Source: Phycisphaerae bacterium (GTDB lineage Bacteria > Planctomycetota > Phycisphaerae > UBA1845). Taken from it: a DNA stretch of 64,000 nucleotides. Shown here piece by piece: positions 1-64,000 of this stretch. Location of the stretch: the NCBI GenBank assembly GCA_029260055.1, contig JAJDDX010000424.1:20586-84585 (forward strand), in the 5' to 3' direction. Position 1 is the first letter of the stretch. The number at the start of each line of letters is the position of its first letter. The translations under genes and the position numbers were made by a program. The notes under the pieces are model-generated. The model saw only the letters and a list, made by a program, of their open reading frames with translations. It was not told where the DNA came from and made no database searches.

Positions 1-118
1 CGACGTAATCCGTCACCAATGATCGAGTCGAGGAAGAAGTTCCACGCGTCGTCCAAAAGAGTGCGCCCGCCACGAGCGCGACCAGGACCACTCCTCCTAG
101 GATCACTTTCGGCTTCAT
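1..118 (-). CDS. 5' part of a membrane-anchored protein, probably a second efflux periplasmic adaptor (runs off the window)
   Basis: Manual translation of the minus strand from ATG at 118 gives MKPKVILGGVVLVALVAGALFWTTRGTSSSTRSLVTDYV..., a basic N-terminus plus one TM helix. It follows an efflux operon on the same strand. Not in the ORF track; product is inferred from context only. Confidence 0.55.
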   Translation of the reverse strand, partial: MKPKVILGGVVLVALVAGALFWTTRGTSSSTRSLVTDYV

Positions 119-191
119 CTTCGTCTTATCCAATCATGCTTGGTGTGGTTCGCTTCGACGCCAACGCGTGCGCCGATCCGAGTGTACGTGG

Positions 192-1442
192 TCAAGGCCG
201 CTGGCCTCGCTGAGCCATTGTGTCAAGGTAGCGCTGCAGGGACAACAGCGCGAATCCGGTGCCCCATTTGTTGCCGTAATCCGCGGCGGCTGTGTCCCAC
301 CAGCTACCGTCCTCCTCCTGCGTCCGGATCATAGTCCACGCAAGACGGTCCCATCGCTCCTGCGGATAGTCCTTGCCCAGGAGCATAGCCAACTCGGTGG
401 CGTAGTTGTAGCCGTAGAAGTAGAAGTAGCCTGAAATCTGATGGACCGCGGTGTGGGGTTGGATCAGCTTGCGTCCGTCTTCCAGGTAGTTCTCGCCTTC
501 CTTGAACACGGCGAAGCTCGTCAGGATGTCGTCACGGTCGAAGCGCCCGACGGTGTGCAATGCCAGCGCCGCGACGACCGTGCGCGATCCCGCACCGAGC
601 TTCTTCAACATACTCGAAGGCCTGTTTCGATGGGCCGACGAGTAGACGAAGCTTCCGTCCGGTACGCGCATGAGCTGCAGAATGCGGGCGGCGTCATCGA
701 CCATGCCCTTCTTGACGGGCAGCCCGAGATCCTCGGCTCGTTTGAGGCAGATGATCATGTTGGCCGTCGTGAAGGACATCGAGTCGAAATCGCCCATCGG
801 CGAGGCGTAGTATCCCCATCCGCCTTCGTGCTGCTGGTACTTGGCAAGACCTTCGATGCAGATGGCGGCTGCCGTGCGGATCCGGTCGCGGAAGGGCTTG
901 CTGTCGTCGTGCGAGAGCCAGCGCGTCAGGAAGTCCAGTTTGTAGCAGTATCCCCAGATGTTGAAGCTTTCGCCTTTGTTGTAAGCGAATTTGGCGGTGT
1001 CCAGCAGGGCTTCCTGTGCCTTGAACAACGCTGCTTGCTGCTCCGCTGTGCGGTTCGGCGTCTCCATCAAGGCGTGGGCACAGATCGCGGTGCACGCCAA
1101 GCGCACGCCATCGTTGCTGCCACGGTTGCCCGTCTGGAATCCGAAGTCTTTGAGGCTTGCGACTTGTGGGTCGTGCGAGCCCCAGGTCCCGTCCTTGTTC
1201 TGCGATCTGACGAGGAAGTCGAGCCCGTCCTTGCGAGCTTCGACAGCCCGCTCGATGAGTTGCTTCGTTGACAGCGTCGGATCGAGTTGGTGTGCGTCCT
1301 CGCGGACAGGCTTCTTCTTATCTTGTATTTGCCTGTCCTGTGCCGACGCGCCAAGCGCACAGGCGCACACGGCCAACACGAAAGGTACGAGCACGCTTGC
1401 CGTTCGAGCCAGGCGGGATGCAGGTAAGCTTCGGTGGCTCAT
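192..1442 (-). CDS. Secreted prenyltransferase/squalene-oxidase-repeat (alpha/alpha toroid) protein
   Basis: Signal peptide. QW-like repeats QNKDGTWG, QQHEGGWGY, RVPDGSFVY and QEEDGSWW. No DxDD cyclase motif seen. Confidence 0.75.
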   Translation of the reverse strand: MSHRSLPASRLARTASVLVPFVLAVCACALGASAQDRQIQDKKKPVREDAHQLDPTLSTKQLIERAVEARKDGLDFLVRSQNKDGTWGSHDPQVASLKDFGFQTGNRGSNDGVRLACTAICAHALMETPNRTAEQQAALFKAQEALLDTAKFAYNKGESFNIWGYCYKLDFLTRWLSHDDSKPFRDRIRTAAAICIEGLAKYQQHEGGWGYYASPMGDFDSMSFTTANMIICLKRAEDLGLPVKKGMVDDAARILQLMRVPDGSFVYSSAHRNRPSSMLKKLGAGSRTVVAALALHTVGRFDRDDILTSFAVFKEGENYLEDGRKLIQPHTAVHQISGYFYFYGYNYATELAMLLGKDYPQERWDRLAWTMIRTQEEDGSWWDTAAADYGNKWGTGFALLSLQRYLDTMAQRGQRP

Positions 1443-1448
1443 GTCCGA

Positions 1449-2717
1449 TTACTCCGCCCGAAGTGCCAGCACGGGATCGAGGCGGGCGGCGTTGATGGCC
1501 GGCACCGTCCCGAAGATAAGACCCGTCAGTACGGAGACAATGATACCCAGTGGGAAAGAGAGCGGCTGAAACGCGACGGTCCAATCGGCCAGGGAACCAA
1601 CAGCCACGGCAAGCGCGGCTCCCGTCCCGACGCCGATGGCACCGCCCAGGCAGCACAATAGCGCGCTTTCCCCGACAAAGAGCCGTACGATATCCCGACG
1701 CGTCGCCCCGAGCGCGCGACGAAGCCCGATCTCCTGCCGCCGCTCCGCCATGTTGGCCAGCATGATGTTCATGATGCCGATGCCACCGACGAGCAGCGAG
1801 ATGGCAGCCAGTGATCCCATCACCCAGCGGAAGATCTGCTCGGCCTGCTTGTGCTCTTTCAGCAGCGAAAACGGTATCGTGACGGCGACGTCGTCTTGCC
1901 TGTGACGCTGACGCATCAGATTCTGTGCCGCCTGAGCGACAAGCTTCAGCGGCTTGCCGTCGCGGACCCGCAGGACCGCACGGTTCACTTCCAATTCCGT
2001 CGCTTCGCTGACGCCTTGTCCGCCGCGCGTCTGGAGTTTGCCAAACCGTGCGAACGACGTGGCGAAGGGAATATAGGCTGCGTTGTCGGGGTTCGACAGA
2101 ATTCCACCGCTGCCCGTCTGCCCCTTGCGCGGCATGACGCCCACGACCTTGAAGTGTGCTCCGCCGATCTTGACGACCTCGTCCACCGCGGATGAGAGTG
2201 GGAAGAGCTTGCGGGCCGCATCGGCTCCCAACACGCAGACAGCCGACGCGTTGGCTTCATCCGCGGCTGCCAGAAACCGACCCGAAGCTACGTGGTGTTC
2301 CATCACTTCGGTGTACTCCGGCGTCGTAGCGACGACGTTGATGTCCGAGAGTTGGAGGTTCGCGTAGACATCAGAGAGCATGACACGCATCGGCACGATG
2401 CTCTCGATCTCCGGCACGGTCTCTTTGAGGATATCCAGGTCCAGTCGAGTCATCCCGAAGCGAGCGACCCATGAATCCTCCGAGCGTTGTCGTTCCTGCT
2501 TTCGGATGTCCTCGGGTTTGACGCTGTCGAGGATGAGGTTGTGCAAGCCCATCCGCTCGATGCGCCCGATGACGTCGCGGCGGGCCACCTCGCTGATCGA
2601 TAGCATGCAAATGACCGAAGCCACACCGAAAATGATGCCGAGCGCCGCAAGGAACGAGCGCGTCTTGTGCAGCATCAGGTTCTGCCAAGCTTCGGCAACC
2701 AGTTTAAGTTGAGCCAT
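1449..2717 (-). CDS. MacB/FtsX-family ABC transporter permease
   Basis: RSFLAALGIIFGVASVI N-terminal TM, periplasmic domain, ISLLVGGIGIMNIML...ERRQEIGLRRALGA, and C-terminal PAINAARLDPVLALRAE. Confidence 0.93.
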   Translation of the reverse strand: MAQLKLVAEAWQNLMLHKTRSFLAALGIIFGVASVICMLSISEVARRDVIGRIERMGLHNLILDSVKPEDIRKQERQRSEDSWVARFGMTRLDLDILKETVPEIESIVPMRVMLSDVYANLQLSDINVVATTPEYTEVMEHHVASGRFLAAADEANASAVCVLGADAARKLFPLSSAVDEVVKIGGAHFKVVGVMPRKGQTGSGGILSNPDNAAYIPFATSFARFGKLQTRGGQGVSEATELEVNRAVLRVRDGKPLKLVAQAAQNLMRQRHRQDDVAVTIPFSLLKEHKQAEQIFRWVMGSLAAISLLVGGIGIMNIMLANMAERRQEIGLRRALGATRRDIVRLFVGESALLCCLGGAIGVGTGAALAVAVGSLADWTVAFQPLSFPLGIIVSVLTGLIFGTVPAINAARLDPVLALRAE

Positions 2718-3387
2718 TTACCACCTCGCCATCTTTCAGACGGATGCAGCGATCGGTGCGCGCCGCTAACTGTGCATCGTGGGTTACGATGATGATCGTC
2801 TTGCCCTCTTCATTCAGCGATTTGAGGAGGTTATACACCTCGTCGCCGTTCTCTTCGTCCAGGTTGCCGGTCGGCTCGTCCGCGAGAATCAGGCTCGGGT
2901 CGGTGAGCAGAGCCCGGGCGATCGCCACACGCTGCATCTCACCGTTGGACAGCTCGGTGGGGCGATGGTCGATCCGGTGGGAAAGCCCCACGCGATCCAC
3001 CAGTTCGAGCGCGCGTTTCCGCGTGTCGGTGCTCGACGTCTCCGGTGCGTACCGAGCGGAGAGGAGGACGTTCTCCAGCACCTTGATTTGCGGCACGAGG
3101 TGGAAAGACTGGAAGATGAATCCGATCTCCTTGCCGCGAACCTGGGAGCGTTCAAAGTCGCTCAATCCGTGCGCTTGCCGGCCACGAATCCGGTACTCGC
3201 CGGACGTGGGGCTGGTCAGCAGCCCGAGCAGGTAGAGCAGCGTCGATTTGCCCGATCCGGACTTGCCGACGATGGACATGAACTCAGCCTCTTCGATCGT
3301 GAGGCTGACCTGCCGCAGCGCGTGGACGTCGCCGCCGCGCATCGCGTAGACCTTCGAGATGTTGTCGATCGCAATCAGCGGGTCCAC
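2704..3387 (-). CDS. ABC transporter ATP-binding protein (LolD/MacB type)
   Basis: Walker A GKSGSGKST, GFIFQSFHL, signature LSNGEMQRVAIARAL, LILADEPTGNLD, VTHD. Overlaps the permease start. Confidence 0.95.
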   Translation of the reverse strand: MDPLIAIDNISKVYAMRGGDVHALRQVSLTIEEAEFMSIVGKSGSGKSTLLYLLGLLTSPTSGEYRIRGRQAHGLSDFERSQVRGKEIGFIFQSFHLVPQIKVLENVLLSARYAPETSSTDTRKRALELVDRVGLSHRIDHRPTELSNGEMQRVAIARALLTDPSLILADEPTGNLDEENGDEVYNLLKSLNEEGKTIIIVTHDAQLAARTDRCIRLKDGEVVNGST

Positions 3388-3390
3388 GGT

Positions 3391-4884
3391 CTACTCCTTA
3401 TCGGGATCGTAAAGCGTGACCCGCTCGCCGGGCCGCAGCCCTTCGGTGATTTCGACATACTTGCCGTTGGTGGCGCCGACCTTGACTTGGCGCCTGTCGG
3501 CGCGGTCGCCATCCTTGACGAGGCAGTAGTGCTCGCCCTCTTGCGAGAACACAGCCAGCACAGGCACCTGGACCGCGTCGGGCACCGCATCGGCGTGAAC
3601 CGTGACGCGGCAGTTCATGCCGGACCGCAACTGCTGGTAGATGCCTTCGTACTTCCCTCGCACCGTGAACTCACGCAGCTCCGACAGGAAACCCTGTCGC
3701 GATGCCACCTGGTCCACCTTCGTGATCTTGCCCGCGATCTTCAACGCCGGAAACGCGTCGGGTCGAACCGTCAGGGCGAGGCCTTCTTTCATGTGCTGAA
3801 TGTCGTTTTCGAAGACGCGCATCTTGACGGAGAGGTTTTCCATGGATGCAACGGTGATCAGAATCTGGTGCGTCCGCACCCGGCCACCGATGCGCATCTC
3901 GTCTCCGGCGCCACCACCGAACATCATCACGCCGGCGGGCATCTCATTTCCCATCGACCCGTAGAAGACGATGCCGTCCCGAGGGGCTAAAAGGCTGAGG
4001 TGCTTGCCGTCCTCTTCGTACTTGCCCAGCTCCCGTTTCGCCTTGTCGAGCTCCCGCTGCGCCTTGCTGGCGGCCGCACTCTTCTCGGCGAGCTCGGCCG
4101 AAAACTCGATCTGCTTCTTCTTGAGCTCCGCTTCCTTCTTGTTGACCTCGAGCCCCTTGGTCTTTACGTCCTCCTGGTTCTCGTAGGTCTTGTAGTGCTC
4201 GACGTCGCGAACGGTGTTCTTCAGTGCCAACTCGAGGTTCTCGATCTGGCGCTGCTCACGTTCGATGAGGATATTCTCGGTGGCTGTGTGTAGCTCTCGC
4301 TCGACGTAGAGCTGCTTGAGTTGTTCGAAGTCGACCTTGGCATCCGCCAGCCGGTCCTTGGCGTCCTTGATGTCCTTGGCCTGCTTGTCCTCGAGCTCGT
4401 GCTTCGCCTTCTTGGCGGCTCCCTCTGCCGCGAGCTTGGCCATCTCGAGTTCGGTTTCGAGCTGGTGTAGCGTCGCTTGTTGATCGATCTGGCCCGCGTC
4501 GTGGTCCGCCTGAGCCTTGTTCCGCGCGACTTCCTTGTCCGTCACTTCGTTTCTGGCGTCCTCCAGGGCCCGATCCAGGTTGTCCTGGTCGAACTCCATC
4601 AGAACGTCATCCTTCTTGACCTCGGTGCCTTCCGGGACAAGTGACGTGACGATGAGGTCGCCCTTGTATGCCTTGGGCTCGACGCGAAGCTCATCCTTGT
4701 CTTCCGCCTCGAACGTGCCCGAAAGCTCGACCTCGATCGGAAGGTCCTTCTTGACGACCTCGGCCTCCAGCGTGCCGCCTTGCCCGCCCCCGGCGTAGGC
4801 CGATGCCGGACCTGAGAGGAGCAGGGCGGCTGTGATGCACAGGCAGCCCCACCGACCATACGGATTACTTCTCACTCGACTCAT
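3391..4884 (-). CDS. HlyD/MacA-family periplasmic adaptor subunit with long coiled coil
   Basis: Signal/TM segment, lipoyl-like halves (LVPEGTEVKKDDVL; APRDGIVFY), long alpha-hairpin, LRSGM, C-terminal VEITEGLRPGERV. Confidence 0.88.
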   Translation of the reverse strand: MSRVRSNPYGRWGCLCITAALLLSGPASAYAGGGQGGTLEAEVVKKDLPIEVELSGTFEAEDKDELRVEPKAYKGDLIVTSLVPEGTEVKKDDVLMEFDQDNLDRALEDARNEVTDKEVARNKAQADHDAGQIDQQATLHQLETELEMAKLAAEGAAKKAKHELEDKQAKDIKDAKDRLADAKVDFEQLKQLYVERELHTATENILIEREQRQIENLELALKNTVRDVEHYKTYENQEDVKTKGLEVNKKEAELKKKQIEFSAELAEKSAAASKAQRELDKAKRELGKYEEDGKHLSLLAPRDGIVFYGSMGNEMPAGVMMFGGGAGDEMRIGGRVRTHQILITVASMENLSVKMRVFENDIQHMKEGLALTVRPDAFPALKIAGKITKVDQVASRQGFLSELREFTVRGKYEGIYQQLRSGMNCRVTVHADAVPDAVQVPVLAVFSQEGEHYCLVKDGDRADRRQVKVGATNGKYVEITEGLRPGERVTLYDPDKE

Positions 4885-5287
4885 AGCGTTTTCTCCCAGC
4901 CGCTTCTTTATGCTGTGGATGACGACCGTCTGTATTTCGCCTTGGGAATCAGCACGGAAGGCGTTTTTCCCCGCCCGTCGCCCAGGTTCACTTTGCGGAA
5001 TCTATCTAGGTTGACGACCAGCGCCGGAGCCCAAGCTCCTGCTTACAAGACGAGCGTTGCGAGCGTAACCCGCCACGAAAACCGGTTTCTTTGAAGAAAA
5101 ACCGGCAGTTCCCAGGTGGCGGGCACGACCCCCTCGCCCGCGCGAGGACGGCTGGTGGTGCCGGGAATCGGCCCCGGAACGGGCTCCTTCGAAGCGAGTT
5201 GGCTTCGACTTGCGTTGGTCGTAACCTTGGCGGCGGCGTAATCCCGGGCTTCGGCTGCTGCCGCGCCCTTTCCGCACGAGGGCTGCC

Positions 5288-6115
5288 GTGGCCTCTGTAC
5301 ACTGGATGACCATGGTGATCGCAAACGATGACGAGAGCGCGGCCGGTGAAGGCGCGTCCATTGAGTCCGTTCCGGGGCACGTATTCCTGGCCAAGATGGG
5401 CAAGAAGCTTCTTCGCCCCGGAGGCCGTCGAGCCACGGAAGAGCTGTTCACGCTGGCCGACCTGAAGCCGGGTGAGCGAGTCTGCGAGATCGCCACGAAT
5501 CGCGCGGTGACCGCCATGGAGTTGGCCGGGCGGTTCGGCGTTGAGGTGGATGGTGTCGACGCGAGTGAGGACTTCCTGTCGCTCGCTCGAAGGAACGTTG
5601 CCGCCCGCGGCTTGCAGGATCGCGTTCGGCTTCACGTGGGCAAGGGTCATGAGTTGCCGTTTGACGACGGCTCGTTCGATGTGGTGACCGCTGAGGCGGT
5701 GATCACGATGCTCCCGCTGAAGCGGAAGGCCGAGACGGTGACGGAGGCTGCGCGGGTGCTTCGGCCAGGCGGGCGTCTGGTGATCCACGAATTGGCGTGG
5801 GCTGACGACACGGAGACGGAGATTCAAAAGGAATTGGTCGCCGCCATTCGTCACGGTGCCAACCCGCTGACCATGGAGCAGTGGAAGGCTCTGGCCACAG
5901 AGGCGGGGCTGGGCGATGTCACCGTGCGTACGGGTATGATGTCGTTGATGTCGCCGCGCGGCCTGATTCGCGATGAAGGGATCGGCGGCGTGTGCCGGAT
6001 AGGGTTCAACGTGCTGCGCACACGCGGCGCGTTTTCCCGTTTCAAGACGATGGCGCGTTTCTTCCGGCGCCATCACCAGCGACTGCGTTACATCGTGATG
6101 TGTGCGGTGAAGTGA
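5288..6115 (+). CDS. Class I SAM-dependent methyltransferase (true start may be ATG 5306 or 5312)
   Basis: LRPGG, VCEIA motif I variant, GVDAS, LPFDDGSFDVV, RVLRPGGRL. Confidence 0.88.
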   Translation: MASVHWMTMVIANDDESAAGEGASIESVPGHVFLAKMGKKLLRPGGRRATEELFTLADLKPGERVCEIATNRAVTAMELAGRFGVEVDGVDASEDFLSLARRNVAARGLQDRVRLHVGKGHELPFDDGSFDVVTAEAVITMLPLKRKAETVTEAARVLRPGGRLVIHELAWADDTETEIQKELVAAIRHGANPLTMEQWKALATEAGLGDVTVRTGMMSLMSPRGLIRDEGIGGVCRIGFNVLRTRGAFSRFKTMARFFRRHHQRLRYIVMCAVK

Positions 6116-6204
6116 GCCGACACGGCGGCCGCGCCCAATGACCGGCGATCGGCTCAGTCGGTGCCGCTGACATCATGGTCGCGGTTATCGTCGTGGCCCG
6201 CCGA

Positions 6205-6690
6205 TCACGAGCCGCCGGAGATCAGGCCCACCAGCTTCTTGATTAGCGGCGTGATCATCGCGCTATCCGTGGGCTTTTTGATGAATTTGAAGGTCCAGCG
6301 GCCCTCTTTGTCGCGGGTGATCTCGATGTGGCTTTGCAGGGCGAACAGCGCCGCGCTCATGAGCACCGTGGCGCTGACGGGGTCCAGGGCGAAGGATCGC
6401 ATCTGCCCGCTGGAGGCATGGTTGATGAGGCTCTCAATGGGCCCGGCGTAGCGCTCGTCGCAGGCCAGCAACGCGAGCGTCTGGCGGGCGACTTCGGCTT
6501 GCGGCGCGGCGGCGGTTGCATCCGGAACGTCGAACTCGTCGCGCAGGGCGCTGCCGAGGTCGGGCGTCCACTCGAGCGTGCATTCGCCGGCGAGCTCACG
6601 CGGCTTGATGACCGCATCGAGTAGGCGCACGGCCGCCGCGTCGTCGAGTTCGCCGATGTTCCGCGCCAGTTCGGCGGCGTTCGTGGTCAT
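6205..6690 (-). CDS. Small hypothetical protein (161 aa) directly downstream of the CHAT-STAND-TPR gene
   Basis: ATG at 6690 preceded by GAAGGA RBS; 43 nt after the upstream stop. C-terminal third has a hydrophobic helix, a beta-hairpin-like segment and an amphipathic helix. Confidence 0.75.
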   Translation of the reverse strand: MTTNAAELARNIGELDDAAAVRLLDAVIKPRELAGECTLEWTPDLGSALRDEFDVPDATAAAPQAEVARQTLALLACDERYAGPIESLINHASSGQMRSFALDPVSATVLMSAALFALQSHIEITRDKEGRWTFKFIKKPTDSAMITPLIKKLVGLISGGS

Positions 6691-6733
6691 GTTCGGGTTC
6701 CTTCTCGGTTGCGGTTTTGGTGCTCTTGCGCGC

Positions 6734-9700
6734 TCACTCGTTCGTGGTTGGCGCGGGCGCGCCGTCACCCGCGCTGGCATCGGCGTTTGGACCGGCGGCG
6801 TCACTCGGACTGGCGTCGTCTACATCCGGTATCTCCGGCCACGCGCCGAGCCCCGCTTCGTCCCACATCGCCCGGAGTTTCGCCTGCACGTCGGGCGGCG
6901 CGTGCTTCCAAGTCACGAGATAATTGCGGGCGGTGCGTTCGACTTCGTGCGGAGCGTTGCATCGCATGAATGTCTGGCTGGACTTGATGAGCCACTTCGC
7001 CGCCTCCTCGTCCCGCCCTTGGCGTCCCGCAATGATTCCGAAGTGTTCGTACGTACCGGCTGCGGCATATTCGTCGCCCAGCTTATCGAAGATCGCAAGA
7101 GCCTTGCCATACCACTGTCCGGCTTTCGCAAAGTCATGCCGCTCTTGTGCGAGGTTCCCCAGTTGGCCGTACGTCATGGCCGCATGTTGATCGCTTCGCA
7201 GTTTCTCGAAGCTTGCAACGGCTTTGAGGTACCACTGCTGTGCGGCGACATGCTCCTGCTGTTTCTGGGCGACGATTCCCAGATGGTGGTAGGTCATCGC
7301 GGCGGCGTGTTCATCGTCCTGGTTCTTGTTGATCGCCAGCGACTTGAGACACCACCGTTTTGCGGCGGCGAAGTCGCTCTGCTGTTGCGCTACTATCCCC
7401 AATGCGAGGTAGACCTTAGCGGTGCCGGCATCATCCGGCTGCGCCTCCATTATCGCCAGCGATTTGAGGTACCATCTCTCGGCGGCGGCGGGGTCGTGCT
7501 GCTTGGCCGCGATATTCCCCAGTTGGGCGTACGTGGTGGCGGCGCCAGATTCGTTCCCCGTTTTCTGCTCGATCGCAAGCGACTTGAGATACCACTCCTC
7601 GGCGGCGGCGAAGTCGCGCCGTGCCTCGGCGATCATCCCCAGTTGGTGATAGGCGGCCGACTCTCCCTGGCGGTCTGCTCGCGTCTTCTGCGCGTTCGCT
7701 AGACGCGTGAACAAGTGGGCGGCGCCGGCGAAATCGCGCGCGTTCAGGGCAAACGAACCCATGGACTGCGTTAGGGCGCAGACGCCAATGTCGATGCCAA
7801 GCCGCTCGGCCTCGGTGAGGGCGTGGTGGAAGTTGGCGCTGTGTGCAGCGAAGAATCCTCGCTGTTCGTGGAGTTCTCGCGGGGCAAGTTGGTCGGCTAC
7901 TTGCGCCATCACATCCACAAACGCTCTGGTCCAGATGCCGCGGGCATCGGCGTCCGCTGCTGACAGCGCCGTGGCACTAAGGTAGCCGGTCAGTGCGGGG
8001 TGCATCTCGAAAACCGATGCAACCCGATGGCGAAGCAGGCCCGCTCCGCAGAGCGCCTCTGCGAAGCGATCGATGACCGCGCGTGACGGGCCTTCATCGA
8101 CCTGTTTGGCCATGTGTTCCAGGTAGTTCGCGTCCACGAAGCCCTCGTGCAGGGCAAGCGGAATCAGGAGCGGACGCTGTTCCTCCGGCAGCGAGTCCTC
8201 CACGAACCGCAGCGTGGCGGCCAGTTTGGCGCTGACCTCGTCCTCGTCGAGGCTCAGGTCCGCCAGGTTGCTGCGCAGGGCGGCTGCGAGTTGCCCGGCG
8301 CTGCGCTCGGCGAGCTTGGGGATGATGGCCCGCATCGCCAGCGTGTGGCCACCGAGCAGGTCCATCAGCTCGATCATGTCGCTGTCGGTGCGGTCGACCT
8401 TTAGCCCCTGGTCGCGCAGGACGACCTCGCAGTAGTCCCATCGCTCGTCGCCCTCCAGTCCGCCGATGGTGAGCAGGAATCGGTTTTCGTTTCCCAGCCA
8501 CTCCTCCGTCGAGCGGCTGGTGATGATCACCTTGGTCTTGCCGCCGCGAAGCTTCTTGAGGAAGGTGAGGAGGAGTTCGCGATCCTCGTCGGTCAGGTTT
8601 GCGGTGACCGATGTGCCGGCGATCCCCTTGGCGACCTCGAAGTTGTCCCAGACGATGACGAAGCGGTTTTCCTTGAAGGCGGCTGACAGGGCGTCGAGCT
8701 TTTGCTCCATCGGTGCCTTGATGAAGTCGGGTCCGTAGATCGCCGTGCCCATGCCGTGGATGACGAACTCGGCGTTGCGGATGTCGTTGAACGTGAACCA
8801 GAGGCATCCGTTGCCGAGCCCCTCCGTGGCCTCGAGCCATTGCGCGAAGCCGCGGGCCAGCGTGGTCTTACCAACGCCGCCGAGCCCGTGAATCAGTATC
8901 CCCGCGGGCGGGCGAAGCATTGCCCGTTCCAGGGCGAGCAGCGGGCCGTCGCGGCCGATGAAGCCGTAGGGGTTGTCCTCGTCGCGGGCGCCCTCCGGGA
9001 GTTGCGATTCACCGCGCTGAGCCGTTTTCTTCGCTTCCGTCGCGAAGGAGAAATCCAGGGGCTTCTGCTGGTAGACGACGGGCACGAGCCAATCCTTGAG
9101 CGGGAAGTCGCCTCGCGCGCAGATGCGGCCCGGATGGGCGAGCATTTGCTGCCGCCCCGCGCGCACGCCCTGGGCGACGTTGCCGGCCTCAAAGAGCCGC
9201 TCGTAAAACGCCGGCACGAAGTGTCTTGCGCCGCTGACGTAGAGCGAGTAGGCCATCGCCACCACGCTGCGCATGCCGGACTTCAGCAGCGACGCGGCCA
9301 CCGACGCGAAGGCGTCCTCCGCGTGGGAGTCGATCATCGCGGACTGACAGGCGTTGAGCACGACGGCGGGGACGGCGGATTCTTTCAGCAGGTTGCTGAG
9401 CTGCTCGGTGTCGACCTGGTCGGGCTCGCCCTTCTCGTCTTCAAAGACGAGCACGCCGCGTGAACCTTGCAGGCTGTGTCTCTGGTCGGCCGTCGCGCCG
9501 TCTGGTGAGGTCGTGCCGTAGCCGCCGTGTCCGTCGAAGTGCAGGATGTGGTAATGGTGCGGGTGTTCGCGCAGATGGCGGCGCAGTTGGTCGAAGGTCG
9601 GCGGCCGCAGAACCGTGACGTGGGCGGGGAGGTGATGTTCGTCGATCAACTCCACCAGCGGCCGCGAGATGGAGCGGTATCGCACGTCCTCCTTGTACGG

Positions 9701-10228
9701 CCGAGCTGTGACCAGCAGGATGTTCACGCGATCCTTCGGCAAGCGTTCATCGAGTGGTGGCGGATCGACGATCTCGTTGATGCGGCGTTCGATCTGACAG
9801 GTTTGCGCGAGCAGGCCGGCCGAGGAATCCTCCAGCGCCTCCCACGGCCACGCGAGGATGCGCGGATCGTCACTGGATACCTGCAAGTGCAGGCGATCGT
9901 AGTGTCCGTCGTTCGTGGCTTGTGCAAGGAACGCGCCGCCCTGTTTCGTGTCGAACAGGGTGTCGAACGCTTGTCGCCCCCATGTGCGGAGGGCGTCGAG
10001 CACGCGGTCGGCGTGGTCGGTCTCCGGCGCAAAGGGGTAGGCAAGGAACTGTTCGAGGTACCAGCGGAGTTCCCGCACGAGGCCGCTGTCGGGCCTGCCG
10101 TCGACGGGGAAGCCGACGGGTGGCGTGATGGCGGCCGACTTCGTGCGTTTGCCGTCTTTTAGGCGTTCGACGTGGAAGGTGGGGCTATCGTCGGGGCCAC
10201 CCGTGTGTCGGATGATAAGCGTGTTCAT
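6734..10228 (-). CDS. CHAT (caspase-like) protease - STAND/NB-ARC NTPase - TPR protein (NLR-like)
   Basis: CHAT motifs ILAWPWEAL, ILHFDGHG (catalytic His), VVLNACQS (catalytic Cys) and SVVAM. Walker A GLGGVGKTT, Walker B VIVWDNFE, IITSR, GGHTLA (GxP-like), MHP (MHD-like). About six 40-aa TPR repeats (AYHQLG...WYLKSLAI). RBS AAGGA. Confidence 0.9.
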   Translation of the reverse strand: MNTLIIRHTGGPDDSPTFHVERLKDGKRTKSAAITPPVGFPVDGRPDSGLVRELRWYLEQFLAYPFAPETDHADRVLDALRTWGRQAFDTLFDTKQGGAFLAQATNDGHYDRLHLQVSSDDPRILAWPWEALEDSSAGLLAQTCQIERRINEIVDPPPLDERLPKDRVNILLVTARPYKEDVRYRSISRPLVELIDEHHLPAHVTVLRPPTFDQLRRHLREHPHHYHILHFDGHGGYGTTSPDGATADQRHSLQGSRGVLVFEDEKGEPDQVDTEQLSNLLKESAVPAVVLNACQSAMIDSHAEDAFASVAASLLKSGMRSVVAMAYSLYVSGARHFVPAFYERLFEAGNVAQGVRAGRQQMLAHPGRICARGDFPLKDWLVPVVYQQKPLDFSFATEAKKTAQRGESQLPEGARDEDNPYGFIGRDGPLLALERAMLRPPAGILIHGLGGVGKTTLARGFAQWLEATEGLGNGCLWFTFNDIRNAEFVIHGMGTAIYGPDFIKAPMEQKLDALSAAFKENRFVIVWDNFEVAKGIAGTSVTANLTDEDRELLLTFLKKLRGGKTKVIITSRSTEEWLGNENRFLLTIGGLEGDERWDYCEVVLRDQGLKVDRTDSDMIELMDLLGGHTLAMRAIIPKLAERSAGQLAAALRSNLADLSLDEDEVSAKLAATLRFVEDSLPEEQRPLLIPLALHEGFVDANYLEHMAKQVDEGPSRAVIDRFAEALCGAGLLRHRVASVFEMHPALTGYLSATALSAADADARGIWTRAFVDVMAQVADQLAPRELHEQRGFFAAHSANFHHALTEAERLGIDIGVCALTQSMGSFALNARDFAGAAHLFTRLANAQKTRADRQGESAAYHQLGMIAEARRDFAAAEEWYLKSLAIEQKTGNESGAATTYAQLGNIAAKQHDPAAAERWYLKSLAIMEAQPDDAGTAKVYLALGIVAQQQSDFAAAKRWCLKSLAINKNQDDEHAAAMTYHHLGIVAQKQQEHVAAQQWYLKAVASFEKLRSDQHAAMTYGQLGNLAQERHDFAKAGQWYGKALAIFDKLGDEYAAAGTYEHFGIIAGRQGRDEEAAKWLIKSSQTFMRCNAPHEVERTARNYLVTWKHAPPDVQAKLRAMWDEAGLGAWPEIPDVDDASPSDAAGPNADASAGDGAPAPTTNE

Positions 10229-10494
10229 GTCGGTTCCTTGACGCGCTGTGTCCTTGTGCCGGTCGGTGGCGGTGCGGGATTGCGCGGGATGGGGTCGTGT
10301 CGAATCGCTCCTATGACGTGCCGCCTGTCAAGTCGCGTCGTCGGCGGAGCGGGCTTACGACTTCGGGTGACTCGCCGTAGCGACGCGACCAGTCTACAGC
10401 AACTCATTCAGGAGATGAAGAGGTTTTCTCAGTGATTCGTCGCAATGGCCGACAACCGTGTAGGTGAAAACACCTACACGCGATGCCCGCCGGG

Positions 10495-10610
10495 TCAGTT
10501 GGCGGCGAACCTTGCTGAAAACTCGCCGAAGTCGTCCAGGTCGACATCGCCGTCTGTGTCGGCGTCGAAGGTTGCCAGGCAGGACTGGGCCGTCGTTGGC
10601 AGCGGCGGTC
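10495..10610 (-). pseudogene. Orphan remnant of a dockerin-like C-terminus
   Basis: Reads PPLPTTAQSCLATFDADTDGDVDLDDFGEFSARFAAN*, closely resembling the end of 50719..56253 (QDCLAAFDFDADSDVDLADFSAFERSF). No own in-frame start or RBS. Confidence 0.6.
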
Positions 10611-10636
10611 TTGCTTGGCATCGCCCCTGCGCGTTA

Positions 10637-11146
10637 CTAGTCTTGGAGAATGCGAACGTCCCAGCCGGTCGGCGTCCCATCAAGGGCTCGAAGGGCGACT
10701 CTGGTGTTCTTGTCCTCGACATCAACGACGTCTTGTAGCAGGAGGATGGGCTGCAGGTCGGGGTCCTTTCCTGCTTCGCCGGGCGGGACCCTATAGTGAA
10801 ACACCTTGTATTGTATCTGTAGGGGGTCCGCGTCTACGAGATTCAGGCCGATGAAGACGCCGTTCGCTTTTGTCTCGTCAGTGACACCCGGTGTGTAGAA
10901 GACCGGATTGGGCCCCGCGGAATCGATCTCGACGAACTCCCCCGACGGCAGGTTGTGGGCGGTGTCCGCCACCCGGCGCGGCGGCTCCAGGCCGAGGTTG
11001 ACCGGGTAGGGCGTCAGCGTTTCAAAAGTGCGGTTATGGAACTCAATCTTCGACGTGAAATCGCACCCGGCTGATACGACGATTGCGCCGACGGCACACC
11101 AGCAGATCTCACACCACGAGACTAGTCGTCTTTTCGTTCGAGACAT
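10637..11146 (-). CDS. Hypothetical lipoprotein
   Basis: ATG at 11146 with AAGGAG/GGAG upstream; basic N-terminus, hydrophobic stretch and lipobox VSAG-C. Confidence 0.7.
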   Translation of the reverse strand: MSRTKRRLVSWCEICWCAVGAIVVSAGCDFTSKIEFHNRTFETLTPYPVNLGLEPPRRVADTAHNLPSGEFVEIDSAGPNPVFYTPGVTDETKANGVFIGLNLVDADPLQIQYKVFHYRVPPGEAGKDPDLQPILLLQDVVDVEDKNTRVALRALDGTPTGWDVRILQD

Positions 11147-11170
11147 GATTCTCCAAGCTCCTTTGGAACT

Positions 11171-11195
11171 GACGTTTCCGAAATGACACGGTCCC
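11171..11195 (-). promoter_or_regulatory. Possible ECF-type promoter of the lipoprotein gene
   Basis: Minus strand reads GGGAC-N16-CGTC, resembling GGAAC...CGTC ECF promoters. A divergent ECF gene is adjacent. Confidence 0.3.
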
Positions 11196-11455
11196 AAGCG
11201 AAGGGGTACGCATGGTACGAGTTCAGCCTCGTCGACTCAACAGACCGCGTGAGCGCTTTAGCTCGTCTTTCCATCGTTTCAGCATTTTGTCGTCTCGCGT
11301 CTCGGAACCGAGAGGGCGGAATGGGCCGCAGCAATCCTTGCGCGCTGGCAAGCAGGTGGTGGGGGCGTTCTGTAAGAACATGTCTCGGGCGTGAGGGGTG
11401 CGCGGGGTCCGTGGCATACTTGTAGTGACAGGCCTGTAGATGCGGAGGCAGCGAG

Positions 11456-12055
11456 GTGGAGATCGCGGGCACAGCCAGCGAGATCGAACAGATAGTCGGC
11501 ACGGTCAGCCCGTGCGGGCGTCGTGATGCGCTGCGCCAGGTGTTCCGAAGTGTCGGGGGCGGCGTCTATCGCTTCATCCTTGTTCGCGTCGGGGGCGACC
11601 GCGACGTGGCGGACGATCTGCTGCAGCAGACGTGCTACGAGGCGGCGCGGCACCGTCGCCCGCCGGCGGATGTCGACGAGTGCGAAGCGTGGCTCCGCGG
11701 CATCGCACGGAACTTGGTCCGAAGGCACTGGCGAAGCGCGAGGCGAGATGCGGGGCGTGTGTCGATCGCCGATCCCGCGGTCGCGAATCGCCTGGCCGAC
11801 GACTTGGAGACGCGTCCGCTGCCGGTGGACGCGCTGGTCAAGGAAGAGTGGACGACTCAGTTGCTGTTGGCGGTTACATCGCTGGCGGCAGCGGATCAGG
11901 AGCTGATCTTCGCGTACTACTTCGACGGCCGTCCCCAGGCTGCGATCGCTAGCGACCTGGGGGTGACGGACAAGAGCGTCGAGAATCGGCTCTATCGAGC
12001 GCGGGGTCGCCTTCGAGAGGCCCTGCGGCACATGGGAAGGTCTGGTGAGCGATGA
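11456..12055 (+). CDS. ECF-family RNA polymerase sigma factor
   Basis: Sigma2 DVADDLLQQT...AWLRGIARNLVRRHWR; sigma4 YYFDGRPQAAIASDLGVTDKSVENRLYRARGRLR. Confidence 0.92.
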   Translation: MEIAGTASEIEQIVGTVSPCGRRDALRQVFRSVGGGVYRFILVRVGGDRDVADDLLQQTCYEAARHRRPPADVDECEAWLRGIARNLVRRHWRSARRDAGRVSIADPAVANRLADDLETRPLPVDALVKEEWTTQLLLAVTSLAAADQELIFAYYFDGRPQAAIASDLGVTDKSVENRLYRARGRLREALRHMGRSGER

Positions 12056-13137
12056 GCGAATCACGCGACCCCGATCAACAGTTACATGAGAATCTTCGCC
12101 TGTGGGGCGGTCAGATCGACGCGCCGCCGGGACCTTCGAAAGAGGTCATGGCCCGGTGCGCCGACTCGCTAAGCCCGGCCCGTCAGGCTCGAGAGTGGAG
12201 GATACTGAGGATGATGAAGAAACCGTCCGTACTGTCAGGATTGGGGCTCGCCGCATGTGCGGCTCTGGTGGTCACGTTCCTGCTTCCGTTTGGCAAAGCG
12301 CCCATGGTGCAGGCCGCCACCATCATGGAGAAGCTCAACCAGCAGGTCGAGCAGAGCCAGGTGCTCGAGGTGACCATCGACAACGTCACACTTGAGGAGG
12401 CGTTTCTCGAAGGAACCATCCAAATCTCTCAGCTCGGCATAGCGGGTGATTTGGAGGTCAAGGTGGACGAGGGTGACGGCGAGAAGATCGAGCTGGATCT
12501 GGCGCTCGCCATCGGGCCCGACGGGGGCTGGGTGCTCATTCGCAAGCTGGTCATATCCGATCCGGATGTCCAGGCGGTGTTGAATGCGTTCCTGCCGGCC
12601 GGCTCCGACACACTTGTGATCCTGCCGGGCGATGAGCTGGGCGGCGACATCACGCCCGACATCATGGGGGAAATCGGCGACATCCTCTCGGCGGACGTGT
12701 TCGATGCGCTACGCGAGGCGATCGAATCGCAGGAAATCGACGGCGCTACGATCGAGAATCAACGTGACGGGACGGTGCTGCTCACATTACCGCTGGACAG
12801 CGCCGAGACGCTGGCTGCGCTCGAGCGGCTGCACGCCGCCGGTTCCTCTGATGACGACGAAGAGAAGGCAAAGCGAACAGCGCACCATGAGATAGCCCAA
12901 CACGTCCACGGCGACGACGAGTTGATCGGGAGCACGCTGAAGGTGGTCTACGATCCCGCGACTCAGCTCGTGCGTTCGTTTACCATCGAGGACTTCGGCG
13001 ACAGCGACGGGAGCATCAGCGTCACGATCGGTGAGGGCGAACCCGACCCGGCGCGGTTCGACAGCAGCCGCGTGACGACGCCGCAAACGCGTACGCTGGA
13101 CCTCAGCATGCTCAAGGAGATGTTCCACGGCAGTTAG
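12052..13137 (+). CDS. Putative anti-sigma factor (single TM, acidic periplasmic domain)
   Basis: ATGA overlap with the ECF gene; about 55-aa cytoplasmic N-terminus, TM VLSGLGLAACAALVVTFLL, beta-rich C-terminal domain. Confidence 0.65.
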   Translation: MSESRDPDQQLHENLRLWGGQIDAPPGPSKEVMARCADSLSPARQAREWRILRMMKKPSVLSGLGLAACAALVVTFLLPFGKAPMVQAATIMEKLNQQVEQSQVLEVTIDNVTLEEAFLEGTIQISQLGIAGDLEVKVDEGDGEKIELDLALAIGPDGGWVLIRKLVISDPDVQAVLNAFLPAGSDTLVILPGDELGGDITPDIMGEIGDILSADVFDALREAIESQEIDGATIENQRDGTVLLTLPLDSAETLAALERLHAAGSSDDDEEKAKRTAHHEIAQHVHGDDELIGSTLKVVYDPATQLVRSFTIEDFGDSDGSISVTIGEGEPDPARFDSSRVTTPQTRTLDLSMLKEMFHGS

Positions 13138-13181
13138 CGAGGTAGGCGCTTCGTTAGCATCCATGCCATCCGGAAAACGCG

Positions 13182-13222
13182 ACGCCCGCGGCGGTCGACA
13201 GGACTTTGCCGCGGGCGTTTTT
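13182..13222 (+). terminator. Intrinsic terminator
   Basis: 11-bp stem ACGCCCGCGGC/GCCGCGGGCGT followed by a T run, 45 nt after the anti-sigma stop. Confidence 0.7.
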
Positions 13223-13372
13223 CATGTGGCGAAGCGGGTTGCCGCCAATTCTCATGGCCCGCCTTTGCAGTGGCGGGCTTAAATTGGTTAAATGCCAGTG
13301 TGGGGCCGGTGCCGGATCCCGCGTTCGAACAGTTGGCTGAAACAGAGCCCTTGTGCGATCGTGAGCGTAACC

Positions 13373-14953
13373 ATGTCTGCGCCCGTTGACTTGCCGGACC
13401 GAATGAACGCCGCCGCGATCTTCGTGGATGCCAACGTGGAGGCCGGCCGAGGCGGGCAGGTGGCGATCCATGACGCCGGAAGGGGCGTCAGTTTCACCTA
13501 CGACTTTGTTCTCGAGATGACGAACCGGACGGGCAATGCGCTGCGTGCGCTCGGTGTGCGTCGGGAAGAGCGTGTCATGCTCCTGCTGCTCGATTCGCCT
13601 GAGTTCGTCTTTAGCTTCTTCGGGGCCATCAAGATCGGCGCGGTGCCGATCCCTACCAACACGTTGCTCAAACCGCACGATTACGAGTACCTGCTCAACG
13701 ACAGCCGCGCCCGCGTGCTGATCGTTAGTGAATCGCTGGCCGCGCAGCTCGAACCGATTCTGCCTCGCGCCGCGTACCTGGAGCACATCATCGTCGTCGG
13801 TGAGCCCGGCGAGGGGCAGTTGGGCTATGCGGCGTTGGTCGACGCAGCCCCAGCAGAGCTTTCTCCCGAGATGCTCAGTAGAGACGACGCGTGTTTCTGG
13901 CTCTACAGCTCGGGGACGACGGCCTTCCCGAAAGGTGCGGTCCATCTGCAACACGACATGATCGTGGAGGCTGATCTGTACGCACAGCAGGTGCTGGGCA
14001 TCGGTGAGAGTGACCGCTGCTTTTCGGTCGCTAAGCTCTTCTTTGCTTACGGGCTCGGCAACGGGTTGTACTTTCCGTTTCGCGTCGGCGCGTCGACGAT
14101 TCTCCATCCCGGCAAGCCTGATCCAGCCAGGATGTATGAGATCATCCAGGAGCACCGCCCGACGATCTTCTATTCCGTGCCCACGGGCTATGCCGCCATG
14201 CTCGCCATCGAGGATGCCGCTTCGCGATTCGACTTGAGCAGTGTGCGACTTTGCGTGTCGGCTGGCGAGGCGTTACCCGCGGCGCTGTACGAGCGATGGC
14301 AGGAGCGCTTCGGCGTCGAAATCCTCGACGGAATCGGCTCTACCGAGATCCTTCACATCTTCATCTCGAATCGACCGGGTCGCGTGAAGCCCGGGTCGAT
14401 CGGCGAAATCGTGCCCGGGTACGAGGCCAGGATTCTGGATGAGCACAACCGGGTGGTAGCGATCGGCGAGGTGGGAGACTTGCTGATCAAAGGCGATTCG
14501 ACCTGCCAATGCTACTGGAATCAGCACGAGGCGACGAAGGCCACGATCGAGGGCCATTGGATTCGCACCGGTGACAAGTGCTCGCGCGACGCGGATGGCT
14601 ACTTCTGGTATCAGGGGCGGTCCGACGACATGCTCAAGGTCGGTGGCATTTGGGTGTCACCCGTGGAGGTCGAGAGTATTCTGACTACGCACCCAGCCGT
14701 TCTGGAAGCCGCGGTCGTCGGCATGGACGATGCGCATGGTCTGAGCAAACCGAAGGCGTTCGTCGTGCTCAAGGAAGGTCCGCCGGCCGACCCGGATGGC
14801 CTAGCGGCTGAGCTGCAGGCGTTCGTGAAGGAGCGAGCCGCGCCCTACAAGTTCCCGCGCTGGGTGGAGTTCGTTACCGAACTGCCCAAGACCGCCACGG
14901 GGAAGATTCGACGATACATGTTACGGGACTCGCAGGCTGGATGGCACGCCTGA
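13373..14953 (+). CDS. Benzoate-CoA ligase family protein
   Basis: FWLYSSGTTAFPKGAVH, SVAKLFFAYGLGN, VSAGEALP, ILDGIGSTEILHIFISN, GRSDDMLKVGGIWVSP, LPKTATGKI. Confidence 0.92.
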   Translation: MSAPVDLPDRMNAAAIFVDANVEAGRGGQVAIHDAGRGVSFTYDFVLEMTNRTGNALRALGVRREERVMLLLLDSPEFVFSFFGAIKIGAVPIPTNTLLKPHDYEYLLNDSRARVLIVSESLAAQLEPILPRAAYLEHIIVVGEPGEGQLGYAALVDAAPAELSPEMLSRDDACFWLYSSGTTAFPKGAVHLQHDMIVEADLYAQQVLGIGESDRCFSVAKLFFAYGLGNGLYFPFRVGASTILHPGKPDPARMYEIIQEHRPTIFYSVPTGYAAMLAIEDAASRFDLSSVRLCVSAGEALPAALYERWQERFGVEILDGIGSTEILHIFISNRPGRVKPGSIGEIVPGYEARILDEHNRVVAIGEVGDLLIKGDSTCQCYWNQHEATKATIEGHWIRTGDKCSRDADGYFWYQGRSDDMLKVGGIWVSPVEVESILTTHPAVLEAAVVGMDDAHGLSKPKAFVVLKEGPPADPDGLAAELQAFVKERAAPYKFPRWVEFVTELPKTATGKIRRYMLRDSQAGWHA

Positions 14954-15160
14954 ATAGTGGCCCGCTTCCGTGCCAATCCCGCAACGTCTACTGCGACGTC
15001 GCTGCAAGCCGCCATTTGGCGTCAGGCCTGGTGTCTACCCCGGCGGGCCAGCCGCCCTTTCAGCAGCGGAAGTCTCGGCCCCGATCGATCTGCCGCCGCT
15101 ATACGAGTCCGGTGGCCGACGTGCCAGGCGCACATCTTCGTGGCGTTCGGAACCGTTTAC

Positions 15161-16603
15161 TCAACGGCGATCATCCGACATGAAACCCGTCGCGTTCTCG
15201 GTTACCAAGGCTGCGAGATTGGCGAGCAGCAATAGGCCTCGGGCCAGGAATGGTCGCCACTTCGTTTCCGATCCAGTGTCGACGCTGAGAACACCACGCA
15301 CCGTCGTGCCCGACATCATTGGGACGAGATATACCTGTCTGGTCTGCTTCGAAAACTCGTAATAGAACATCGTGGCCGAGTCATGCCGAGGTGGCACATC
15401 GGTATGATAGATGGGGATCGTTGACCAATTCTTCGAATAGGCATAGCGCGGCTGGAGTTCGCCATCGACCATCGCCTTGATGAGGCTCCGGGAGCTCTCA
15501 AGTTCTACTCCCTCCGCCAGTCTCTCACAGTGGCCTTTCGCGAGGCGGAACGTGCCGCTGGCTTTGTCATCCCCAGTCTGCCTGACAAGCCTCCCCAAAC
15601 GGCCGGCGTCTTTTCCATCGAGAACGAATTCATCCGATTTGTGAGCCCCTCTGATTAGCAAACGGTCTTGGCTCTTGGTAACAGCAAGGATCAAATGGGG
15701 GCTACCGCGTTCGACGCGCTCCAGAAGCGAGTTGACCTCGTCGACCACGGGCTGAAGGTTGGCGACTTCTTGGGATACTCCCGTGAGCCCGGCCGCAGAG
15801 ATCTTGACCGCGCTCTCGAGGCACTCTGTGGTGAACTTCCAGTCACTCCTCGCTGGATCAATGACTTCACGGATGAACTCTTCGGTTCGTGGCTCAGGGT
15901 GTTCGAGGATCTTCTCTGGAGTATCATACTCTATGAGCTGGCCGCTGTCTATCACGGCCACTCGCGAGGCGGCGCGAGTAAGAAAGTCTACGCGATGAGT
16001 GATCATCACGACCGTGCGAGAAGAATCGGGAATGTACAGCTCCTCAATGAGTGCAAGGACGCGTTCCATTGCCTCAGGATCCAGGTGGACCTCTACTTCG
16101 TCGAGCAGGAGGATCTCCGGAGCGGTGGCGAACGTCCGAGCGATTGCCACGCGTCGCCGCACTCCGCCCGAGAGCGAAGATGGATACATGTCCCACTGTT
16201 GTTTCGCCACGCCAAGACGCTCCAGCCAATACTCCGCACGCTCCTCGGCATCCCGAAAAGCGAGGTCGCGCGTGTACTGCAGTGGGTGCGCCACATTGCT
16301 CTTGACCTTCATGTGCGGCCATAGTGACGGCTCCTGGAACACAACACCGATGCGTTTCCTGACATTGATCGGCCAGCCGCCACTCCGGTCCTTTAGGACC
16401 TCGTCGCCATCGAGGAAGCCAAGTTGTATCGTGCCGGAATCGAAGCCGATAAGGCCGGCGACGCATTTTAGCAGGGTGCTCTTTCCCGCGCCGTTCCGTC
16501 CCAGAATACAGACAAGATCGCCACGGTTGATATCGAGTGATAGGTCGGCGAGTGCAACGTCTCCGTCGAACGACTTACTCAATGCGGTAACCTGAATTGC
16601 CAT
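15161..16603 (-). CDS. Polar amino-acid ABC ATP-binding protein with C-terminal GAF-like extension
   Basis: GRNGAGKST, VFQ, LSGGVRRRVAIAR, LLLDE, ITHR. About 230 extra residues ending VYLVPMMSGTTVRGVLSVDT...LLLLANLAALV. ATG at 16603 lies just after the upstream stop. Confidence 0.82.
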   Translation of the reverse strand: MAIQVTALSKSFDGDVALADLSLDINRGDLVCILGRNGAGKSTLLKCVAGLIGFDSGTIQLGFLDGDEVLKDRSGGWPINVRKRIGVVFQEPSLWPHMKVKSNVAHPLQYTRDLAFRDAEERAEYWLERLGVAKQQWDMYPSSLSGGVRRRVAIARTFATAPEILLLDEVEVHLDPEAMERVLALIEELYIPDSSRTVVMITHRVDFLTRAASRVAVIDSGQLIEYDTPEKILEHPEPRTEEFIREVIDPARSDWKFTTECLESAVKISAAGLTGVSQEVANLQPVVDEVNSLLERVERGSPHLILAVTKSQDRLLIRGAHKSDEFVLDGKDAGRLGRLVRQTGDDKASGTFRLAKGHCERLAEGVELESSRSLIKAMVDGELQPRYAYSKNWSTIPIYHTDVPPRHDSATMFYYEFSKQTRQVYLVPMMSGTTVRGVLSVDTGSETKWRPFLARGLLLLANLAALVTENATGFMSDDRR

Positions 16604-16607
16604 GTCT

Positions 16608-18197
16608 CTAGGCGCCTCGACCTGTGGGACGTCCCATTCTCTTTTCAAACTGATCCGCGAACCACGCAATCGGAATGACGATTACCAAGTAGCAGGCAAC
16701 CATCCAGAAGTACGCCCAAAACGTGTCGTAAGTCTCTCGCAGTGCCTGCTGTGAGCGATTCAGGAGTTCGGCGACACCGATTATCGATGCGAGTGACGAG
16801 AGTTTGATAGTCGTAAAGTACTGGACAAGCAACGGCTTCCCGATCAATCGGAGGATGAGCGGTCGTTTGAATTGCCATGCAATCTGTATCTCTGTGTAAC
16901 CGAACGCCTTTGCAGCGAGGATCTGAGTCTCCGGTAGGTTCTGCAGCCCCGTGGTGATTATTGTAGCGGCAAACGGGGATAAGTTGATCGCCAGGGCGAT
17001 GATCGCGGCCGTCGCGGCACTCATGCTGGGGAGGAAGCCCGCGTAGTACACGACCAGTATCAAGACGAGAGCTGGAATGCCGAGGAACACATACACAGTG
17101 CCCTTGACGAGTCGGCGAAACCGCGTTGATGGTTCTTTCGCAAGCACAGCGCCAAGCGCGATGCCGAGGAGTGTTCCGAGGAAGATGGCAGTGAGCGATA
17201 CGTACAGCGTGTAGAAGATGCCCGAAGCTAGTGCGCCGGAGTACCTGGTAAGGAAGTGCCACCCGCGGGCGAGAAACGAAACCTGCTGGGCGGGTCCTAC
17301 CAGCGCTTGCGTTGAAGCAGTAGGCTTGGCAAAAGGGATGCCAGGATAATCAAGGCGAAGGTTGCGAATCCACCCGGTGCTTGCCAGAGCGTCGAGTTGA
17401 GTGTTAATGTGCGCGCGAAGTTCGTCCTCTCCTTTCTTGACCGCCCAACAGATCGGAAGGACGCTGTAGGGTGCATCCGCCAGTGCGTCGCGGACATCTG
17501 GATTCGCTCGCGCGTAGCGGCGCAGAATGAACTGATCGGACAGCGCGACATCGGCTCGCTCTTGTTTGACCGAAAGTGGGGCTAACGTAAGATCCGCTCC
17601 TTGTAGAACTTGTAGCTGGGCATGCTGAAAGTGCTTTGTCGCGTACTCGTAGCCGAACTCTCCAAGAACAGTAGCCACGACCAGACCAGGCTGATCGAAA
17701 TCGTCTATTGAATCGACGTTGATAAAGCGACGATCGTCGACTCGTACGAGCGCGCCGTTGCCCAAGTGGAAGATCGGATCTGTAAAGTCGACGATCTGCT
17801 CGCGCTGGGGTGTTCGAAACGTCCCTGCGATGCTCAGATCGAACTTGCCTTGATTGAGGCCGGTGCCAAATGCGCCCCAGTCTGTTGGAAGGAACTTGAT
17901 GGAATCTGGCGGAACACCGAGGGAGTCGGCGACCTCATACAGAACATCGACAAGGAAACCTTTCGGCTCACCCGATGTCGCGTCGCACGACGTCACGTCA
18001 AAGTAAGGGATGTAGCCAACCTTGAGCGTTCCTTCGCGACTTATGCGAGCGAGAGTAGACGACTGTTCGGTAGAAGGCGGGCCGAAGAAGCGATCGCGGA
18101 GACCGAAGAAGTCGTTAAAGAGGCCGATTGCAGCGACCAGCACGCCAAGGGTCAGTGCGAGCCAACGGAACGGATGGGCGCGTGGGGCAGCCGTCAT
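16608..18197 (-). CDS. Fused amino-acid ABC substrate-binding (family 3) + permease protein
   Basis: TM anchor; SBP_bac_3-like GTLKVGY...GLNQGKFDLSIAG...TPQREQIVDFTDP; HisM-like permease with FLGIPALV, EAA-like QILAAKAFG and IKLSSLASIIGVAEL. Alternative start GTG 18206. Confidence 0.88.
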   Translation of the reverse strand: MTAAPRAHPFRWLALTLGVLVAAIGLFNDFFGLRDRFFGPPSTEQSSTLARISREGTLKVGYIPYFDVTSCDATSGEPKGFLVDVLYEVADSLGVPPDSIKFLPTDWGAFGTGLNQGKFDLSIAGTFRTPQREQIVDFTDPIFHLGNGALVRVDDRRFINVDSIDDFDQPGLVVATVLGEFGYEYATKHFQHAQLQVLQGADLTLAPLSVKQERADVALSDQFILRRYARANPDVRDALADAPYSVLPICWAVKKGEDELRAHINTQLDALASTGWIRNLRLDYPGIPFAKPTASTQALVGPAQQVSFLARGWHFLTRYSGALASGIFYTLYVSLTAIFLGTLLGIALGAVLAKEPSTRFRRLVKGTVYVFLGIPALVLILVVYYAGFLPSMSAATAAIIALAINLSPFAATIITTGLQNLPETQILAAKAFGYTEIQIAWQFKRPLILRLIGKPLLVQYFTTIKLSSLASIIGVAELLNRSQQALRETYDTFWAYFWMVACYLVIVIPIAWFADQFEKRMGRPTGRGA

Positions 18198-18370
18198 CCA
18201 AGGCACTCCCGTGACTTTCGGTAGAACAAACGCATCGGCGATTCAGGAAGTGCCCGACGTGACAGAGGCGCAGTCCACATGGAGAAAGCGAAGGAATCCT
18301 CGTCTCGGCTAACACGCAAGCGTGGACTCTGTCCATCCCGAGTTTCCCGCTTATCAGACATTGAGTGGCA

Positions 18371-18399
18371 ATCATACTCAAGCACCCCGCTCGATTCAA
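18371..18399 (-). promoter_or_regulatory. Sigma70-type promoter of the ABC pair
   Basis: Minus strand TTGAAT-N17-TATGAT. Confidence 0.6.
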
Positions 18400-18540
18400 G
18401 GGAATACGGGTTTTGGCGCCGTGATTTGCACCCGTCTGGCCGGTGCCGCGTGCCAGTCATGCCCCGGCCGCCTGCACGACGGAGCATGCTCATGGCCTCC
18501 CCGGCGCGGCGCCCGCATCTCCCCGGTGATACGCTCAGTA

Positions 18541-20457
18541 TTACGACTCTACGCGGTAGGCCGTTACGCGGTTGCCCAGGAACGTCGGGATGATCAACAG
18601 GCTTTCGTCTGCGATGTACTCAAAGTCGGCGCTGTTCAGGCGCGCGTCCATCGTGTCGAGAAGCTCGACGACATCGCCGGACGGCGTGATTCGGTAGACT
18701 TGTCCTTCCCAGTGCGACACGAGGTAGTTCCCGTTGCTGTCCACCCTGATCCCGTCGATCACGCCCGCTCCGAGGCAGGCGATGGGTGTTACGTGCCCGC
18801 TTGCGAGGTCGACGCGCTTGAGGAGGCCGTCCCCGGAGTTGCCGACGAGGAGCGCGCCATCATGGGCGAACAGGACGTTGGCGCGGTGGAGGTCGAAGCC
18901 CTTCTTCCAGACGTTGAATTGGCTGTCCTTGAAGGTGAAGATGTCTCTTGCACCGGGCACGTCGCTCGTGTTCGAGATGTAAGCGGTTCCCGTTTCATCG
19001 AAGGCCACGTCGTTGAGGAACCTGTGCCCCGACACGGGGTACCTTGCCACGACGCGCGCTTCGTCAAGGTCGATCTCGACCAGGTTGCCGGCAAAGCCTT
19101 CGAGGACGTAGAGTTTGTCTTCGTGGATGGTCATGCCGCAGGGGCCGTCCAAGCCGGTGATCCACTTCAGGTCCTGAATCTCGCCGTCTGTCTTGACGCG
19201 GGAGATGAAGCCCTGTCCCGCGTGGCTCGCCTCGACGCGATCGAAACTCGTGACGTAGAGCACGTTGCGCTCGGGATCGAACAGCACGGATTCGGGTATC
19301 CTGAAGACGGGCTCGGTCTCCCACACCTTCGTGAGCAGTTCATGCCGCTTCACCGGTGCGTCGAGAGTCCGGTTCGTGCTGCACATGAAGCCCGAACCGC
19401 CGAAGGACTCCGTCACGATCAGGAGGATCTCGTTGAGGCCCTTTTCGAGGCGCAGGTAGACCTTGTCGTGAAGCCCGACGATGCCGAGGAACGAGCGATC
19501 GCGGCTGCGATATCCGCTGGTGCCGGTGAACACGGGCCTGCTGTTTAGAAATACCGTCACGTCATCGCTGTAGCCGAGTGACAGTTCGATGTCTCGTACA
19601 CGCTCGGAGTTGACGACGGTCTTGGCGAACACGCATTGCGGGCTCGGGCCGGGTGCCGCGACAGCGCGGGACAGGTTTACGAGCCCGGACGGCTCGGCGC
19701 TGGCGGGTTTCCACTCCGCGTTGAAGATTGTAAAGAAGTTGGGGTAGGTTGACTTGTCGATCCGATCAGCCGGGAAGGGTCTGGAGACTTGCCACGCCGT
19801 CAGCATGCCCTTGGGCGTCTCGATGGCCGGCGGCTCGTCGAATTCAAGGGCGTCCGTGGCCCGGTAGCGGAAGTTCGAGAACCAGGCGGTGTTGTCCCTG
19901 GGGCCCATCAGACCGATCGAGCCTTTGCTGCGACCGTGCTTCAAATCGTGGATGGTCAGGGCCGGCTCCTCGGCGTCGCCCAGAAACACGCGTGCTTGGC
20001 TGCCGAGTACTTCGATCTTGAGGGTGACCCAACTCTCACGTGGGATCATCGCTGGTGCCGTGGACCCGTCGCCGTGATAGAGCTGCCAGCAGGCGACTCC
20101 ATTGAACACCGGCGTGTACTGCACCGCGTCCGGATACAAGCCCGCGCGATGCGGTCGAACGTAGACCCGTTCGTACTCGCCTTCGGTGGCCATGCGGAAG
20201 ATGATGCCGGGGTAGGAGCGTTTGCCGTCCACGGCGAGGTCGACCTCGATGACGCCGTTTTCGAACTCGACATCCTCGAGCACGGCCACGCCCGACAGTG
20301 CGGTTCGCCCGAGGTGTTGCTCTACGCCGGCGTTTACGAGCGTCCACCGGTCGGCCCCGAACTCGCCATCGCCCGCCCACGCAGTAGCGGCCGCCAAGGC
20401 CGCTATGAGGGCGACGATCACGTGATCCCGTTTCGAAATCGAGCGTTTGCGGTGCAT
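18541..20457 (-). CDS. Secreted protein: DUF1080-like lectin-fold domain, middle beta-domain, and SMP-30/gluconolactonase-like beta-propeller
   Basis: Signal peptide ending AWA; FENGVIEVDL...AWFSNFRY; propeller motifs PESVLFD, FLNDVAFD and IDGIRVD. RBS GAGGAG before ATG 20457. Confidence 0.72.
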   Translation of the reverse strand: MHRKRSISKRDHVIVALIAALAAATAWAGDGEFGADRWTLVNAGVEQHLGRTALSGVAVLEDVEFENGVIEVDLAVDGKRSYPGIIFRMATEGEYERVYVRPHRAGLYPDAVQYTPVFNGVACWQLYHGDGSTAPAMIPRESWVTLKIEVLGSQARVFLGDAEEPALTIHDLKHGRSKGSIGLMGPRDNTAWFSNFRYRATDALEFDEPPAIETPKGMLTAWQVSRPFPADRIDKSTYPNFFTIFNAEWKPASAEPSGLVNLSRAVAAPGPSPQCVFAKTVVNSERVRDIELSLGYSDDVTVFLNSRPVFTGTSGYRSRDRSFLGIVGLHDKVYLRLEKGLNEILLIVTESFGGSGFMCSTNRTLDAPVKRHELLTKVWETEPVFRIPESVLFDPERNVLYVTSFDRVEASHAGQGFISRVKTDGEIQDLKWITGLDGPCGMTIHEDKLYVLEGFAGNLVEIDLDEARVVARYPVSGHRFLNDVAFDETGTAYISNTSDVPGARDIFTFKDSQFNVWKKGFDLHRANVLFAHDGALLVGNSGDGLLKRVDLASGHVTPIACLGAGVIDGIRVDSNGNYLVSHWEGQVYRITPSGDVVELLDTMDARLNSADFEYIADESLLIIPTFLGNRVTAYRVES

Positions 20458-20625
20458 ACGGTGGCTCCTCACCCAGGCTACGAGGGCTCATCATCGGGCT
20501 GATCCAATCGACGAAGTGTAAGGCCCCACGCCTTGCGAACGCACTGGTCGCTTTGTCGGTTCTTGTCACGACCGAGCGTTTGCCCCCGGTTTGCCGGAAG
20601 GCCCGGCTTCAGCTAAGAGTAGGAC

Positions 20626-21654
20626 GTGCGTTTCGACGAGGACAGCCGGCCGGGTGTGAACGAGTCGCCATCGCGGCCCGTGATCGATGCGCACATTCAC
20701 ATCTTCTGCTTTGGCGAGAATCCCACGGACGGCTTCATGTCCGACACCACGCGCCGCAGTTGGCTGACGCGACTGCTCATGTGGATGACGAAGCTGGAAC
20801 GCGAGCCGGGCGACACGCTCTCGGCGAAGATGCGCCACATGCTGATCCGCCATCTCGAGCAGTCGGTGCTCGATTACGCCATCGTGCTGGCCCAGGACGC
20901 GATCTATGGCCAAGACGGAGTCCGTCGTGACGCCGATACGCATTTCTACGTGTCGAATGACTACGTGTTGGAACTCGCGCGCGAGTGCCCGAAGGTTCTG
21001 CCGGGCGTATCGATCAACCTTTGGCGCGCGGACGCTGTACGAGAGCTCGAACGATGCCACGCGGCCGGCGCGCGCTTGGTGAAGATTCATACGGCGATCC
21101 AGGGTGTCGATCCGAGCCTTCAGCGGTTTGACCCGTTTTATCGACGTGCGGCTGAGCTGGGCATGGTGCTCACGTTTCACACCGGCTATGAGCATGCCTG
21201 TCGTGTGGTATCGCAGAAGTACGCCGATCCGGCGTTGCTTGCTCGGCCGCTCGATCATGGGCTGAAGGTCATCGCGGCTCACCTCGGGACCTGCGCCTTC
21301 TTCGATCCCGAGGACTTCTATCCAAACTTCGTGGCGATGATGGGGCGGTATGAGAACCTCTACGGTGACACGGCAGTGCTCGCCACGTCCATACGTTGGC
21401 ATGCCTTGCGGCGGCTCGCCCGGGAGCCCGCGTGGTTCCGCGCACGAATCATGCACGGCAGCGATTATCCGCTTCCGCCGTCACGCTTCCCGTACTTGCT
21501 GAGGACGGGTCTTTTTCCGAAAGAGCGAAGAAACCCTCTCGACATGGATCTCCTGATCAAGCGGGCGTACGGCCTGGGGCCGGATTACGAGAGCGGAGTG
21601 TGGAGGTTGTTGGCGGGCGAGAAACCGCCGCCGGGAGGCCCGTCGCTCCAGTGA
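20626..21654 (+). CDS. Amidohydrolase family 2 metal-dependent hydrolase
   Basis: IDAHIH, VKIH, FHTG, IAAHLG, HGSDYP. Start may be GTG 20656. Confidence 0.88.
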   Translation: MRFDEDSRPGVNESPSRPVIDAHIHIFCFGENPTDGFMSDTTRRSWLTRLLMWMTKLEREPGDTLSAKMRHMLIRHLEQSVLDYAIVLAQDAIYGQDGVRRDADTHFYVSNDYVLELARECPKVLPGVSINLWRADAVRELERCHAAGARLVKIHTAIQGVDPSLQRFDPFYRRAAELGMVLTFHTGYEHACRVVSQKYADPALLARPLDHGLKVIAAHLGTCAFFDPEDFYPNFVAMMGRYENLYGDTAVLATSIRWHALRRLAREPAWFRARIMHGSDYPLPPSRFPYLLRTGLFPKERRNPLDMDLLIKRAYGLGPDYESGVWRLLAGEKPPPGGPSLQ

Positions 21655-21672
21655 GCGGCGGCGCCGGGGCAC

Positions 21673-22347
21673 TCAGTCACTCATCGTCGCACGTCGTTCC
21701 GCCGGAAGGGAGCGTTCACGCTGGTCGAACAGCTTCTTGCCGGTAGTATGATTGTGTGCGAGTTGGACGAGTTCGGCGAGCGAAGCGACGCGCAGCTTGC
21801 TGTTAATGCGTGCCCGGTGGGACTCCACCGTCTTGTGGCTGATCCCGAGGTTCGTGGCGATCTCCTTCGTGCGCCTTCCTTTCACGACGAGTCGTGTGAT
21901 CTCGTCTTCTCGCGGTGTCAAGCACTTGAAGCGCTCGTCGAGGCGCGCCCACTGTCGTCGCCGGGACCGGTGTTTTTCGTCTTCGTCAATGCAGGTGTGG
22001 ACGCGATCGAGCAGCACGTCCGTGCGAACGGATTTCTCGAGCACGTCGCGAGCGCCCCGTTTCATGGCTCCCACTGCCAGCCGCATGTCCGAGCGTGCGG
22101 TCAGGAGAATCGTGGGTATCCAAGAGCCCTGCGCCGTGAGCTGATCGAGTACATCGAGGCCGTCGAGGTCGGGGAGACTGGCGCCGAGGATGAGGCAGCC
22201 GGGCCGACCGTCATAGGCATCGAGGAAGCTGCCAGCTGAGGCGTGAACATCCGTCGCCAGGGAGCTCGACGTAAAGAACCGGCGCAGCGCCGACCGGACG
22301 CTGCTGCTATCGTCAACGATGAAGACTGTCGGACGTCGCTTCGCCAT
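21673..22347 (-). CDS. FixJ/NarL-type response regulator (REC + LuxR HTH) with atypical receiver
   Basis: VFIVDD; PGCLILGASLP where Asp is normally found; LTPREDEI...KEIATNLGISHKTVESHRARINSKL. Confidence 0.85.
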   Translation of the reverse strand: MAKRRPTVFIVDDSSSVRSALRRFFTSSSLATDVHASAGSFLDAYDGRPGCLILGASLPDLDGLDVLDQLTAQGSWIPTILLTARSDMRLAVGAMKRGARDVLEKSVRTDVLLDRVHTCIDEDEKHRSRRRQWARLDERFKCLTPREDEITRLVVKGRRTKEIATNLGISHKTVESHRARINSKLRVASLAELVQLAHNHTTGKKLFDQRERSLPAERRATMSD

Positions 22348-22831
22348 ACTCGTGTGAGCGGCCGTCACGCGCCGCAGGGCGCATGCGCGCTCTGCCGACC
22401 GCGCGGTACCGATAAAGGGAAGCCCGCCGAACTCCCGGCGGGGCACGCAAACCGAACAACGCCGGGCCAGGGGGCATCGGTCAGATCCCCCTAAGGGGAT
22501 TAGACGCCCAGGGACCCGCTGGATCAGCGTGCCCAAGCCCGGTTCAAGCACCGCGGCATGCACCATAAGCACACCGCCCCCCCACGCAGGGCCGCGCCCC
22601 GCACCCCGGGCATCTCAAATTAACAGAGACTCTAGCCGTTCGCGCGAAGGCGCACGCCCATACACAGGGCACACTCTCCACGCGATCCTTTCCTACTAGC
22701 GTAAGTGCGCGGAATCCGGTATACTGTGCGTGAAATCTGAGATTCTCCTCGCTTTCTTTTGGTCTGCCCCGGAGGCACGCATGTCGCGCACCGCCGTGGG
22801 GCGGCAACGCTGGCTTTGAGTGGGGAACCAC

Positions 22832-23422
22832 ATGGACACCGGGTCGAGCCACACCGGATTCTCGCGCAGTCCAGACTCGGGCCGAGAGACGATTCTCCGG
22901 CTCGTCGCGGCGCACGAACCATCGATCCGCCGGATCATCGGGCAGCGCAGCGGACCGGGCGTACTTCGACGAACCACACTCGACGACTTGTTCCAGGAGA
23001 CGGTCACGGCTGCGCTGAGAGGAGCGAATTCGTTTGTCTACATCGACGATGCTCGCTTCGTGGCATGGATGACGACAATCGCACGAAACGTCATCGCGCG
23101 AACCGGCAGAGATGCGGCGCGCCGCCCCGGGGAACGGCGTCTCAAGAGCCCGGAGTCTTCCGGCGTGGGTGTGGTCGACGACGAACTCGTTTCACCCGAG
23201 CGGACACCGTCGAGTGTCGTCTCAGCCAGAGAGTGCGAGGTCGCGCTCGGGCGGGCGTTGAGCAGGCTCCCCGACCATTATCGCGAAGTCATCACGCTCT
23301 ATCGAATCGAGGGGCTTTCGATGGCCGACGTGGCCGAGAGGATGGGGCGCACCGAAAGCGCGTGTTGCAGCCTCTTTCTTCGCGCCATGAAGGTCCTTCG
23401 CACGAAGTACCCAATCCGATGA
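22832..23422 (+). CDS. ECF sigma factor, kinase-associated type
   Basis: RRTTLDDLFQET, AWMTTIARN, TPSS linker, LSRLPDHYREVITLYRIEGLSMADVAERMGRTESA. ATGA overlap with the kinase gene. Confidence 0.88.
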   Translation: MDTGSSHTGFSRSPDSGRETILRLVAAHEPSIRRIIGQRSGPGVLRRTTLDDLFQETVTAALRGANSFVYIDDARFVAWMTTIARNVIARTGRDAARRPGERRLKSPESSGVGVVDDELVSPERTPSSVVSARECEVALGRALSRLPDHYREVITLYRIEGLSMADVAERMGRTESACCSLFLRAMKVLRTKYPIR

Positions 23423-25986
23423 GCCCTCGCGAGCGATCTTCAGCGGAATTCACTGCCGTCGTGCAGGAGTATTTCTCGGAAGTCGATGCCGGCACGGCGC
23501 CCGACCGGAGTGAGTTCGTGGCGCGGCATCCGGAGTGTGCCGACGAGCTTCGCATCTTCTTCGACGATCTCGAATTCCTGGATCACAAGATAGCCGAGAG
23601 TCCGCTCTCGAGCGGGTCCGCGAGCGCCGCGGAGGCTCCCGGGCGAGCCGCCGCGGATCGTGCCGGAGCGAGTTCGGACCCCGGGGCTGCCGACGAGCTG
23701 CCGGACATCGCTGGTTACCGGCTGATCACCGAACTGGGCGGTGGCGGTCAGGGCACCGTCTACATGGCGGAGCAGAGTTCGACGCGTCGGGTTGTGGCTC
23801 TGAAGCTCCTTCGCGAAGGGGCGTTTGCGTCGCGGGCGGACCGGCTTCGCTTCCAGAACGAGATCGAGCTTGCGTCGAGCCTTACCCACCCGGCTGTCGT
23901 TCGCGTTTACGCTTCCGGTCAGGCCAACGGGCATTCCTATTTTACGATGGAGTTTGTCGACGGCGATCCTCTCGACATCCACGTCCGCACGCAGGAGGCG
24001 AGCATCGCCGAGGTCTTGCGGCTGTTCAAGAAGACCTGCGACGGCGTCAGCTACGCTCATCGTCACGGTGTGATCCACCGCGATCTGAAGCCTTCCAACA
24101 TCCTGGTCGACGTTAACGGAGAGCCTCACATCCTGGATTTCGGGCTAGCCAAGCGGGTTGCCGGGGTCATCGGGCCGGGCGCCAGGCCTGTGACCGAAAT
24201 CGGGCAGTTCACCGGCACGTGGCAGTACGCCTCGCCCGAGCAGATTCGGGGGAATCCGTCGCTGGTCGACACGCGGACGGACGTATACACGCTGGGCGTC
24301 ATTTTGTACGAGCTGCTCGCGGATAGCCTGCCGTATCCGGGCAGCAGCGAGTCGCGCGGTGCGATTGCTCGGCACATTATCGGCACTTACCCGAAGCGGC
24401 TCCGGTCGGTCCGCCCGGAGGTCTCCCCCGACCTCGAAGCCATCGTTCTCAGAGCTCTGCACAAGGAGTGCGACGAGCGGTACCAATCGGTCGCGGAGCT
24501 CAGGGACGATATTCAGCGCCATCTGGACGGGCTACCGATTCACGCCAAGCGCGACAGCGTCCTGTATGTCGCTCGCCTTGCGGTCCGACGACACCGGTGG
24601 CGCGTCGGCGCGGCTGCAGTCAGCCTGGCCGCACTGATTGTGTTCGCGGTGGTCGTTTCGTTGCTATATTCGAGCGCTGAGCAGGCCCGAGCGACACTGG
24701 AGGAGCGCATGGACCTCCGGCGCAACAGTCAAGGCTATCTCGTTCGGCATGTCGACGAACTCAGTTTTGCCCGCAACCTGCTGCGCGAAACTGCCCTCGC
24801 TCATCCGGACCTCCCGGAACTGCAGCGATGGCGCAAGCCGGTCTTTACATCCCCTGAGGAGACCCTGGACCTCGCCATCGCGGGTATGCCGAAGGGCATG
24901 CCGGACGTGATGTACGAGCCGGCGGCGCCTGAGTACGCCGTCGCGGAGGCGTGGCTGCGGTCACGGGCGCGGCAGCTAAGCGACGTCGAGGAGCTCACGT
25001 CCAACTACCGATTGGCATTCGGGGGCGCCGAAGGTGAATACACGGGAACTTACTGGGCACTGAGCGACCGGCCGGTCGGACACTTTGCCGCGCAGAACGC
25101 CGGGAGTGCGCTCGTTGGGAGAGCGCTTATGTCCTTCCGTGCCGGACAACCTGAGGAAGCCCTCGCGAGCCTCGATGCCGCAAGAATGATAGCGCTGGGG
25201 CTTGGAGATGGGCGTTACAACCTGCACAAACGCGCCGCGTTGCACATTCGCGGGTGTACGTACGATGCCGTTCTCGATATCCTCGGAAACTGCGGTGGAG
25301 ACGCTTCGCTTGCCGCTCCGTTCGTGTCTTGGATTCGTCGGGATCCGGCGTTACCGGACCTGAGGTCCGCATTGGTGACGCGTCGCATGCGTGCGGCGCA
25401 AGCCATCGAGTCGGCTACGGTCGCCGACGGCGCAGGGGCATACGTCGATTTGGACGAGCTGAATCGGTTTTCGAGCGGTCTGATCAACAAGGTGGGCCAA
25501 CTGACGGACGAGAACCGCGAGCGGTTGCGCGATGCGAAGCCCAGCGAGGCGATCGAGTTGATCGATCAGCACGTGGCAGCGGTCGCTCTCCCGGCGCGGG
25601 ACGCTGCCATGTTGCCCGGGCACGATCGCAACCAATCCGCGTTGGATCCGAGCCACCCCATCGCAGCACTGATGCCGAATCTGAAGATGCTCCGTCGTAC
25701 GCATCGCATAATCGACCTTCGACGGACGGCCGCGATGCTCGTCGGCGGTATCTGTGGCTACCATTCCGAGCGTGGCGAGTGGCCGGTGACGCTGCAGGCG
25801 TTCCTTCCGGATGTTGGCCCCATATCGCCGGAGATGGTCATGCACGAGGCGTACTCGTACGTTCTTTCGGATGGTATGCCGACTCTCTACGCCGTTCGTT
25901 CCGTTGGTGACGGCGATGCCGGGCCGTTCCGTCCTTTCACGACCGGTCCAGCCGGTTCCGTCGTTTGGCGCTCCGCGGAGCCTTGA
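23419..25986 (+). CDS. Membrane Ser/Thr protein kinase
   Basis: N-terminal EFVARHPECADEL segment; LGGGGQGTVY, VALK, HRDLKPSN, DFGLAK, GTWQYASPEQ, DVYTLG; TM helix; C-terminal helical domain. Confidence 0.93.
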   Translation: MSPRERSSAEFTAVVQEYFSEVDAGTAPDRSEFVARHPECADELRIFFDDLEFLDHKIAESPLSSGSASAAEAPGRAAADRAGASSDPGAADELPDIAGYRLITELGGGGQGTVYMAEQSSTRRVVALKLLREGAFASRADRLRFQNEIELASSLTHPAVVRVYASGQANGHSYFTMEFVDGDPLDIHVRTQEASIAEVLRLFKKTCDGVSYAHRHGVIHRDLKPSNILVDVNGEPHILDFGLAKRVAGVIGPGARPVTEIGQFTGTWQYASPEQIRGNPSLVDTRTDVYTLGVILYELLADSLPYPGSSESRGAIARHIIGTYPKRLRSVRPEVSPDLEAIVLRALHKECDERYQSVAELRDDIQRHLDGLPIHAKRDSVLYVARLAVRRHRWRVGAAAVSLAALIVFAVVVSLLYSSAEQARATLEERMDLRRNSQGYLVRHVDELSFARNLLRETALAHPDLPELQRWRKPVFTSPEETLDLAIAGMPKGMPDVMYEPAAPEYAVAEAWLRSRARQLSDVEELTSNYRLAFGGAEGEYTGTYWALSDRPVGHFAAQNAGSALVGRALMSFRAGQPEEALASLDAARMIALGLGDGRYNLHKRAALHIRGCTYDAVLDILGNCGGDASLAAPFVSWIRRDPALPDLRSALVTRRMRAAQAIESATVADGAGAYVDLDELNRFSSGLINKVGQLTDENRERLRDAKPSEAIELIDQHVAAVALPARDAAMLPGHDRNQSALDPSHPIAALMPNLKMLRRTHRIIDLRRTAAMLVGGICGYHSERGEWPVTLQAFLPDVGPISPEMVMHEAYSYVLSDGMPTLYAVRSVGDGDAGPFRPFTTGPAGSVVWRSAEP

Positions 25987-26020
25987 CACCGCTTGTTCCG
26001 GTCAGCCGTGGCGTGTGGGC

Positions 26021-26398
26021 CTAACGGGTTGACCCGACAACAGGGCAATCCTCGCACTCGATCGAGACCGTACCGGCCGGGCAAGTGCCGATCTCGAGCA
26101 GGCATTCGTTGTCCGCCAAGCAGCACAACGGCTCCTTTTGCGGTGGGGGGCTGGCCTGAACTGTCGGACCGCCGGCATCTGCGATCGGCGCCGTATCCCA
26201 ATCCGGGTCCGCATGACAGACGCCCTGTTCCGGGTCGTCGCACGACGTATCTTCGGCGACGTTGGCGGCGGCCGAGTCATCAGGTGTCAGCGCCGTGACG
26301 CTGAGCCCGTCGATTGTGACCATATCTGTTGAAGCCGTCGATGAGCTCGCGGCGATCATCGCTACTACAAGAACCAGCAAACCAGTTGAAGTCTTCAT
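26021..26398 (-). CDS. Small secreted cysteine-rich protein
   Basis: RBS AAGGGAG, signal peptide MKTSTGLLVLVVAMIAASS, 8 Cys including CCLADNEC...CPAG...CEDCP. Confidence 0.65.
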   Translation of the reverse strand: MKTSTGLLVLVVAMIAASSSTASTDMVTIDGLSVTALTPDDSAAANVAEDTSCDDPEQGVCHADPDWDTAPIADAGGPTVQASPPPQKEPLCCLADNECLLEIGTCPAGTVSIECEDCPVVGSTR

Positions 26399-27130
26399 TC
26401 TAATCTCCCTTCGTTTCGTTGGCGCGCAGCATCCCCGCAAACGGCAGGGCTGCCGCGCGCAACACAGCTTTTGGATGACAGTAGTAAGCGGACAGCTCGG
26501 GGCGATTTGCTCGGTGTGAGCAGCCCGCGTGTCCGCACACTCTTTGTAGTGCTATCTAAGGGTGCCCGCCCAGGAAGAAGAACGCTTACCCGCGGCGGCT
26601 GGCATACCCGACCATCAACGTCGCTCGATCCCGTCCTATAGGGTAAGTACTTAAACGGCCACGATCGTTCGCTCAAAATCAGGAAATGTTTCAGATCGCG
26701 CCGAAGGGCGAACCGGTGGCGCCGAATTGCGGTGTCGATGCGTGCTGTTTGGACGCGAGCGGCGCAATACATAGCGCGCCCTCACGGCGGTCGGTCAGGC
26801 CGGCCCGCGCGACGAAATCACCGGGTCAGGTGCCATACCGACCGTGTGAAAAGCTGACGAGAATGATGGCCCGGTGAACCCCCGACGGCGCGCGTGCCGC
26901 TACTACTATACGATGCGATCGGCCCCTTCCCGGCGGCGCCCCCGGATGGCCGACGTTCACGTAACTCGTTGAACTCACGGAGATTATGTACGCAGGCCTG
27001 CTTCGCGGCGCTGCACGGTGGGGGAGAGCCCCGGTCGGGCTTTCAGCCAATGTCGCGCCAACCAGTGACCGATAAACACGGGGCTTCCAGAACTGCGGAA
27101 GGCGATCGATTCCCTTACGGAGTTGACGAG

Positions 27131-28093
27131 ATGCAGATCCATGCTGTTGGCACCCAGCCGGTCAGTGCGTTTCATTCGAACCGGCCACAACTCGCGGAGG
27201 CGAGCTCATCCAGGCAATCGGTGACCGCTCCTTCCGGCGAAACTGAACCGATGCCCGCTCCGCCGCCGGACGAGGTGAAGCCGCCCAAGGGCCACGCCCA
27301 TGGACGCGCCGGCGACGCCCACGTGCCCGGCGTGGTCCGATTGCTGGAAGCTGGGCACTTTCGCGGAGTATCCGACGTCCGCCTCCGGATCAACTTCAAC
27401 GATCAGCTTACGGCTCGGGCCCAGGCAGGAGCCGAGCCCGTGGTGGCTGCGGGCGCTACTCGCCTCGGCGAGACGGTGACGGCAGCCGCCGAGGGGTTGC
27501 TGGCTTCGTACGCCGCTGATGACGAGGCGCGCGCGGCGCTAAGCGAACTGCTTGACACGTTCAGCGTGTCGGTCGAAGCGGCTGGTAGCGGTGCAACCGC
27601 GAATGGGGCGATCGACGCCGGCGAGTTGGAGGCATCGCTGCAATCGGCGTTCGACGACATGGTCGGAGGATTGGAGGCGCTGTTTGCTACTCCGGTCGAC
27701 GAGCCACCGGCGGGCGATGTTGATGTGCCGGTTGACGGTACCGGCGTTGATGGCGTCGCCGACCCGCTCGCTCCCACTCCGATCGACGCCGGTGGCGCGC
27801 TCGCACAGCCCTTGGCGGCGGGCGTAGCCGGGGAGTCGGTGCCTGTCGAAGTAGAGCCGGAGGCGGAGGCCGCCGATCCGGAGGCTGGCGTCACGACGAC
27901 GACGCTGGACGAGGCTTTGGCAGCTTTGACGGATATGTTCCGTGAGGCGTTGTCGACCTTGCTTACGTCGGTCGATTCGGCGCTGCGGCTGCCGGAGCCG
28001 TCGGCGCCGCACGGGAACGGTGCGGCCTTCGAGAAGTTCCTGGCGATCTACCGCGATCTTCAAAACGGCGTCGCGGTAGACGAGGTCGGGTAG
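27131..28093 (+). CDS. Hypothetical acidic Ala/Pro-rich protein
   Basis: GGAG RBS before ATG 27131; GC3-biased codons; two ordered motifs, GVVRLLEAGHFRGVSDVRLRINF and PHGNGAAFEKFLAIYRDL. Confidence 0.7.
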   Translation: MQIHAVGTQPVSAFHSNRPQLAEASSSRQSVTAPSGETEPMPAPPPDEVKPPKGHAHGRAGDAHVPGVVRLLEAGHFRGVSDVRLRINFNDQLTARAQAGAEPVVAAGATRLGETVTAAAEGLLASYAADDEARAALSELLDTFSVSVEAAGSGATANGAIDAGELEASLQSAFDDMVGGLEALFATPVDEPPAGDVDVPVDGTGVDGVADPLAPTPIDAGGALAQPLAAGVAGESVPVEVEPEAEAADPEAGVTTTTLDEALAALTDMFREALSTLLTSVDSALRLPEPSAPHGNGAAFEKFLAIYRDLQNGVAVDEVG

Positions 28094-28182
28094 ACGGGCG
28101 CGCAGAAGAGGACAAGATCCCGGCCGCACGCGCTCACGGGCCGCGCCTTTCGACTCGCTCCACCGCGCCAGCTTGCAGCATG

Positions 28183-29118
28183 TCAGCCATCTAGTCGCCG
28201 AATAGCTCGTCCCCGGACCTTGGCCGCGGAAAGGAGCATGAGGGCGAGGATCACGATTCCCCACTGAGACACTGCCGGGACTGGCTCGACCTGGCATTCG
28301 TCAGGAACGCCGTCGCCGTTATCGTCGGCGCTTTCTCCTGTTGCGATGTCGCATTCGTCAGGCGTGCCGTTGGCCTGGCAGTCGTGGCTCATGCCTTGGG
28401 TGATGTCCTGGTCGTCAGGAATGCGGTTGCCGTTGCAGTCGTCGGCGCCGACATGCAGGGTCAACGTCGCCGACCAGTCCAACGGTATGCTTTGGTCGTC
28501 GTCATCCAAGAGGAATGTATGGTCGGGGTTCTGCAGGAGGCCGAGGGCAAAAGAACCGCCGGCGTTTTCGCCCACCTCCAGCCACATGGTTCCCAGATAC
28601 TTGCGGTTGCCGTCATCCGGAACGCCCCACGGGGCGCTGAGCAGGGTCCCGGCGATTCCGTAGTTCCCAAGAAGTGCATCGCCTGACGTGCAGTCGGTGG
28701 CCCAGATTGCCAGGCGGCCGACGAACAGGTGGCCGGGTCGATGGTTCGGCTGTTCGATATACAGGGAGCCGCCGCATTCGCACAGGCTGCCGTCGCAGGC
28801 CGATGCGCCGAAACAATCCTCGTCCTCAGTGCAGGGTAGCTCCGCGAGTTTGATCAGTCCGGTTGTGCCGCTCGCAAGGGACGTACCGTCCAGGCGAAGC
28901 TGATACGTCTTGACCAAGGCAGGCGCCCAGTCCTGAAGGTAGAACTCGATCTTCAACGAGTCGCCCGGTTGTACGACGAGATCTGCGGACGGCAAGTTCG
29001 CTGTCGAACCGTTGATCTCGACGACCTCCATGGTCATGACTGCGGGCAGCGCCAGCGCGGTCGCCGAGAAGACTCCGATCAGACTTCCGGTGAGGCACAA
29101 AGTTGCGGCGTGTTTCAT
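28183..29118 (-). CDS. Surface protein paralog 3: signal peptide, about 200-aa beta-sandwich module, 3 Cys/Asp repeats, IPTL-CTERM-like anchor
   Basis: MKHAATLCL...ALALPAVMTMEVVEING; DCxxNxxPDxCD repeats; VPAVSQWGIVILALMLLSAAKVR. Confidence 0.82.
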   Translation of the reverse strand: MKHAATLCLTGSLIGVFSATALALPAVMTMEVVEINGSTANLPSADLVVQPGDSLKIEFYLQDWAPALVKTYQLRLDGTSLASGTTGLIKLAELPCTEDEDCFGASACDGSLCECGGSLYIEQPNHRPGHLFVGRLAIWATDCTSGDALLGNYGIAGTLLSAPWGVPDDGNRKYLGTMWLEVGENAGGSFALGLLQNPDHTFLLDDDDQSIPLDWSATLTLHVGADDCNGNRIPDDQDITQGMSHDCQANGTPDECDIATGESADDNGDGVPDECQVEPVPAVSQWGIVILALMLLSAAKVRGRAIRRLDG

Positions 29119-29223
29119 CGTTTCTCGTTTCCTTCTTTCCGGATCGTATCGTGCAGTAGCCACACTCAAGTCTCAGGCCGTAGTTTTTACCATGTCGGGC
29201 AGCCCGCCATCCGTTTCGACGGG

Positions 29224-30159
29224 TCAGCCGCAGGCTCGTCGAGGCGCCCGTCTTCGAATCTTCGCCGCAGTGAGAATCAAGAGGGCAAGGATGGCGAGCC
29301 CCCATTGCGAGATGGCTGGAACCGGTACGGCTTGGCATTCATCAGGAACACCATTGGCGTCATCGTCGGCGCTTTCTCCTGTTGCGATGTCGCACTCATC
29401 CGGGACGGCGTTGGCCTGGCAGTCGTCACTCGTGCCTTGGGCGATGTCCTGGTCGTCGGGCATGCGGTTGCCGTTGCAGTCGTCGGCGCCGACGCGCAGC
29501 GTCAGCGTGGCCGAACGGTCCAACGGCAGGTTCAGGTAGTCTACATCCTCGAGGAACACTTCGTAGGGTATTTGAAGGAGGCGGAGCGTGAAGTCGCCGC
29601 CGGCGTCCTCACTCACCGTCAGGAGTAACGTTCCCATGTGCTTGGGGATGCCTTGATCCGGAACGCCCGACAGCGGATGAAACAGCGTTCCGGCCAGTGC
29701 GTAGCTTCCTTCGAGTCCCCACGATGATGTGCAGTCGGCTGCGACAATGGCCTCGCGGTCGGCGAACACGTGGTCGGGGCGGCTGCTCGGCGCTTCCACA
29801 TATGCTGAGCCGTAGCAACTGCACAGGTCGCCGTCGCATGTCGCGCCCTCGAAGCAGTCGCCGTCCGTCGCGCACGGCAATTCCGTCAGTGTGATCGCGC
29901 CGCTAGTGCCGCTCGCAAGTGAGGTACCGTCCAGGCGCATCTGGTAGGTAAGAAGCAACTCGGGCGCCCAACCCTGTAGATACATTTCGAGCTTCAAGGA
30001 GTCACCCGGGTTCACGACGAGATCGCTCGACGGTAGACCCGCGGTCGAGCCGTTGACCTCGACGACTTCCATGGTCACGACGGCCGGCAGAGCCATCGCC
30101 GTTGCCGAGAAGAAACCGATCAGGCTTCCGCAGAGCCACAAGGTCAAAGCGTGTTTCAT
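29224..30159 (-). CDS. Surface protein paralog 2 (same architecture, 3 repeats)
   Basis: MKHALTLWL...AMALPAVVTMEVVEVNG; VPAISQWGLAILALLILTAAKIRRR. Confidence 0.82.
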   Translation of the reverse strand: MKHALTLWLCGSLIGFFSATAMALPAVVTMEVVEVNGSTAGLPSSDLVVNPGDSLKLEMYLQGWAPELLLTYQMRLDGTSLASGTSGAITLTELPCATDGDCFEGATCDGDLCSCYGSAYVEAPSSRPDHVFADREAIVAADCTSSWGLEGSYALAGTLFHPLSGVPDQGIPKHMGTLLLTVSEDAGGDFTLRLLQIPYEVFLEDVDYLNLPLDRSATLTLRVGADDCNGNRMPDDQDIAQGTSDDCQANAVPDECDIATGESADDDANGVPDECQAVPVPAISQWGLAILALLILTAAKIRRRAPRRACG

Positions 30160-30262
30160 CGCCTCTCGTTCCTTTCCTTCTGGATCGTAATGTGCATTCG
30201 CCACACGAACTCTCGGGCCGAAGTCCCTCCATGGCGGGTGCCCCACCATCCGTCTCGGCGCG

Positions 30263-31252
30263 TCAGCCGTCGGCCCGTCGAAATGCCGTGCCTCTAGTTT
30301 TCGCCGCGATAAGGAGCAAGAGGGCAAGGACGGCGAGTCCCCACGCGGAGACAGCCGGCACGGGCTCGAACTGGCACTCATCAGGAATGCCGTCGCCGTT
30401 GTGGTCCACGCTGCTCCCTTGTACGAGATCGCACTCGTCAGGGACGGCGTTCAGCTGACAGTCTTCACTCGCACCCTGCGTGAGGTCGCACTCATCCGGG
30501 ACGGCGTTGGCCTGGCAGTCCTCACTCGTGCCTTGGGCGATGTCCTGGTCGTCAGGGATGCGGTTGCCGTTGCAGTCGTCGGCGCCGACATGCAGGGTCA
30601 ACGTCGTCGACCAGTCTAGCGGAATGAGGTAGTCGTTTTCGTCCGCGACGAATGTCTGGTCGGCATTCTGCAGGAGGCCGAGCGTAAAACCGCCGCTGGC
30701 GTTTCCGCTCACCGTAAGCAACATGGTTCCCATGTACGTTCGTGTTCCCGGGTCCGGGATCCCCGGTATGCCGAACGCGATTCCGCCGAAGCCGTAGTTG
30801 CCGGCCAAGGCGAGCATTGAAGTGCAGTCGACGGCCAAGATGGCGTCTTGTCCGAAGAACACGTGATCGGGCCGGCTGCCGGGTGGCTCGATGTACAAGG
30901 AACTCCAACAGTGGCACAAGTTACCGTCGCACGCCGATTCGCCGTAACAGTCACCGTCGGCGGTGCACGGCAGTTCCGCCAGAGAGATCGTTCCGGTCGT
31001 GCCACTCGCGAGAGATGCGCCGTCGAGGCGCAATTGATAGTAGAAGAGCAGGCCAGGCGCCCAATCCTGAAGATAGAATTCGACTTTCAACAAGTCGCCC
31101 GGGTTCACGACGAGATCGGCGGACGGCAAACCCGTTGTCGAGCCGTTGATATCGACGACTTCCATGGTCATGACGGCCGGCAGAGCCAGGGTGGCCGTCG
31201 AAAACAACGCGATCAGGCCTCCGCTGAGGCATGAGGTTTTGGCGTGTTTCAT
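30263..31252 (-). CDS. Surface protein paralog 1 (same architecture, 4 repeats)
   Basis: MKHAKTSCL...TLALPAVMTMEVVDING; VPAVSAWGLAVLALLLLIAAKTR. Confidence 0.82.
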   Translation of the reverse strand: MKHAKTSCLSGGLIALFSTATLALPAVMTMEVVDINGSTTGLPSADLVVNPGDLLKVEFYLQDWAPGLLFYYQLRLDGASLASGTTGTISLAELPCTADGDCYGESACDGNLCHCWSSLYIEPPGSRPDHVFFGQDAILAVDCTSMLALAGNYGFGGIAFGIPGIPDPGTRTYMGTMLLTVSGNASGGFTLGLLQNADQTFVADENDYLIPLDWSTTLTLHVGADDCNGNRIPDDQDIAQGTSEDCQANAVPDECDLTQGASEDCQLNAVPDECDLVQGSSVDHNGDGIPDECQFEPVPAVSAWGLAVLALLLLIAAKTRGTAFRRADG

Positions 31253-31354
31253 CGATCTTCGGTCCCTTCCTTCAGAGCGGTCATGTGCATTCGCGGCACG
31301 ACATTTGGGCCGTAGTTCTTCCATGGAGGGCGTCCCATCATCCGTTTCGGTGCG

Positions 31355-34300
31355 TCAGGCGTGGGCTCGTCGACACGTCGCGCTTCTGGTTTTCGCCGCT
31401 ATTGAGAGCAACAGGGCGAGGACGATTAGTCCCCACTGGGAGACGGCCGGGACGGACACGGTTTGGCATTCATCCGGGATGCCGTCGCCATCGTCATCGC
31501 CACTGCTACCTGATGCGATGTCGCATTCGTCCGGTGTGCCGTTGGCCTGGCAGTCCTCGCTCGCACCCTGCGTGATGTCGCACTCATCCGGCACGCCGTT
31601 CGCCTGGCAGTCGTGGCTCGTGCCTTGGGCGATGTCCTGATCGTCGGGGATGCGGTTGCCGTTGCAGTCGTTGGCGCCGACGCGCAGGGTCAACGTCGCC
31701 GACCAGTCCAACGGTATGATCTGGTCATCAGAGTCCACGAGGAATGTTTGATCGGGATCTTGCATGAGGCCGAGCGTGAAAGTGCCGTCGGCGTTTTCGT
31801 CCACCGTAAGGAACATGGTTCCTATGTATTTGGGCGTGCCTTGATCCGGTACGCCCCACGGCGGAGTAAGCAGCGTCCCACCTACGAGGTAGCTCCCTTG
31901 CTGTGCGAGGTTTGAGGTACAGTCGCCGACAATGATGGCGTCGCGTCCGAAGAACAGGTGGTCGGGTCGACTATCCGTCGCTTCCACATACACGGACCCG
32001 CTGCAGTCGCACAGGTTGCCGTCGCATACCGATTCGCCGTAACAGTCGCCGTCCGTGGTGCAGGGCAGCTCGGCGAGCAGGATTGCGCCGGTCCCGCTGC
32101 TTGTCAGTGACGCACCATCCAGGCGCAACTGGTGCGTATTGGCCAACAGGGGCGCCCAATCCTGAAGATAGAATTCGACTTTCAACAAGTCGCCCTGATT
32201 CGCGACGAGGTCGTCCGACGGCAGGCCCGCCGCCGAGCCGTTGACCTCGACGACTTCCATGGTCATGACGGCCGGGGTCGGCTCGATTTGGCATTCATCG
32301 GGAACGCCATCGCCGTTGTCGTCGGTGCTGCTGCCTTGTGCGATGTCGCACTCATCCGGTACGCCGTTCGCCTGGCAGTCGTCGCTGCTGCCTTGGGCGA
32401 TGTCGCACTCGTCAGGCACGTCGTTTAGCTGGCAGTCCTCGCTCGTACCCTGTGCGATGTCCTGGTCATCGGGGATGCCGTTGGGCTGACAGTCCACCAC
32501 GAGGCCGCTGACGTGAAGTTCGCCGGTGAACGCATCGCCGTCTCGCGCCCCGACGCGGATCAGGTATGTCCTTTGCGCCTCGACGTCGATGGTGCTGGAG
32601 GAGCCGACGCCGCAACTGCCATCGAGCGCGTCATCGTTGCAGGTGATGAGTCGATCTCCCGTCGCGGGACAGTCGCCACCGTCGTATACGAGTAGGATGG
32701 TGTCGCCCTGGGGTACCGAGCAGGTATCGAACGTGACGGACCCTGCTACGGGTGCCGTGTACTCGAACCAGACATCGCCCGTCAAGTCGACCGCGCACGC
32801 CTCGCCCGGGCACTGCGCCGTCGCTCCGTTCAGATCGAAGTTCGACGATGTTGCGGCGATGGTTGCGGTGTCACAGGTATTGTTGACTGGGACGTCGCCC
32901 GGCGGGCTGCAGGGGGCCGTGGCCGGTGACGTGACAGTGAGGCGGTATTCTCCGGCAGCGTACTCCGCTTTCGCCCCCAAAAGGACGTAGTAAGTCTCGC
33001 CGATGTTCAGGTCGTAGAGACAGATCGCTGCTTGTCCGTCTTGGCAACTGATCCAGTCGCTGTCGTCGTTGCAGCCGATCGGCACGAGTGAGTTGCATGC
33101 GGCCTGTTCGTCGGTGTGGTCCGTCGCTCGGAAGACCTGAAGCAGCGCGTCCCATGCCGGCAAGTTGTTGGCCCCGCAGGTGTCGACTCGGGCGCTCGCC
33201 TCCGAGGCGGTGAACTTGGCCCAGACGCCGCCGAACCCTTGAGTTCCCGCCCCGGCTCGGTGGCAACAAAAGCCTTCACTTGCGTCGGTTGTGGCACCTC
33301 TGTTATCAAGCGTTGTGGCGCCGTTTGCCTCGCAGCTCTGGCCTGCGGGGCAGTCCGTGTCGTCGAAGCACTGATCGAGGCTGACCGAGCATTCGTTGAG
33401 CATGTATGCACCGCTGTCCGGGGTCGGACCGAAGCACGTGTCGTTACCGACCGGGAGGTCCGTGCATACGGCGACCGCGCGGGTGGCACACGTGCTGTCC
33501 CATTCCCAGATGCAGCAGAACGGGTCCATATCGCAGACTGTGTCGCAGCAGGTCGGGACGTTGCAGCCCACGGTGCCGTTCGCTAGGTCGCACGATCCCT
33601 CCGCGAATCGGCATATCCAACTGATGCAGTCCTGTTGTCCCTGGCCGCAGAATTGCCCCGGCTGCCACACGGCGGCGTGGCCGTCGTCGTCCAGGTGTGA
33701 TTCGCATGTCGTTTCATCGAGATCGACGCACGTTTCGCCGAACGGAGAATTCGGCGGTGTGCAGCAGGCCGCGGTGCCGCAGGTCGGGTCGAACGACACG
33801 CCAAGATCGGTGCAGATTTGGGTCCGGGTGCAGGTCTCGCCGACGGGGCAATCCGCGTCGACAACACACGCATCGTCGGTGAGGCTGCATGCTATCGGGC
33901 AGTCGGCATCGACGGTGCATTCGTCGCTGGTGATGCTGCACGTGTTGGGGCACTTTGCGCCCGACTCAAATCGTACCGTGGACCCCTGGCAGGCGATCTC
34001 CTGGACCTCGCGACAGAATTCTCGCGGCGTGCCCGCTCCCGGCGTAGACAGGTCGCAACATGCACCCGTTGGCGAATTGCCAAGGCAGCGAACGGTGATG
34101 GCGAATCCCGACCACGGGTTACCACCGAACCAGTACAAGTTGCAGTCCGATCCGTCTTGCAGCCCGAAGAAGTCGTCGGTGTAGCCGAGTGCGGCCTGCC
34201 CCGAGAATATGGAGCTTGCCGCTCTATCGAACTTGTAGGCTACCCACAGGGGCATCGCGCCGGTGTTCAGTGCGACGCCGCCGGGAAAGTCGAAGCGAGC

Positions 34301-35257
34301 GAATGCGGGTGAATCGTCAGCGATGAACGCTGCGGTTCCTTGGGTTCCTTCTATCACGAAGGCATCACCGCAGAAGCGCCGGAGTTCAGCCGTTACGGTG
34401 ACGGTGCCGCCGCCGGTGGCGACGCCGCCGATGTCGTAGCTGCTCAGGACGCAGTTATCGATGATCAGTTCGACATCGTCCACGATCCACCAGTTCGGAG
34501 GGAAGACCCACCGCATTCCGCCTAGATTGGCGTTGTAGTAAGCGAGGAACTCTCGGTCGAAGGGCGGTTCGCAGTAGACCTGGGTGTGGAAGCCGGCGTA
34601 GAGCGTCGTGCCGGCGAAGCTGGCGCTGCAGGGTTCGAACGGGATGTCATAGATGTTCGACGTGAAGCCAACCTCGGCGGGGGTACCAACGACCCAGCCG
34701 GGGCCCGCGCGGTCGAACGAGACACCGAGCCACACCGTATTGTCAATGGCCACGGGGCTGGCCGACAGGTCAAGCAGTACGGAATGAAGTCCGTCATCGG
34801 CGATCGCCAGGGAGCCGTCGGTGCCTGGCAGGACCACGCCGCCGCCGTTCGGGCAGCCGTCGTACAGCGCGAAGCTGACGGTGAAACCGGGGCCGGTGCC
34901 GTCGCCGCCGCCGGCGACGAGGAACTCGTATGCCTTGACCGGGCAGCCGTTCACCGCCTCGGTGTGCAGATCGTCCGCCACCAGGGTGTCCGGCGGAAGC
35001 TGCAGGAAGACGTCCGGCGGCGGTGAATTGGCGTAGACCGGATCGTCAAGTATCAGGCCTCCCGCCGAGCCGGCCGAGCCCGTTGTCGCGTTGTAGTAAT
35101 GTCTTTGAGGTTCGAGTCCCGGTGGGATCGAACGGAGCACAGCCGCAGAAGCCTGTGCTTGGTTTGCCGGGCTGCCGTTGTCCGCGGTGATGTCTCCGTT
35201 GGCTGCGAGGCCCGCCGTACCGATGACCCAAATCAGCGCACTTGTGACCGAAACCAT
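31355..35257 (-). CDS. Large secreted Cys-rich multidomain surface protein ending in the same module and IPTL-CTERM-like anchor
   Basis: GACC and CxxxxxxCxxDxDCP motifs, CCDTVCDMDPFCC, two PPC-like domains (VW...DTC...CNDD), two blocks of four 19-aa Cys/Asp repeats, VPAVSQWG. Alternative GTG starts at 35278 and 35284. Confidence 0.8.
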   Translation of the reverse strand: MVSVTSALIWVIGTAGLAANGDITADNGSPANQAQASAAVLRSIPPGLEPQRHYYNATTGSAGSAGGLILDDPVYANSPPPDVFLQLPPDTLVADDLHTEAVNGCPVKAYEFLVAGGGDGTGPGFTVSFALYDGCPNGGGVVLPGTDGSLAIADDGLHSVLLDLSASPVAIDNTVWLGVSFDRAGPGWVVGTPAEVGFTSNIYDIPFEPCSASFAGTTLYAGFHTQVYCEPPFDREFLAYYNANLGGMRWVFPPNWWIVDDVELIIDNCVLSSYDIGGVATGGGTVTVTAELRRFCGDAFVIEGTQGTAAFIADDSPAFARFDFPGGVALNTGAMPLWVAYKFDRAASSIFSGQAALGYTDDFFGLQDGSDCNLYWFGGNPWSGFAITVRCLGNSPTGACCDLSTPGAGTPREFCREVQEIACQGSTVRFESGAKCPNTCSITSDECTVDADCPIACSLTDDACVVDADCPVGETCTRTQICTDLGVSFDPTCGTAACCTPPNSPFGETCVDLDETTCESHLDDDGHAAVWQPGQFCGQGQQDCISWICRFAEGSCDLANGTVGCNVPTCCDTVCDMDPFCCIWEWDSTCATRAVAVCTDLPVGNDTCFGPTPDSGAYMLNECSVSLDQCFDDTDCPAGQSCEANGATTLDNRGATTDASEGFCCHRAGAGTQGFGGVWAKFTASEASARVDTCGANNLPAWDALLQVFRATDHTDEQAACNSLVPIGCNDDSDWISCQDGQAAICLYDLNIGETYYVLLGAKAEYAAGEYRLTVTSPATAPCSPPGDVPVNNTCDTATIAATSSNFDLNGATAQCPGEACAVDLTGDVWFEYTAPVAGSVTFDTCSVPQGDTILLVYDGGDCPATGDRLITCNDDALDGSCGVGSSSTIDVEAQRTYLIRVGARDGDAFTGELHVSGLVVDCQPNGIPDDQDIAQGTSEDCQLNDVPDECDIAQGSSDDCQANGVPDECDIAQGSSTDDNGDGVPDECQIEPTPAVMTMEVVEVNGSAAGLPSDDLVANQGDLLKVEFYLQDWAPLLANTHQLRLDGASLTSSGTGAILLAELPCTTDGDCYGESVCDGNLCDCSGSVYVEATDSRPDHLFFGRDAIIVGDCTSNLAQQGSYLVGGTLLTPPWGVPDQGTPKYIGTMFLTVDENADGTFTLGLMQDPDQTFLVDSDDQIIPLDWSATLTLRVGANDCNGNRIPDDQDIAQGTSHDCQANGVPDECDITQGASEDCQANGTPDECDIASGSSGDDDGDGIPDECQTVSVPAVSQWGLIVLALLLSIAAKTRSATCRRAHA

Positions 35258-35560
35258 GGGCTTCTCTCCGTGGTGCACCTGCACCTTCCTCCGTTAAGTA
35301 TCTGTATGGTACGAACGCCGATCTGAATGAACCGCGATCACTCAGGTACGTGCTGCAGCTTCGGGCCCACCCCAGGAATGCCCCTTAGAACAAGAGGTAA
35401 CGTGGACGATCCCCACCGCGACCTGCGATTATACCGTGTCGGCATTCGGCAGGTCAAGTCCAAACCCGGACTTGCAGGCCCCTGTTCGGCGCACTGTGGG
35501 ATCGGGGCCACGTCTGGGGTATCAGGAGGTCGGTGCGGGCTCTTTGCCGCCTATTCAGGG

Positions 35561-38500
35561 CTACTTCCGGGATGCCGTTCGCTTGTCGACCGGGCAGATC
35601 ACTCGGAAGCCGACGTTGAATACGGGCTGCCAGTCGGGGTAGTGCAGTCGGAATGCGGAGCGGCAGCGTTTCGGGCGGTCTCGCCAGGATCCACCGCGGA
35701 CGACGCGCTCACCGTTGGCCGCATTGTTGTTGCGGTCATCGTCGGCGTAGGGGTACGGCTGGTAGGTGGACTGTGTCCACTCGGCCACGTTCCCGTGCAT
35801 GTCGTGCAGTCCCCAGGCATTTGGCTGAAACGTGCCAACGTTCGCTACGACTCTGTGGCCGTCGTCGAAGCGGGCGTCCTTGGGTAAGTAGTCGGAGCGC
35901 GGGTCGGGGTCTTTGACCGGTTGGGGGTTCACGCCCTGCACCACGAGCTTGCTGGTCGATGCGTCCGCCATGTTCGCGAGCTTGGAGAAGTCCGTGTCGA
36001 GGCCGCCATAGCTCAATCGCGTAGCCGTGCCGGCGCGGGCTGCGTATTCCCATTGGGCTTCCGTCGGGAGAGCGAACGACTCGCCCGTCTCTTTCGAGAG
36101 CCACTGGCAGAACGCTCTGGCCTGACGCCAGGTGACGCGGATGACGGGCTGGTCAGGCAGGTTGGCCGGATAGCCGGGCGTCGTGTGGTCTTTCCATCGC
36201 TGGTCGTAGTAGCCGCTGTCGTGTTCTGCATCAAAGCGGATGAATTGCCGGTTGGTCACTTCCAGTGTGCCCATCCAGAAGGGTTCGTCGATGGTCACGG
36301 CGCTTGTCGGTGCTTCGTCGGCGTCTCCGTACTCATCCCCCATGACATACTGCCCGGCCGGTATGAGCACCAGGTCCATGGTCACGCCATCGCCGAGGTC
36401 GAGTGTTCGTCGTGTGGCGGGGCCGGCTGCCTGTTGCCGGCGCAGGGCTTCGTCGGCGTCGAAGGGCCAGCCGTTGCATTGCACGGCTGCTGCCGGTTTC
36501 CTGTTGACCGGCGCGGGTGTGACCGGCTCGGCCTTGGGCGTGTCAATCCGTACGATCGCCTCGGGATCATCCTCGATGTTTGCGAAAAGCTTGCGGTAGC
36601 GAAGGCGCATCGCATAGGACTTTTCGAATCCGCGCGAGCCCACATGCTCGGTCCACGTGCCGTGGTCCGGGACGTTGAAGTCGATCCACGTGATGAGGCG
36701 ATCCCATTCCACCTGGCTGAGCTGCACGTTGTGGTGACCCTTGCGGAGCATTTGAACGAGTTCGCTCGTGTTGGCGCGGAATTCGGCCGGGCGCAACAGA
36801 TGATAGTCGCTCTCGGGTCCGGGGCGGCGCACGTAGGGGTGCAATTCGAGATAGCTCTTGGTGAACCCGCCCCAGCCGCGAGCGTTGTCGGCGAAGTTGG
36901 GAAGGGCGGGCTCGTCGTCACGCGGGTTGCCGTCGTGGCACGCGACACACTTTCGGTCGAGCACGGGCTGAACCTCGCGCGTGAAGCTGAAACCGCGTGT
37001 CGGTCCGTGCCACGGCGCGATCTGACGTGGTCGATAGGCGGTGGCGACCGTCCGTCGATTCGGAACGGTGGTGTTCGGTGCCTCGTGGCAGCCGACGCAC
37101 GAGAGCATCTCACCCGGCATCGCGGTGAACCAACTGCGCATGAGTTGCAGCGCCTCGCCGCGATCGTTGATCGGTTGGACAGCGAGCGGCGTATTCGCCG
37201 GAACGGTGAACAGTGCCGATCCGTCGGCCTCGACCGGGACCGTGCCGAGGATGCGCTTCACATCCCAGCCGCCTTCCACCGCTGCGTGTTGGTGGCCGCC
37301 GATTTCGTTGTAGCCGTAGTGCCATTCGATGACGCGCAGCGCCTTGATGTCGCCGCGCGGTACACCTGCGAGGCCGGGGCCGTTGTAGACGTCGGCCATG
37401 TAGACGGTCGCATCGGTGCGGTCGGGCCGGACCCTGTCGGGAATGACGGGCGGGCGCTCGCGCTTGACGAGCGGCACCGGTTCGAGCAGCGCCTGGCCGC
37501 GCTCTTCGTGGAGCAGGACCATGTTGTCGAAGACGTCGACGAGATAGATTCCCCAGTGGCTATCCGGCGCGGGCTTGCACGAGACCAGGAAGTACTTTTC
37601 GCTGAGCGGCCACGGTTGGAGGAACTTCGGCCACGAGTCGTCGACGAGTTGATCGACGATGATCGGTTCGACCTTCTTGCCGCGGCCCGGGATGCGCTGA
37701 ACGACGCCGTCGGCCTCGTGCGTGCCTTTTGCGGTGTCCAGGACGATCAACTCTCCCATGCGGGGAACGCCATGATGGCCGGAGACGACGGTTACGAGTT
37801 TTGATGGATGGCCGGGGATCGGTCGCGAGTAGAAGATCGAGTTGGGCCAATAGGAGTTCGACCCGTAGACGGGCATCTGGCTTGTGCCGTCGGGGTTCAT
37901 GCGCATGAGCAGCCGCGTGAAGTAGTGTGGCGTGTCGGTGTATTCCCACCGGGCGAAGAGGACTCCGCCGTCGGGCAGCACGGTCGGGTGCCAGTTGTGA
38001 TCCTGGTCGAAACAGAGCTGGCGGACGTTTTTCCCGTCATCACCCATGATGTAGAGGTTACTGACGGCGTCGGCGCCGCCGACGCAGGGGACGCCCTGGC
38101 ACACCGCGGCGGAGGCGAAGACGATGCGGCCATCCGGCAGATAGCAGGCGTCGTAGTTGTCGGTTTCGGTGATGGGGCCGCTGGTGACTTGGCGCAGGTT
38201 GCCGCCGTCGATACCGATCTCGAACACCTGCCAGCGATGATCGTCATCGAGGGATGAGAACAGCAAGCGGTCGGCGTCGAAGTGGAGGTCGACATCGCCT
38301 ACGAAGACATTCCGCTCGGGTTTGTAGAGCGTGTCGAGTTGCGGGCGATCGCGAAAGGAGGACATGCGGCAGATGGCGTCGTCGTAGCCGGTTCGCGGGA
38401 GTGCACAATTGCCTTGCCAGTTCTGCGGCAGGCCGGTTCGTGGTCCGGTGTTGGCTCGTCTCACGATGAGTAGCTCGTCGAAGTCGAGCAGCGGGTTGGC

Positions 38501-39511
38501 TAGAAGCACCTTGCGCTGGATTGCGATGATGCGCTCGGCACGATCGAGGACCTCGTCGGTCCCCTGTTCGAGTTCGGCTCGGACGGCGGCGGCCTTGGCT
38601 TCGATACCCTCGAGTTGACGGCGGTAGTCGGCTGCTCCGGCATATCGATCGCCGAAGGACTCGGTCAGGTCGGCGGCTGCGAGCCGCAGCGCTTCCGCAT
38701 CGAACAAGCGCATCTGAACTCTCGCTCTGGCGAGCCGATCGCGCCGTAAGCGTGCCTTGTCGAAGAGCGTGATCCACTGCGCGTCTTGGATGGGTTTCTG
38801 ATCGCCGACGAGCTGTGCAAGCCGTGTGCGCATCGGTTTTGCGGCGGCGCCGATCTGATCGAGCAAGCCGGAGACGATCCTACCTGCGTGCCGCAGATCA
38901 TCGGCCGGCGTCGCATACGTCGCGTCTTCCGTAAGCGGCTTGAACGACGAATGGGGTGACGTCGTGCTCTGCGTGGCGAACTTGTTCAGGGCGATGTTGG
39001 TGTCCGGGGTGCCGGTGCCGAAGATTTGCACTTCGTCGAGGTGGAACATCGTTTCTTCACGAAGCCAAAGACGCACGTAGCGGGCTGATTCACCGTCGAG
39101 CGCAACGGTCAATGGCTCGCCCTTTTCGTGGCCATAGAACTCCGAGCCGTCGTGACGGTAGACCTCATTCCATGTGTTGCCATCGTCGGAGAGGTGTACG
39201 GTGATGGTGCGGGCACGCTCCCAGAGACCGACGCGGTTGAAGATGACGATGCGGTCGAGCGGGTCCGATTCGGCAAGGTCCACCTGCCACCAGGGGGCGA
39301 GCTCCTTGGACGTGTGGAATGCGAAGCCGCCGTCGATCACGCCGTCGACACCCCCGGCTGCGTCGCGGGAGGGGTCCTTCTCGTATGCCTTGCGTATCGC
39401 GTGGGTCCATGCGGCGCGTGCGTCGGCGCTCGGGGCATTCTGCGCGGTGGCGATGCCGGTTGTAGCCAGGATCAACAATGTCGTAAGCTTGGTAATGGCT
39501 CTCATGGTCAT
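35561..39511 (-). CDS. Discoidin (F5/8C) + hydrazine synthase alpha-like propeller/di-heme region + SUMF1/FGE-like domain protein
   Basis: Signal peptide; PWWQVDL...IVIFNR; propeller motifs YDACYLPDGRIVF and ARWEY; LGTVPVEADGSALFTVPANTP...MRSW...PGE; hemes CVGCH and CVACH; FGE-like LPTEAQWEYAARAG, NAWGLHDMHGNVAEW and RGGSW. Confidence 0.85.
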   Translation of the reverse strand: MTMRAITKLTTLLILATTGIATAQNAPSADARAAWTHAIRKAYEKDPSRDAAGGVDGVIDGGFAFHTSKELAPWWQVDLAESDPLDRIVIFNRVGLWERARTITVHLSDDGNTWNEVYRHDGSEFYGHEKGEPLTVALDGESARYVRLWLREETMFHLDEVQIFGTGTPDTNIALNKFATQSTTSPHSSFKPLTEDATYATPADDLRHAGRIVSGLLDQIGAAAKPMRTRLAQLVGDQKPIQDAQWITLFDKARLRRDRLARARVQMRLFDAEALRLAAADLTESFGDRYAGAADYRRQLEGIEAKAAAVRAELEQGTDEVLDRAERIIAIQRKVLLANPLLDFDELLIVRRANTGPRTGLPQNWQGNCALPRTGYDDAICRMSSFRDRPQLDTLYKPERNVFVGDVDLHFDADRLLFSSLDDDHRWQVFEIGIDGGNLRQVTSGPITETDNYDACYLPDGRIVFASAAVCQGVPCVGGADAVSNLYIMGDDGKNVRQLCFDQDHNWHPTVLPDGGVLFARWEYTDTPHYFTRLLMRMNPDGTSQMPVYGSNSYWPNSIFYSRPIPGHPSKLVTVVSGHHGVPRMGELIVLDTAKGTHEADGVVQRIPGRGKKVEPIIVDQLVDDSWPKFLQPWPLSEKYFLVSCKPAPDSHWGIYLVDVFDNMVLLHEERGQALLEPVPLVKRERPPVIPDRVRPDRTDATVYMADVYNGPGLAGVPRGDIKALRVIEWHYGYNEIGGHQHAAVEGGWDVKRILGTVPVEADGSALFTVPANTPLAVQPINDRGEALQLMRSWFTAMPGEMLSCVGCHEAPNTTVPNRRTVATAYRPRQIAPWHGPTRGFSFTREVQPVLDRKCVACHDGNPRDDEPALPNFADNARGWGGFTKSYLELHPYVRRPGPESDYHLLRPAEFRANTSELVQMLRKGHHNVQLSQVEWDRLITWIDFNVPDHGTWTEHVGSRGFEKSYAMRLRYRKLFANIEDDPEAIVRIDTPKAEPVTPAPVNRKPAAAVQCNGWPFDADEALRRQQAAGPATRRTLDLGDGVTMDLVLIPAGQYVMGDEYGDADEAPTSAVTIDEPFWMGTLEVTNRQFIRFDAEHDSGYYDQRWKDHTTPGYPANLPDQPVIRVTWRQARAFCQWLSKETGESFALPTEAQWEYAARAGTATRLSYGGLDTDFSKLANMADASTSKLVVQGVNPQPVKDPDPRSDYLPKDARFDDGHRVVANVGTFQPNAWGLHDMHGNVAEWTQSTYQPYPYADDDRNNNAANGERVVRGGSWRDRPKRCRSAFRLHYPDWQPVFNVGFRVICPVDKRTASRK

Positions 39512-39564
39512 CTCACTATTTCGCTCGCCGGCAATCGAGCCTATGAAGCAGTTGTCGCTTCGTA

Positions 39565-41382
39565 CTACAAAGCGCGCAGATACGCGATCAGGTCTTCAAA
39601 CTGTGGCTCGGTCAGGTGCGATGTAATGCCGTGTCGGTCGTCCTTGTTGCATCCGAAAAGGACATCACGCAGTTTCGCGGCCGAGCCGTCGTGCAAGTAA
39701 GGGGCGGTTCGCCACAGCTCCGCGAGCGTCGGCGTGTCGAACGTTTCGGTCCGGTCGAGTTTGCCGCGCGTGCCCACATCATATTGTTTGAGATCAGTAT
39801 ACAACGGTGCGGGGTGGCAGCGCGCGCAACCTGTGGTCTCCTGCTCGAACACCTCGCGACCGCGCTGAATCTGTGCGGCGAGCGGGCCGGTGTCGCCGGC
39901 GAAGGGGCTCTTCACCGGTTCGAGCGAGCGCAGGTAGGCGCGGACATCTTCGAGATCGGCGGTACTGATCTGCTGGAACGCGATGTGCGTAAACCCGGCT
40001 GCGGAGGCCACTTCCATCGATGCACGCGCGCCGCGCGACATAACCGGCGGCGTCTTGTGGCTCCATACGAGGGAGCGTACGTTCTTGGGATTGCCGAGTC
40101 CGTCGTTGAGCAGGTCCCAGTTCATACCGTCCGCGCGCGTATCGGGATGGCACGTCGCGCAGCTAAGCCATGTTTGTTTGGAGTATGTCGCGTCGTGGAA
40201 GATCCGTTCGCCGCGCCGTTCGGCATCGGGTTCGGGTTGGTTTTGGAGCGTCACGACGGTGCGCAGGGCGGCGTTGTGTGCATCCAGCAGAAGCACCGTG
40301 CCCGAAAAGTACATCGCGACAGCAAGCGTCTTTCCATCAGGCGAGACGGCCAAGCCACGCGGCCCTTTGCCCGGCAAAGGCGTTCGCCGAATCGCGCCGG
40401 CACGGGAGAGCGCCGCTATGTCGTCTTCCAATCCCTTGCGTTTGTCTGCGAGCAGCGCCGATAGGCCGGGGAGGTCGATGGTCGCGAGCTGGTGCGTGCC
40501 CGAGAGGGTCACCCACAGCCGGCTTCCGTCGGGTGCGACGGCGACGCCCCACGGGTCGGCTGCGCCCTCGAGCAGGTAGTCGAGCAGTACCGTCCCCAGG
40601 CGTCGGTGCGACTTCAAGTCGATCACACTCAGTGCGTTCGTGTTGACCCAGCCGCGCTCGATCTGCGTGGTCGGTAGGTTGGTACGGCCGAGCGTATGTA
40701 CGACGTACGCCCGCCTACCATCCGGGTCGATGGCGACGCCGCGTCCGCAAGACGAGCCGGACGGGAGACGAATGTGGGCGAGTTCGGCACGTAGTTCGAG
40801 GTCGACCAAGGTGACGACGGCCGATTGGCCTGGCCTATCCGCACGACCTTGGGGAATCAGGTGGCTGACGACCGCAAGCGACTCGTCCGGTGAGATCGCC
40901 ACCGCGAACGGCTGGCGCGACGTGGGGACGACCGTTCTTCGTACGGTGCTCCCGAGCTTCGCCACGGTGACGCCGTCTCTCGCATAGTCGGCGGCGACGA
41001 GCATGTTATGGTTCGGGGCGAATGCGATCCCTCGCAACCACAAGCCCGCTTCGAATCGGCGCGTGACCGAACCTTTGTCCGCGTCGATGTCGGCGATCGT
41101 GCCGACGCGAGATTCCGCCACGTACAGGTGCGAACCGTCGGGAGCCCACGTGATGCCGGCGGGGCGGTCATCCACTGCGCACTCGTGCAGCACGTTCGCT
41201 CCAGCGACGCCGATCAGTGTTACGACGCCGGCTGTGTGGTCCGAGACGGCGAGCATGGCGCCGTCCGGCGAGAAAGCCAGATCGATCGGGGAGCGGTAGG
41301 GGGGATCGGCCCATGCCGAGGTGCCCGCGCACAATACGCAGGCCATAAGAGCGGCACATCGACGGGTGCGGGCGTCCGGCAT
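39565..41382 (-). CDS. YVTN-type beta-propeller fused to a di-heme cytochrome c peroxidase-like domain
   Basis: Signal peptide; repeats AFSPDG, TWAPDG, AISPDE, AIDPDG, AVSPDG; hemes CATCH and CARCH; TPTLAELWRTAPYLHDGSA. Confidence 0.87.
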   Translation of the reverse strand: MPDARTRRCAALMACVLCAGTSAWADPPYRSPIDLAFSPDGAMLAVSDHTAGVVTLIGVAGANVLHECAVDDRPAGITWAPDGSHLYVAESRVGTIADIDADKGSVTRRFEAGLWLRGIAFAPNHNMLVAADYARDGVTVAKLGSTVRRTVVPTSRQPFAVAISPDESLAVVSHLIPQGRADRPGQSAVVTLVDLELRAELAHIRLPSGSSCGRGVAIDPDGRRAYVVHTLGRTNLPTTQIERGWVNTNALSVIDLKSHRRLGTVLLDYLLEGAADPWGVAVAPDGSRLWVTLSGTHQLATIDLPGLSALLADKRKGLEDDIAALSRAGAIRRTPLPGKGPRGLAVSPDGKTLAVAMYFSGTVLLLDAHNAALRTVVTLQNQPEPDAERRGERIFHDATYSKQTWLSCATCHPDTRADGMNWDLLNDGLGNPKNVRSLVWSHKTPPVMSRGARASMEVASAAGFTHIAFQQISTADLEDVRAYLRSLEPVKSPFAGDTGPLAAQIQRGREVFEQETTGCARCHPAPLYTDLKQYDVGTRGKLDRTETFDTPTLAELWRTAPYLHDGSAAKLRDVLFGCNKDDRHGITSHLTEPQFEDLIAYLRAL

Positions 41383-41435
41383 GAATCGACTCCTCCGCTA
41401 CTGACTTCGATGCACAGCCTTCCGGGCTCGAACGC

Positions 41436-42317
41436 TCACGATTGCTTCAGGTCGTTATAGAGTTCGAGCGCTGCTTCCGGCGACATTTGGTCGTGAACGA
41501 CACCGCGCACGGCCTGGATCATCGCTTTCGGGTCGTCCGCCTGGAAGATGTTGCGCCCCATGTCGACGCCGGCTGCCCCTTGGTCGATCGCGTGATGGGC
41601 CATCTCCAGGGCGTCGAGTTCCGGCAGTTTCTTGCCGCCGGCGATCACGATCGGGACCGGGCAGCCCGCGGTCACCGTCTCGAACCCCTCTTGGCAGTAG
41701 TATGTCTTGACGACCTGAGCCCCGTTTTCCGCGAGCACGCGTGACGCCATGCCGAGGTACCGCGCGTCGCGCGTCAGTTCCTGGCCGACGGCTGTGACGC
41801 CGAGTGTGGGAATGCCGTAGCGATTACCCGCTTCAATCATCCTGCAGAGGTTGCGGATCGTCCTTGCTTCGAACTTCTTGTCGCCGATGGCCACCATTAC
41901 CGCCATCATCGAGGCGTTCAGACGAATGGCGTCTTCGATTTGAACGCCGACACATTCGTCGTTGAGTTCGGTCAGGACGGTCGACCCGGCGGAGCACCGA
42001 AGCGAGATAGGTTTGCTACACGTCGGCGGAATGCACGTACGCAGCACGCCTCGCGAGCACATGAGGCAGTCGGCATGTTCGATCAGCGGCACGATCGAAA
42101 CGTCGATGCGCTCGAGCCCCGATGTGGCCCCCATGATGTATCCGTGGTCGAATGCCAGCATGACGGTCTTTCCGGATTTCGGATCGAAGATGCGCGACAG
42201 GCGGTCCTTCATGCCCCAGTCGTAGCTGTGAGCGCCTTTTAGTTCGGAGGTCGGATTCGCAGCCGGGGCTCCGACTCTGAAGGCGTTCGCGGAGACGTTG
42301 CCGTTTGCGTCAGGCAT
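41436..42317 (-). CDS. lsrF: LsrF-type class I aldolase-fold thiolase
   Basis: [61 protein letters not shown]. Confidence 0.9.
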
Positions 42318-42948
42318 TCGTGAATCCCTCCGTAAAGCCGGCGAAGATGAGCGACATCGAGGCGGCACCGGGGTCGACGTGACCGATCGAGCGCTCGCCG
42401 ATATGCCGTGCTCGTCCGAACGCAGCTACCATCTGTTTCGTCGCTTCGGCGCCGGCGGCCGCGGCGTGTGCTCCGGCGTTCAGCGCGTCCGCTATTGATC
42501 GGCCTTCGTTAGCCGCGGTACGGATTGCGTCGGTGGCCGGCACCAGGGCGTCCATCATGGTCTTGTCGCCCGGTTTGGCCTTGGTGTTCAGTTGCAGGTT
42601 GGCGACACCCGCCTCCAGCATGCCCGCGAATTCCGCGGCGTCCAGCGCGGTATCGCCGGCCTGTTCGCTCATGCCCAGGAACCAGGAGCCGTAAAGTGGG
42701 CCTGTCGAGCCGGCGTCCGTACCCATCGCAGCCCAGCCGATGTCCGCCAGCAGTGAAGCGAGCTTCTTGTCGCCGTGGTTGTCCATGGTTCGAGTGATCG
42801 CATCGGCGACTTTGCCCATGGCCGTGCCGTGGTCGCCGTCGCCGGTGGCTGCGTCCAGGGTCGAGAGGGTCTGCTTGGCGTTGCGCACGCGCTCGGCCGC
42901 GGACGCCCACATGCGCCTCATGACATCATAATCGACATGGTCGGCCAC
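42310..42948 (-). CDS. dhaL: Dihydroxyacetone kinase family subunit L
   Basis: LDAATGDGDHG, GSTGPLYG, GDKTMMDALVP, GRAR, GHVDPGA. Confidence 0.9.
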   Translation of the reverse strand: MADHVDYDVMRRMWASAAERVRNAKQTLSTLDAATGDGDHGTAMGKVADAITRTMDNHGDKKLASLLADIGWAAMGTDAGSTGPLYGSWFLGMSEQAGDTALDAAEFAGMLEAGVANLQLNTKAKPGDKTMMDALVPATDAIRTAANEGRSIADALNAGAHAAAAGAEATKQMVAAFGRARHIGERSIGHVDPGAASMSLIFAGFTEGFTNA

Positions 42949-42965
42949 GGCACCGGTACCTCAGT

Positions 42966-43967
42966 TCATCGCCCGACCCAATAGGGTGCGTTGGCCGGGG
43001 CCTTGAGCAGTTGCTCCAGTTCGTCGTCGAGTTTGGCGACGAACATCTGGAACCCGCCCATCTCCTGGACCGTAAGGTACTCGCCCACCATGGAATGAGC
43101 TATGTGCATGCCTTTCGACTCGACGATCTGCATGACCCGGCGGAACACGACGAAAAGCTCCATCTGAGTCGTGGCGCCGGCGCCGTTGAGCATGACGAGT
43201 AGTCGATCGTCGGCTTTCGCCTTGATCGCCAGCAGCAACTGCGTGAGCATCGTCTCAGCGGTCTCATCGGCGGTCATTACTTTCGAACGCCCGGTGCCCG
43301 CTTCGCCGTGCTGCCCCATGCCGATTTCCATCTCGTCTTCAGCCAGTTCGAAGATCTCCTGGCCCGACTGCGGATGCGTGGCTGGTTTGAGCGCGACGGC
43401 CAGCGTGGCCATGTTGTCGTTCAGACGCTTCGCGACTGCGTAGACCTCATCGAGGCTCTTGCCCGCTTCGGCGGCGGCTCCGGCGACCTTGAAGATCGAA
43501 AGGCACCCGACGAGGCCGCGGCGATCTTCAGCCGGCGCGTCGGCGCCGGGCGCGATGTCTTCGTGAGTCAGGAGCATTTTGACCTTGATGCCTTCTTTTT
43601 CCACCATCTGCAGCGCCATGTTGCCGCTCATGACGTCGCCGGCGTGGTTGAGGACCACGAACAGGATGCCCACGTCGCGCTTCAGGAGTCGTAGCGCGTC
43701 GACTACCTTGATCGGACCCGGCGCCGCGAAGATGTCGCCGACGACCGACGCGTCCAGCATGCCCTCGCCGACGAAGCCGCTCAAGGCCGGTTCGTGTCCC
43801 GCGCCGCCGAGCGTGACGATCGCGACCTTGCTTTCATCCTTCGGGGTCGCGCGCATGACGATCCTGTCGGACTCGAGTCGGACCAACTGTGGGAACGCGC
43901 CACAGTAGCCTTCGAGCAGTTCACCGGTCAGTTCGTCCGGGTCATTGATGAACTTCTTCATCGCCAT
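42966..43967 (-). CDS. dhaK: Dihydroxyacetone kinase family subunit K
   Basis: MKKFINDP, GGAGHEPALSGFVGEGMLD, RRGLVG, EIGMGQHGEAG. Start at ATG 43967 or 43961. Confidence 0.9.
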   Translation of the reverse strand: MAMKKFINDPDELTGELLEGYCGAFPQLVRLESDRIVMRATPKDESKVAIVTLGGAGHEPALSGFVGEGMLDASVVGDIFAAPGPIKVVDALRLLKRDVGILFVVLNHAGDVMSGNMALQMVEKEGIKVKMLLTHEDIAPGADAPAEDRRGLVGCLSIFKVAGAAAEAGKSLDEVYAVAKRLNDNMATLAVALKPATHPQSGQEIFELAEDEMEIGMGQHGEAGTGRSKVMTADETAETMLTQLLLAIKAKADDRLLVMLNGAGATTQMELFVVFRRVMQIVESKGMHIAHSMVGEYLTVQEMGGFQMFVAKLDDELEQLLKAPANAPYWVGR

Positions 43968-43996
43968 GGGAAATGTCCTCCAAGCGGGCCGAGGGG

Positions 43997-44311
43997 TCAG
44001 GCCATCTGCATCAGTTCGATCGGTGCGCCTTCTTCGATGATAAACGCGACAGTCACGCCCTCCATGGGCGAGAACGGCTCCATCAGGACCTCTTTGCCAA
44101 CCATCTCCGCTTCCAGGTCGCCGACCTGATAGGCGATGTGCGGAAGGGCCTGCAACATCCTCGGCATAGTGCTGCCCGTTTCGAAGCGGAGCCATTCGAT
44201 CTTGTTGGGGCTGGCTGCTACGTCCGTGATATAGAGCTTGGCCTCTTCGAGATAGGTCTCGTTCTCGTGCGTCTCGCTAGACGGAATCCCGATGTGATGA
44301 AACGTACGCAT
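43997..44311 (-). CDS. Small VOC/glyoxalase-like protein
   Basis: FHHIGIP, IEWLRF, PHIAYQV and PIELM give the His/Glu/His/Glu metal-ligand pattern. Confidence 0.7.
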   Translation of the reverse strand: MRTFHHIGIPSSETHENETYLEEAKLYITDVAASPNKIEWLRFETGSTMPRMLQALPHIAYQVGDLEAEMVGKEVLMEPFSPMEGVTVAFIIEEGAPIELMQMA

Positions 44312-44337
44312 GATTCGCTCCTCTTATCGGCGTGGCT

Positions 44338-45030
44338 CTAGAAGACCACGGATTCGTTGGTGAACTCGAGTGCGTCGTCGTAATGCGGCGTGCCGTACTC
44401 AGCCACGATCGCTCCGGCGGGTCCGGCGATCATGAAGTGCGGTGCCGTGACGCGGTTCAGCGTGCCGATTTCGCCTTCGCTGAGCGTGAGGCAGCGGCGC
44501 GCGGTGATGGCGTCGGCTTTCAACTGGCTTTCCGGAAGTCGGCACGGCAAGTCGTCGGTCGGTTCGCCTTCTCCGAAGGTATGGATCATGCCGTGGCGCA
44601 CGTGCCACGATTCCATCTTCGCCGGGCCTTCGGAACTGATGGTGTGGCGGTGTTCCACGATCATCTGGCCCGGCAGCAAATAGATCTCGTGGGCGAAGTA
44701 GTGGTGCTCCTTGTTGTTGATCCAGAAGATGCCGGCCATGCCCACGTTGGCGAAGTCGTTCTGCGCGAAGTCGCTCGTCCAGAACTCGTCGGTCTTCAGG
44801 ACCGCCGGAATTGGGTAGGCGAAGCGCTCCATCATGTCGTAGTAGGCTTGGAAGGCCTTCTTCTTGTTGAAGACGCCTTCGTCGTAGAAGTCGCTGCTGA
44901 GCAAGGCGGTGCTCCGTTTGCTGTTTGTGAGTGAGTGATGTCCGTGGCTGCAGCCGGTGACCAAGGCCGCACCCGCGACGGCCGCCGTCTTCAGGGCGCC
45001 GCGTCTTGTGACGTGATCCGCATGGTCCAT
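44338..45030 (-). CDS. D-lyxose/D-mannose isomerase-like cupin with Tat lipoprotein signal
   Basis: TRRGALK twin-arginine motif, lipobox VTG-C; cupin motifs LLPGQMIVEHRH...KMESW, PHFMIAG...EY. Confidence 0.72.
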   Translation of the reverse strand: MDHADHVTRRGALKTAAVAGAALVTGCSHGHHSLTNSKRSTALLSSDFYDEGVFNKKKAFQAYYDMMERFAYPIPAVLKTDEFWTSDFAQNDFANVGMAGIFWINNKEHHYFAHEIYLLPGQMIVEHRHTISSEGPAKMESWHVRHGMIHTFGEGEPTDDLPCRLPESQLKADAITARRCLTLSEGEIGTLNRVTAPHFMIAGPAGAIVAEYGTPHYDDALEFTNESVVF

Positions 45031-45087
45031 GATTCCGTCTCCGTGAAAGCGCGTCGCGGGGCGATCGGTTCGAATGCCGCGTCGAGT

Positions 45088-45103
45088 GATCTACATGTAG
45101 AAC
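45088..45103. promoter_or_regulatory. Palindromic operator 1 (probably IclR)
   Basis: GATCTACATGTAGAAC, a near-perfect inverted repeat just downstream of the leftward -10 box. Confidence 0.6.
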
Positions 45104-45110
45104 GATGATC

Positions 45111-45139
45111 TATATAGCAGGCATGTGTAGCGCTGTAAA
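45111..45139 (-). promoter_or_regulatory. Sigma70 promoter of the sugar operon
   Basis: Minus strand TTTACA-N17-TATATA with TG at the extended -10 position. Confidence 0.55.
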
Positions 45140-45203
45140 CCAAATCGACGTTTCGTCGCTGCCGCCCGCCGACAGACCCGCAGCGAAAGCCTGATCCGGG
45201 CGC

Positions 45204-45231
45204 TTGACGTGACCGGATGGTGGGCTACGAT
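45204..45231 (+). promoter_or_regulatory. Sigma70 promoter of the IclR gene
   Basis: TTGACG-N16-TACGAT. Confidence 0.5.
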
Positions 45232-45240
45232 TGGATGGTA

Positions 45241-45256
45241 GTTTGATATATAGAAC
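45241..45256. promoter_or_regulatory. Palindromic operator 2 (IclR autoregulation)
   Basis: GTTTGATATATAGAAC, an imperfect inverted repeat sharing the right half TAGAAC with operator 1. Confidence 0.55.
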
Positions 45257-45279
45257 TCCAGGGGCGAGCCTGACTCCAA

Positions 45280-46071
45280 ATGCAAGAGACCGACGAGACC
45301 GGCACGAAGTACAGTGTTCCCAACTTGGAGCGAGCCCTGTCGATTCTCGAACTCCTCGCCGCGCATCCGGGCGGTTTGAAACTCGCGGAGATCACGCAGC
45401 GGCTCGGCTATCCCAAGAACAGCGTCTTTCGGGTCACGACGACGCTGTGCGATCGCGGTTACCTCACGCGGGACGAGGCGACGAAGTGTTTCAGATTGAG
45501 CCGCAAGCTCCTGGCGATGGGGCATCAGGTCTTGTCGGAGAGGCCGATCGTTCCGGCTGCGATTGATGTCATGTACGAATGCCGCGACGCGCTGAAAGAG
45601 ACGGTTTTGCTCGGCACGATCGTCGAGGACGGTTGCATCGTGCTCGAACAGGTGCTCGGTACGCACCCTTTCAAGTTTTCTATCGATATGGGAGCGCGCA
45701 TCAACCTTCACGCCAGCGCGCCGGGCAAGGCGATGCTGGCCTACCTGCCGGAGGCGGAGCGCGAGGGTCTGGTTTCGCGCCTCAAGCTGACTCGCTTCAA
45801 CGAGCGGACGATCACGTCGAAGAAGGCGCTGGCGACCGAGCTTCAGTATGTGCGTGAATGCGGCTTCGCACTGGATCGTGGAGAGGAACTGCACGGGATC
45901 GTCTGTGTCGCCGGGCCGGTGCTGAATCAACACGGTTATCCGGTCGCTTCGATGTGGATCACCGGCCCGGCGGATCGCGTGCCGGAGGACCTGTTCGCCC
46001 AAACCGGAACTCAGATTCGGCGATACGCGGACACGATTTCGGCCCGGCTCGGGTATCACCCGGCACCGTAG
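45280..46071 (+). CDS. IclR-family transcriptional regulator
   Basis: YSVPNLERALSILELL, HTH PKNSVFRVTTTL, ETVLLG, HASAPGKAMLA, GFALDRGE...CVAGPV. Confidence 0.95.
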   Translation: MQETDETGTKYSVPNLERALSILELLAAHPGGLKLAEITQRLGYPKNSVFRVTTTLCDRGYLTRDEATKCFRLSRKLLAMGHQVLSERPIVPAAIDVMYECRDALKETVLLGTIVEDGCIVLEQVLGTHPFKFSIDMGARINLHASAPGKAMLAYLPEAEREGLVSRLKLTRFNERTITSKKALATELQYVRECGFALDRGEELHGIVCVAGPVLNQHGYPVASMWITGPADRVPEDLFAQTGTQIRRYADTISARLGYHPAP

Positions 46072-46301
46072 CGCAAGTCGGTTCCCCGTTCGTGCTCCGG
46101 TTTACGCCGCATGGCCTCGGACGGCTCCGATCGCCGAATTCCGTTAATTCACTTGCCTTTCCATACGCAACTTGCCACGATAGAGGTATGCGCCGATGCT
46201 CCTGAGCGGTGGAATTGCCGCGGCGGAAGGTATATGAGGTCGACCGCGCGGTTCGCACGCGGGGCATTCGGCAAAGCGGGGTCCTCTTGGGGGTGTCAAA
46301 A

Positions 46302-48611
46302 ATGCCTGGTTACCTTTCTCGAACGCGCCGGTCGGCGATGCTGTCCGCGTTGGCCTTCAGCTTCATCTTCGCGAATCTTGCGATAGGTTCCGATGGGCAC
46401 GGACCACCGGGCACGCGCGACAACCGAATACCCGCCTGCGGCAAGTTGCGATCGCTCATGAGTCGGCCTGACGTGCGTCCGCTGGAGCCACCGGACCCGG
46501 CGTACCTCGAGACTCTGGCTGACACCGATGTCCTGCACTACGTGCTGGATATTGAAGTCAGCGCACTGAGTCCCGGCGGCAGCACCTGTTGGCTTGCGGG
46601 AAGTAACGTCATCTCCATCCAGAGCAAGTCGGCTGCCCTGAGCGAGTTCTCTATTCGGTTGCGGAATCAGTACAGCGTCGATGCTGCGTACATAGACGGC
46701 GCGACGGCTGTGACGGTGACGACCACGAGCGAGACGACGCGCGTGGTGACGCTTGACCGTGTGTACGGGCTCGACGAGACCTTCACGCTGACCATCGAGT
46801 ACTCCGGGAATACCGTGCACCTTCCCACGGCTCACGGCTCCATCACGGTGGATACCCAGCCGGACGGCAGGCCGGTCGTCGCCACGCTTTCTCAGCCCTA
46901 TTACGCTTATTCCTGGTGGCCGGTGAAGGAGGGCGATGTGGGCGCACCCGGCGATCACGCCGACAAGGCCACGATGGAGTTTGCGATCACGGCGCCTGAC
47001 ACGATGAGCGTTCCCTGTAACGGCCTGCTTCAGGGGGTCGACGTGCTGACCGGGAATCGAAAGCGCCATCGTTGGGCGAGCGACTATCCGATCATCCCTT
47101 CGCTCGTGAGTTTTGCCGCGACTGAATACAACACGTGGACCTCGAGCTATTCCCACCCGGGCGGAACGATGCCGGTCGAGTTCTACATCTATCCCGCCTG
47201 GGATAACGCGAGCAACCGCGCCAAATGGGAAAAGTGCGTGGACATGATCGGGGTCTACGCGTCGCTCTTCGGCGAGTATCCGTTCGTCGATGAGAAGTAC
47301 GGCATCTACAACTTCCCGTGGGCCGGCCTGGAGCACCAGACGATGACCGCCCAAGGCGCTGAAGGCGGGTACACCGGCTTCGGCGAGTATCTGACCGCCC
47401 ACGAACTCGCCCACCAGTGGTTCGGCGATGCGGTAACGTGCAAGACCTGGAACCATATCTGGCTGAACGAGGGGATCGGGTCGTACGCCGACGCCCTGTG
47501 GGAGGAGTTCAAGTCCGGCGGCAGCCTGGCGGACCTACAGGACACGATGGCGTGGAGACGGCAGTACATCGGGACCAACAGCAGCAGCGTCTACGTGCCG
47601 GACATAGAACTCGGGGATGAGGGGGAGATCTTCAATCCCGCGACCACCTACTACAAGGGTTCGTGGGCGATGCATATGCTCCGCCGCATGATGGGTGACG
47701 AGGCCTTCTTCACGGCCTTGCGGGCCTATTTCGCGGCGTACGAGTACAAGGCTGCGACGACGGAGGACCTCCAGGCCGTCTTTGAGGGCTACTATCCGGG
47801 CGGCGACCTTAGCTGGTTCTTCAGCGAGTGGATCTACGGGCAAGGGTCTCCCGTCTACAGTTGGGGGTGGGAGGCCGTGGACGTGGGTGGGCGGCATTAC
47901 GTGTTGCTGTCGATCGATCAGACGCAATCGGGCGCCTACCCGCGGTTCACCATGCCGATCGACATCGTCGTCGATGGCACGCGCCACGTCGTGTTCAACG
48001 ACGCCGATCCGGAGTACTTCGTCATTCCCGTGGCGTCGGCGCCGTCGACCGTCCAGTTCGACCCAGACGTGTGGATCCTTCGGGGTAGCGCTGGCCAGGC
48101 GAGCTACGTCAGCGGCCCGCCGACGATCGTCGAGACATCGCCGGCTCCCGGCGAGCAAGTGGCGCCCGAAGCGATGGTCGACAGCGTGACCATTACGTTC
48201 CACACGACGGTGAACCTGACTGCGTCGGATCTGTCGCTTGTCGGCGTGAACACGGGGTCGAAGGCGTTTACGATCGCCTCCGGTACGAACGTCAACCCGG
48301 TCGTGTTGCAGTTGGATTCGCCACTCGGGGTCGACACGTACACACTTACCGTCACCGATGGCGTCTCGAGCTCGATCAGCGGGAGACCGTTGGACGGCGA
48401 GATCATCGACTCCGACGACGCAGCGTCGCTTCCCTCCGGTGACGGCGTTCCCGGTGGTGATGCGATCATCCGGTTCGTGGTCGTGGGTAGCGCCATACCG
48501 GCTGTGTCCACGTGGGCTCAAGTCGTGATGACACTGCTGATCCTGACAGCCGGCACGCTCGTACTTTCGAAGGAGCCGACGCGACCGCTTGCGGCGGCAC
48601 AGCCCGATTGA
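46302..48611 (+). CDS. Secreted M1-family zinc aminopeptidase with Ig-like domain and IPTL-CTERM-like anchor
   Basis: DVLHY, AGLEHQT, HELAHQWFG-x-WLNEG (HExxH...E), YYKG; C-terminal IPAVSTWAQVVMTLLILTAG. Confidence 0.9.
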   Translation: MPGYLSRTRRSAMLSALAFSFIFANLAIGSDGHGPPGTRDNRIPACGKLRSLMSRPDVRPLEPPDPAYLETLADTDVLHYVLDIEVSALSPGGSTCWLAGSNVISIQSKSAALSEFSIRLRNQYSVDAAYIDGATAVTVTTTSETTRVVTLDRVYGLDETFTLTIEYSGNTVHLPTAHGSITVDTQPDGRPVVATLSQPYYAYSWWPVKEGDVGAPGDHADKATMEFAITAPDTMSVPCNGLLQGVDVLTGNRKRHRWASDYPIIPSLVSFAATEYNTWTSSYSHPGGTMPVEFYIYPAWDNASNRAKWEKCVDMIGVYASLFGEYPFVDEKYGIYNFPWAGLEHQTMTAQGAEGGYTGFGEYLTAHELAHQWFGDAVTCKTWNHIWLNEGIGSYADALWEEFKSGGSLADLQDTMAWRRQYIGTNSSSVYVPDIELGDEGEIFNPATTYYKGSWAMHMLRRMMGDEAFFTALRAYFAAYEYKAATTEDLQAVFEGYYPGGDLSWFFSEWIYGQGSPVYSWGWEAVDVGGRHYVLLSIDQTQSGAYPRFTMPIDIVVDGTRHVVFNDADPEYFVIPVASAPSTVQFDPDVWILRGSAGQASYVSGPPTIVETSPAPGEQVAPEAMVDSVTITFHTTVNLTASDLSLVGVNTGSKAFTIASGTNVNPVVLQLDSPLGVDTYTLTVTDGVSSSISGRPLDGEIIDSDDAASLPSGDGVPGGDAIIRFVVVGSAIPAVSTWAQVVMTLLILTAGTLVLSKEPTRPLAAAQPD

Positions 48612-48877
48612 CACGGAGCCGCACGACCTCCCCGCGCGGCGACTTTGACCCGCCCACATTGCGAGCATGGCGTGCGCGCCTGGGGCTCACGCGCCTGATG
48701 CACCCCGGCGTTGTCATCGTGCGGAGAGCGCCTGGCCGATCTGCCGTGAGATTGAAGAGTTCGTCACTATCTTCGCACAGCTGCGGTCAGCTTGGGAGTC
48801 AGGAATGTATGGCGAGGGTCGCGCTGAAGGGGAGGCTGTGCGCTCGGTTCGGGCGTGCGCGCACGGCCCGGTACCGC

Positions 48878-50566
48878 TCAGCCCTTTGCAGCAAGGGATC
48901 GAATCGCACGGCGAAGACGACGGTGTCGGTCAAAACGGCGTAGGTACTCGGACTCGCACGTTCCGCCCTTGGCTCGCACGACATCCACCAAGGCGCGTTT
49001 GTCGCGTACGGACCATGTCTTCACTCTCGGTAGGATCAGAAGAAGCGGTGCCCATCGCTGCCACGCCAATCGCTCGCCCGGCGTGAATCCGCGCAACGAC
49101 CGGAGGCCGAGAAGCCCGGCTGCCTCCGTCGAACAGGTTCGCAGCGCTTTGTCGCGATCAAAGCCGAAGTGCTGCGAGACGTAGTTCATGATCTCGAGCC
49201 CGACATTAGCCGCCGGCAACACGCCGAGCACATCGTCTCTTCGCTCACCCAACTCGTAAAAGACATTCGCCGAGGCCAGCTCCCTCAACGTGGGAATCGT
49301 GGAGCGATGGGCGGGGTCCTTCTTCATGGCGCGGAGTTCCTCGCGCATGATGCGCTTGACTACGGTGTCGCGCGGGCGAAATCCCAACTTCTGATAGAAC
49401 CACCACGCACCGGAGCGAAGTCCGTCGTCATTATCTTCGCCGAGTTGGCTCGGCTCGATCGTGAACGTGTCGACATTGAGCATGTGTTTTGCGACCGCCA
49501 GCGCGCGGGCAAACATGAACGCGGACTCGCCTCCGCGGAATGTGTCGAACACCGTGTAAGCGATCTCGGCGGATTCGAACAGGGCGGCAGCCGCCCCATA
49601 TCCTACTGGTACGCCGTTTTTCAGCATGACGTACCCGTACAAGGTCTCCAGCAAGAGGCGCCGTTCGGGAATCAGGCCGATGTACGCGAACTGAAGCCCG
49701 TTACCGCAGTCGGCGAGTCGGACGTCGTTCTTGTCGCCGTATGCGAAGGCGTCCAGGTCGCGGCTGCGCACGACCATCGCCGAACGTGCCAGGTCGACGA
49801 TCTTCGCGCCTTCGCGTGAGGAAAGTGACCTTACGGAGAGCGGTGGCAGGGCGATGGCTGCGGGCAACGAGGGTCGTCCGCGCTGAAGAGGTCCGGCTTG
49901 ATGCGCCGTCGGGAGTCCGGCGTACTTTTCTTGTGTTCGGGCCGGTGTATTCGGCCCGGGCGATAGGCGCAGCGGGATGTCCAACTGTTCATAGAGCAAC
50001 TCGTGCATGAAGCTGCTCATCTTCATTTGTCCGAACCGTTGTATGAGGAAGGCGGCGTCCGTTTCGTGCGGCGCTTTGAGGCGCTGAATCCACGCGCGCG
50101 TTTCGAATCCGCATTCGTCGAGGGCCGGCGTTTCGCAGTAAAGCGCCAGCAGGGGCAGCAGCGCCTCGATCTTGTCTGTATTCTCGAACTCCTTCCAGTC
50201 GACCGCGAGGTGCGCACCCCATCGCCGCGCGAGCCAACATGCCGTTTGAGCATAGAAGGAGAAGTGGATCGGCGTGCCGGCGATGCCGCTGTCGGCAAGC
50301 GTGGCGGCAAACCGCCGCAGATCGCTGCGCGCGTCGAACCCGTCCAGCATGCGCTCCACCTGCGCGAGCAGTTGGGCGTCATCCGGGTATGCCCGCAGGA
50401 AGCAGAGCGCGTCGTGAAGGATGCCTACGTCTCGCGCTGATGGCAGATGGCGATTCTGCAACAGCGTCAGCAGCTCGCACTTACGAACTGCGGCGTCATC
50501 TCCATAGTTCGCCTTGCCGCGATCGAGCTTCCTGAGGATTGCTGAAACGCTTTGGCGTTTGGCCAT
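48878..50566 (-). CDS. Hypothetical protein with GNAT-like C-terminal region
   Basis: GAAGGA RBS before ATG 50566; 562 codons; YVMLKNGVPVGY...FRGG...AWWFYQKLGFRP resembles GNAT motifs A/B. Confidence 0.7.
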   Translation of the reverse strand: MAKRQSVSAILRKLDRGKANYGDDAAVRKCELLTLLQNRHLPSARDVGILHDALCFLRAYPDDAQLLAQVERMLDGFDARSDLRRFAATLADSGIAGTPIHFSFYAQTACWLARRWGAHLAVDWKEFENTDKIEALLPLLALYCETPALDECGFETRAWIQRLKAPHETDAAFLIQRFGQMKMSSFMHELLYEQLDIPLRLSPGPNTPARTQEKYAGLPTAHQAGPLQRGRPSLPAAIALPPLSVRSLSSREGAKIVDLARSAMVVRSRDLDAFAYGDKNDVRLADCGNGLQFAYIGLIPERRLLLETLYGYVMLKNGVPVGYGAAAALFESAEIAYTVFDTFRGGESAFMFARALAVAKHMLNVDTFTIEPSQLGEDNDDGLRSGAWWFYQKLGFRPRDTVVKRIMREELRAMKKDPAHRSTIPTLRELASANVFYELGERRDDVLGVLPAANVGLEIMNYVSQHFGFDRDKALRTCSTEAAGLLGLRSLRGFTPGERLAWQRWAPLLLILPRVKTWSVRDKRALVDVVRAKGGTCESEYLRRFDRHRRLRRAIRSLAAKG

Positions 50567-50718
50567 TCCTTCTACTCCGGAGTTGTCGGCACAGCCGGCC
50601 GATGGCCGCCTGCGCAGAACATCCATGACCCGGTCGCTGTGCGCTGCGATCCGGCGTCCTCCGGAAGAATGTACAATGCCTCGCGTGCGGCCTCAAACCG
50701 GTTTCGGTGTGTGCCGCA

Positions 50719-53700
50719 TCATTCCGCGAGAAAGCTACGCTCAAAGGCGGAGAAGTCGGCGAGGTCTACATCGCTGTCGGCATCGAAGTCGAACGCCGCA
50801 AGGCAATCCTGGACCACGATCCCCGGCTGCGTCGGCGCCGGCGTGGAAGCGGGCCCGGCCATGCAGTCCTGGAACAGTGCGTAGTCGCTGTGATCCACGG
50901 TCCCGCCGCAGTCCAGGTCGCCGTGTTGACACGCGGTCAGAACGACCGTCGTCGGAAGATAGGCGACGCGTACGTAGGCCGCGCCGATGACGGAATCGAA
51001 CTGACCGGTGACGTTGGCGGCCGACAGGATTTCGAACGTGGTGCCTGTTGTCGGTTGGAACTCGTCGAGAAGCGTCACTTCGAGCGTCCCGGCGAGGTTC
51101 GCCGTCTCCGAGATGTCGAGTACGTCGTATTCCGTGCCTGGCACCAGTCCGCCGAGTTCGATGGCGAGTGTGGCGGTTGCGGCCTGTGTGTAGTCACCGT
51201 CGACAGTGAGCGTGCCGGCTGAGTTGCCCGGCGCGACGGCGCCGGCCGTGCTGACCACTTCGCCGATGACCGTGCCTTCACCGCTGAGTCCGCCGCTCTC
51301 CAGCAGTACCCGTCCGCCGCTTACGCGGAGCGTGCCGTCGACGGTCGTCATGCCGGATGTCTGTTGATAGTCACCGTTGCATGTAAGCTGGCGCGCCGCC
51401 TCCACGGCGACTTGGCCGGTGTTCTCGAACAAGTGTGCGTCGTTGATCGTCATCCCGCCGGCGCCGGTGACTTCCAGTCGCCCGCGGTTTTCGATTCCGG
51501 TTTCCACTGGATTGATCGTCAGCGCGCCTGCGTGGTCGCTTCGTATCGTGCCTTCGTTGGTGACGGCGGCGGTGATTCGGCCGCGGCCGCGGATCGTCTG
51601 ATCAGGGCCGATGGTCAGCGTGTCGCCGGCGCCGGTGGAGACGGTGGCGATGGTGTCTTGCATGTGAACTTCGCCCGCACCCGCGAGCGTGACCTTCTCG
51701 TCGACATGCAGCACGGTCGTGGTGGTTGCTCCGTTGCCCACTTCGATCGTACCTTCGTTGGTCAACTGCGAACCGGTCACGGTCATCGTACGGTTCGTTT
51801 GTACGCGGATCAGTCCGAGGTTCGTGAGGTCTTCGAGGCCGCTGTCTTCGGCGAGGAACATGCCGGTGCCCGAGGTGTCGAGAACGCCACCAAGTATCGC
51901 GGCGCCCAGCTCGAGATTCACCTCGCCGTCGTCGGCGAGGATTGTGCCTCCGGTGTTGTCGACCGTGATCGCCTCGATCTCGATCCTGGCGTTGTTCGTC
52001 GCTTCGATCAGTCCCGTGTTGGTCTTGTCCGTGGCGTTGAGGTGCAGAACGGCGTTGTTGGCGTAGTCTGAGCGGACCGTCCCGTGATTAACCAGGGAGG
52101 CGGCGATGACGCCTCGGCCGTGGATGGTGTGGCCGGCCTCATTGGTGAGCGAGGCGCCCGCGTCGGTCGACAGGGTCGCGATGCTGTCGCGCATAGAGAG
52201 GTCGCCGGACCCTCCGAGCGGCATGCTCGAACTGAAGTTCATGGTCGTTGTGGTGGAGGAGCCGACCCCGAGTTCGATGGTGCCTTCGTTGACCAGGGAG
52301 GTTCCCGCAGACGTCAGTGTGTCGTTTGTGTTTACGCGCAGCAACCCGAGGTTGACTACGTCCCGTACCGTACTGTCTTCGGCGAGTATCAGGCCGGTCG
52401 CGCCAGTGTTCAGGGTGCCGCCGACGATCGTTGCGCCCAACTCGAGGTTAATCTCGCCGTCGGACGCAAGAAGTGTGCCGCCCGTGTTGTCGAGGGTGAT
52501 CGTCTCGATCTCCATGCGGGCGCCGCCGGTGACTTCGATCAGGCTCGGATTCGCCTTGTCCGTATCGATCAGTCTCAAGGTGTGATTGGGCGCATAGTCC
52601 GACCGGATCGTCCCCTCATTCGTCAGGGCGGCTGAGATGATGCCTCGGCCGTGGATTGTGTGTCCGGCCTGATTCGTAAGCGTGGCACCGATGCCGGTGG
52701 ACACGGTTGCGACGCTGTCGCGCAGGTATACTGCGCCGGCTCCGCCGAGCAGGATTTCCCCATCGAAGTTCAACAGGGATGACGCGGACGATCCGACGCC
52801 CAATTCGATCGCGCCGGCGTTGGCCAGCGACGAGCCGGACACGTTGAGTGTGCCGCCCGTCGCGACACGAACCAGTCCCGAGTTGACCATGTCGATGATC
52901 GTGCCTTCCTCGACGAATATCAGGCCGTCCACACCGGTGTCGAATGTCCCGTCGACGATGGTCGCTCCCAGCTCGAGGTTGATCTCACCGTCGTCGGCGC
53001 GGAGCGTACCGCCGGTGTTAGCGACGGTGATCGACTCAATCTCCATCCGGGCGCCATTCGTCGTTTCGAACAGGTTCGTGTTGGCCTTGTCGTTGCCGTT
53101 CAATCGCAGCAGGCTGTTGGTGCCGGTATCGGATCGAACGACTCCGTGGTTGGTCAGGGCGGCGGAGATCACGCCTTGGCCGTGGATCGTGTGCCCCGCC
53201 TCGTTCGTGAGCCCGCCGGTGTCACCGGTCGATACGATCGCCTGCGTGTCGCGCAAGTTTATCTGGCCCGTTCCCTGCAGGAGTATGGGCGTTTCGAAGA
53301 TCATCACTGGCGCTGCGGACGATCCGACTCCGAGTTCGATGACTCCATTGTTCGCGAGCGTCGAACCGTGAACACTTACGGTGTCGCTGGTGTCGACGCG
53401 GAAGAGGCCTAAGTTCGTGATGTCGGAAATGGCGCACTGCTCGCCGAGAATCAGCCCGGTCGCGCCTGTGTCGAGGGTGCCGCCAACGATCGTTGCGCCC
53501 AGTTCGAGGTTGATCTCGCCGTCGGTTGCAAGCAGTGTGCCGGCGGTGTTGTCTATTGTGATCGTCTCGATCTCCATGCGGGCGCCGCCGGTGACCTCGA
53601 TCATGCTGGGATTCCTCTTGTCATTTTCGGTCAACCTCAGGAGGTGGTTGGGGCCATAGTCCGACCGGATGATTCCTTCGTTCGTCAGAGCTGCCGGGAT

Positions 53701-56253
53701 GACGCCTCGGCCGTGGATGGTATGGCCGGGCTGGTTCGTGAGTGTCGCACCGACGCCGGTCGCCACCGTGGCGACCGTGTTGCGCATGAATAGATCGCCC
53801 GTTCCGCCGAGCAAGAGGTGGGAACCGACATTGAGTGCTGCCGTCGAACTCGCTGCGGAGCCGAGTTCTATGGAGCCATCGTTGGCGAGCGAGGATCCGG
53901 TCGCTGCCAGCGTGCCGCCGGTGGCGACTCGAAGAAGGCCCAAGTTAGTCACGTCGGTAATGGCTCCGTTCTCGACCAGGATCAGGCCGTCGACTCCGGT
54001 CGCCAGCGTCCCGTCGACGATGCTCGCTCCCAGTTCGAGGTTGATCTCACCGTCATCGGCCAGCAGTGTTCCGCCGGTGTTGGTGATCGTGATCGCCTCG
54101 ATTTCCATGCGGGCGCCGTTTGTGGTTTCGAACACGCCGCCGTTGATCTTGTCTTCACCGTTCAGTCGCAACAAGTGGCTGGTGCCGTAGTCCGATCGAA
54201 CGACTCCGGCGTTGATCAAGGCGGCATCGATGACGCCTCGACCGTGGATCGTGTGCCCGGCGGCGTGCGTTAGCACTCCACCTCCGCTCGTCGAGATCGT
54301 CGCGTTGGTATCGAGAAGGTCGACCGCCCCTGATCCGGTGAGCGCGACATCTGCTGCGAAGGTCAGGGTGGTGGAAGTGGACGCGCCGGTGCCGACAGCG
54401 ATCGTACCGTGGTTCTCGACCAGCGGTCCGAACAGTGTCAGACCGCGGGCCACCAATACCTGAATGAGCCCGTCGGGCGCGTTGAGGATGTTGCCGTCGA
54501 TGGCGGAGTCCACTGAACTGGCGACCACATCTCCGGTGTTGGCGAGTCCGTCGCAGCGTGCAAGCGTCAGGGTGAACGCGTCAAGATCAAGCACCGCGTC
54601 TGGGGCGTCGATCCGCGCGTTCTGAATGACGAGCGACGTGTCCAGCGTGACGTCGTCGGTGTCGGTGGCGAGGACGGCCGTCTCGGTGATGGTGTTCGGC
54701 ACGTCATTCGGCGTCCACAGGCTCGAGCTGCTCCAGACACCGCTTCCGCCGAACCAAGTCCGCGGCTCCTGCGCGGGTGGGTTGAAGCACGGGTCGCAGG
54801 CATCGCCAATGGCATCGAAATCGGCGTCAGCTTGGTCGGTGTTGAAGTCGTCCGGGCAGTTGTCGCACACGTCGTTCACGAGATCTGCGTCCGTGTCGGG
54901 GAGGTCGGGATCGCAGCAATCACCGATGCTGTCGCCATCGGCGTCGGCCTGGTCGGTGTTTGAGATCGTGACACAGTTGTCGCAGGCGTCGCCGAACTCA
55001 TCGCCGTCACCATCCATTTGGCCCGGGTTGCCGTCGTTCGGGCAGTTGTCGCAGACGTCTCCTACGTCGTCCTGTTCGGCATCCGCCTGGTCCGTGTTGG
55101 CATCGGCAGGGCAGTTGTCGCAGGCGTCGCCTACGTCATCTGCGTCGACGTCCTCTTGAGCCGGGTTGTCGTCGTCCGGACAGTTGTCACAGACGTCGCC
55201 GAGAGCGTCCTGGTCGGCGTTGTCCTGGGCGGGGTTGGGGTCAACGGGGCAATTGTCGACGTCGTCCGGCACGCCGTCACGATCCTCATCGGTCGGCATG
55301 AACGACACCGCCGCGAACGAATGTCCGATGCAGTCGCCCACGATCGGAGCGTCGGGTCCGCCAAGTGCCTGCGAGAGGAAGGTGATGTACGTGACCGGCG
55401 GCGTCACGAAGGATGCCAGATCGATATCCACCGCATCATAGAGGTTGTCGTTAGCGAACGGGCCGAGGGTTCCCTGCCAGGCATTGCCGGCCGCCACGGT
55501 CCCGGGCAGCACGCCCCCGACGGGCGTACCGCTGAGATAGAACTCGTCGATCAGGTTCTCCTGCCCGTCCTGGGCTTCGAGGAAGAAGTGCAGATCGCCG
55601 TGATGATAGGTCTCGCTGAGGGTCAGGGTGGCGGAAGCACCACCGGTGCCGTTCGAGACGTAACCTCGCCACAGGTCGACGACGCGCACGGGCGATCCCG
55701 GGATCCAGTAGACCGTCAGCAGGGACAGTCCCTGGCCATAGGCGGCTGCGTCGTTGCCGACCGGTCCACTGTTCACCTCGGCGAACTGGTTCAAACCACC
55801 GTGCAGGACCAGGCCGGTGACGTCCGCCATGAACGCAGCCGCTCCATCCTTGCCCCAGGTGCAATCATCGTCGGCGGAGCCAATCAGATCGCCGGTTACC
55901 GCGGTTCCGTTGATTCGAATGTCATCCGTCGCCGGGATCGGCCCATCCAGATAGAAGACCCACATGGCGTACGACGCCACGGGCGAGGCGCCGGCCGGTA
56001 GTCCCGGCATCGTCACCATCGAGAGCCCGGGAGCTGGGATGATCCCCAGCGTGCGCGTGGGTATCGCGGCGGAGACGAAGTCCGCGCCCTCCAAACTGAA
56101 CGTCTCAAACGGGACGGAGGAAATGCCGGTCTGGGCAACGTACGCCGCCGGATCGCCCAGCCGCGCTGCCCCCGGGAGGTCAGCCCCGAGCGCAATGCCG
56201 CACAATGCAAGCTGCAGAGCCGCTGATGAAGCGAAAAGCCGTCTGGCAAACAT
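50719..56253 (-). CDS. 1844-aa secreted repeat protein (thrombospondin type 3 repeats, beta-helix-like 177-aa repeats, C-terminal dockerin-like domain)
   Basis: Signal peptide; RBS AAAGGA; DxDxDxxGDxCDNCP repeats; G/T/N-rich repeats; VAPGNSAGTLTVDGDYTQ...LAIELGG; GDLDCGGTVDHSDY...DFDADSDVDLADF. Confidence 0.85.
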   Translation of the reverse strand: MFARRLFASSAALQLALCGIALGADLPGAARLGDPAAYVAQTGISSVPFETFSLEGADFVSAAIPTRTLGIIPAPGLSMVTMPGLPAGASPVASYAMWVFYLDGPIPATDDIRINGTAVTGDLIGSADDDCTWGKDGAAAFMADVTGLVLHGGLNQFAEVNSGPVGNDAAAYGQGLSLLTVYWIPGSPVRVVDLWRGYVSNGTGGASATLTLSETYHHGDLHFFLEAQDGQENLIDEFYLSGTPVGGVLPGTVAAGNAWQGTLGPFANDNLYDAVDIDLASFVTPPVTYITFLSQALGGPDAPIVGDCIGHSFAAVSFMPTDEDRDGVPDDVDNCPVDPNPAQDNADQDALGDVCDNCPDDDNPAQEDVDADDVGDACDNCPADANTDQADAEQDDVGDVCDNCPNDGNPGQMDGDGDEFGDACDNCVTISNTDQADADGDSIGDCCDPDLPDTDADLVNDVCDNCPDDFNTDQADADFDAIGDACDPCFNPPAQEPRTWFGGSGVWSSSSLWTPNDVPNTITETAVLATDTDDVTLDTSLVIQNARIDAPDAVLDLDAFTLTLARCDGLANTGDVVASSVDSAIDGNILNAPDGLIQVLVARGLTLFGPLVENHGTIAVGTGASTSTTLTFAADVALTGSGAVDLLDTNATISTSGGGVLTHAAGHTIHGRGVIDAALINAGVVRSDYGTSHLLRLNGEDKINGGVFETTNGARMEIEAITITNTGGTLLADDGEINLELGASIVDGTLATGVDGLILVENGAITDVTNLGLLRVATGGTLAATGSSLANDGSIELGSAASSTAALNVGSHLLLGGTGDLFMRNTVATVATGVGATLTNQPGHTIHGRGVIPAALTNEGIIRSDYGPNHLLRLTENDKRNPSMIEVTGGARMEIETITIDNTAGTLLATDGEINLELGATIVGGTLDTGATGLILGEQCAISDITNLGLFRVDTSDTVSVHGSTLANNGVIELGVGSSAAPVMIFETPILLQGTGQINLRDTQAIVSTGDTGGLTNEAGHTIHGQGVISAALTNHGVVRSDTGTNSLLRLNGNDKANTNLFETTNGARMEIESITVANTGGTLRADDGEINLELGATIVDGTFDTGVDGLIFVEEGTIIDMVNSGLVRVATGGTLNVSGSSLANAGAIELGVGSSASSLLNFDGEILLGGAGAVYLRDSVATVSTGIGATLTNQAGHTIHGRGIISAALTNEGTIRSDYAPNHTLRLIDTDKANPSLIEVTGGARMEIETITLDNTGGTLLASDGEINLELGATIVGGTLNTGATGLILAEDSTVRDVVNLGLLRVNTNDTLTSAGTSLVNEGTIELGVGSSTTTTMNFSSSMPLGGSGDLSMRDSIATLSTDAGASLTNEAGHTIHGRGVIAASLVNHGTVRSDYANNAVLHLNATDKTNTGLIEATNNARIEIEAITVDNTGGTILADDGEVNLELGAAILGGVLDTSGTGMFLAEDSGLEDLTNLGLIRVQTNRTMTVTGSQLTNEGTIEVGNGATTTTVLHVDEKVTLAGAGEVHMQDTIATVSTGAGDTLTIGPDQTIRGRGRITAAVTNEGTIRSDHAGALTINPVETGIENRGRLEVTGAGGMTINDAHLFENTGQVAVEAARQLTCNGDYQQTSGMTTVDGTLRVSGGRVLLESGGLSGEGTVIGEVVSTAGAVAPGNSAGTLTVDGDYTQAATATLAIELGGLVPGTEYDVLDISETANLAGTLEVTLLDEFQPTTGTTFEILSAANVTGQFDSVIGAAYVRVAYLPTTVVLTACQHGDLDCGGTVDHSDYALFQDCMAGPASTPAPTQPGIVVQDCLAAFDFDADSDVDLADFSAFERSFLAE
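51587..54262 (-). repeat. Intragenic 531-bp (177-aa) tandem repeat, five full periods
   Basis: The IHG/IRG anchor (plus-strand CCGYGGAT) occurs at 54242, 53711, 53180, 52649, 52118 and 51587, exactly 531 bp apart. Confidence 0.9.
54790..55295 (-). repeat. Thrombospondin type 3-like Ca-binding repeats
   Basis: About seven DNCPxxxNxxQxDxDxDxxGDxC-type units; boundaries approximate. Confidence 0.85.
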
Positions 56254-56428
56254 GTCGAATGTCCTTTCTGTGGGCCCGTGGCGTTACCGCGCCGGGCGGC
56301 TGCGACTGGTCAGCTACCCGCGTTGACGCGGTTCTTCCCGCCCTTGAATCGTTGTCGCGGTGGAGGTCGTTTCTGAAAAAAAATATGCCGTAGCTGATTC
56401 CGGGCGGGCATGGCGGTATATTGGGAGC

Positions 56429-57016
56429 GTGGGCCACCAGATCACCACACATGCTTCGCTCCTGGCTCGTGTCTCCGACGGCACTGACCGTGCAGCCTGG
56501 CGGGAGTTCTGCGACCGCTACGGCGAGTTGATTCGCGGTTTCGTGCTCCGCAGGGGGCTTCAGCCGGCGGATGCCGACGACATCATGCAGGATGTCTTGG
56601 CGGCTCTGAGCAAGTCGATGTCCGGGTTCGAATATGATCCGGCCAAGGGTATGTTCCGCGGCTACCTCAAGACGCTCGTCGTGCGCTCTATCTACAAGAA
56701 AAAGTTTCAGAAACGTCCCGAAGTCCAACTAGAAGGTATTGAGCAGGCGGCGGAGGCTGCCGGCGACGACGAGACCGAGAGGATGTGGGAACAGGACTGG
56801 CGTCAGTACCACATCCGCCAAGCCATGCGGGCGTTGGCGGTCGAGTTCAACGAGGCGGACCGTGAGGCGTTCGAGCAATACGCCGTTGCCGGGCTTGGCG
56901 CCCAGGGCACGGCCGAGGCGCTCGGGATGAGTTTGGATCAGGTGTACAAGGCCAAGTCGCGCATCCTGAAGCGCCTTAGCGAACTCATCGAGCAACAAAT
57001 ACAAGACGAGGGCTGA
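56429..57016 (+). CDS. ECF sigma factor (planctomycete kinase-associated type)
   Basis: TTHASLLARV...AWREFCDRY, DADDIMQDV, GMFRGYLKT, AEALGMSLDQVYKAKSRILKRL. GTG start inferred. Confidence 0.9.
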   Translation: MGHQITTHASLLARVSDGTDRAAWREFCDRYGELIRGFVLRRGLQPADADDIMQDVLAALSKSMSGFEYDPAKGMFRGYLKTLVVRSIYKKKFQKRPEVQLEGIEQAAEAAGDDETERMWEQDWRQYHIRQAMRALAVEFNEADREAFEQYAVAGLGAQGTAEALGMSLDQVYKAKSRILKRLSELIEQQIQDEG

Positions 57017-57035
57017 GACTCTTTAAGAGCGACCG

Positions 57036-59726
57036 ATGGCCGGCAGTACGGAATGGTTCAGTGACCCCGCCACACTTCTGGAGGAGGTGCAGCGAGGCGG
57101 CCGCGACCGGCATCAGCCGCTGGAGATTCCGGGTTACGGCGATCTGCACGAGCTTCGCCGCGGAGGGCAGGGGGTCGTCTACCGCGGCGTGCAGGTGTCT
57201 ACCAAGCGACCCGTGGCGGTCAAGGTGCTGCTTGATGGCGCGTTTGCGTCCGCGTCGAACCGGCGTCGATTCGAGCGTGAGATCGACATCATCGCGGGCC
57301 TGCGCCATCCGAGCATCGTCAGCATTTACGACAGCGGTACCACATCCGACAATCGTCTCTACTTCGTCATGGAATTCGTCGACGGAAGGCCGCTCGACGA
57401 GTACGTGCGCGCGTGCCGCGACACCGCGCCGAACGCCGCGTCGCATCAGCGTCGCTTGCTCGAGCTGTTCGCCGACGTCTGCGATGCCGTGCAATTCGCG
57501 CATCAAAACGGTGTCATCCATCGTGACCTGAAGCCGAGCAACATCCGCATCGATGCCGCCGGCCATCCGCGCGTGCTGGACTTCGGGCTTGCCAAGTCGG
57601 TGGACAGCGGCGAACGGTCCGCTGCTACGCTGTCCGGTGCGTTCCTGGGTTCGTTGGCGTGGGCGAGTCCGGAGCAGGCTGAAGGGGATTCGTCGCGCAT
57701 CGACGTGCGAAGCGACATCTACTCGCTAGGCGTGGTCATTTATGATCTGCTCACCGGTGACTTTCCCTGTGACGTGACGGGCTCGGTCCGCGAAGTGCTC
57801 GATCGAATCGTCAATGTGGACCCGGAAAGACCGTCGACGGTGGGGCGGAGCGCGCCGGGTGACCGCACCGTCATCGACGATGATCTCGACACCATCGTGC
57901 TGAAGTGCCTTGCGAAAGATCCGGACCGGCGCTACCAGACGGCCTTGGATCTGGCACGCGATGTGCGCCGCCACTTGTCAGGCGAGCCCATCGAGGCCCG
58001 CCGCGACAGTACATGGTACGTTCTCAGCAAGAACCTCCGGCGGTACAAGCTCGTCGCGTCCGTCGCCGGCGCGTTCTTCGTGCTGGCGTTGGGGTTTGCC
58101 GTCGTGATGGTCGTACTCTTCAACCGTGCGGTCAGCGCGGAGCAGTTGGCGGAACGGCGCCTTGTTCGCGCCCAAGACGAGGCGGACAAGAAGACCGCGG
58201 TCAACTCATTCCTCGACGACATGCTCCTTTCCGTCGATGCCGAGCGGAATGGGTATGAGGTGAAGGTGGCGGATGTACTGCACCGCGGGGCCGGCGAAAT
58301 CGAGCGTCAATTCGCGGATCATCCGGAGATCAGGGCATCGCTGCTGGACACGATCGGCACGAGTTTCTACAGCCTGGGACGATATGAGGAGGCGGCCCGG
58401 CTCTTGAGCCGTGGTGTGGCGTTGCAGCGAGAGCTGTCCGGCGATAGCGATGCCGCCACTTTGGACCTGATGGGCAAGCTCGCCGTCGCGCAGCTCTACG
58501 CGGGTGCGGTCGACGAAGCAGATCGGACGATCACCGAGACCGTGCGCCTGGCGGACGAGACGCTGGGTCCGCACCATCCAACGACGTTGGCTTCGCGCGC
58601 CAACCTCGCACTCGTTCGGCATGGTCAGGGCCGGTTGGCGGAGGCCGTCGATCTGGCAGGCGCAGCTCTCGCGGGCCAGCGTCGAGCGCTCGGCGACGAC
58701 CACCGGGACACGCTCACCACGCTGCGGTCCCTGGGCGGGCTACTGCGTGAGCAGGGTGAACTGGCAACAGCGGAGGCGATCCTGCTTGAAGCCTACCAGT
58801 GCTGTGAACGTGCGTTTGGGCCGGAGCATCCTGACACGCTGACGGCCGCCAATAACCTCGCGCTGTTGCTGGATCAACAGGGTCAGTGGGATCGTGCCGA
58901 GGTACTGTTCGACCAAATCGTTCAAACCCAAGAGCGACTTCGCGGCGGTGAGCATCCGGAAACGCTGACCGCGCTGAACAACCTGGGACACGTCATCCAA
59001 GCGCAAGGGCGCTTTGACGAGGCGGTGGTGATCTATCGCCGGGTGCTCGCCGCGAGACGCCGCGTGCTCGGGACGGATCACAGCCTGACCCTGTTATCCA
59101 TGAACAACTTGGCGCGCGTGCTGCATGACCAAGGCGAGCTCGAAGAGGCCTTGCCGCTATTGCGCGAGGCGTACGAAACGATGGAGCGGGTCGAGGGTCG
59201 GGACCATCCGCACACGCTCAACGCCCTCGGTGCGCTGGCCGGCGTGCTTGCTGATACGGGAGAGCTGGATCAGGCTGAGGCGCTGTTCAGCCAAGCCCTC
59301 GAGCTGCAACGTGCCGCTCTTGGCGAGAACCATCCTTCCACACTGATTGCGATGAACAACCTCGCCGGTGTCCGGCGGGATCAGGGACGCCACGCCGAGG
59401 CGCTCGCTCAATACGATCTCCTGCTCGAACGTGCGCCTGGGGTCTTGCCGGCGGGGCATTGGTTCGTCGAGTTGTGCCGAAGTTCATCGGGCTTCTGCCT
59501 GATAAAGCTGGGGCGATTCGATGAGGCGGAAGCTCGCCTGGTCGAAGCACATGCCGCCTTGCTGGCTTCGTTGGGTGCCGACCACGTGCGTACACTTCTT
59601 ACGGCCGCACGCCTCGTCGAGTTGTACGAATCGTGGGGGCGCCCCGAGCAGGCGGCAGCGTTCCGCGTGCAACCCGCGAGCGACGAAACTGACCGCGCAG
59701 ACACGAATGCGCCTTCGGGAGGCTAG
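57036..59726 (+). CDS. Membrane Ser/Thr protein kinase with C-terminal TPR array
   Basis: RGGQGVVY, VAVK, HRDLKPSN, DFGLAK, ASPEQ, DIYSLG; TM; multiple 42-aa repeats of the form LGxxHPxTLxxxNNLA. Confidence 0.95.
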   Translation: MAGSTEWFSDPATLLEEVQRGGRDRHQPLEIPGYGDLHELRRGGQGVVYRGVQVSTKRPVAVKVLLDGAFASASNRRRFEREIDIIAGLRHPSIVSIYDSGTTSDNRLYFVMEFVDGRPLDEYVRACRDTAPNAASHQRRLLELFADVCDAVQFAHQNGVIHRDLKPSNIRIDAAGHPRVLDFGLAKSVDSGERSAATLSGAFLGSLAWASPEQAEGDSSRIDVRSDIYSLGVVIYDLLTGDFPCDVTGSVREVLDRIVNVDPERPSTVGRSAPGDRTVIDDDLDTIVLKCLAKDPDRRYQTALDLARDVRRHLSGEPIEARRDSTWYVLSKNLRRYKLVASVAGAFFVLALGFAVVMVVLFNRAVSAEQLAERRLVRAQDEADKKTAVNSFLDDMLLSVDAERNGYEVKVADVLHRGAGEIERQFADHPEIRASLLDTIGTSFYSLGRYEEAARLLSRGVALQRELSGDSDAATLDLMGKLAVAQLYAGAVDEADRTITETVRLADETLGPHHPTTLASRANLALVRHGQGRLAEAVDLAGAALAGQRRALGDDHRDTLTTLRSLGGLLREQGELATAEAILLEAYQCCERAFGPEHPDTLTAANNLALLLDQQGQWDRAEVLFDQIVQTQERLRGGEHPETLTALNNLGHVIQAQGRFDEAVVIYRRVLAARRRVLGTDHSLTLLSMNNLARVLHDQGELEEALPLLREAYETMERVEGRDHPHTLNALGALAGVLADTGELDQAEALFSQALELQRAALGENHPSTLIAMNNLAGVRRDQGRHAEALAQYDLLLERAPGVLPAGHWFVELCRSSSGFCLIKLGRFDEAEARLVEAHAALLASLGADHVRTLLTAARLVELYESWGRPEQAAAFRVQPASDETDRADTNAPSGG

Positions 59727-59876
59727 AGGCCAGACTCACCGTTGCCGTTCAGTGGGTCGGCCATTCGTCCCCGCTCCGGTTTGACGCATCCTTCACGCCG
59801 ATTATGCTCGATCCCGACGACTTCGACCGTCTCGAAGGCGCTTGCACCTACGTGGAACGAGGCAGGAGTGCTTGCC

Positions 59877-61457
59877 ATGAGTCACTCGTACTACACGCGC
59901 CGCGACATGCTTCGCACCCTCGGAGCCGGGGCGGCGACGGTTGCGCTGCCCGGATGTGCCACGCTCATGCGCCGAAGCGCGACGGCGAATCGGGACCGGC
60001 CGCCCAACATCATCTTCATCATGACCGATGATCACTGCACGCAGGCCATGAGCTGCTACGGTAGCCGCGTCAACCGGACCCCGAACATCGATCGGCTGGC
60101 GAAGGAGGGTATGCGATTCGACAGTTGCTTCTGCACGAACGCCATCTGTGCGCCGAGTCGGGCGGTGATCCTCACCGGCAAGCACAGCCACCTCAACGGC
60201 GTTACGACCAACGCCCATAGCTTTGACGGCACGCAGACGACCTTCCCCAAGTTGTTGCAGCAGGGCGGGTATCAGACGGCGATGATCGGCAAGTGGCATC
60301 TCAAGGACGACCCCACCGGGTTCGACTATTGGGATGTCCTGGTCGGGCAGGGGCCGTACTACAACCCCACGATGATCCGCAACGGCGAGCGGCACAAGCA
60401 TACGGGCTACACGACGGACATCATCACCGACAAGGCCCTGGCGTGGCTCGATGAGGGCCGTGATGACGCGCGGCCGTTCATGCTCATGTGCCAGCACAAG
60501 GCGCCGCACCGCAACTGGCAACCCGGGCCGAAGCATCTGACGATGTATGACGATACGACTATCCCAGAGCCGCCGACGCTCTTCGATGATTGGTCGGGCA
60601 AGGGCAGCGCCGCACCGAAGCAGGAGATGACGATTGCAGAGCACCTCAGTCGCTTCGATCTCAAGCTCGATCCGCCGGGCGGGCTTACGCCTGAGCAGCG
60701 CGCTGCCTGGGACGCTGCGTATGGGCCGAAGAACGAGGCCTTCGAGAAGGCGAAGCTGACCGGGCCGGAGCTGGTTCGGTGGAAGACGCAGCGGTATATG
60801 AAGGATTACTTGCGGTGCGTCGCGTCGGTCGATGACAACATCGGTCGGCTGTTGGACTACCTCGATCGGTCCGGTTTGGCGGATAACACGATGGTGGTCT
60901 ACACGTCGGATCAGGGCTGGTTCCTGGGTGAGCACGGCTGGTACGACAAGCGGTGGATGTACGAGGAGTCGCTGCGCATGCCTTTGCTGGTGCGCTGGCC
61001 GGCGGCGATCAAGGCGGGTTCTGTGAACGACGATCTTTGCCAGAATCTGGATTTTGCCGAGACGTTCCTGGCGGCGGCTGGCGCGAGGGTCCCTGCGGAC
61101 ATGCAGGGCGCCAGTCTGCTTCCTTTGCTGCGGAGTAGGACGCCGGGTGACTGGCGTCAGTCAGTCTATTACCGCTACTATGAGCACCCCGGCGTTCATA
61201 ACGTGCAGCGTCACGAAGGGGTCAGGACGGACCGCTACAAGCTGATCCACTTCTATCGATCGGGCGAGTGGGAGTTCTACGATCTGCACGAGGACCCGGA
61301 TGAGATGCGGAATGCCTACGCCGATCCTGCGCATGCGGCTGTGGTGGCGGACCTGAAGGCGGAACTCGTTCGTCTTCGACAAGTCTACGGCGTGACGGAG
61401 GCGGCAGATCGGGAATACGACGAGCTACTCGAAGGCCGAGCCAAGGGCGCGGGGTAA
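59877..61457 (+). CDS. Tat-exported formylglycine-dependent (S1) sulfatase
   Basis: TRRDMLR plus LPG-C; [11 protein letters not shown]; [11 protein letters not shown] (CxPxR); GKWH; YTSDQG. Confidence 0.93.
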
Positions 61458-61492
61458 GCGGGGCGTTGCCTGGTACAGGCGGGATTGCTCGT

Positions 61493-64000
61493 TCAATCGC
61501 CGGGTTGTTCGCCCGCCTCCTTGCGTGCCTCTTTGGCTTGATTCTCCTCGCGAAGCTTCTCGATAGCGGCGCGCACGTCGGCCTCCCAGGGGAAGGGCTC
61601 ATCCTTGGCCGGGTCGTAGGGCGGCAGGTCGGGGATGCCGGCTCCGAGTCGCTCCAGCAGCCCGCGGGCCTTGTCCAGTTCGTACCGGCGGACGTACGGC
61701 TCGCCGTCGGCCCAGGCCCACTCGTAGGCCTTGAGCGCGTGCCGCGTGGCCTGCTCCTCATCGCCGATGGCGAGCCACAGCTCGGCGATGCCACGGTGGA
61801 AGGGACGCCTCATCTCGGCGAGCCGCTCGGCCTCTTCGTGCGGGTGGGGGAGCTGCTTCAGGTGGAACCGGGCGATGGCGAGCAGGGCCTCCGCCAGCCC
61901 GTCGGACTTGCCCACCTCCCGCGCCATGCGCACCGCCTCGTGAAGGCTCTCGGCAGCCGGGCCATATTGGCCCTGCTCCAATTGCCACTCCCCGCGCAGG
62001 CTGTGGAGTCTACGAGTTATCTTGCGGTACTTGCCAATCTCGGCCAAGCGTTCGGCCTTGGCCACGGGCTCTTCCGTCAACAGCCCTTGCTCGAAGAGGA
62101 ACACAGAGTAGGCATGCTCCGCCTCGCCGGGGCGGCAGGCATTGCGCTGCCAGTCGCGCCCCATTGGGTCGAGGACCTGCCACATGGCGCCGGCATCCGC
62201 CCATCGGCCGAGCTTGGTAAACTTCACGAAGCAAGTCAGCCGAGCCGTAAAGAGGTCTTGCAGATCGGGCCGTTGCGTGGCCAGATCGAGGGCTAGAACG
62301 GCGCAGCGTGTCATTCTGGCGAGTTGGTTCCCCGGGGCGAGTGCGGTGGAGATGTTCTGCACCACGGCTTGCACACCGTGCCACCCGGGCTCCCGCAGAT
62401 TGGTTTGCAGGCTTGCGGTAAGGGCTGCCACGGCTTCTTCCAACGCGCCAGTCGCGTAAAATGATGCTCCGACATAATTTGCCAAGTGAGACCCGGAGTG
62501 CGCGTCAAGCTCGCCGGGCTCGGCGGCCCAGCCTTGGGGATAGAAGGGGCGCAAGAGGGACAGCACCTCAGCGTCGGCCTCCAAATTGAAGACGAGTGCG
62601 TTGGACAACTCGCCGTGATAGGCGTCGAAGGCTTGCTGGTGGCGGCCCATCTGGAGCAGCGTGCGAACCACGTGGAGGCCGTCGGCCACGTCCGCGAGCG
62701 TTTCCGCTTGGTCGTACGGGCTGTGCGCTTTCTGGGAGAAGTGATCGACCACGCGCTGACCGAGTTGCTCCGTTTCCGCCTTTCTGAGGCGTCCGCTGAC
62801 TACGCTGCGGACGACGGGGTGCAGGTCGTGGCGTTTGGCCTGACCGTCGTATTGTAGCAGGCCGCGCCGCTCCAGTTCGCGGACCGTTTCCGCTAATCTC
62901 CTGTGGGAAGTGCGGAACTCTGTTGACTGGGCCCGGTCACGCAGGCCCTGCAAGCACTCCTCCCGCTGCCGAGCGGCGGCCGCGTATTCCTTCTCGGCTT
63001 GCTCCTTCTGCTCATGGGACATCCATGGCGAATCGAAGCGGTCCTTCGGTTTGACAGGCTCCGGAAACTCCTCCAGCTCGGGTGGCAGGTGGGGATTGAA
63101 CGCGCTGAGCGTGGCGTAGTCTACTGCCTCCGAGAGCAGCGCCAGTGTGGAGAGGAGTTGGCGGCCCTTGTCGTCAAGCGCCTCCAGGGCGGCGGTGAGG
63201 ATGTGGTTTCGCTTCTGGGTCAGGTCGAGATCGGCGAGGTTGAGCCGGCCACCGCCGTCGGCGTCGGTCGACCAAGCGTCGAAATCACCTCGGTCCGGCA
63301 AGTAGTCATTAATCAGCCCGGCGAGCACGCCGGTGACCAACGGGTGGCAGTCACAGTGGGTCTTGAGGTAGTGCTGTATGGCGGCCGAATCGCCGGTGAC
63401 GCCGCAGCTTCGCAGCAGCGCCTCGGCGTCCGCGGGCCGGAGGCCGGGTAGACGCTCGCGCAGCACGCCGGGGATCGGCTGGCTTGCCTTGTTGAGCAGG
63501 ATGCGCGGCGTCAGTCGCGTGGTCAGGAGGAGCTTCGACGGCGCGGCGGCGGCGAGCGTGCGCAGAAGATCGTCGTCCTCAGGCCGAATCGCGGTGCAGG
63601 GGTCGCGGTCGGCGATCTGATCCGTCGGGGTGTCGGCCTCTTCGTCGCGAAGCTGGGCGGCGTCGAAGCGCTGATAGGCGACCAGTACGCGCTCCAGCCC
63701 GTCGAGGATCAGCAGCCACGGTTTCTCTTGCAGTTGGTTGAGCAGGAGTTCGCCGAGTTCAAGCGTCTTCTTCTTTTTGAACTCCTCGAACGGGCGGCGC
63801 GTCATGTAGGCCAGGGCGCGGCCGCAGAAGTCGGCCATGACGGCGCCCTTCTCGTAGAACGAATACCAGAAGAGGCCGGCCCAGTCCTTGCGAACGGTGG
63901 TGGCGTCGTTGCGCGTCCACTGCCAGGTGAGCATGCTCTTGCCCGCGCCGCCGATGGCCTCGAAGAGCAGGATCGGATGGGCGTCGGCCGGCGACGCCCA
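61493..64000 (-). CDS. STAND NTPase - TPR-like protein, 5' end outside the window
   Basis: The frame is open to the window edge: WASPADAHPILLFEAIGGAGKSMLTW (Walker A), LLILDGLE (Walker B), LLTTR, CHPL, HDLHPVVR, then helical repeats. Confidence 0.85.
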   Translation of the reverse strand, partial: WASPADAHPILLFEAIGGAGKSMLTWQWTRNDATTVRKDWAGLFWYSFYEKGAVMADFCGRALAYMTRRPFEEFKKKKTLELGELLLNQLQEKPWLLILDGLERVLVAYQRFDAAQLRDEEADTPTDQIADRDPCTAIRPEDDDLLRTLAAAAPSKLLLTTRLTPRILLNKASQPIPGVLRERLPGLRPADAEALLRSCGVTGDSAAIQHYLKTHCDCHPLVTGVLAGLINDYLPDRGDFDAWSTDADGGGRLNLADLDLTQKRNHILTAALEALDDKGRQLLSTLALLSEAVDYATLSAFNPHLPPELEEFPEPVKPKDRFDSPWMSHEQKEQAEKEYAAAARQREECLQGLRDRAQSTEFRTSHRRLAETVRELERRGLLQYDGQAKRHDLHPVVRSVVSGRLRKAETEQLGQRVVDHFSQKAHSPYDQAETLADVADGLHVVRTLLQMGRHQQAFDAYHGELSNALVFNLEADAEVLSLLRPFYPQGWAAEPGELDAHSGSHLANYVGASFYATGALEEAVAALTASLQTNLREPGWHGVQAVVQNISTALAPGNQLARMTRCAVLALDLATQRPDLQDLFTARLTCFVKFTKLGRWADAGAMWQVLDPMGRDWQRNACRPGEAEHAYSVFLFEQGLLTEEPVAKAERLAEIGKYRKITRRLHSLRGEWQLEQGQYGPAAESLHEAVRMAREVGKSDGLAEALLAIARFHLKQLPHPHEEAERLAEMRRPFHRGIAELWLAIGDEEQATRHALKAYEWAWADGEPYVRRYELDKARGLLERLGAGIPDLPPYDPAKDEPFPWEADVRAAIEKLREENQAKEARKEAGEQPGD

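Follow-up and report, generated by a model that had tools for sequence, protein, structure and literature searches.

A small charge-split protein encoded beside a CHAT–STAND NTPase–TPR protein in a Phycisphaerae bacterium is a candidate protease-licensed membrane effector

Ten families of protease partner have been surveyed, namely MBL, alpha/beta-hydrolase, Pepco, EACC1, PCaspase, gasdermin, CATASP, MPE, CalpT and Csx30 (bioRxiv 10.1101/2025.11.14.688446). EACC1 was described as the 5' gene of a two-gene arrangement ('System 4'), its product having one conserved membrane-type helix with a small-residue patch and the paired caspase being fused to variable domains (Kaur et al. 2020, PMC7159879). 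The logic of release by a protease now has an experimental precedent in this family: caspase-Avs12 is reported to cut EACC1 into an inhibitory N-terminal fragment of 5.7 kDa and a C-terminal fragment of 7.1 kDa, and, in the experiments that the preprint describes, toxicity was seen with the C-terminal fragment only and liposome leakage with the cut protein only, while in the inhibited state the N-terminal strands and two C-terminal strands lie in one sheet (Evans et al. 2025, bioRxiv 10.1101/2025.11.14.688446). In type III-E CRISPR loci, with Csx29 (TPR-CHAT), Csx30 and Csx31, a protease that combines CHAT and TPR cuts a protein from the same locus; the cleavage sites vary among orthologues, three Craspase orthologues being reported to cut Csx30 between A and S, between L and D, and between M and K, and at the Jettenia Csx30 site cleavage was not stopped by the single surrounding substitutions that are described (PMC11106740). 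As reported for Csx30, CHAT substrates need not form pores (PMC10028731).

The window analysed here is a stretch of 64,000 nucleotides from a Phycisphaerae bacterium. The gene under study, P0001, and its parts are as follows.

6205..6690, minus strand: P0001, a gene of 161 aa (ORF, homologues and AlphaFold2 model).
6415..6690, minus strand: acidic five-helix N-terminal part of P0001, residues 1–92, the proposed cage or inhibitory domain (AlphaFold2 helices and charge).
6373..6414, minus strand: loop, residues 93–106 (…SSGQMR-S-F-ALDP…), the candidate cleavage region (pLDDT and low conservation).
6208..6372, minus strand: C-terminal module, residues 107–161, the proposed released effector (model, conservation and hydrophobic moments).
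6698..6706, minus strand: Shine-Dalgarno-like GAGAAGGAA, read directly from the sequence within the 43-nt intergenic spacer.

The small ORF that the first-pass annotation had placed at 6205..6690 was confirmed on the minus strand, its frame running over 161 codons from an ATG at 6690 to a stop at 6205–6207, with GAGAAGGAA as its ribosome-binding site 8–16 nt 5' of the ATG. A longer alternative frame, started by GTG at 6804, spans 6205–6804; the ATG was preferred because eight close relatives align from it. These eight proteins (112–166 aa, 44–62% identity, E 1e-26 to 1e-45) came from a word-indexed search, and an exhaustive search of 1.84 billion cluster representatives returned 325 family representatives at E<=1e-3, 111 of them at E<=1e-10. 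Since it has relatives of this closeness and number, P0001 is, judged by homology, a genuine gene rather than a chance ORF. Among the best 150 of the 325 hits, 149 are stand-alone proteins of 61–193 aa, with no effector fusion among them; the apparent membership of P0040 (1685 aa, repetitive, matched in seven stretches) was judged spurious. All family counts out of 139 given below are based on an alignment (A2) of 139 of these 150 hits, from which P0040, nine fragments of 61–136 aa and P0145, whose C-terminal half does not align, were dropped (n = 11). The commonest taxa of the family in the protein atlas are Actinomycetota and Pseudomonadota.

An AlphaFold2 model of P0001 built with A2 as input (mean pLDDT 87.3, pTM 0.83) agrees almost residue for residue with the layout that had been read from the letters, that is, an acidic helical N-terminal part of ~90 aa, a linker, a hydrophobic helix, a hairpin and a last helix. 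The model places N-terminal helices at residues 3–13, 17–33, 43–53, 64–76 and 79–92 and, after the loop, a helix at 107–119, strands at 122–126 and 132–136 and a helix at 143–158. The linker had been described as flexible. It is indeed the least conserved and least confident segment, with a pLDDT of ~71 over a 10-residue block, but the protein is predicted as one compact unit and not as two loosely tethered domains, as judged from the pTM. The top conserved segments in A2 are residues 63–92, 107–121 and 122–138, and the mean frequency of the top residue is 0.54 for residues 63–92 and 0.55–0.56 for the C-terminal module, against 0.25 for the loop.

The contrast between an acidic N-terminal part and a basic, hydrophobic C-terminal part extends to the whole family. 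P0001 itself has a net charge of −9 before F100 and of +3 from F100 on; across the alignment, the part before the F100 column has a mean of 92 residues and a mean charge of −6.1 and is negative in 133/139 members, and the part from that column on has a mean of 61.5 residues and a mean charge of +3.0, being positive in 128 members, zero in nine and negative in two. The central helix (105–120 in P0001) is non-amphipathic, with a hydrophobic moment of 0.08–0.09 (0.08 in P0001) and a mean hydrophobicity of 0.51, and is rich in small residues, the fraction of Gly, Ala, Ser and Thr being 0.50 in P0001 and 0.44 in the family mean. Both hairpin strands are amphipathic (moments 0.36 and 0.64 in P0001; family means 0.56 and 0.63), as is the last helix (0.39 in P0001, ~0.4 in the family). 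A 19-residue window reaches a Kyte-Doolittle value of at least 1.6 in 105 of the 139 members. In P0001 the best such window has a borderline value of 1.72 and the fully hydrophobic run comprises ~14–16 residues, fewer than a classical transmembrane helix requires. The whole protein is predicted as a compact fold, and the hydrophobic helix may be a mere core helix of a soluble protein. Prediction with four copies of residues 98–161 and the family alignment gave an assembly score of 0.38, against a mark of 0.42 and controls of 0.00, a value that was weighed on neither side.

The first-pass annotation had proposed a cut after an Arg in the linker, on the ground that several clan CD proteases cut after Arg, and had named conservation of the Arg/Lys-Phe pair in homologs beforehand as a test. 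The family motif at the junction is G-P-x-P-[EQRK]-[RSQA]-[FMYL], with Pro in the P92 column in 100 of the 139 members. The hydrophobic half of the pair stood up, in that the F100 column holds F in 94 members, M in 17, Y in 12 and L in 11, and thus a large hydrophobic residue in 134/139. The basic half did so only in part: Arg or Lys occurs three or fewer residues before this column in 96/139 members and is absent in 43/139, the R98 column holding E in 37, Q in 34, R in 28 and K in 13, and the S99 column R in 43, S in 31, Q in 13 and A in 12. On the alignment, therefore, it is the hydrophobic residue, rather than Arg, that is the constant feature of the junction. Because the Craspase orthologues differ in their sites and the Jettenia site tolerates single substitutions, the partial conservation of Arg decides little for a CHAT protease, for which the habit of cutting after Arg is a poor guide. 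A predicted cut just before F100 and one just after it are equally possible.

The relevance of clan CD proteases was borne out by the gene that lies 5' of P0001, which is conserved beside it and encodes a CHAT protein.

6734..10228, minus strand: P0002, a CHAT-STAND NTPase-TPR protein of 1164 aa, the presumed sensor-protease (Pfam hits).
9131..9898, minus strand: CHAT domain of P0002 (caspase-like, clan CD), residues 111–366 (Pfam CHAT, 2.5e-20).
8429..8962, minus strand: STAND P-loop NTPase core of P0002, residues ~423–600 (weak Pfam hits, Walker motifs).
6854..7681, minus strand: TPR array of P0002, residues ~850–1125, the presumed sensor (TPR_12, 7.6e-28).

P0002 has a STAND/NLR-like architecture, with effector domain, P-loop NTPase and repeat sensor in one chain and with its motifs intact. 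The His/Cys dyad of the CHAT domain is kept (HFDGHG at 230–235 and Cys294 in NACQS), and the NTPase, which gave weak NB-ARC, NACHT, AAA_16 and nSTAND hits in Pfam, retains a Walker A motif (GGVGKT, 450–455) and a Walker B motif (VIVWD, 524–528). From these motifs P0002 looks like a catalytically competent, NLR-like sensor with a caspase-like output. PADLOC matched it with generic TPR and weak CHAT models only, and no Avs model was among the matches. The stop of P0002 and the start of P0001 are separated by 43 nt on the same strand, and no promoter-like site was found in this spacer.

Orthologues of P0002 were located by tblastn and ORF maps (overall 47–59% identity in L003, L004 and L011), and four partner-linked loci, out of the 325 family representatives, were inspected.

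Window locus: P0002 itself lies upstream of the small gene, with a gap of 43 nt.
L003 (metagenome): 47% identity to P0002 residues 619–1123, clipped at the contig start; gap of 73 nt.
L004 (metagenome): 50% identity to P0002 residues 595–1131; gap of 85 nt.
L011 (Acidisarcina polymorpha plasmid pACPOL1): a 748-aa CHAT protein, a 406-aa TPR protein and a 150-aa hypothetical protein; gap of 0 nt.

In all four loci with a P0002 orthologue the P0002-like gene precedes the small gene on the same strand with a gap of 0–85 nt. On pACPOL1, a plasmid of Acidobacteriota, the 748-aa 'CHAT domain-containing protein' is 59% identical to P0002 over 1–737 and the TPR protein 37% identical, and IS6 transposases and an integrase are found near the pair. 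Across L003, L004 and L011 the pair has no conserved third gene next to it, whether a sigma factor or another output, and plasmid searches with three family members gave matches on the Acidisarcina plasmid only. The family occurs in 2 of 401 sampled genomes of the window's phylum and in 3 of 41 relatives, the window's own genome being counted in both cases, and in none of three genomes of the same genus. This rarity in the window's own phylum, together with the plasmid host in a second phylum, argues that the pair travels together.

The other family copies in the window's phylum (G374:C120, G374:C73, G440:C41 and G414:C205) are without a P0002-like neighbour. Three are decayed: the frame of G440:C41 is broken by a frameshift and by a stop at the position of the conserved Trp, those of G414:C205 and G374:C73 by stops. 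G374:C120 is intact (147 aa) and partner-less, with no P0002-like gene within 1.6 kb upstream or ~12 kb downstream; the CHAT-STAND genes of its genome are on other contigs and only 25–32% identical to P0002, and no family member was found next to the other CHAT-STAND paralogues in genomes G000 and G374. P0002 and the small gene thus move together, and copies without the partner are prone to decay, in a small sample that includes the one intact orphan.

The GC content is 58.5–66% and flat over window positions 1–16000, with no sign of a recent insertion. Around the pair the window holds an ABC efflux operon, a methyltransferase, an ECF sigma pair and an acyl-CoA ligase, a neighbourhood that is housekeeping-like and not a defence island.

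The first-pass annotation had called the layout reminiscent of EACC1 without being clearly that family, and this judgement holds on both counts. P0001 gave no hit to EACC1 (PF19953) at E<=1 and none of the 139 family members did so at E<=0.1, while three of five EACC1-type proteins scanned as a control matched PF19953, two of them above the cut-off. For profile–profile comparison, 17 EACC1 sequences (A3) were assembled from 16 relatives of a Nonomuraea EACC1-caspase fusion ORF (L014) and P0160, a protein of the type found at L013, the two-gene EACC1-caspase locus collected in G393; a search with the EACC1-like query P0159 returned itself only. Alignment of A2 with A3 by hhalign gave a probability of 1.8%, with 4.7% for the C-terminal halves and 0.3% for the N-terminal halves.

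The model of EACC1 (pLDDT 81, pTM 0.73) runs strand, helix, strand, disordered loop at 48–53, short helix, strand, helix at 73–85, hairpin at 91–105 and helix at 110–124, and forms a ferredoxin-like alpha+beta sandwich (Z 6–8, best 8.3) in which the N-terminal strands lie beside the C-terminal hairpin. P0001, in contrast, is modelled as a five-helix bundle with one hairpin, lacks an N-terminal strand and gave no match above Z 4.9. The two also differ in gene order, EACC1 being 5' of its protease gene and the P0001-family gene 3' in 4/4 linked loci, in the length of the N-terminal part (~45–50 residues against ~92) and in the partner domain, which is Peptidase_C14 in the two EACC1 loci inspected and CHAT (PF12770) here. 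Common to both is a small, stand-alone, non-enzymatic protein adjoining a clan CD protease with a fused STAND/Avs-type sensor, with an acidic N-terminal part, a Pro-rich loop of low confidence and a C-terminal piece of ~60–70 residues (~7 kDa) that contains a hydrophobic helix rich in small residues, followed by a beta-hairpin and a last helix; the helix with its small-residue patch, followed by hairpin and helix, is an EACC1 feature that P0001 shares in layout only. The P0001 family is consequently not EACC1: the layout is shared, and the sequence, the overall fold and the gene order are not.

Searches against other families and folds gave a similar picture. The first-pass annotation had suggested Pepco and Trypco-type profiles for comparison alongside EACC1. 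Pepco and Trypco have Pfam models, and neither these nor any other Pfam-modelled protease partner is among the best 25 of the 35 Pfam families matched; at most 4/139 members matched any one of these families. PADLOC gave no hit for P0001, and NCBIfam gave nothing relevant (top family matched by 3/139 members at E 0.04). A sequence profile search of the PDB reached a best E of 0.24, Foldseek with the P0001 model returned no rows at E<=0.001 against the PDB or viral models, and VIA-align of the model against 48,161 chains gave a best Z of 4.9 for an unrelated protein, under the tool's noise guide. In the protein atlas P0001 falls in unnamed clusters only, with no named cluster for the C-terminal fragment, and in the literature, where papers are not searchable by sequence, no paper naming the family was found.

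Of the individual families considered, ABATE (PF07336, DUF1470) is similar in its layout of helices, then a hairpin that contains a Trp, then a last helix, and residues 13–142 of the member P0015 align to positions 4–124 of the 130 in its profile. The best match scored 20.3 bits against a cut-off of 24.4, with 4/139 members at E<0.1, hhalign against seven ABATE domains gave 0.6%, and the solved structure 3h0n scored E 2.8 with a TM of 0.16; this identity was rejected. An AsmA-like match in L002 (…ERDKEGRWSF…) lies within an 859-aa membrane protein and was set aside as a chance product of the search pattern. Bacterial gasdermins are autoinhibited pore formers licensed by a neighbouring caspase-like or CHAT protease fused to repeat or NTPase sensors, and are in this respect like the arrangement considered here; they differ in their larger size and in being held inactive by a short peptide at the C-terminus. 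No gasdermin match appeared in Pfam among the 139 members and no gasdermin row rose above noise in Foldseek or VIA-align, the sole related fold row (5wqt_B, E 1.7, TM 0.19, Foldseek) being itself noise.

Unlike type III-E loci, the P0001 locus has no CRISPR effector, Csx30-like gene or sigma factor in the operon, and unlike Csx29, P0002 carries a STAND NTPase and has its TPRs C-terminally. The counterpart of CATRA systems in type III-E loci is the Csx30/Csx31/sigma set, which the P0001 locus is without, and CATASP was reportedly defined by Burroughs and Aravind in 2020 and by Nicastro et al. in 2023. CATASP is the CATRA-associated small protein, CATRA standing for 'Caspase and TPR repeat-associated' (PMC12657218). 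On sequence comparison, the P0001 family appears to be an unnamed one that fits no named family compared, CATASP being known here by name only. Systems of this type are already known; the family of P0001 and the fold predicted for it appear to be new.

The best-supported interpretation of these data is that P0001 is a membrane effector licensed by a protease, that it belongs to a new family and that it is the substrate of P0002 in a two-gene, NLR-like conflict module; we hold this reading tentatively, at slightly short of an even chance. The TPR array of P0002 would sense a trigger, most likely phage-derived, and P0002 would then oligomerise through its NTPase, bringing the caspase-like CHAT domain into an active state. 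The protease would cut P0001 in the exposed loop 93–106 beside F100, either after R98 or S99 or just after F100, and so part the acidic helical N-terminal region from a basic, hydrophobic helix-hairpin-helix piece of ~60 residues. The freed piece might self-associate on or in the cytoplasmic membrane, permeabilise it and kill or arrest the cell, and the pair would serve in defence. This reading is favoured by the linkage, the intact protease, the charge split, the composition of the central helix and the EACC1 precedent. Counted against it are the compact fold (pTM 0.83), the short and borderline hydrophobic run, the lack of a junction Arg/Lys in 43/139 members, the conservation of the last helices of the N-terminal part to the same degree as the C-terminal module, the intact orphan G374:C120, the housekeeping-like neighbourhood and the lack of detectable homology to any proven pore former.

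Several of these same points would suit a non-lytic partner of P0002, be it an inhibitor or chaperone that holds the protease in check, a co-sensor or guarded bait on the TPR array, or a regulatory substrate in the manner of Csx30, a possibility that we rate as rather unlikely but of real weight. The conserved linkage would fit it equally well, the predicted single-domain fold suits a stable binding protein, and the hydrophobic stretch is on the short side for crossing a membrane. Conservation of helices 63–92 like that of the C-terminal module (0.54 against 0.55–0.56) would be unexpected for a disposable cage, and Csx30 is a described CHAT substrate that does not form pores (PMC10028731). Such a role leaves unexplained, however, the split between an acidic N-terminal and a basic, hydrophobic C-terminal part and the small-residue-rich, non-amphipathic helix; moreover, Pfam, NCBIfam and VIA-align searches of the family turned up neither an enzyme domain nor one that binds DNA or sigma factors, and L003, L004 and L011 share no sigma factor or output gene next to the pair.

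An adaptor role of the type known from effector-associated or death-like domains, in which the helical N-terminal part of P0001 would recruit proteins to the STAND oligomer by homotypic contacts, is improbable. Such adaptors are reported to be common in these systems (PMC8195603), and residues 1–97 weakly match CARD, pyrin and a bacterial death-like domain (4uz0, 4n1j, 4e9m, 6mks and 8ss1). These matches, at Z 2.8–3.2, nevertheless fall within the stated noise of the tool, the best overall Z of 4.9 belonging to an unrelated protein; no homotypic partner is visible, BLASTP of P0001 against P0002 giving a best E of 3.2, and the 149 stand-alone proteins of 61–193 aa among the 150 listed relatives offer no effector fusion. 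About as improbable is that the adjacency is incidental and P0001 has a role of its own, for which the intact orphan and the lack of a defence island around the pair speak, but against which stand the shared gene order and strand, at gaps of 0–85 nt, of four loci that reach into a second phylum, the 43-nt spacer without a promoter-like site and the decay of three partner-less copies.

If P0001 were a regulator instead of a lytic effector, it would be an accessory of a new type for CHAT-STAND sensors. If, on the other hand, it is the protease-licensed membrane effector proposed above, the family may have reached the EACC1 design independently, with an acidic helical cage from which a CHAT-STAND-TPR sensor would release a module of ~60 residues to make a membrane lesion, a suggestion that we regard as possible but on balance doubtful. 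P0001 matches no known fold and none of the surveyed families compared, which were those other than CATASP; it would add a family to the surveyed list and would be a second, unrelated, very small caged membrane effector. A hydrophobic helix followed by an amphipathic hairpin and an amphipathic helix, in a fold that the Protein Data Bank lacks, would then be a minimal means of forming pores on which bacterial immunity has drawn repeatedly. Effectors gated by proteases are coming to be seen as a main output of NLR-like immunity in bacteria, with parallels to caspase-gasdermin signalling in animals.

Two gene sets of the window lie in the surroundings of the CHAT-STAND-TPR gene (P0002), the presumed sensor-protease partner of the small protein P0001:

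11456-13137, plus strand: a gene with the look of an ECF-type sigma factor (199 aa), then a gene for a 361-aa protein.
1449-4884, minus strand: three genes, whose products look like a permease (422 aa), an ABC ATPase (227 aa) and a coiled-coil periplasmic adaptor (497 aa).

The three-gene set reads, from its translations alone, as a MacAB-like efflux system. The 361-aa protein encoded 3' of the sigma gene contains a single hydrophobic segment and, read by eye, is probably an anti-sigma factor. This pair lies divergently from the CHAT-STAND-TPR gene, ~1.2 kb upstream of it, and is reminiscent of the sigma factor in type III-E loci. The pair is probably unrelated, since the annotation of the Acidisarcina locus includes no sigma gene and no sigma-domain match was present among the scanned ORFs of the metagenome loci L003 and L004.

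Copies of the small gene were also found as orphans in other genomes of the same phylum:

G440:C41 (L036), ~6760-7160: decayed, with a frameshift and a TGA where the conserved Trp should be.
G414:C205 (L037), contig positions 10426-10626: decayed, with in-frame stops.
G374:C73, 2281-2705: decayed, with in-frame stops.
G374:C120 (L009), 1613-2056: intact, 147 aa, close to the contig start.

None of the three decayed copies adjoins a P0002-like gene. Around the intact copy, no CHAT/TPR gene was present in 1.6 kb upstream or ~12 kb downstream, and its neighbours gave no Pfam match. In locus L002, two AsmA-like membrane proteins (7653-10232 and 10408-11964) carry an N-terminal motif, …ERDKEGRWSF… or …ERNRKGVWNF…, that is like the hairpin of P0001; the search pattern itself gave rise to this match, which is probably due to chance.

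Two loci carry sequences like EACC1, a known small protease partner. In Nonomuraea gerenzanensis (NZ_LT559118.1, a record of 11.85 Mb that is labelled a 'plasmid' and has just 10 annotated features), a single 789-aa ORF (L014:3773-6142) joins an EACC1-like N terminus to a Peptidase_C14 caspase domain; its C-terminal region has many hydrophobic segments. In G393:C59 (L013:1233-2845), an EACC1-like gene shares 20 nt with the beginning of a gene for a 390-aa caspase. The EACC1 N terminus seems to run on in a different frame (ORF 1233-1424), suggesting either a frameshift or an assembly error.

Further CHAT-STAND genes were also observed. The window's own genome encodes a second, larger protein of 1572 aa (G000:C323:8550-13268; L023:4551-9269, minus strand), which is 31% identical to P0002 over residues 52-699, and no small-family member was found beside it. 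The small gene on metagenome contig Ga0074195_1006301 is followed, ~4.7 kb downstream and in the same orientation, by the start of another P0002-like gene, the second there (L004:6864-8381; 57% identity over residues 1-510). This contig may thus hold two CHAT-STAND-TPR systems in tandem; it ends before a second small gene comes into view.

Follow-up and report, generated by a model that had tools for sequence, protein, structure and literature searches.

The anammox hydrazine synthase (HZS) of Kuenenia stuttgartiensis (PDB 5C2V) consists of an alpha subunit with a propeller, a middle domain carrying haem I and a C-terminal domain carrying haem II, a beta subunit that is a seven-bladed propeller and a gamma subunit built as a CCP-like di-haem domain. 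Homologues of alpha and of beta-gamma that are co-located in bacteria other than anammox bacteria were described by Hagglund et al. 2025 (PMC12758564, December 2025). In the accessible part of that paper, clades I-IV, drawn from Planctomycetota and further phyla, comprise alpha-like genes co-located with fused beta-gamma-like genes, as is the case here, and Table S5 lists alpha homologues annotated as SUMF1/EgtB/PvdO (1089-1259 aa) or as discoidin-domain proteins (968-986 aa). In clade IV, the gene order is taxon-specific and lacks FG-GAP and ABC genes; judged by gene context, the locus studied here is alike. Since such pairs have already been published, the novelty of the present one is smaller than an earlier note on this DNA had assumed. 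On the other side, the words sulfatase, FGE, discoidin, dihydroxyacetone, aldolase, cupin and lyxose do not occur in the accessible main text of PMC12758564, and nothing in the literature that we searched reports a very large family of alpha-like chains with an FGE-like domain (alpha-FGE), an alpha-FGE/beta-gamma fusion or a six-gene cluster shared across phyla.

The window, that is, the whole stretch of 64,000 nucleotides analysed, comes from a Phycisphaerae bacterium. Both ORFs of the pair proposed in the earlier note were found, co-oriented on the minus strand and separated by a 53-nt gap. They are the final two genes of a cluster of six co-oriented genes encoding an exported lyxose-isomerase-type cupin, DhaK, DhaL, an LsrF-type aldolase/thiolase, beta-gamma (P0002) and alpha-FGE (P0001):

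44338..45030, minus strand: gene 1, exported cupin of the D-lyxose/D-mannose isomerase type, 230 aa, with a twin-arginine signal and a lipobox-like Cys
42966..44195, minus strand: DhaK-type substrate-binding subunit of dihydroxyacetone kinase, 409-aa ORF as listed (Pfam Dak1, E 1.6e-105)
42310..42948, minus strand: DhaL-type nucleotide-binding kinase subunit (Pfam Dak2, E 3.2e-44)
41436..42368, minus strand: LsrF-type class I aldolase/thiolase, DeoC/LacD family (NCBIfam NF006081)
39565..41382, minus strand: P0002, fused HZS beta-like propeller and gamma-like di-haem protein, 605 aa (sequence and model)
40249-41298, minus strand: P0002 seven-bladed propeller, HZS beta-like, about residues 29-378
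39568-40230, minus strand: P0002 di-haem domain, HZS gamma-like, about residues 385-605
40147-40161 and 39814-39828, minus strand: P0002 CxxCH motifs, residues 408 and 519 (motif scan)
35561..39511, minus strand: P0001, alpha-like chain, 1316 aa, signal peptide at its start (sequence and model)
39056-39358, minus strand: P0001 F5/8C (discoidin) lectin, residues 52-152 (Pfam F5/8 type C, E 9.7e-12)
38495-38929, minus strand: P0001 helical region
37430-38494, minus strand: P0001 propeller
37082-37354, minus strand: P0001 HZS_alpha middle domain, residues 720-810 (Pfam HZS_alpha, E 1.5e-30)
36572-37081, minus strand: P0001 C-terminal haem domain
37085-37099 and 36935-36949, minus strand: P0001 CxxCH motifs, residues 805 and 855 (motif scan)
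35597-36376, minus strand: P0001 FGE-like domain, residues 1046-1305 (Pfam FGE-sulfatase, E 1.5e-48)

The pair is built like HZS. Among solved structures, P0002 is closest in sequence to HZS beta (5c2v_B, E 1.1e-30) and HZS gamma (5c2v_C, E 8.6e-29), and the chain matches Pfam CCP_MauG as well as the NCBIfam models hydrazine_BC (E 9.3e-54), hydrazine_beta (E 6.5e-35) and hydrazine_gamma (E 6.7e-32), in all three cases with scores far under the curated cut-offs. The propeller of the P0002 model (pLDDT 89.1, pTM 0.90) superposes on 5c2v_B with a Z-score of 45.2 (rmsd 2.3 Å, 334 residues aligned; runner-up Z 38.2). The core of P0001, modelled for residues 340-1040 (pLDDT 87.5; P0001 residue number equals core-model number plus 339), matches HZS alpha 5c2v_D with Z 34.0 (rmsd 2.8 Å over 560 residues, model 2-621; Foldseek E 7.3e-26), while the second-best fold, TolB (Z 25.7), covers the propeller part only. 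Thus, the HZS-like architecture claimed in the earlier note holds for each of the two separately modelled chains, and its four haems have their counterpart in four CxxCH motifs, two per chain. Beta and gamma are fused in the manner of the NCBIfam 'beta-gamma fusion' model, and the beta-gamma gene lies upstream of alpha, as in HZS. The signal peptides of the pair were called by eye from the N-termini. In 46 aligned alpha cores, C805/C808/H809, C855/C858/H859, H926, C476, H529 and H580 (P0001 numbering) are invariant. In the alignment of 51 beta-gamma chains, the same is true of both CxxCH motifs and the D418-K433 segment; this stretch, which comes directly after haem motif 1 of the gamma-like domain, also resembles HZS gamma.

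However, the pair is not a hydrazine synthase. Sequence identity to the HZS subunits is 17-26%. P0001 has Asn at the His+4 position of haem alpha-I, where HZS has the Tyr591 ligand, and P0002 has lost a 10-residue segment containing gamma Cys165 and Asp168, key residues whose roles in HZS are discussed in the accessible parts of PMC12758564 and PMC12607021. Because HZS-defining residues are missing, the chemistry is judged to be other than that of HZS, as the earlier note had supposed. HZS key residues are likewise unconserved in the homologues of PMC12758564, which its authors, in the part accessible, also judge not to perform HZS chemistry. The genomic context is not that of anammox either. 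In the genome, scored as 100% complete, the best hydrazine dehydrogenase match has 66.5 bits against a cut-off of 900, so this enzyme was not found, and the best genome-wide scores for hydrazine_BC and hydrazine_alpha are 119.8 bits (cut-off 1250) and 58.3 bits (cut-off 800); the scores of the pair amount to 7-15% of the NCBIfam cut-offs. Unlike in anammox HZS, the operon partners are sugar-type enzymes. The same genome also carries two more pairs, of shorter kinds.

P0001 further differs from HZS alpha in possessing a lectin, a helical region and an FGE-like domain. The discoidin domain noted earlier is indeed present, and fucose-binding lectins are its closest relatives (E about 4e-7). Among the 120 homologues listed, N-terminal modules differ (F5/8C-type in 8, NPCBM in 5, Laminin_G_3 in 1); because these lectin-type modules vary, we infer that the targets may be glycans or deoxy-sugars. 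Across 88 family members of the FGE-like domain, RGGS is at least 98% and D1278-R1279-P1280 at least 90% conserved. Because Cys1283 is conserved in fewer than 70% of them, the domain has no conserved Cys pair such as the catalytic one presumed for true FGE, in agreement with the earlier note. The best solved relatives are PorK (E 6.7e-20) and PvdO (E 9.4e-17), followed by true FGE (E 2.1e-15). PvdO and PorK/GldK, the latter from the type IX secretion ring, are non-catalytic FGE folds, and they likewise have RGGSW without the Cys pair. Unlike them, the domain is fused here to a di-haem propeller protein, and neither a pyoverdine nor a type IX secretion context is seen at the locus. The FGE-like domain would serve as a binding or scaffold module like PvdO and PorK/GldK rather than as a formylglycine generator.

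The other four genes point to sugar-like compounds. The cupin scores 22.3 bits with NCBIfam TAT_signal_seq (cut-off 16.7), and a Pfam search at E<=1 returned nothing beyond the TAT signal. It is related to D-lyxose/D-mannose isomerase 7nzo (E 4.5e-12) and to 2y0o (E 7.2e-10), with EHRH, K.E and H aligned, and the Atlas clusters nearest to it bear the name 'D-lyxose ketol-isomerase family protein' (score 0.97). Most of its homologues have export signals, which suit a periplasmic role, yet are unusual for a sugar isomerase. DhaK reaches 321.7 bits, under the NCBIfam cut-off of 406, and aligns over residues 78-392 with 3ct4_A (E 1.5e-62); because similarity begins only at about residue 75-80, its real start is probably later than listed. 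DhaL exceeds the TIGR02365 cut-off (156.7 vs 138.3 bits). The aldolase-family protein matches NF006081, '3-hydroxy-5-phosphonooxypentane-2,4-dione thiolase' (E 6.7e-133, 442 bits vs the LsrF equivalog cut-off of 297), and, over residues 26-308, solved LsrF (3glc_A, E 6.2e-106). We know of a single substrate for LsrF, from the AI-2 pathway. In enteric bacteria, the Lsr end-step partners of LsrF are the FGGY-type kinase LsrK and LsrG. Here, too, the LsrF-type gene has genes for a kinase and for an isomerase-type protein next to it; however, the kinase is DhaK/DhaL, an exported cupin stands in place of LsrG, and the cluster lacks the Lsr transporter and regulator. None of the remaining AI-2 pathway genes was found at the locus, and no transporter recurs within the cluster.

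We followed these genes in related loci using our own ORF and tblastn calls, made in DNA that is high in GC and rich in shadow ORFs. The gene set recurs, with order kept, in Planctomycetota, Hydrogenedentota, Verrucomicrobiota, Acidobacteriota and Bacteroidota, and the cluster is complete in the cultured Novipirellula herctigrandis, Sediminicola luteus and Carboxylicivirga sp. A Verrucomicrobiae record (L102) joins HZS_alpha, FGE-sulfatase, two PKD, propeller and CCP-like di-haem domains in a single frame of 3230 aa. Linkage of alpha and beta-gamma is real but not universal: beta-gamma lies within 10 kb of alpha-FGE in 18/80 loci, and an alpha-like gene within 8 kb of beta-gamma in 39/79 (alpha-FGE type in 20 of those). 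At least one of Dak1/Dak2/DeoC/cupin is present in 31 of the 80 alpha-FGE loci and all four in 18; 42 of the 80 have neither partner set within 10 kb. Where 10-kb flanks are complete (n=29), beta-gamma occurs in 9, at least one sugar-set gene in 13, either in 16 and neither in 13. Viewed from beta-gamma, a cupin is near in 13/79 loci, including Bacteroidota with all six genes; viewed from the cupin (n=22), beta-gamma is near in 8 and an alpha core in 7. The alpha-FGE family was found in 9/151 sampled genomes of the phylum, and beta-gamma in 5/5 genomes of the phylum having alpha-like genes. Genomes of one family hold 7-8 alpha-FGE copies and about 2-4 beta-gamma copies, on other contigs; given this excess, many alpha-FGE proteins must act without an adjacent partner. 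None of the five alpha chains nearest to P0001 on the tree has either partner set in its neighbourhood, and members of the P0002 clade have mixed neighbour types. A Bacteroides short-alpha/beta-gamma pair adjoins an FGGY kinase, a Zn-ADH and a DeoC aldolase. Genes for sulfatases, aldo-keto reductases, GFO/IDH/MocA oxidoreductases, a GH78 rhamnosidase and RidA-domain proteins also recur in the vicinity.

We infer that the two chains form a complex, since both are related to subunits of HZS, whose structure is solved, since their genes are adjacent and since one natural fusion is seen. On balance, we favour the view that they are alpha-like and fused beta-gamma subunits of a periplasmic tetrahaem protein, HZS-like but non-HZS, whose redox step would supply a kinase/aldolase pathway acting on a small sugar-like compound. 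Alpha and beta-gamma would assemble as HZS does and act on this substrate in the periplasm, while the exported cupin may carry out a ketol isomerisation. The 1-hydroxy-2-ketone product would then be imported and phosphorylated by DhaKL, and the LsrF-type enzyme might cleave the phosphorylated product into dihydroxyacetone phosphate and an acyl-CoA or aldehyde.

The same observations could be read differently. HZS beta and gamma are the nearest solved relatives of P0002, HZS alpha is the nearest fold of the P0001 core, the invariant post-haem segment resembles HZS gamma, and RidA-type proteins (imine deaminase family) are encoded next to alpha-FGE in 4 loci, and again in Carboxylicivirga. All this would suit HZS-related nitrogen chemistry, such as reducing NO or hydroxylamine, making or breaking N-N bonds, or deaminating an amino compound, with the sugar genes handling the carbon skeleton or being unrelated. 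Yet the substituted Tyr591 ligand, the missing Cys165/Asp168 segment, the low model scores, the lack of hydrazine dehydrogenase and the like conclusion of Hagglund et al. for their own homologues, in the part of the paper accessible, make this unlikely. Just as unlikely, in our estimate, is that beta-gamma is a MauG/MbnH-like maturase whose di-haem domain modifies a residue of alpha or of the exported cupin into a protein-derived catalytic cofactor. The gamma-like domain does match the CCP_MauG, TTQ MauG and MbnH-family models and the di-haem enzyme 6e1c, the alpha propeller has subfamily-specific invariant Cys and His residues, and the lower number of beta-gamma than alpha-FGE copies in some genomes is expected of a shared maturase. 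However, the MauG/CCP tryptophan position, as equated in the accessible part of PMC12758564, is variable (I 17, S 15, A 6, W 6 and V 5 of 51), and natural fusion and fixed gene order suit a stoichiometric partner better.

That the two are independent periplasmic redox or peroxidase proteins, adjacent to each other and to sugar genes without functional meaning, we consider improbable. Although 62/80 alpha-FGE loci lack a nearby beta-gamma and neighbour labels cluster weakly on the alpha tree (18 changes vs a shuffled mean of 23.1), gene set and order recur in five phyla from Planctomycetota to Bacteroidota, a fused frame exists and both chains have their homologues within a single solved complex. 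There is very little to commend alpha as a haem-assisted sulfatase-maturating or sulfatase-related enzyme whose FGE-like domain recognises sulfatase motifs, even though Pfam FGE-sulfatase matches with E 1.5e-48, databases name the alpha family 'formylglycine-generating enzyme' or 'SUMF1/EgtB/PvdO', the host phyla are sulfatase-rich, 5 alpha-FGE loci have sulfatase genes close by and a further one is found elsewhere in the window (59742-61457). The conserved Cys pair is missing, the nearest solved domains are the non-catalytic PorK/GldK and PvdO, and the family is too patchy in the phylum for a general maturation factor.

Overall, the alpha-FGE family is very large, and the conserved sugar-gene cluster offers a hint at the role of an unexplained enzyme family.

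Few enzymes of the nitrogen cycle are as unusual as hydrazine synthase (HZS), which, to our knowledge, was long believed to be without relatives. The window encodes an HZS-like alpha chain next to a fused beta-gamma chain; the two carry four haem motifs, they lack the catalytic residues of HZS, and the genome is not that of an anammox bacterium. Its two genes are the last of six that form a conserved cluster, and it is the wider cluster that we regard as the main addition over published work.

Genes of the six-gene cluster (window positions)
44338-45030, minus strand, as beta-gamma: exported cupin, 230 aa, with a TAT signal and a lipobox-like Cys
42966-44195, minus strand: DhaK, from family and PDB matches
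42310-42948, minus strand: DhaL, above the NCBIfam cut-off
41436-42368, minus strand: LsrF-type enzyme, NCBIfam 442.4 bits against 297, E 6.2e-106 to the solved LsrF 3glc_A
39565-41382, minus strand: P0002, the fused beta-gamma-like chain, 605 aa
35561-39511, minus strand: P0001, the alpha-like chain with an FGE-like domain (alpha-FGE), 1316 aa

The two ORFs of the pair are separated by 53 nt on the same strand, and the N-termini of both products look, by eye, like Sec signal peptides. CxxCH motifs are found at residues 805 and 855 of P0001 and at residues 408 and 519 of P0002.

Pfam domains of P0001
Residues 52-152: F5/8 type C domain
Residues 720-810: HZS_alpha, E 1.5e-30
Residues 1046-1305: FGE-sulfatase domain PF03781, E 1.5e-48, profile positions 4-254 of 255

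The C-terminal part of P0002 is of the CCP_MauG type (PF03150, Pfam E 2.1e-8), and the top NCBIfam model for the chain is the HZS beta-gamma fusion (E 9.3e-54, 182.7 bits against a cut-off of 1250). Its best solved sequence relatives are the beta and gamma chains of Kuenenia stuttgartiensis HZS, 5c2v_B (E 1.1e-30) and 5c2v_C (E 8.6e-29), with other di-haem enzymes trailing far behind (6e1c, E 1.5e-6; a CCP, E 1.9e-4). The structure model of P0002 (pLDDT 89.1, pTM 0.90) matches 5c2v_B with Z 45.2 and an rmsd of 2.3 Å over 334 aligned residues, the runner-up propeller reaching Z 38.2, and Foldseek gave E 6.6e-27; in both searches with the whole model the lists were filled by propeller matches. 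For P0001, the sequence match to HZS alpha covers the middle domain only (E 5.5e-7). The model of residues 340-1040 (pLDDT 87.5, pTM 0.88) matches the HZS alpha chain, 5c2v_D, with Z 34.0 and an rmsd of 2.8 Å over 560 residues, spanning model positions 2-621 and all three domains, while the runner-up, TolB, matches the propeller alone (Z 25.7); Foldseek against HZS alpha gave E 7.3e-26 and TM 0.67/0.62. P0001 shares with HZS alpha the propeller, the middle domain, the C-terminal haem domain and two c-type haem motifs. The earlier note had read these parts of both chains from the sequence, and the Pfam and NCBIfam domains, the CxxCH motifs and the sequence and fold matches to HZS show that its parts list was correct.

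This kind of system is already in print. In December 2025, Hagglund et al. (Genome Biol Evol, PMC12758564) described HZS homologues from non-anammox members of Planctomycetota, Desulfobacterota, Verrucomicrobiota, Acidobacteriota and Bacteroidota, in which an alpha-like gene is co-located with a fused beta-gamma-like one; they sorted the homologues into clades I-IV and judged the key HZS residues not to be conserved. The defining features of those pairs, HZS_alpha with the haem alpha-I motif beside a beta-gamma chain with two C-terminal CxxCH, are found in the window as well. Table S5 of that paper contains SUMF1-annotated and discoidin-annotated alpha homologues; therefore, the alpha-FGE type lies within its data set. 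Clade IV is described, in the available text, as being without FG-GAP/ABC neighbours, a description that the window locus would fit. Sulfatase, FGE, formylglycine, discoidin, dihydroxyacetone, aldolase, cupin and lyxose receive no mention in the main text of PMC12758564 as available, and in our literature search neither an alpha-FGE fusion nor a cluster combining LsrF/DhaK with cytochromes came up. The earlier interpretation, a periplasmic four-haem complex of HZS architecture with a different chemistry, was largely right, the HZS-like architecture and the non-HZS residues both being borne out; a pair of this kind had, however, already been published.

The cupin, DhaK, DhaL and LsrF-type genes are positioned 5′ of beta-gamma, and beta-gamma and alpha close the cluster. 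By sequence, the aldolase-family gene qualifies as LsrF (3-hydroxy-5-phosphonooxypentane-2,4-dione thiolase). The lsr operon also encodes the LsrK kinase, LsrG and the Lsr ABC transporter; this context is absent here: 16 ORFs were scanned between 22.7 and 64 kb of the window, and they include neither an FGGY kinase nor an ABC transporter. The cupin aligns with solved D-lyxose/D-mannose isomerases (7nzo, E 4.5e-12; 2y0o, E 7.2e-10), including EHRH, K.E and H, and presumably these contain the metal-binding His/Glu positions. Its nearest Atlas clusters bear a name of the D-lyxose/D-mannose isomerase type, and Pfam at E<=1 returned the TAT signal alone and no domain. A strict twin-arginine pattern is matched by 20 of 41 cupin homologues; most of the remaining ones have, by eye, either RR with a hydrophobic stretch or a Sec/lipoprotein-like signal, and two are without a signal as called.

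The cluster recurs well beyond the window. Of the 80 alpha-FGE loci that scored best, 31 have at least one of the four upstream genes and 18 have the complete four; genes of this set occur together with beta-gamma in 11. Among the 29 loci with full flanks, the corresponding numbers are 13 with at least one gene and 10 with four, and 16 have at least one of the two partner sets, these genes or beta-gamma. The commonest order elsewhere is DhaK, DhaL, LsrF-like, cupin, alpha-FGE, beta-gamma, and that of the window is cupin, DhaK, DhaL, LsrF-like, beta-gamma, alpha. Of the 79 beta-gamma loci, 13 include the cupin, among them those of Carboxylicivirga, Rikenellaceae, Porphyromonadaceae, other Bacteroidales and a Bryobacteraceae MAG; viewed from the cupin (22 loci), beta-gamma is present in 8 and the alpha core in 7. 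The cupins of gut Thermoguttaceae, 40-47% identical, stand alone. Three cultured strains carry all six genes: Novipirellula herctigrandis CA13, Sediminicola luteus HQA918 and Carboxylicivirga sp. N1E11. A parallel arrangement is seen in another subfamily, where a Bacteroides pair of short alpha and beta-gamma follows genes for an FGGY kinase, a Zn-dependent dehydrogenase and an aldolase of the DeoC type. Alpha-FGE also has recurrent neighbours of other kinds: sulfatases at 5 loci, aldo-keto reductases, RidA-domain proteins and a second DeoC aldolase at 4 each, GFO/IDH/MocA oxidoreductases (3+3) and a GH78 rhamnosidase at 3. In Bacteroidota loci (L122:9706-12615 and L167:9640-10509), alpha or beta-gamma has a 'Mal s 1-like' propeller protein as its neighbour or, in Carboxylicivirga, also a protein that combines an FkbO-like N-terminal domain with a RidA domain. 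At 6 loci, tandem alpha-FGE copies are separated by an unannotated gene of about 330 aa (cluster c9).

Linkage of the two haem chains themselves is recurrent and incomplete. A P0002 relative lies within 10 kb in 18 of the 80 best alpha-FGE loci, usually directly downstream of alpha-FGE; where both flanks are full (29 loci), 9 have one. The gene calls at these related loci are our own. Conversely, 39 of 79 beta-gamma loci have an alpha-like core within 8 kb; it is of the alpha-FGE type in 20, and the remaining alphas are short, with 28-36% identity. The closest association is a natural fusion in a Verrucomicrobiae MAG:

L102:1602-11294, plus strand: one open frame of 3230 aa, with autotransporter-type repeats, an alpha-like core (HZS_alpha), FGE-sulfatase, two PKD domains, a propeller and a CCP-like di-haem domain; four CxxCH in all

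The search of representatives returned P0192 (2831 aa) as a second very long relative. A rival explanation, which we keep, is that the adjacency of the genes is without meaning. Both partner sets are absent from about half of the alpha-FGE loci, some genomes hold more alpha-FGE than beta-gamma copies, and the window's five nearest relatives in the alpha tree (46 of 86 full-length cores) are without either partner set nearby. Beta-gamma was found in five of five genomes of the phylum with alpha-like genes, and is adjacent in one only. Alpha-FGE-linked rows are scattered through the beta-gamma tree (92 rows), where P0002 is sister to a chain from a Luteolibacter MAG (SH-aLRT 81) in a 16-row clade of mixed neighbour types. 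On the other side stand the fused frame and the loci with all six genes.

Nitrogen chemistry after all is a second alternative that we keep. HZS is a single complex of alpha, beta and gamma in which a tunnel connects haem gamma-I with haem alpha-I. The core of P0001 and the propeller of P0002 match the folds of its alpha and beta chains; the catalytic residues differ. In P0002 a loop of blade 6 (residues 231-255) is conserved and residues 418-433 are invariant. At haem alpha-I of HZS, His587 binds Zn and Tyr591, four residues on, is the iron ligand (PMC12607021, PMC12758564). This tyrosine is absent from P0001, where the position four residues after His809 is Asn813, and the family consensus there is not Tyr. 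In the gamma chain, Cys165 provides a third covalent haem link, and Asp168, near haem gamma-I, is the proposed proton donor (PMC12758564, PMC12607021). Judged from the phmmer alignment with 5c2v_C, P0002 lacks the 10-residue segment containing both; for this alignment a numbering offset of 39 was inferred from the CxxCH positions given in the available text of PMC12758564. All NCBIfam equivalog scores of the window pair are below the cut-offs: 48.3 against 800 bits for alpha, 120.9 against 560 for beta, 110.8 against 625 for gamma and 182.7 against 1250 for the beta-gamma fusion. Over the whole genome (7.63 Mb in 500 contigs, scored 100% complete and 4.84% contaminated), the best scores are 119.8 against 1250 bits for hydrazine_BC and 58.3 against 800 for hydrazine_alpha. 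Hydrazine dehydrogenase was not found genome-wide (best NF052343 match 66.5 bits, cut-off 900), and octahaem ORFs scanned one by one reached at most 82.7 bits and are not hydrazine dehydrogenase. By these scores the genome is a non-anammox one, as the earlier note had assumed. Because Tyr591 and the gamma Cys165/Asp168 segment are missing, the scores are low and hydrazine dehydrogenase was not found, we conclude that the pair is not a hydrazine synthase.

The haem and FGE-like domains bring in two further readings, both kept. One is a MauG-like maturation role for beta-gamma. Like CCP/MauG, P0002 has two CxxCH in a CCP-like domain. However, the inter-haem Trp of CCP/MauG, which is also present in clades I-III at the position of HZS gamma His144 (PMC12758564), is not kept: P0002 has Ser449 in a variable column, with W in 6 of 51 relatives. 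The other is sulfatase maturation, with which the FGE-sulfatase domain at the C-terminus of P0001 (PF03781) and the sulfatases near some alpha-FGE genes would be consistent. Among solved structures this domain is closest to PorK/GldK (E 6.7e-20), then to PvdO (9.4e-17), and true FGE ranks behind both (2.1e-15). An alignment of 88 family members shows RGGS and D1278-R1279-P1280 to be conserved, but the sole Cys after RGGSW, Cys1283, is less than 70% conserved. We take the catalytic Cys pair of true FGE to lie shortly after the GGS motif; P0001 differs from copper-dependent FGE in this pair, its first position being a conserved Asp. With Cys1283 single and not conserved across the 88 members, the domain lacks the catalytic pair, as had been noted from the sequence alone. 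In the genome, which has 23 FGE-sulfatase matches, none of the 17 FGE-like domains inspected has the pair. Thousands of database entries of the alpha-FGE family are probably mis-annotated.

Alpha-FGE is the largest HZS-like subfamily outside anammox. A word-indexed search with the 701-aa alpha-FGE core scored 7999 candidates, 7907 of them at E<=1e-3, and the 120 matches listed, with 46-100% identity over the core, all carry PF18582 and PF03781. Among 1.84 billion representatives at 50% identity, 6459 match at E<=1e-3 and 1540 at E<=1e-30. In species-representative genomes, 278 stretches with alpha-FGE relatives were found, in Planctomycetota, Hydrogenedentota, Verrucomicrobiota, Sumerlaeota and others. 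Its distribution within the window's own phylum is patchy, 9 of the 151 genomes sampled having a match at E<=1e-30, and one family of genomes has 7-8 copies each. N-terminal modules among the 120 listed matches are of the F5/8C type in 8, the window's own included, NPCBM in 5 and Laminin_G_3 in 1; the nearest relatives of the window's F5/8C domain are fucose-binding lectins (E about 4e-7).

The window's genome has three HZS-like pairs in all, the other two being on separate contigs (C386 and C395):

C386:19099-23282, minus strand: alpha, 597 aa, 1 CxxCH, followed directly by beta-gamma, 797 aa, 6 CxxCH
C395:12165-17858, plus strand: alpha, 702 aa, a gene of 567 aa, then beta-gamma, 632 aa

Neither pair has the invariant Cys/His residues of the alpha-FGE propeller, and their beta-gamma chains form a distant outgroup to P0002 (100* split in the beta-gamma tree). 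The genome is very rich in multihaem cytochromes, with ORFs of 43, 28, 24, 19 and 17 CxxCH (on contigs such as C378, C20, C274 and C57) and 69 ORFs of at least 150 aa with at least two CxxCH. A record labelled 'uncultured Candidatus Kuenenia sp.' (L153) contains a P0002-like beta-gamma (41% identity) beside a short alpha-like gene (35% identity). If the label is taken as given, this long-branched pair is of the non-HZS kind in a bin named after an anammox genus.

Around the cluster, the ORF at 45091-46059 (minus strand, 322 aa), between it and a divergent M1-peptidase gene, is Arg-rich and matches no family. It is unlikely to be a gene, in which case the cluster's promoter region would be the 1.2 kb at 45031-46208. 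The scan for promoters and terminators was at chance (2 promoter-like against 2.3 expected, 9 terminator-like against 7.8). Downstream of the alpha gene, at 28183-35284 (minus strand), four consecutive genes (328, 385, 353 and 1309 aa) end in IPTL-CTERM sorting motifs; the 1309-aa product, P0003, is rich in Cys, contains short acidic Cys motifs in repeated form and has a weak match to a T9SS-associated galactose-binding-like domain. The window also holds Ser/Thr kinases (22759-25986 and 57036-59726), a sulfatase (59742-61457) and two large minus-strand ORFs with no Pfam match at E<=1e-4 (50719-56253, 1844 aa; 61493-63934, 813 aa).

What might such a cluster do? The DhaKL family phosphorylates 1-hydroxy-2-ketones, and LsrF converts a phosphorylated hydroxy-diketone to DHAP and acetyl-CoA. 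In our best reading, the alpha and beta-gamma chains would assemble as in HZS, for which gene adjacency and the natural fusion speak indirectly, and in the periplasm they would oxidise or reduce a small, sugar-like compound. The exported cupin would isomerise the product, and DhaKL and the LsrF-type enzyme would turn it into DHAP and an acyl-CoA or aldehyde. A further-reaching possibility, about which we are more doubtful than confident, is that the alpha-FGE/beta-gamma complex catalyses the periplasmic entry step of a catabolic route not described before. Its haem-dependent redox step would then act on a deoxy- or keto-sugar, perhaps held by the lectin and FGE-like modules, and after isomerisation by the cupin, DhaKL would phosphorylate the 1-hydroxy-2-ketone, which the LsrF-type thiolase would split into DHAP and an acyl-CoA. 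Our search identified no transporter or substrate for the cluster.

The homologues described in PMC12758564 were, in its available text, reported without a clue to function. The largest HZS-like subfamily is repeatedly found with an exported cupin, DhaKL and an LsrF-type enzyme, and what gives the locus its value is that the operon context is conserved, that a natural fusion exists and that there are cultured carriers, so that the function can be tested. Were the catabolic-route reading true, the unexplained HZS homologues would gain a function testable in cultured bacteria, and HZS would have arisen from a widespread sugar-processing haem enzyme. Through the cluster context, both what HZS-like proteins do and where HZS came from become open to genetics and enzymology.

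Follow-up and report, generated by a model that had tools for sequence, protein, structure and literature searches.

Seven consecutive minus-strand genes of a Phycisphaerae bacterium join relatives of the anammox hydrazine synthase (HZS) to a kinase-isomerase-thiolase set that would be expected to split a small keto-sugar. We consider it somewhat probable that these genes, beside their IclR-family regulator, form one operon encoding a two-compartment catabolic module, in which DhaKL, a VOC-fold protein and LsrF split the product of an exported step. The module is recognised by its gene content, protein folds, export signals and haem motifs, and by linkage and co-occurrence across phyla. From these features we infer all of the chemical steps, the substrate, and the assignment of the oxidising step to the haem proteins. 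The window is the whole stretch of DNA analysed (64,000 nucleotides), and the features discussed are listed in Table 1.

Table 1. Features of the operon and its flanks (window coordinates).
Feature	Position	Strand	Size	Characteristics
Gap after HzsA-like gene	35285..35560		276 nt	Promoter-like site for next gene
Predicted seven-gene operon	35561-45030	minus		Order: cupin, VOC, dhaK, dhaL, lsrF, HzsBC-like, HzsA-like
HzsA-like protein	35561..39511	-	1316 aa	Signal peptide, F5/8-type-C lectin module, propeller region, HZS_alpha middle, two CXXCH, C-terminal FGE-sulfatase
HzsBC-like fusion	39565..41382	-	605 aa	Signal peptide, beta-propeller and dihaem MauG/CCP-like domain
LsrF-type class I aldolase-fold thiolase	41436..42317	-	293 aa	Start ATG at 42317
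DhaL nucleotide-binding subunit	42310..42948	-	212 aa	Pfam Dak2
DhaK-type kinase subunit	42966..43967	-	333 aa	Start set at MAMKKFINDP; Pfam Dak1
VOC-fold (glyoxalase/epimerase-like) protein	43997..44311	-	104 aa	Predicted fold
D-lyxose/D-mannose-isomerase-like cupin	44338..45030	-	230 aa	Tat signal, lipobox VTGC
Divergent control region	45031..45279		249 nt	Between iclR and cupin gene; candidate operators
IclR-family regulator	45280..46071	+	263 aa	Divergent from operon; Pfam domains

The first-pass annotation had described seven co-oriented genes with gaps of about 55 nt or less and no obvious terminator. Both points hold. From the cupin gene to the HzsA-like gene the gaps measure 26, 29, 17, -8 (an overlap), 53 and 53 nt, and the 13 sites found in a terminator scan, against 10.9 expected, include none that is convincing inside the operon. 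RNA folding at the junction gaps is no better than that of shuffled sequences. This layout suggests expression of the seven genes from a single transcript. The operon probably ends downstream of the HzsA-like gene, because the gap there holds a promoter-like site (TTGACC-18-TATAAT, 11/12, 35457-35428, minus strand); folding of this gap is not distinctive (z -1.46). The gene beyond it encodes an IPTL-CTERM Cys-rich protein and is not a recurrent neighbour of the module. The absence of lsrK, lsrG and lsrABCD, also claimed earlier, is borne out among the window ORFs scanned: none encodes an FGGY kinase, a protein of the LsrG type, an ABC transporter of the Lsr type or an LsrR. The seven-gene operon contains no transporter gene, and two kinds of gene common in other module loci, FkbO/RidA-like and Mala_s_1-like, are missing from it. 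These gaps in gene content count against the proposed module.

The divergent regulator has an N-terminal HTH_IclR domain (59.8 bits) and a C-terminal IclR_C domain (124.3 bits), both exceeding the Pfam cut-off. Its best NCBIfam match is BhcR (174.8 bits, under the cut-off of 350), and no specific equivalog is reached. A minus-strand ORF at 45091-46059 was rejected as a gene, being a shadow of iclR with no family match. The control region holds a candidate operator palindrome, GTTCTATATATCAAAC, at about 45240-45257, and further candidate sites, TCTACATGTAGA / TCTATATAG, lie at 45087-45119; the region has both inverted and direct repeats. The core TCTA(T/C)ATATC(A/G)AAC is invariant in all four iclR-cupin intergenic regions that were aligned, against a mean identity of 59% between these regions. 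This 14-mer occurs once in the window when up to 3 mismatches are allowed, a frequency to be read against the 32 of 100 shuffles that also give at least one match. For iclR itself there is a weak promoter-like site at 45204-45231. In nine other loci and in Parabacteroides distasonis, too, an iclR gene lies beside the module. Position and the conserved palindrome suggest that IclR controls the operon.

Both haem proteins resemble hydrazine synthase. The HzsBC-like fusion matches the beta subunit (5c2v_B, E 1.1e-30) and the gamma subunit (5c2v_C, E 8.6e-29), with CXXCH motifs at 408 and 519. The HzsA-like protein has Pfam matches to F5_F8_type_C, HZS_alpha (106 bits) and FGE-sulfatase (166 bits), with CXXCH motifs at 805 and 855; its middle domain matches 5c2v_A (E 5.5e-7) and its N-terminal module matches fucolectins. 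The best named matches of its FGE-fold domain are PorK/GldK and PvdO, and this domain may serve binding rather than catalysis. Likeness to hydrazine synthase thus consists of homology to the solved subunits, four CXXCH motifs in total and adjacent genes 53 nt apart. Among module proteins, exactly two CXXCH motifs occur in 14/14 HzsBC-like and 12/12 HzsA-like ORFs. The NCBIfam scores all lie far below the hydrazine synthase cut-offs (hydrazine_alpha, 48.3 vs 800 bits; hydrazine_BC, 182.7 vs 1250; beta, 120.9 vs 560; gamma, 110.8 vs 625), and the anammox partner genes hdh and hao were not found among the window ORFs scanned. One study reports that key hydrazine-synthase residues, those catalytic at the alphaI and gammaI haem sites, are not conserved in HZS-like homologues (PMC12758564).

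The first gene of the operon encodes a cupin, and the name "isomerase" given to it in the first-pass annotation is supported by the fold of its model. The model (pLDDT >90 over most of residues 41-230) superposes on 7nzp, 7nzo and 2y0o with TMt 0.84-0.86 and rmsd 2.1-2.2 at 22-28% identity. By sequence, the protein aligns with the solved D-lyxose isomerase 7nzo (E 4.5e-12), including the EHRH, K-x-E and H motifs of the metal site, which are invariant in 20 family members. A Pfam search at E up to 1 matched only the Tat signal and did not hit D-lyxose isomerase PF07385. At E<=1e-5 the family comprises 1014 proteins, and public sources name members D-lyxose ketol-isomerase. The Tat signal scores 22.3 bits against TIGR01409 (cut-off 16.7), and nearly all aligned family members carry a Tat or lipoprotein signal. 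An exported sugar isomerase is unusual, a point against the proposed module. The gene is single-copy in its own genome. Within the phylum, distant paralogues form fusions with mannitol dehydrogenase and lie beside a ketohexokinase gene.

The next three genes encode a small VOC protein and a two-subunit kinase. The VOC protein has no Pfam match by sequence, and its assignment, made in the first-pass annotation, is confirmed by fold. Its model (pLDDT 96.5) matches glyoxalase I (3hdp/2qh0 at a TMq of about 0.7) as well as methylmalonyl-CoA epimerases, in agreement with the paired beta-alpha-beta-beta-beta fold of the VOC superfamily. The residues H6, E39, H58 and E99 do not vary across the 24 sequences compared, in keeping with the His/Glu metal ligands of that superfamily. 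Its gene lies directly downstream of the cupin gene in 33 of the best 80 of 478 cupin-anchored loci. DhaK matches Pfam Dak1 over profile positions 1-312 of 313 (352.9 bits) and reaches 322.8 bits against TIGR02363, under the DhaK equivalog cut-off of 406.25; dhaK is single-copy in its genome. DhaL matches Dak2 over positions 2-173 of 174 (151.3 bits) and scores 156.7 bits against TIGR02365, above the cut-off of 138.3. DhaM/EIIA-man (PF03610) has no match in the organism's own genome, which is 100% complete by markers, and the same search found it as a control in 6 of 14 named genomes. The kinase is therefore not of the PTS-dependent E. coli type, and, because DhaM is absent, its phosphoryl donor is probably ATP. 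Its substrate here is probably a hydroxymethyl ketone larger than dihydroxyacetone.

The LsrF assignment, and with it the earlier gene name, stands. The protein scores 442.4 bits against NF006081 (3-hydroxy-5-phosphonooxypentane-2,4-dione thiolase; cut-off 297) over model positions 1-291 of 291, the match beginning at residue 18 of the longer lsrF ORF. It aligns with E. coli LsrF (3gkf) over residues 10-291 (356.7 bits), and the active-site stretches FDHGY, KTYY and VDMGRN are identical in the two. In E. coli LsrF the Schiff-base lysine lies in KTYY. LsrF of the E. coli type uses CoA to cleave phospho-HPD, giving DHAP and acetyl-CoA. The context here is not an lsr operon, the neighbours being DhaKL, VOC, cupin and HZS-like genes. 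Elsewhere, a Pta gene lies directly after lsrF in one locus, a Pta/Ack-type ORF does so in another (L087), and a butyrate kinase (Buk) gene lies near the module in Aureibacter. These neighbours would fit an acyl-CoA product of LsrF.

The association of HZS-like genes with the sugar genes is no local accident. Metagenome loci anchored on the cupin, taken as the best 80 of 478 with four near-duplicate pairs kept in the counts, were scored by length. Among the 14 of at least 18 kb, dhaK/dhaL/lsrF occur in 10, HZS-like genes in 8, both in 7 and neither in 3; among the 33 of at least 8 kb the corresponding numbers are 19, 16, 11 and 9. The same gene set is kept in at least seven different gene orders. 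It recurs in four phyla, with the full set found in Bryobacteraceae, Verrucomicrobiales, two further genomes (G088, G055), plasmid pAT4 of Aureibacter tunicatorum and the cultured human gut species P. distasonis. The order in P. distasonis is IclR, HzsBC-like, FkbO/RidA-like, cupin, HzsA-like, CcsA, VOC, DhaK, DhaL, LsrF, Mala_s_1-like, MFS and GH130, with the cytochrome c biogenesis gene (CcsA) in mid-cluster. In 300 genomes of the same phylum, the cupin (E<1e-30) is present in 8 and the HzsBC-like protein (E<=1e-40) in 42, a base rate of 14%. All eight cupin genomes carry HzsBC-like genes, compared with 34/292 of the others (Fisher p 8e-8, for genomes that are non-independent, from 5 families). 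The organism's genome spans 7.6 Mb and encodes three HZS-like pairs, which puts the probability of one lying beside the sugar genes by chance well under 1%.

Some findings weigh against the linkage. Of the best 80 genome loci anchored on HzsBC, only 2 include the sugar genes, so most HZS-like pairs function without such genes nearby. In four close relatives, two of them with cupins 68% and 65% identical to that of the operon (L086 and L087), the sugar block is present but the surrounding 7-10 kb hold no HZS-like gene; two of the four (G179 and G289) carry HZS-like genes elsewhere in the genome. In favour of the linkage, the module-linked HzsBC-like proteins (13/87) fall in at least six separate places of the family tree (a quick FastTree without outgroup). 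In L087 an iclR-cupin-VOC-dhaKL-lsrF block, with HZS-like genes absent, adjoins a GFO_IDH_MocA oxidoreductase and a protein with a 3-keto-disaccharide-hydrolase domain, which suggests that the periplasmic sugar-oxidising front end is interchangeable. The carbohydrate-binding module of the HzsA-like protein also varies, from F5/8C in the operon to NPCBM in P. distasonis. Like these modules, the neighbouring genes hint at carbohydrates; they include GH31, GH78 rhamnosidase (in the Bryobacteraceae locus), GH2, GH130 (in P. distasonis) and RhaA (in one further locus). In 16 loci, among them those of Aureibacter and P. distasonis, the module includes a gene for a cytoplasmic FkbO_N/RidA-type protein; the operon's own genome has only a weak RidA-type gene, outside the operon. 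The first-pass annotation had proposed an IclR-controlled operon functionally linking HZS-like cytochromes to an LsrF-ended sugar route, and had named separation of the two gene sets in relatives as the finding that would speak against it. The shuffled orders, the 8/8 co-occurrence and the spread over four phyla uphold the linkage overall, although it is relaxed in the four relatives; the order of the chemistry and control by IclR stay conditional.

The following sequence of steps would account for the module. The tetrahaem HZS-like pair (HzsA-like and HzsBC-like) and the Tat-exported cupin would form its exported part and attack a glycan-borne or free sugar outside the cytoplasm, releasing a small ketose or diulose whose hydroxymethyl-ketone end is free. 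Because the cupin is exported, isomerisation would occur outside the cytoplasm, before uptake. The first-pass annotation had placed isomerisation after periplasmic attack; that order is kept here as a proposal, but the location changes, as the isomerase carries a Tat signal. Uptake of the ketose or diulose would depend on a transporter encoded outside the operon (in other loci, an MFS or DUF1097 protein). DhaKL would then phosphorylate the hydroxymethyl-ketone end, probably with ATP, and the small VOC protein would isomerise the phosphorylated product, as LsrG does for phospho-DPD. Finally, LsrF and CoA would cleave a 3-hydroxy-2,4-dione phosphate to DHAP and an acyl-CoA, most simply acetyl-CoA.

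A classical isomerase-kinase-aldolase route for mannose or a 6-deoxyhexose of the rhamnose/fucose type is unlikely. The cupin would yield the ketose, DhaKL the ketose-1-phosphate, and LsrF, acting as an LsrF-fold class I aldolase, DHAP and an aldehyde to be handled by the VOC protein; the HZS-like pair would have no more than an auxiliary part, in liberating the sugar from a glycan or oxidising it. The D-lyxose/D-mannose isomerase fold of the cupin, the fucolectin matches, the GH130, GH78 rhamnosidase and RhaA neighbours, the distant cupin paralogues with mannitol dehydrogenase and ketohexokinase, and the likeness of the VOC protein to glyoxalase I all agree with such a route. However, export of the cupin separates it from the kinase, which is cytoplasmic, LsrF lies far above the thiolase equivalog cut-off and matches E. 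coli LsrF closely over its full length, and the Pta, Pta/Ack or Buk genes near lsrF point to an acyl-CoA product.

Somewhat less likely again is Lsr-independent scavenging of AI-2 (DPD), with the cupin and/or the VOC protein isomerising DPD to the 2,4-dione, DhaKL replacing LsrK, LsrF acting last, and the HZS-like proteins accessory or unrelated to carbon flow. In its favour, the LsrF here ranks as an orthologue of the enzyme from E. coli, and the succession of a kinase, a small isomerase-like protein and LsrF parallels LsrK-LsrG-LsrF. Genes that handle acetyl-CoA are found close by in other loci, and one host of the module is a gut commensal. Against these points, the window ORFs scanned include no Lsr transporter, LsrK, LsrG or LsrR, the carbohydrate-binding modules of the HzsA-like proteins and the glycoside hydrolase neighbours point to glycans, and the strict co-occurrence with HZS-like genes would go unexplained.

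GH130 enzymes include N-glycan-core phosphorylases, and GH130 is among the module neighbours in P. distasonis. This, the homology of the HZS-like pair to an enzyme of N-N chemistry and the recurrence of FkbO_N/RidA-type genes in 16 loci would suit a pair acting on a nitrogen group of the sugar (amino, hydroxylamino or N-linked), with an imine or enamine resolved by the RidA-type protein before DhaKL and LsrF act. Such a role is improbable: the operon lacks the RidA-type gene, the weak one in its genome lying elsewhere, no hao/hdh-type genes are among the window ORFs scanned, and homologues of this kind are reported not to conserve the key residues of hydrazine synthase (PMC12758564). Least probable of all is that a sugar-cleavage operon and an unrelated pair of periplasmic cytochromes have no function in common and stand side by side by chance, as might be read from the 78 of the best 80 HzsBC-anchored loci without sugar genes and the several relatives with the sugar block alone, a reading that fits poorly with recurrence in at least seven orders and four phyla, co-occurrence of 8/8 over a 14% base rate, CcsA in the middle of the P. 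distasonis cluster and a chance of adjacency well under 1% for three HZS-like pairs in 7.6 Mb.

The two-compartment module has a wider implication, which we put forward tentatively and as rather less likely to be true than not. HZS-like alpha/beta-gamma haem complexes may be widespread exported enzymes acting on glycans or sugars, the stock that later supplied the anammox hydrazine synthase, and together with the cupin they may feed an undescribed DhaKL-VOC-LsrF route to DHAP and acyl-CoA, in which DhaKL and the VOC protein take the roles of LsrK and LsrG. If so, the route spans Planctomycetota of soil and water to Parabacteroides of the human gut. Because it would pass through the 2,4-dione phosphate shared with AI-2 breakdown, these bacteria could possibly consume AI-2. 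Recurrence of the module, including in cultured P. distasonis, makes the job of the HZS-like haem proteins testable.

The operon resembles five known systems in part and departs from each of them. Hydrazine synthase (HZS alpha/beta/gamma, PDB 5C2V) likewise sets an alpha-like protein with an HZS_alpha middle domain beside a fused beta-gamma propeller/dihaem protein. Co-located alpha/beta-gamma HZS-like pairs have been described in non-anammox bacteria (clades I-IV; Hagglund et al. 2025, PMC12758564), and hzs-like gene pairing is also described in PMC10732223, as far as the available portions of both sources go. In those portions the terms dihydroxyacetone, aldolase, IclR and sulfatase do not occur and a link to sugar cleavage is unmentioned; our literature search found no description of a link between HZS-like genes and dhaKL-lsrF sugar genes. 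Unlike the described pairs, the pair in the operon is linked to sugar-cleavage genes, and its HzsA-like protein adds a lectin module and an FGE-fold domain, which also sets it apart from hydrazine synthase.

The cupin shares its fold and metal-site motifs with the D-lyxose/D-mannose isomerases of Thermofilum (7NZO) and B. subtilis (YdaE, 2Y0O), but is only 22-28% identical to them, misses the Pfam model and bears an export signal. The kinase has full-length Dak1 and Dak2 on two adjacent genes, as in dihydroxyacetone (and tetrulose) kinases; it differs from the PTS-dependent E. coli type in that DhaK falls below the equivalog cut-off and the genome is without DhaM. The periplasmic 3-keto-glycoside route employs a GFO/IDH/MocA-type glycoside 3-dehydrogenase and a 3-keto-disaccharide hydrolase. 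It places an exported sugar redox step ahead of cytoplasmic catabolism, as is proposed for the operon, whose exported redox proteins are, however, c-type haem proteins of the HZS family rather than NAD/FAD enzymes, and whose branch ends in a thiolase. The Lsr AI-2 branch of enteric bacteria (LsrK, LsrG, LsrF) has in common with the operon an LsrF end enzyme preceded by a kinase and a possible isomerase of ~100 aa. In the operon, by contrast, DhaKL with its two subunits takes the place of LsrK, an FGGY kinase; the small protein adopts a VOC and not an LsrG fold; the LsrACDB transporter and LsrR are missing, with IclR in LsrR's place; and the set is extended by an exported cupin and a pair of haem proteins.

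The first-pass annotation had proposed an IclR-controlled operon joining HZS-like cytochromes to an unknown sugar pathway. This finding holds, and more strongly than the sequence alone could tell, being borne out by linkage, co-occurrence and recurrence in four phyla. Seven closely spaced minus-strand genes run co-directionally from 45030 down to 35561, as had been described, with intergenic gaps of 26, 29, 17, -8, 53 and 53 nt in gene order. The reported lack of an obvious terminator also held: the terminator/promoter scan gave 13 terminator-like sites where 10.9 were expected, which is background, and the junction gaps fold no more strongly than shuffled sequences. Downstream of the HzsA-like gene, 276 nt containing a promoter-like site separate it from a gene for a Cys-rich IPTL-CTERM protein, a member of a large paralogous family, which does not recur with the module in the compared loci. 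The run of such proteins in the window carries repeated short acidic Cys-containing motifs and has kin on many of the genome's contigs; partial paralogues of the 1309-aa protein number in the dozens genome-wide, at least eight of them on a single contig (C183). The thrombospondin-repeat protein and the M1-family peptidase of the window show no recurrence with the module.

Features of the operon, its control region and the surrounding window
Feature	Coordinates	Strand	Description
Cupin (isomerase)	44338-45030	-	230 aa; Tat signal TIGR01409 22.3 bits (cut-off 16.7) and lipobox
VOC protein	43997-44311	-	104 aa; no Pfam match
DhaK	42966-43967	-	Dak1 352.9 bits
DhaL	42310-42948	-	Dak2 151.3 bits
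LsrF-type enzyme	41436-42317	-	NF006081 442.4 bits (cut-off 297)
HzsBC-like propeller and dihaem protein	39565-41382	-	605 aa
HzsA-like	35561-39511	-	1316 aa; F5/8-type-C, HZS_alpha and FGE-sulfatase domains
iclR	45280-46071	+	divergent from cupin across 249 nt
Shadow ORF	45091-46059	-	322 aa; opposite iclR
Secreted Cys-rich IPTL-CTERM proteins	28183-35284	-	1309, 353, 385 and 328 aa
M1-family peptidase	46209-48611	+	800 aa; Big_5 domain
Thrombospondin type 3 repeat protein	50719-56253	-	1844 aa; weak MtsC-like match
Sulfatase	59742-61457	+	Sulfatase and SGSH_C; about 14 kb from the operon

Control of the putative operon by IclR is a candidate, suggested by gene recurrence and a conserved palindrome. 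The iclR gene recurs alongside the module, divergent in the window and co-directional elsewhere, and the palindrome GTTCTATATATCAAAC, a candidate operator in the iclR-cupin control region, is kept in four related control regions. The operator 14-mer occurs once in the window, which is not significant alone (32 of 100 shuffles). The ORF opposite iclR, which matches no family, was ruled out as the isomerase; it is a shadow of the high-GC iclR and could be mistaken for the operon's first gene.

Neither the cupin nor the VOC protein drew a Pfam match, so both were placed by structure. The cupin model superposes on 7nzp, 7nzo and 2y0o with TMt 0.84-0.86 and an rmsd of about 2.1 A, and a sequence search against the solved D-lyxose isomerase 7nzo (E 4.5e-12) aligns the EHRH, K-x-E and H motifs. 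Its family comprises 1014 members at E<=1e-5, several of them named D-lyxose ketol-isomerase in public sources, and a Tat or lipoprotein signal begins 17 of 20 aligned members. The VOC protein is predicted to fold as a VOC domain (pLDDT 96.5), nearest to glyoxalase I and methylmalonyl-CoA epimerase, with H6, E39, H58 and E99 invariant among aligned relatives. A second VOC-like gene, 46% identical, lies apart from the operon on another contig of the genome (C107, 20269-20568). The LsrF homologue matches E. coli LsrF over nearly its full length (356.7 bits), with identical FDHGY, KTYY and VDMGRN motifs. DhaL passes its equivalog cut-off while DhaK does not reach its own, and EIIA-man/DhaM was not found in the window's own genome; this favours a two-subunit kinase that uses ATP.

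The 605-aa protein shows homology to two hydrazine synthase subunits, beta at E 1.1e-30 and gamma at E 8.6e-29. In the 1316-aa protein there is a match to the middle domain of HzsA, the N-terminal module resembles fucolectins, and the C-terminal domain matches PorK/GldK, PvdO and formylglycine-generating enzymes. Each has two CXXCH motifs, and both score far under the NCBIfam hydrazine synthase cut-offs; by sequence the haem pair are HZS-like proteins, not HZS. Such proteins are common outside anammox bacteria, with 3061 HzsBC-like relatives at E<=1e-10. Two further HZS-like alpha/beta-gamma pairs occur in the same genome, on contigs C395 (about 13497-17855) and C386 (about 19102-22769), and their HzsBC-like proteins are 25-29% identical to that of the window. 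This genome has one copy each of the cupin, dhaK, dhaL and lsrF genes, and these lie next to one of its three HZS-like pairs.

The strength of linkage depends on the gene from which it is viewed. HzsBC-like proteins anchored 594 loci in species-representative genomes; among the best 80, 53 have an HzsA-like neighbour and only two have the cupin, VOC, dhaK, dhaL and lsrF genes, one in Bryobacteraceae (L034) and one in Verrucomicrobiales (L079). Anchoring on the cupin shows the reverse picture. Any-match counts among the best 80 of 478 metagenome loci, 36 of which are shorter than 5 kb, were 36 for VOC, 30 for dhaK, 28 for dhaL, 23 for lsrF, 20 for HzsA-like, 11 for HzsBC-like and 10 for IclR. 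Of these 80 loci, the 14 of at least 18 kb include 10 with dhaK/dhaL/lsrF, eight with HZS-like genes, seven with both and three with neither; for the 33 of at least 8 kb, the counts are 19, 16, 11 and nine; a few near-duplicate loci are included. The gene set occurs in at least seven orders and orientations, a pattern expected under selection for proximity rather than from a single arrangement inherited by shared descent. In a tree of HzsBC-like proteins (MAFFT, quick FastTree), the module-linked members (13 of 87) occupy six or more distinct positions.

Co-occurrence was counted in 300 genomes of the window's phylum, with E<1e-30 for the cupin and E<=1e-40 for HzsBC-like proteins. The cupin was found in eight genomes and an HzsBC-like gene in 42, and all eight cupin genomes are among the 42 (Fisher p 8e-8, for genomes that are non-independent and belong to five families only). 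Thirteen weaker cupin matches (E 1e-11 to 1e-19) were left out before this count; the two inspected were rejected as module members, being mannitol-dehydrogenase fusions of a different system. These distant relatives (581-715 aa; L176 4742-8087 in genome G012 and L177 5194-6939 in G178) are a separate cytoplasmic mannitol/mannose-to-fructose arrangement, and the G012 fusion adjoins a prokaryotic ketohexokinase. Genomes of the phylum also bear planctomycete-specific PSD/PSCyt domains, which make Planctomycetota its probable identity. Two of the eight cupin genomes (G088, G055) hold the complete contiguous module, and a third (G212) has the cupin, sugar genes and an HzsA-like gene. Two more (G179, G289) have the cupin and sugar block with no HZS-like gene within about 9.6 kb, their HZS-like genes lying elsewhere in the genome. 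On neighbourhood conservation, proposed earlier as a check, the set recurs and is conserved across four phyla. It is facultative, its parts being apart in some relatives and most HZS-like pairs occurring without it.

The neighbours of the module offer clues to its chemistry. GH31, GH78, GH2, GH130 and RhaA are frequent, and the carbohydrate-binding module of the HzsA-like protein varies by lineage (F5/8C in the window, NPCBM in Parabacteroides distasonis). FkbO_N/RidA-like genes recur in 16 loci, Mala_s_1-like propellers in 12, SDR genes in 10, separate FGE-domain genes in nine and DUF1097 membrane proteins in four, in one case (L119) immediately after lsrF. In the operon's closest relative (L084, 4467-8918), GH31 and an FAD-dependent oxidoreductase with Golvesin_C lie just past iclR, and an additional FkbO_N/RidA-like gene stands between lsrF and the HzsBC-like gene. 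Sulfatase genes lie near the module or HZS-like genes in 13 of 160 compared loci, which may be a chance effect in sulfatase-rich genomes. A fairly close relative (L087, cupin 65% identical) has an iclR-cupin-VOC-dhaKL-lsrF block lacking HZS-like genes; beside the block lie genes for a GFO_IDH_MocA oxidoreductase of Tat type and for a protein bearing 3-keto-disaccharide-hydrolase domains, which by their domains are a different type of exported sugar-oxidising front end.

A route can be proposed in which the exported tetrahaem HZS-like pair, guided by its lectin module, and the exported cupin would act on a glycan-borne or free sugar. The product would be a ketose or diulose that ends in a free hydroxymethyl ketone, and it would then be taken up. 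Hydroxymethyl ketones are substrates of DhaK-family kinases, and DhaKL is therefore proposed to phosphorylate the imported compound. The VOC protein would isomerise the phosphorylated product, by analogy with LsrG and phospho-DPD, and LsrF with CoA would convert a 3-hydroxy-2,4-dione phosphate to DHAP and an acyl-CoA. The acyl group would depend on the sugar: acetyl from a deoxypentose type, glycolyl from a pentose and lactoyl from a 6-deoxyhexose. As worded, this sequence, every step of which we infer, is slightly favoured; that the haem pair performs the oxidising step is tentative and leans towards doubtful. Among the rival readings, each of them unlikely, are breakdown of mannose or deoxyhexoses by a plain isomerase-kinase-aldolase route, AI-2 scavenging without the Lsr system, and nitrogen-group chemistry of the pair, with a RidA-type protein resolving an imine. 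Acyl-CoA/acyl-phosphate genes lie beside lsrF, namely Pta in one locus (L126), in L087 an ORF that matches both Pta and acetate kinase and, in Aureibacter, butyrate kinase nearby, and these fit a CoA-dependent thiolase, not an aldolase.

With the VOC protein as query, annotated plasmid records yielded the module in two cultured Bacteroidota. On pAT4 of Aureibacter tunicatorum NBRC 107587, the genes run HzsA-like, GH2, hypothetical, butyrate kinase, TonB, hypothetical, DUF1097, VOC, DhaK, DhaL, LsrF, c-type cytochrome (HzsBC-like), FkbO_N/RidA-like, cupin, Mala_s_1-like and HzsA-like. P. distasonis TSDC17.2-1.1 carries thirteen co-directional genes on a record labelled plasmid 3: IclR, HzsBC-like ('YncE family'), FkbO_N/RidA-like, cupin, HzsA-like (NPCBM carbohydrate-binding module and FGE domain), CcsA, VOC, DhaK, DhaL, LsrF, a Mala_s_1-like propeller, an MFS transporter and GH130. 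The VOC-like gene on Klebsiella plasmids was rejected as a module member for its unrelated gene context. P. distasonis is an anaerobe in which few c-type cytochromes are expected. The cytochrome c biogenesis gene CcsA between its HzsA-like gene and VOC-dhaKL-lsrF (L174 6535-8982, NZ_OY725748.1) suggests that haem proteins and sugar genes are expressed for one purpose, and would be hard to explain by mere neighbourhood of gene sets with no common task. The two gene sets very probably share a task.

Homologues of HZS alpha and beta-gamma are co-located and form four clades (Hagglund et al., 2025; PMC12758564); the available passages of that paper state no function for them and mention none of the sugar genes. 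In part of another report, hzs-like genes are suggested to be a wider family with 'alternative substrates' (PMC10732223). Full-text searches returned neither a link between HZS-like proteins and DhaK/LsrF nor a description of the P. distasonis cluster. The module offers a first concrete, testable lead on the HZS-like family. Conserved pairing of these proteins with kinase, isomerase and LsrF, a cleavage branch whose chemistry is known, restricts the search to small keto-sugars and supplies DHAP and acyl-CoA as read-outs, and the presence of the module in cultured P. distasonis and A. tunicatorum opens the question to bench work now. The module is built from known enzyme families, and it bears on the origin of hydrazine synthase, on how gut Bacteroidales use carbohydrates and, possibly, on the turnover of AI-2.
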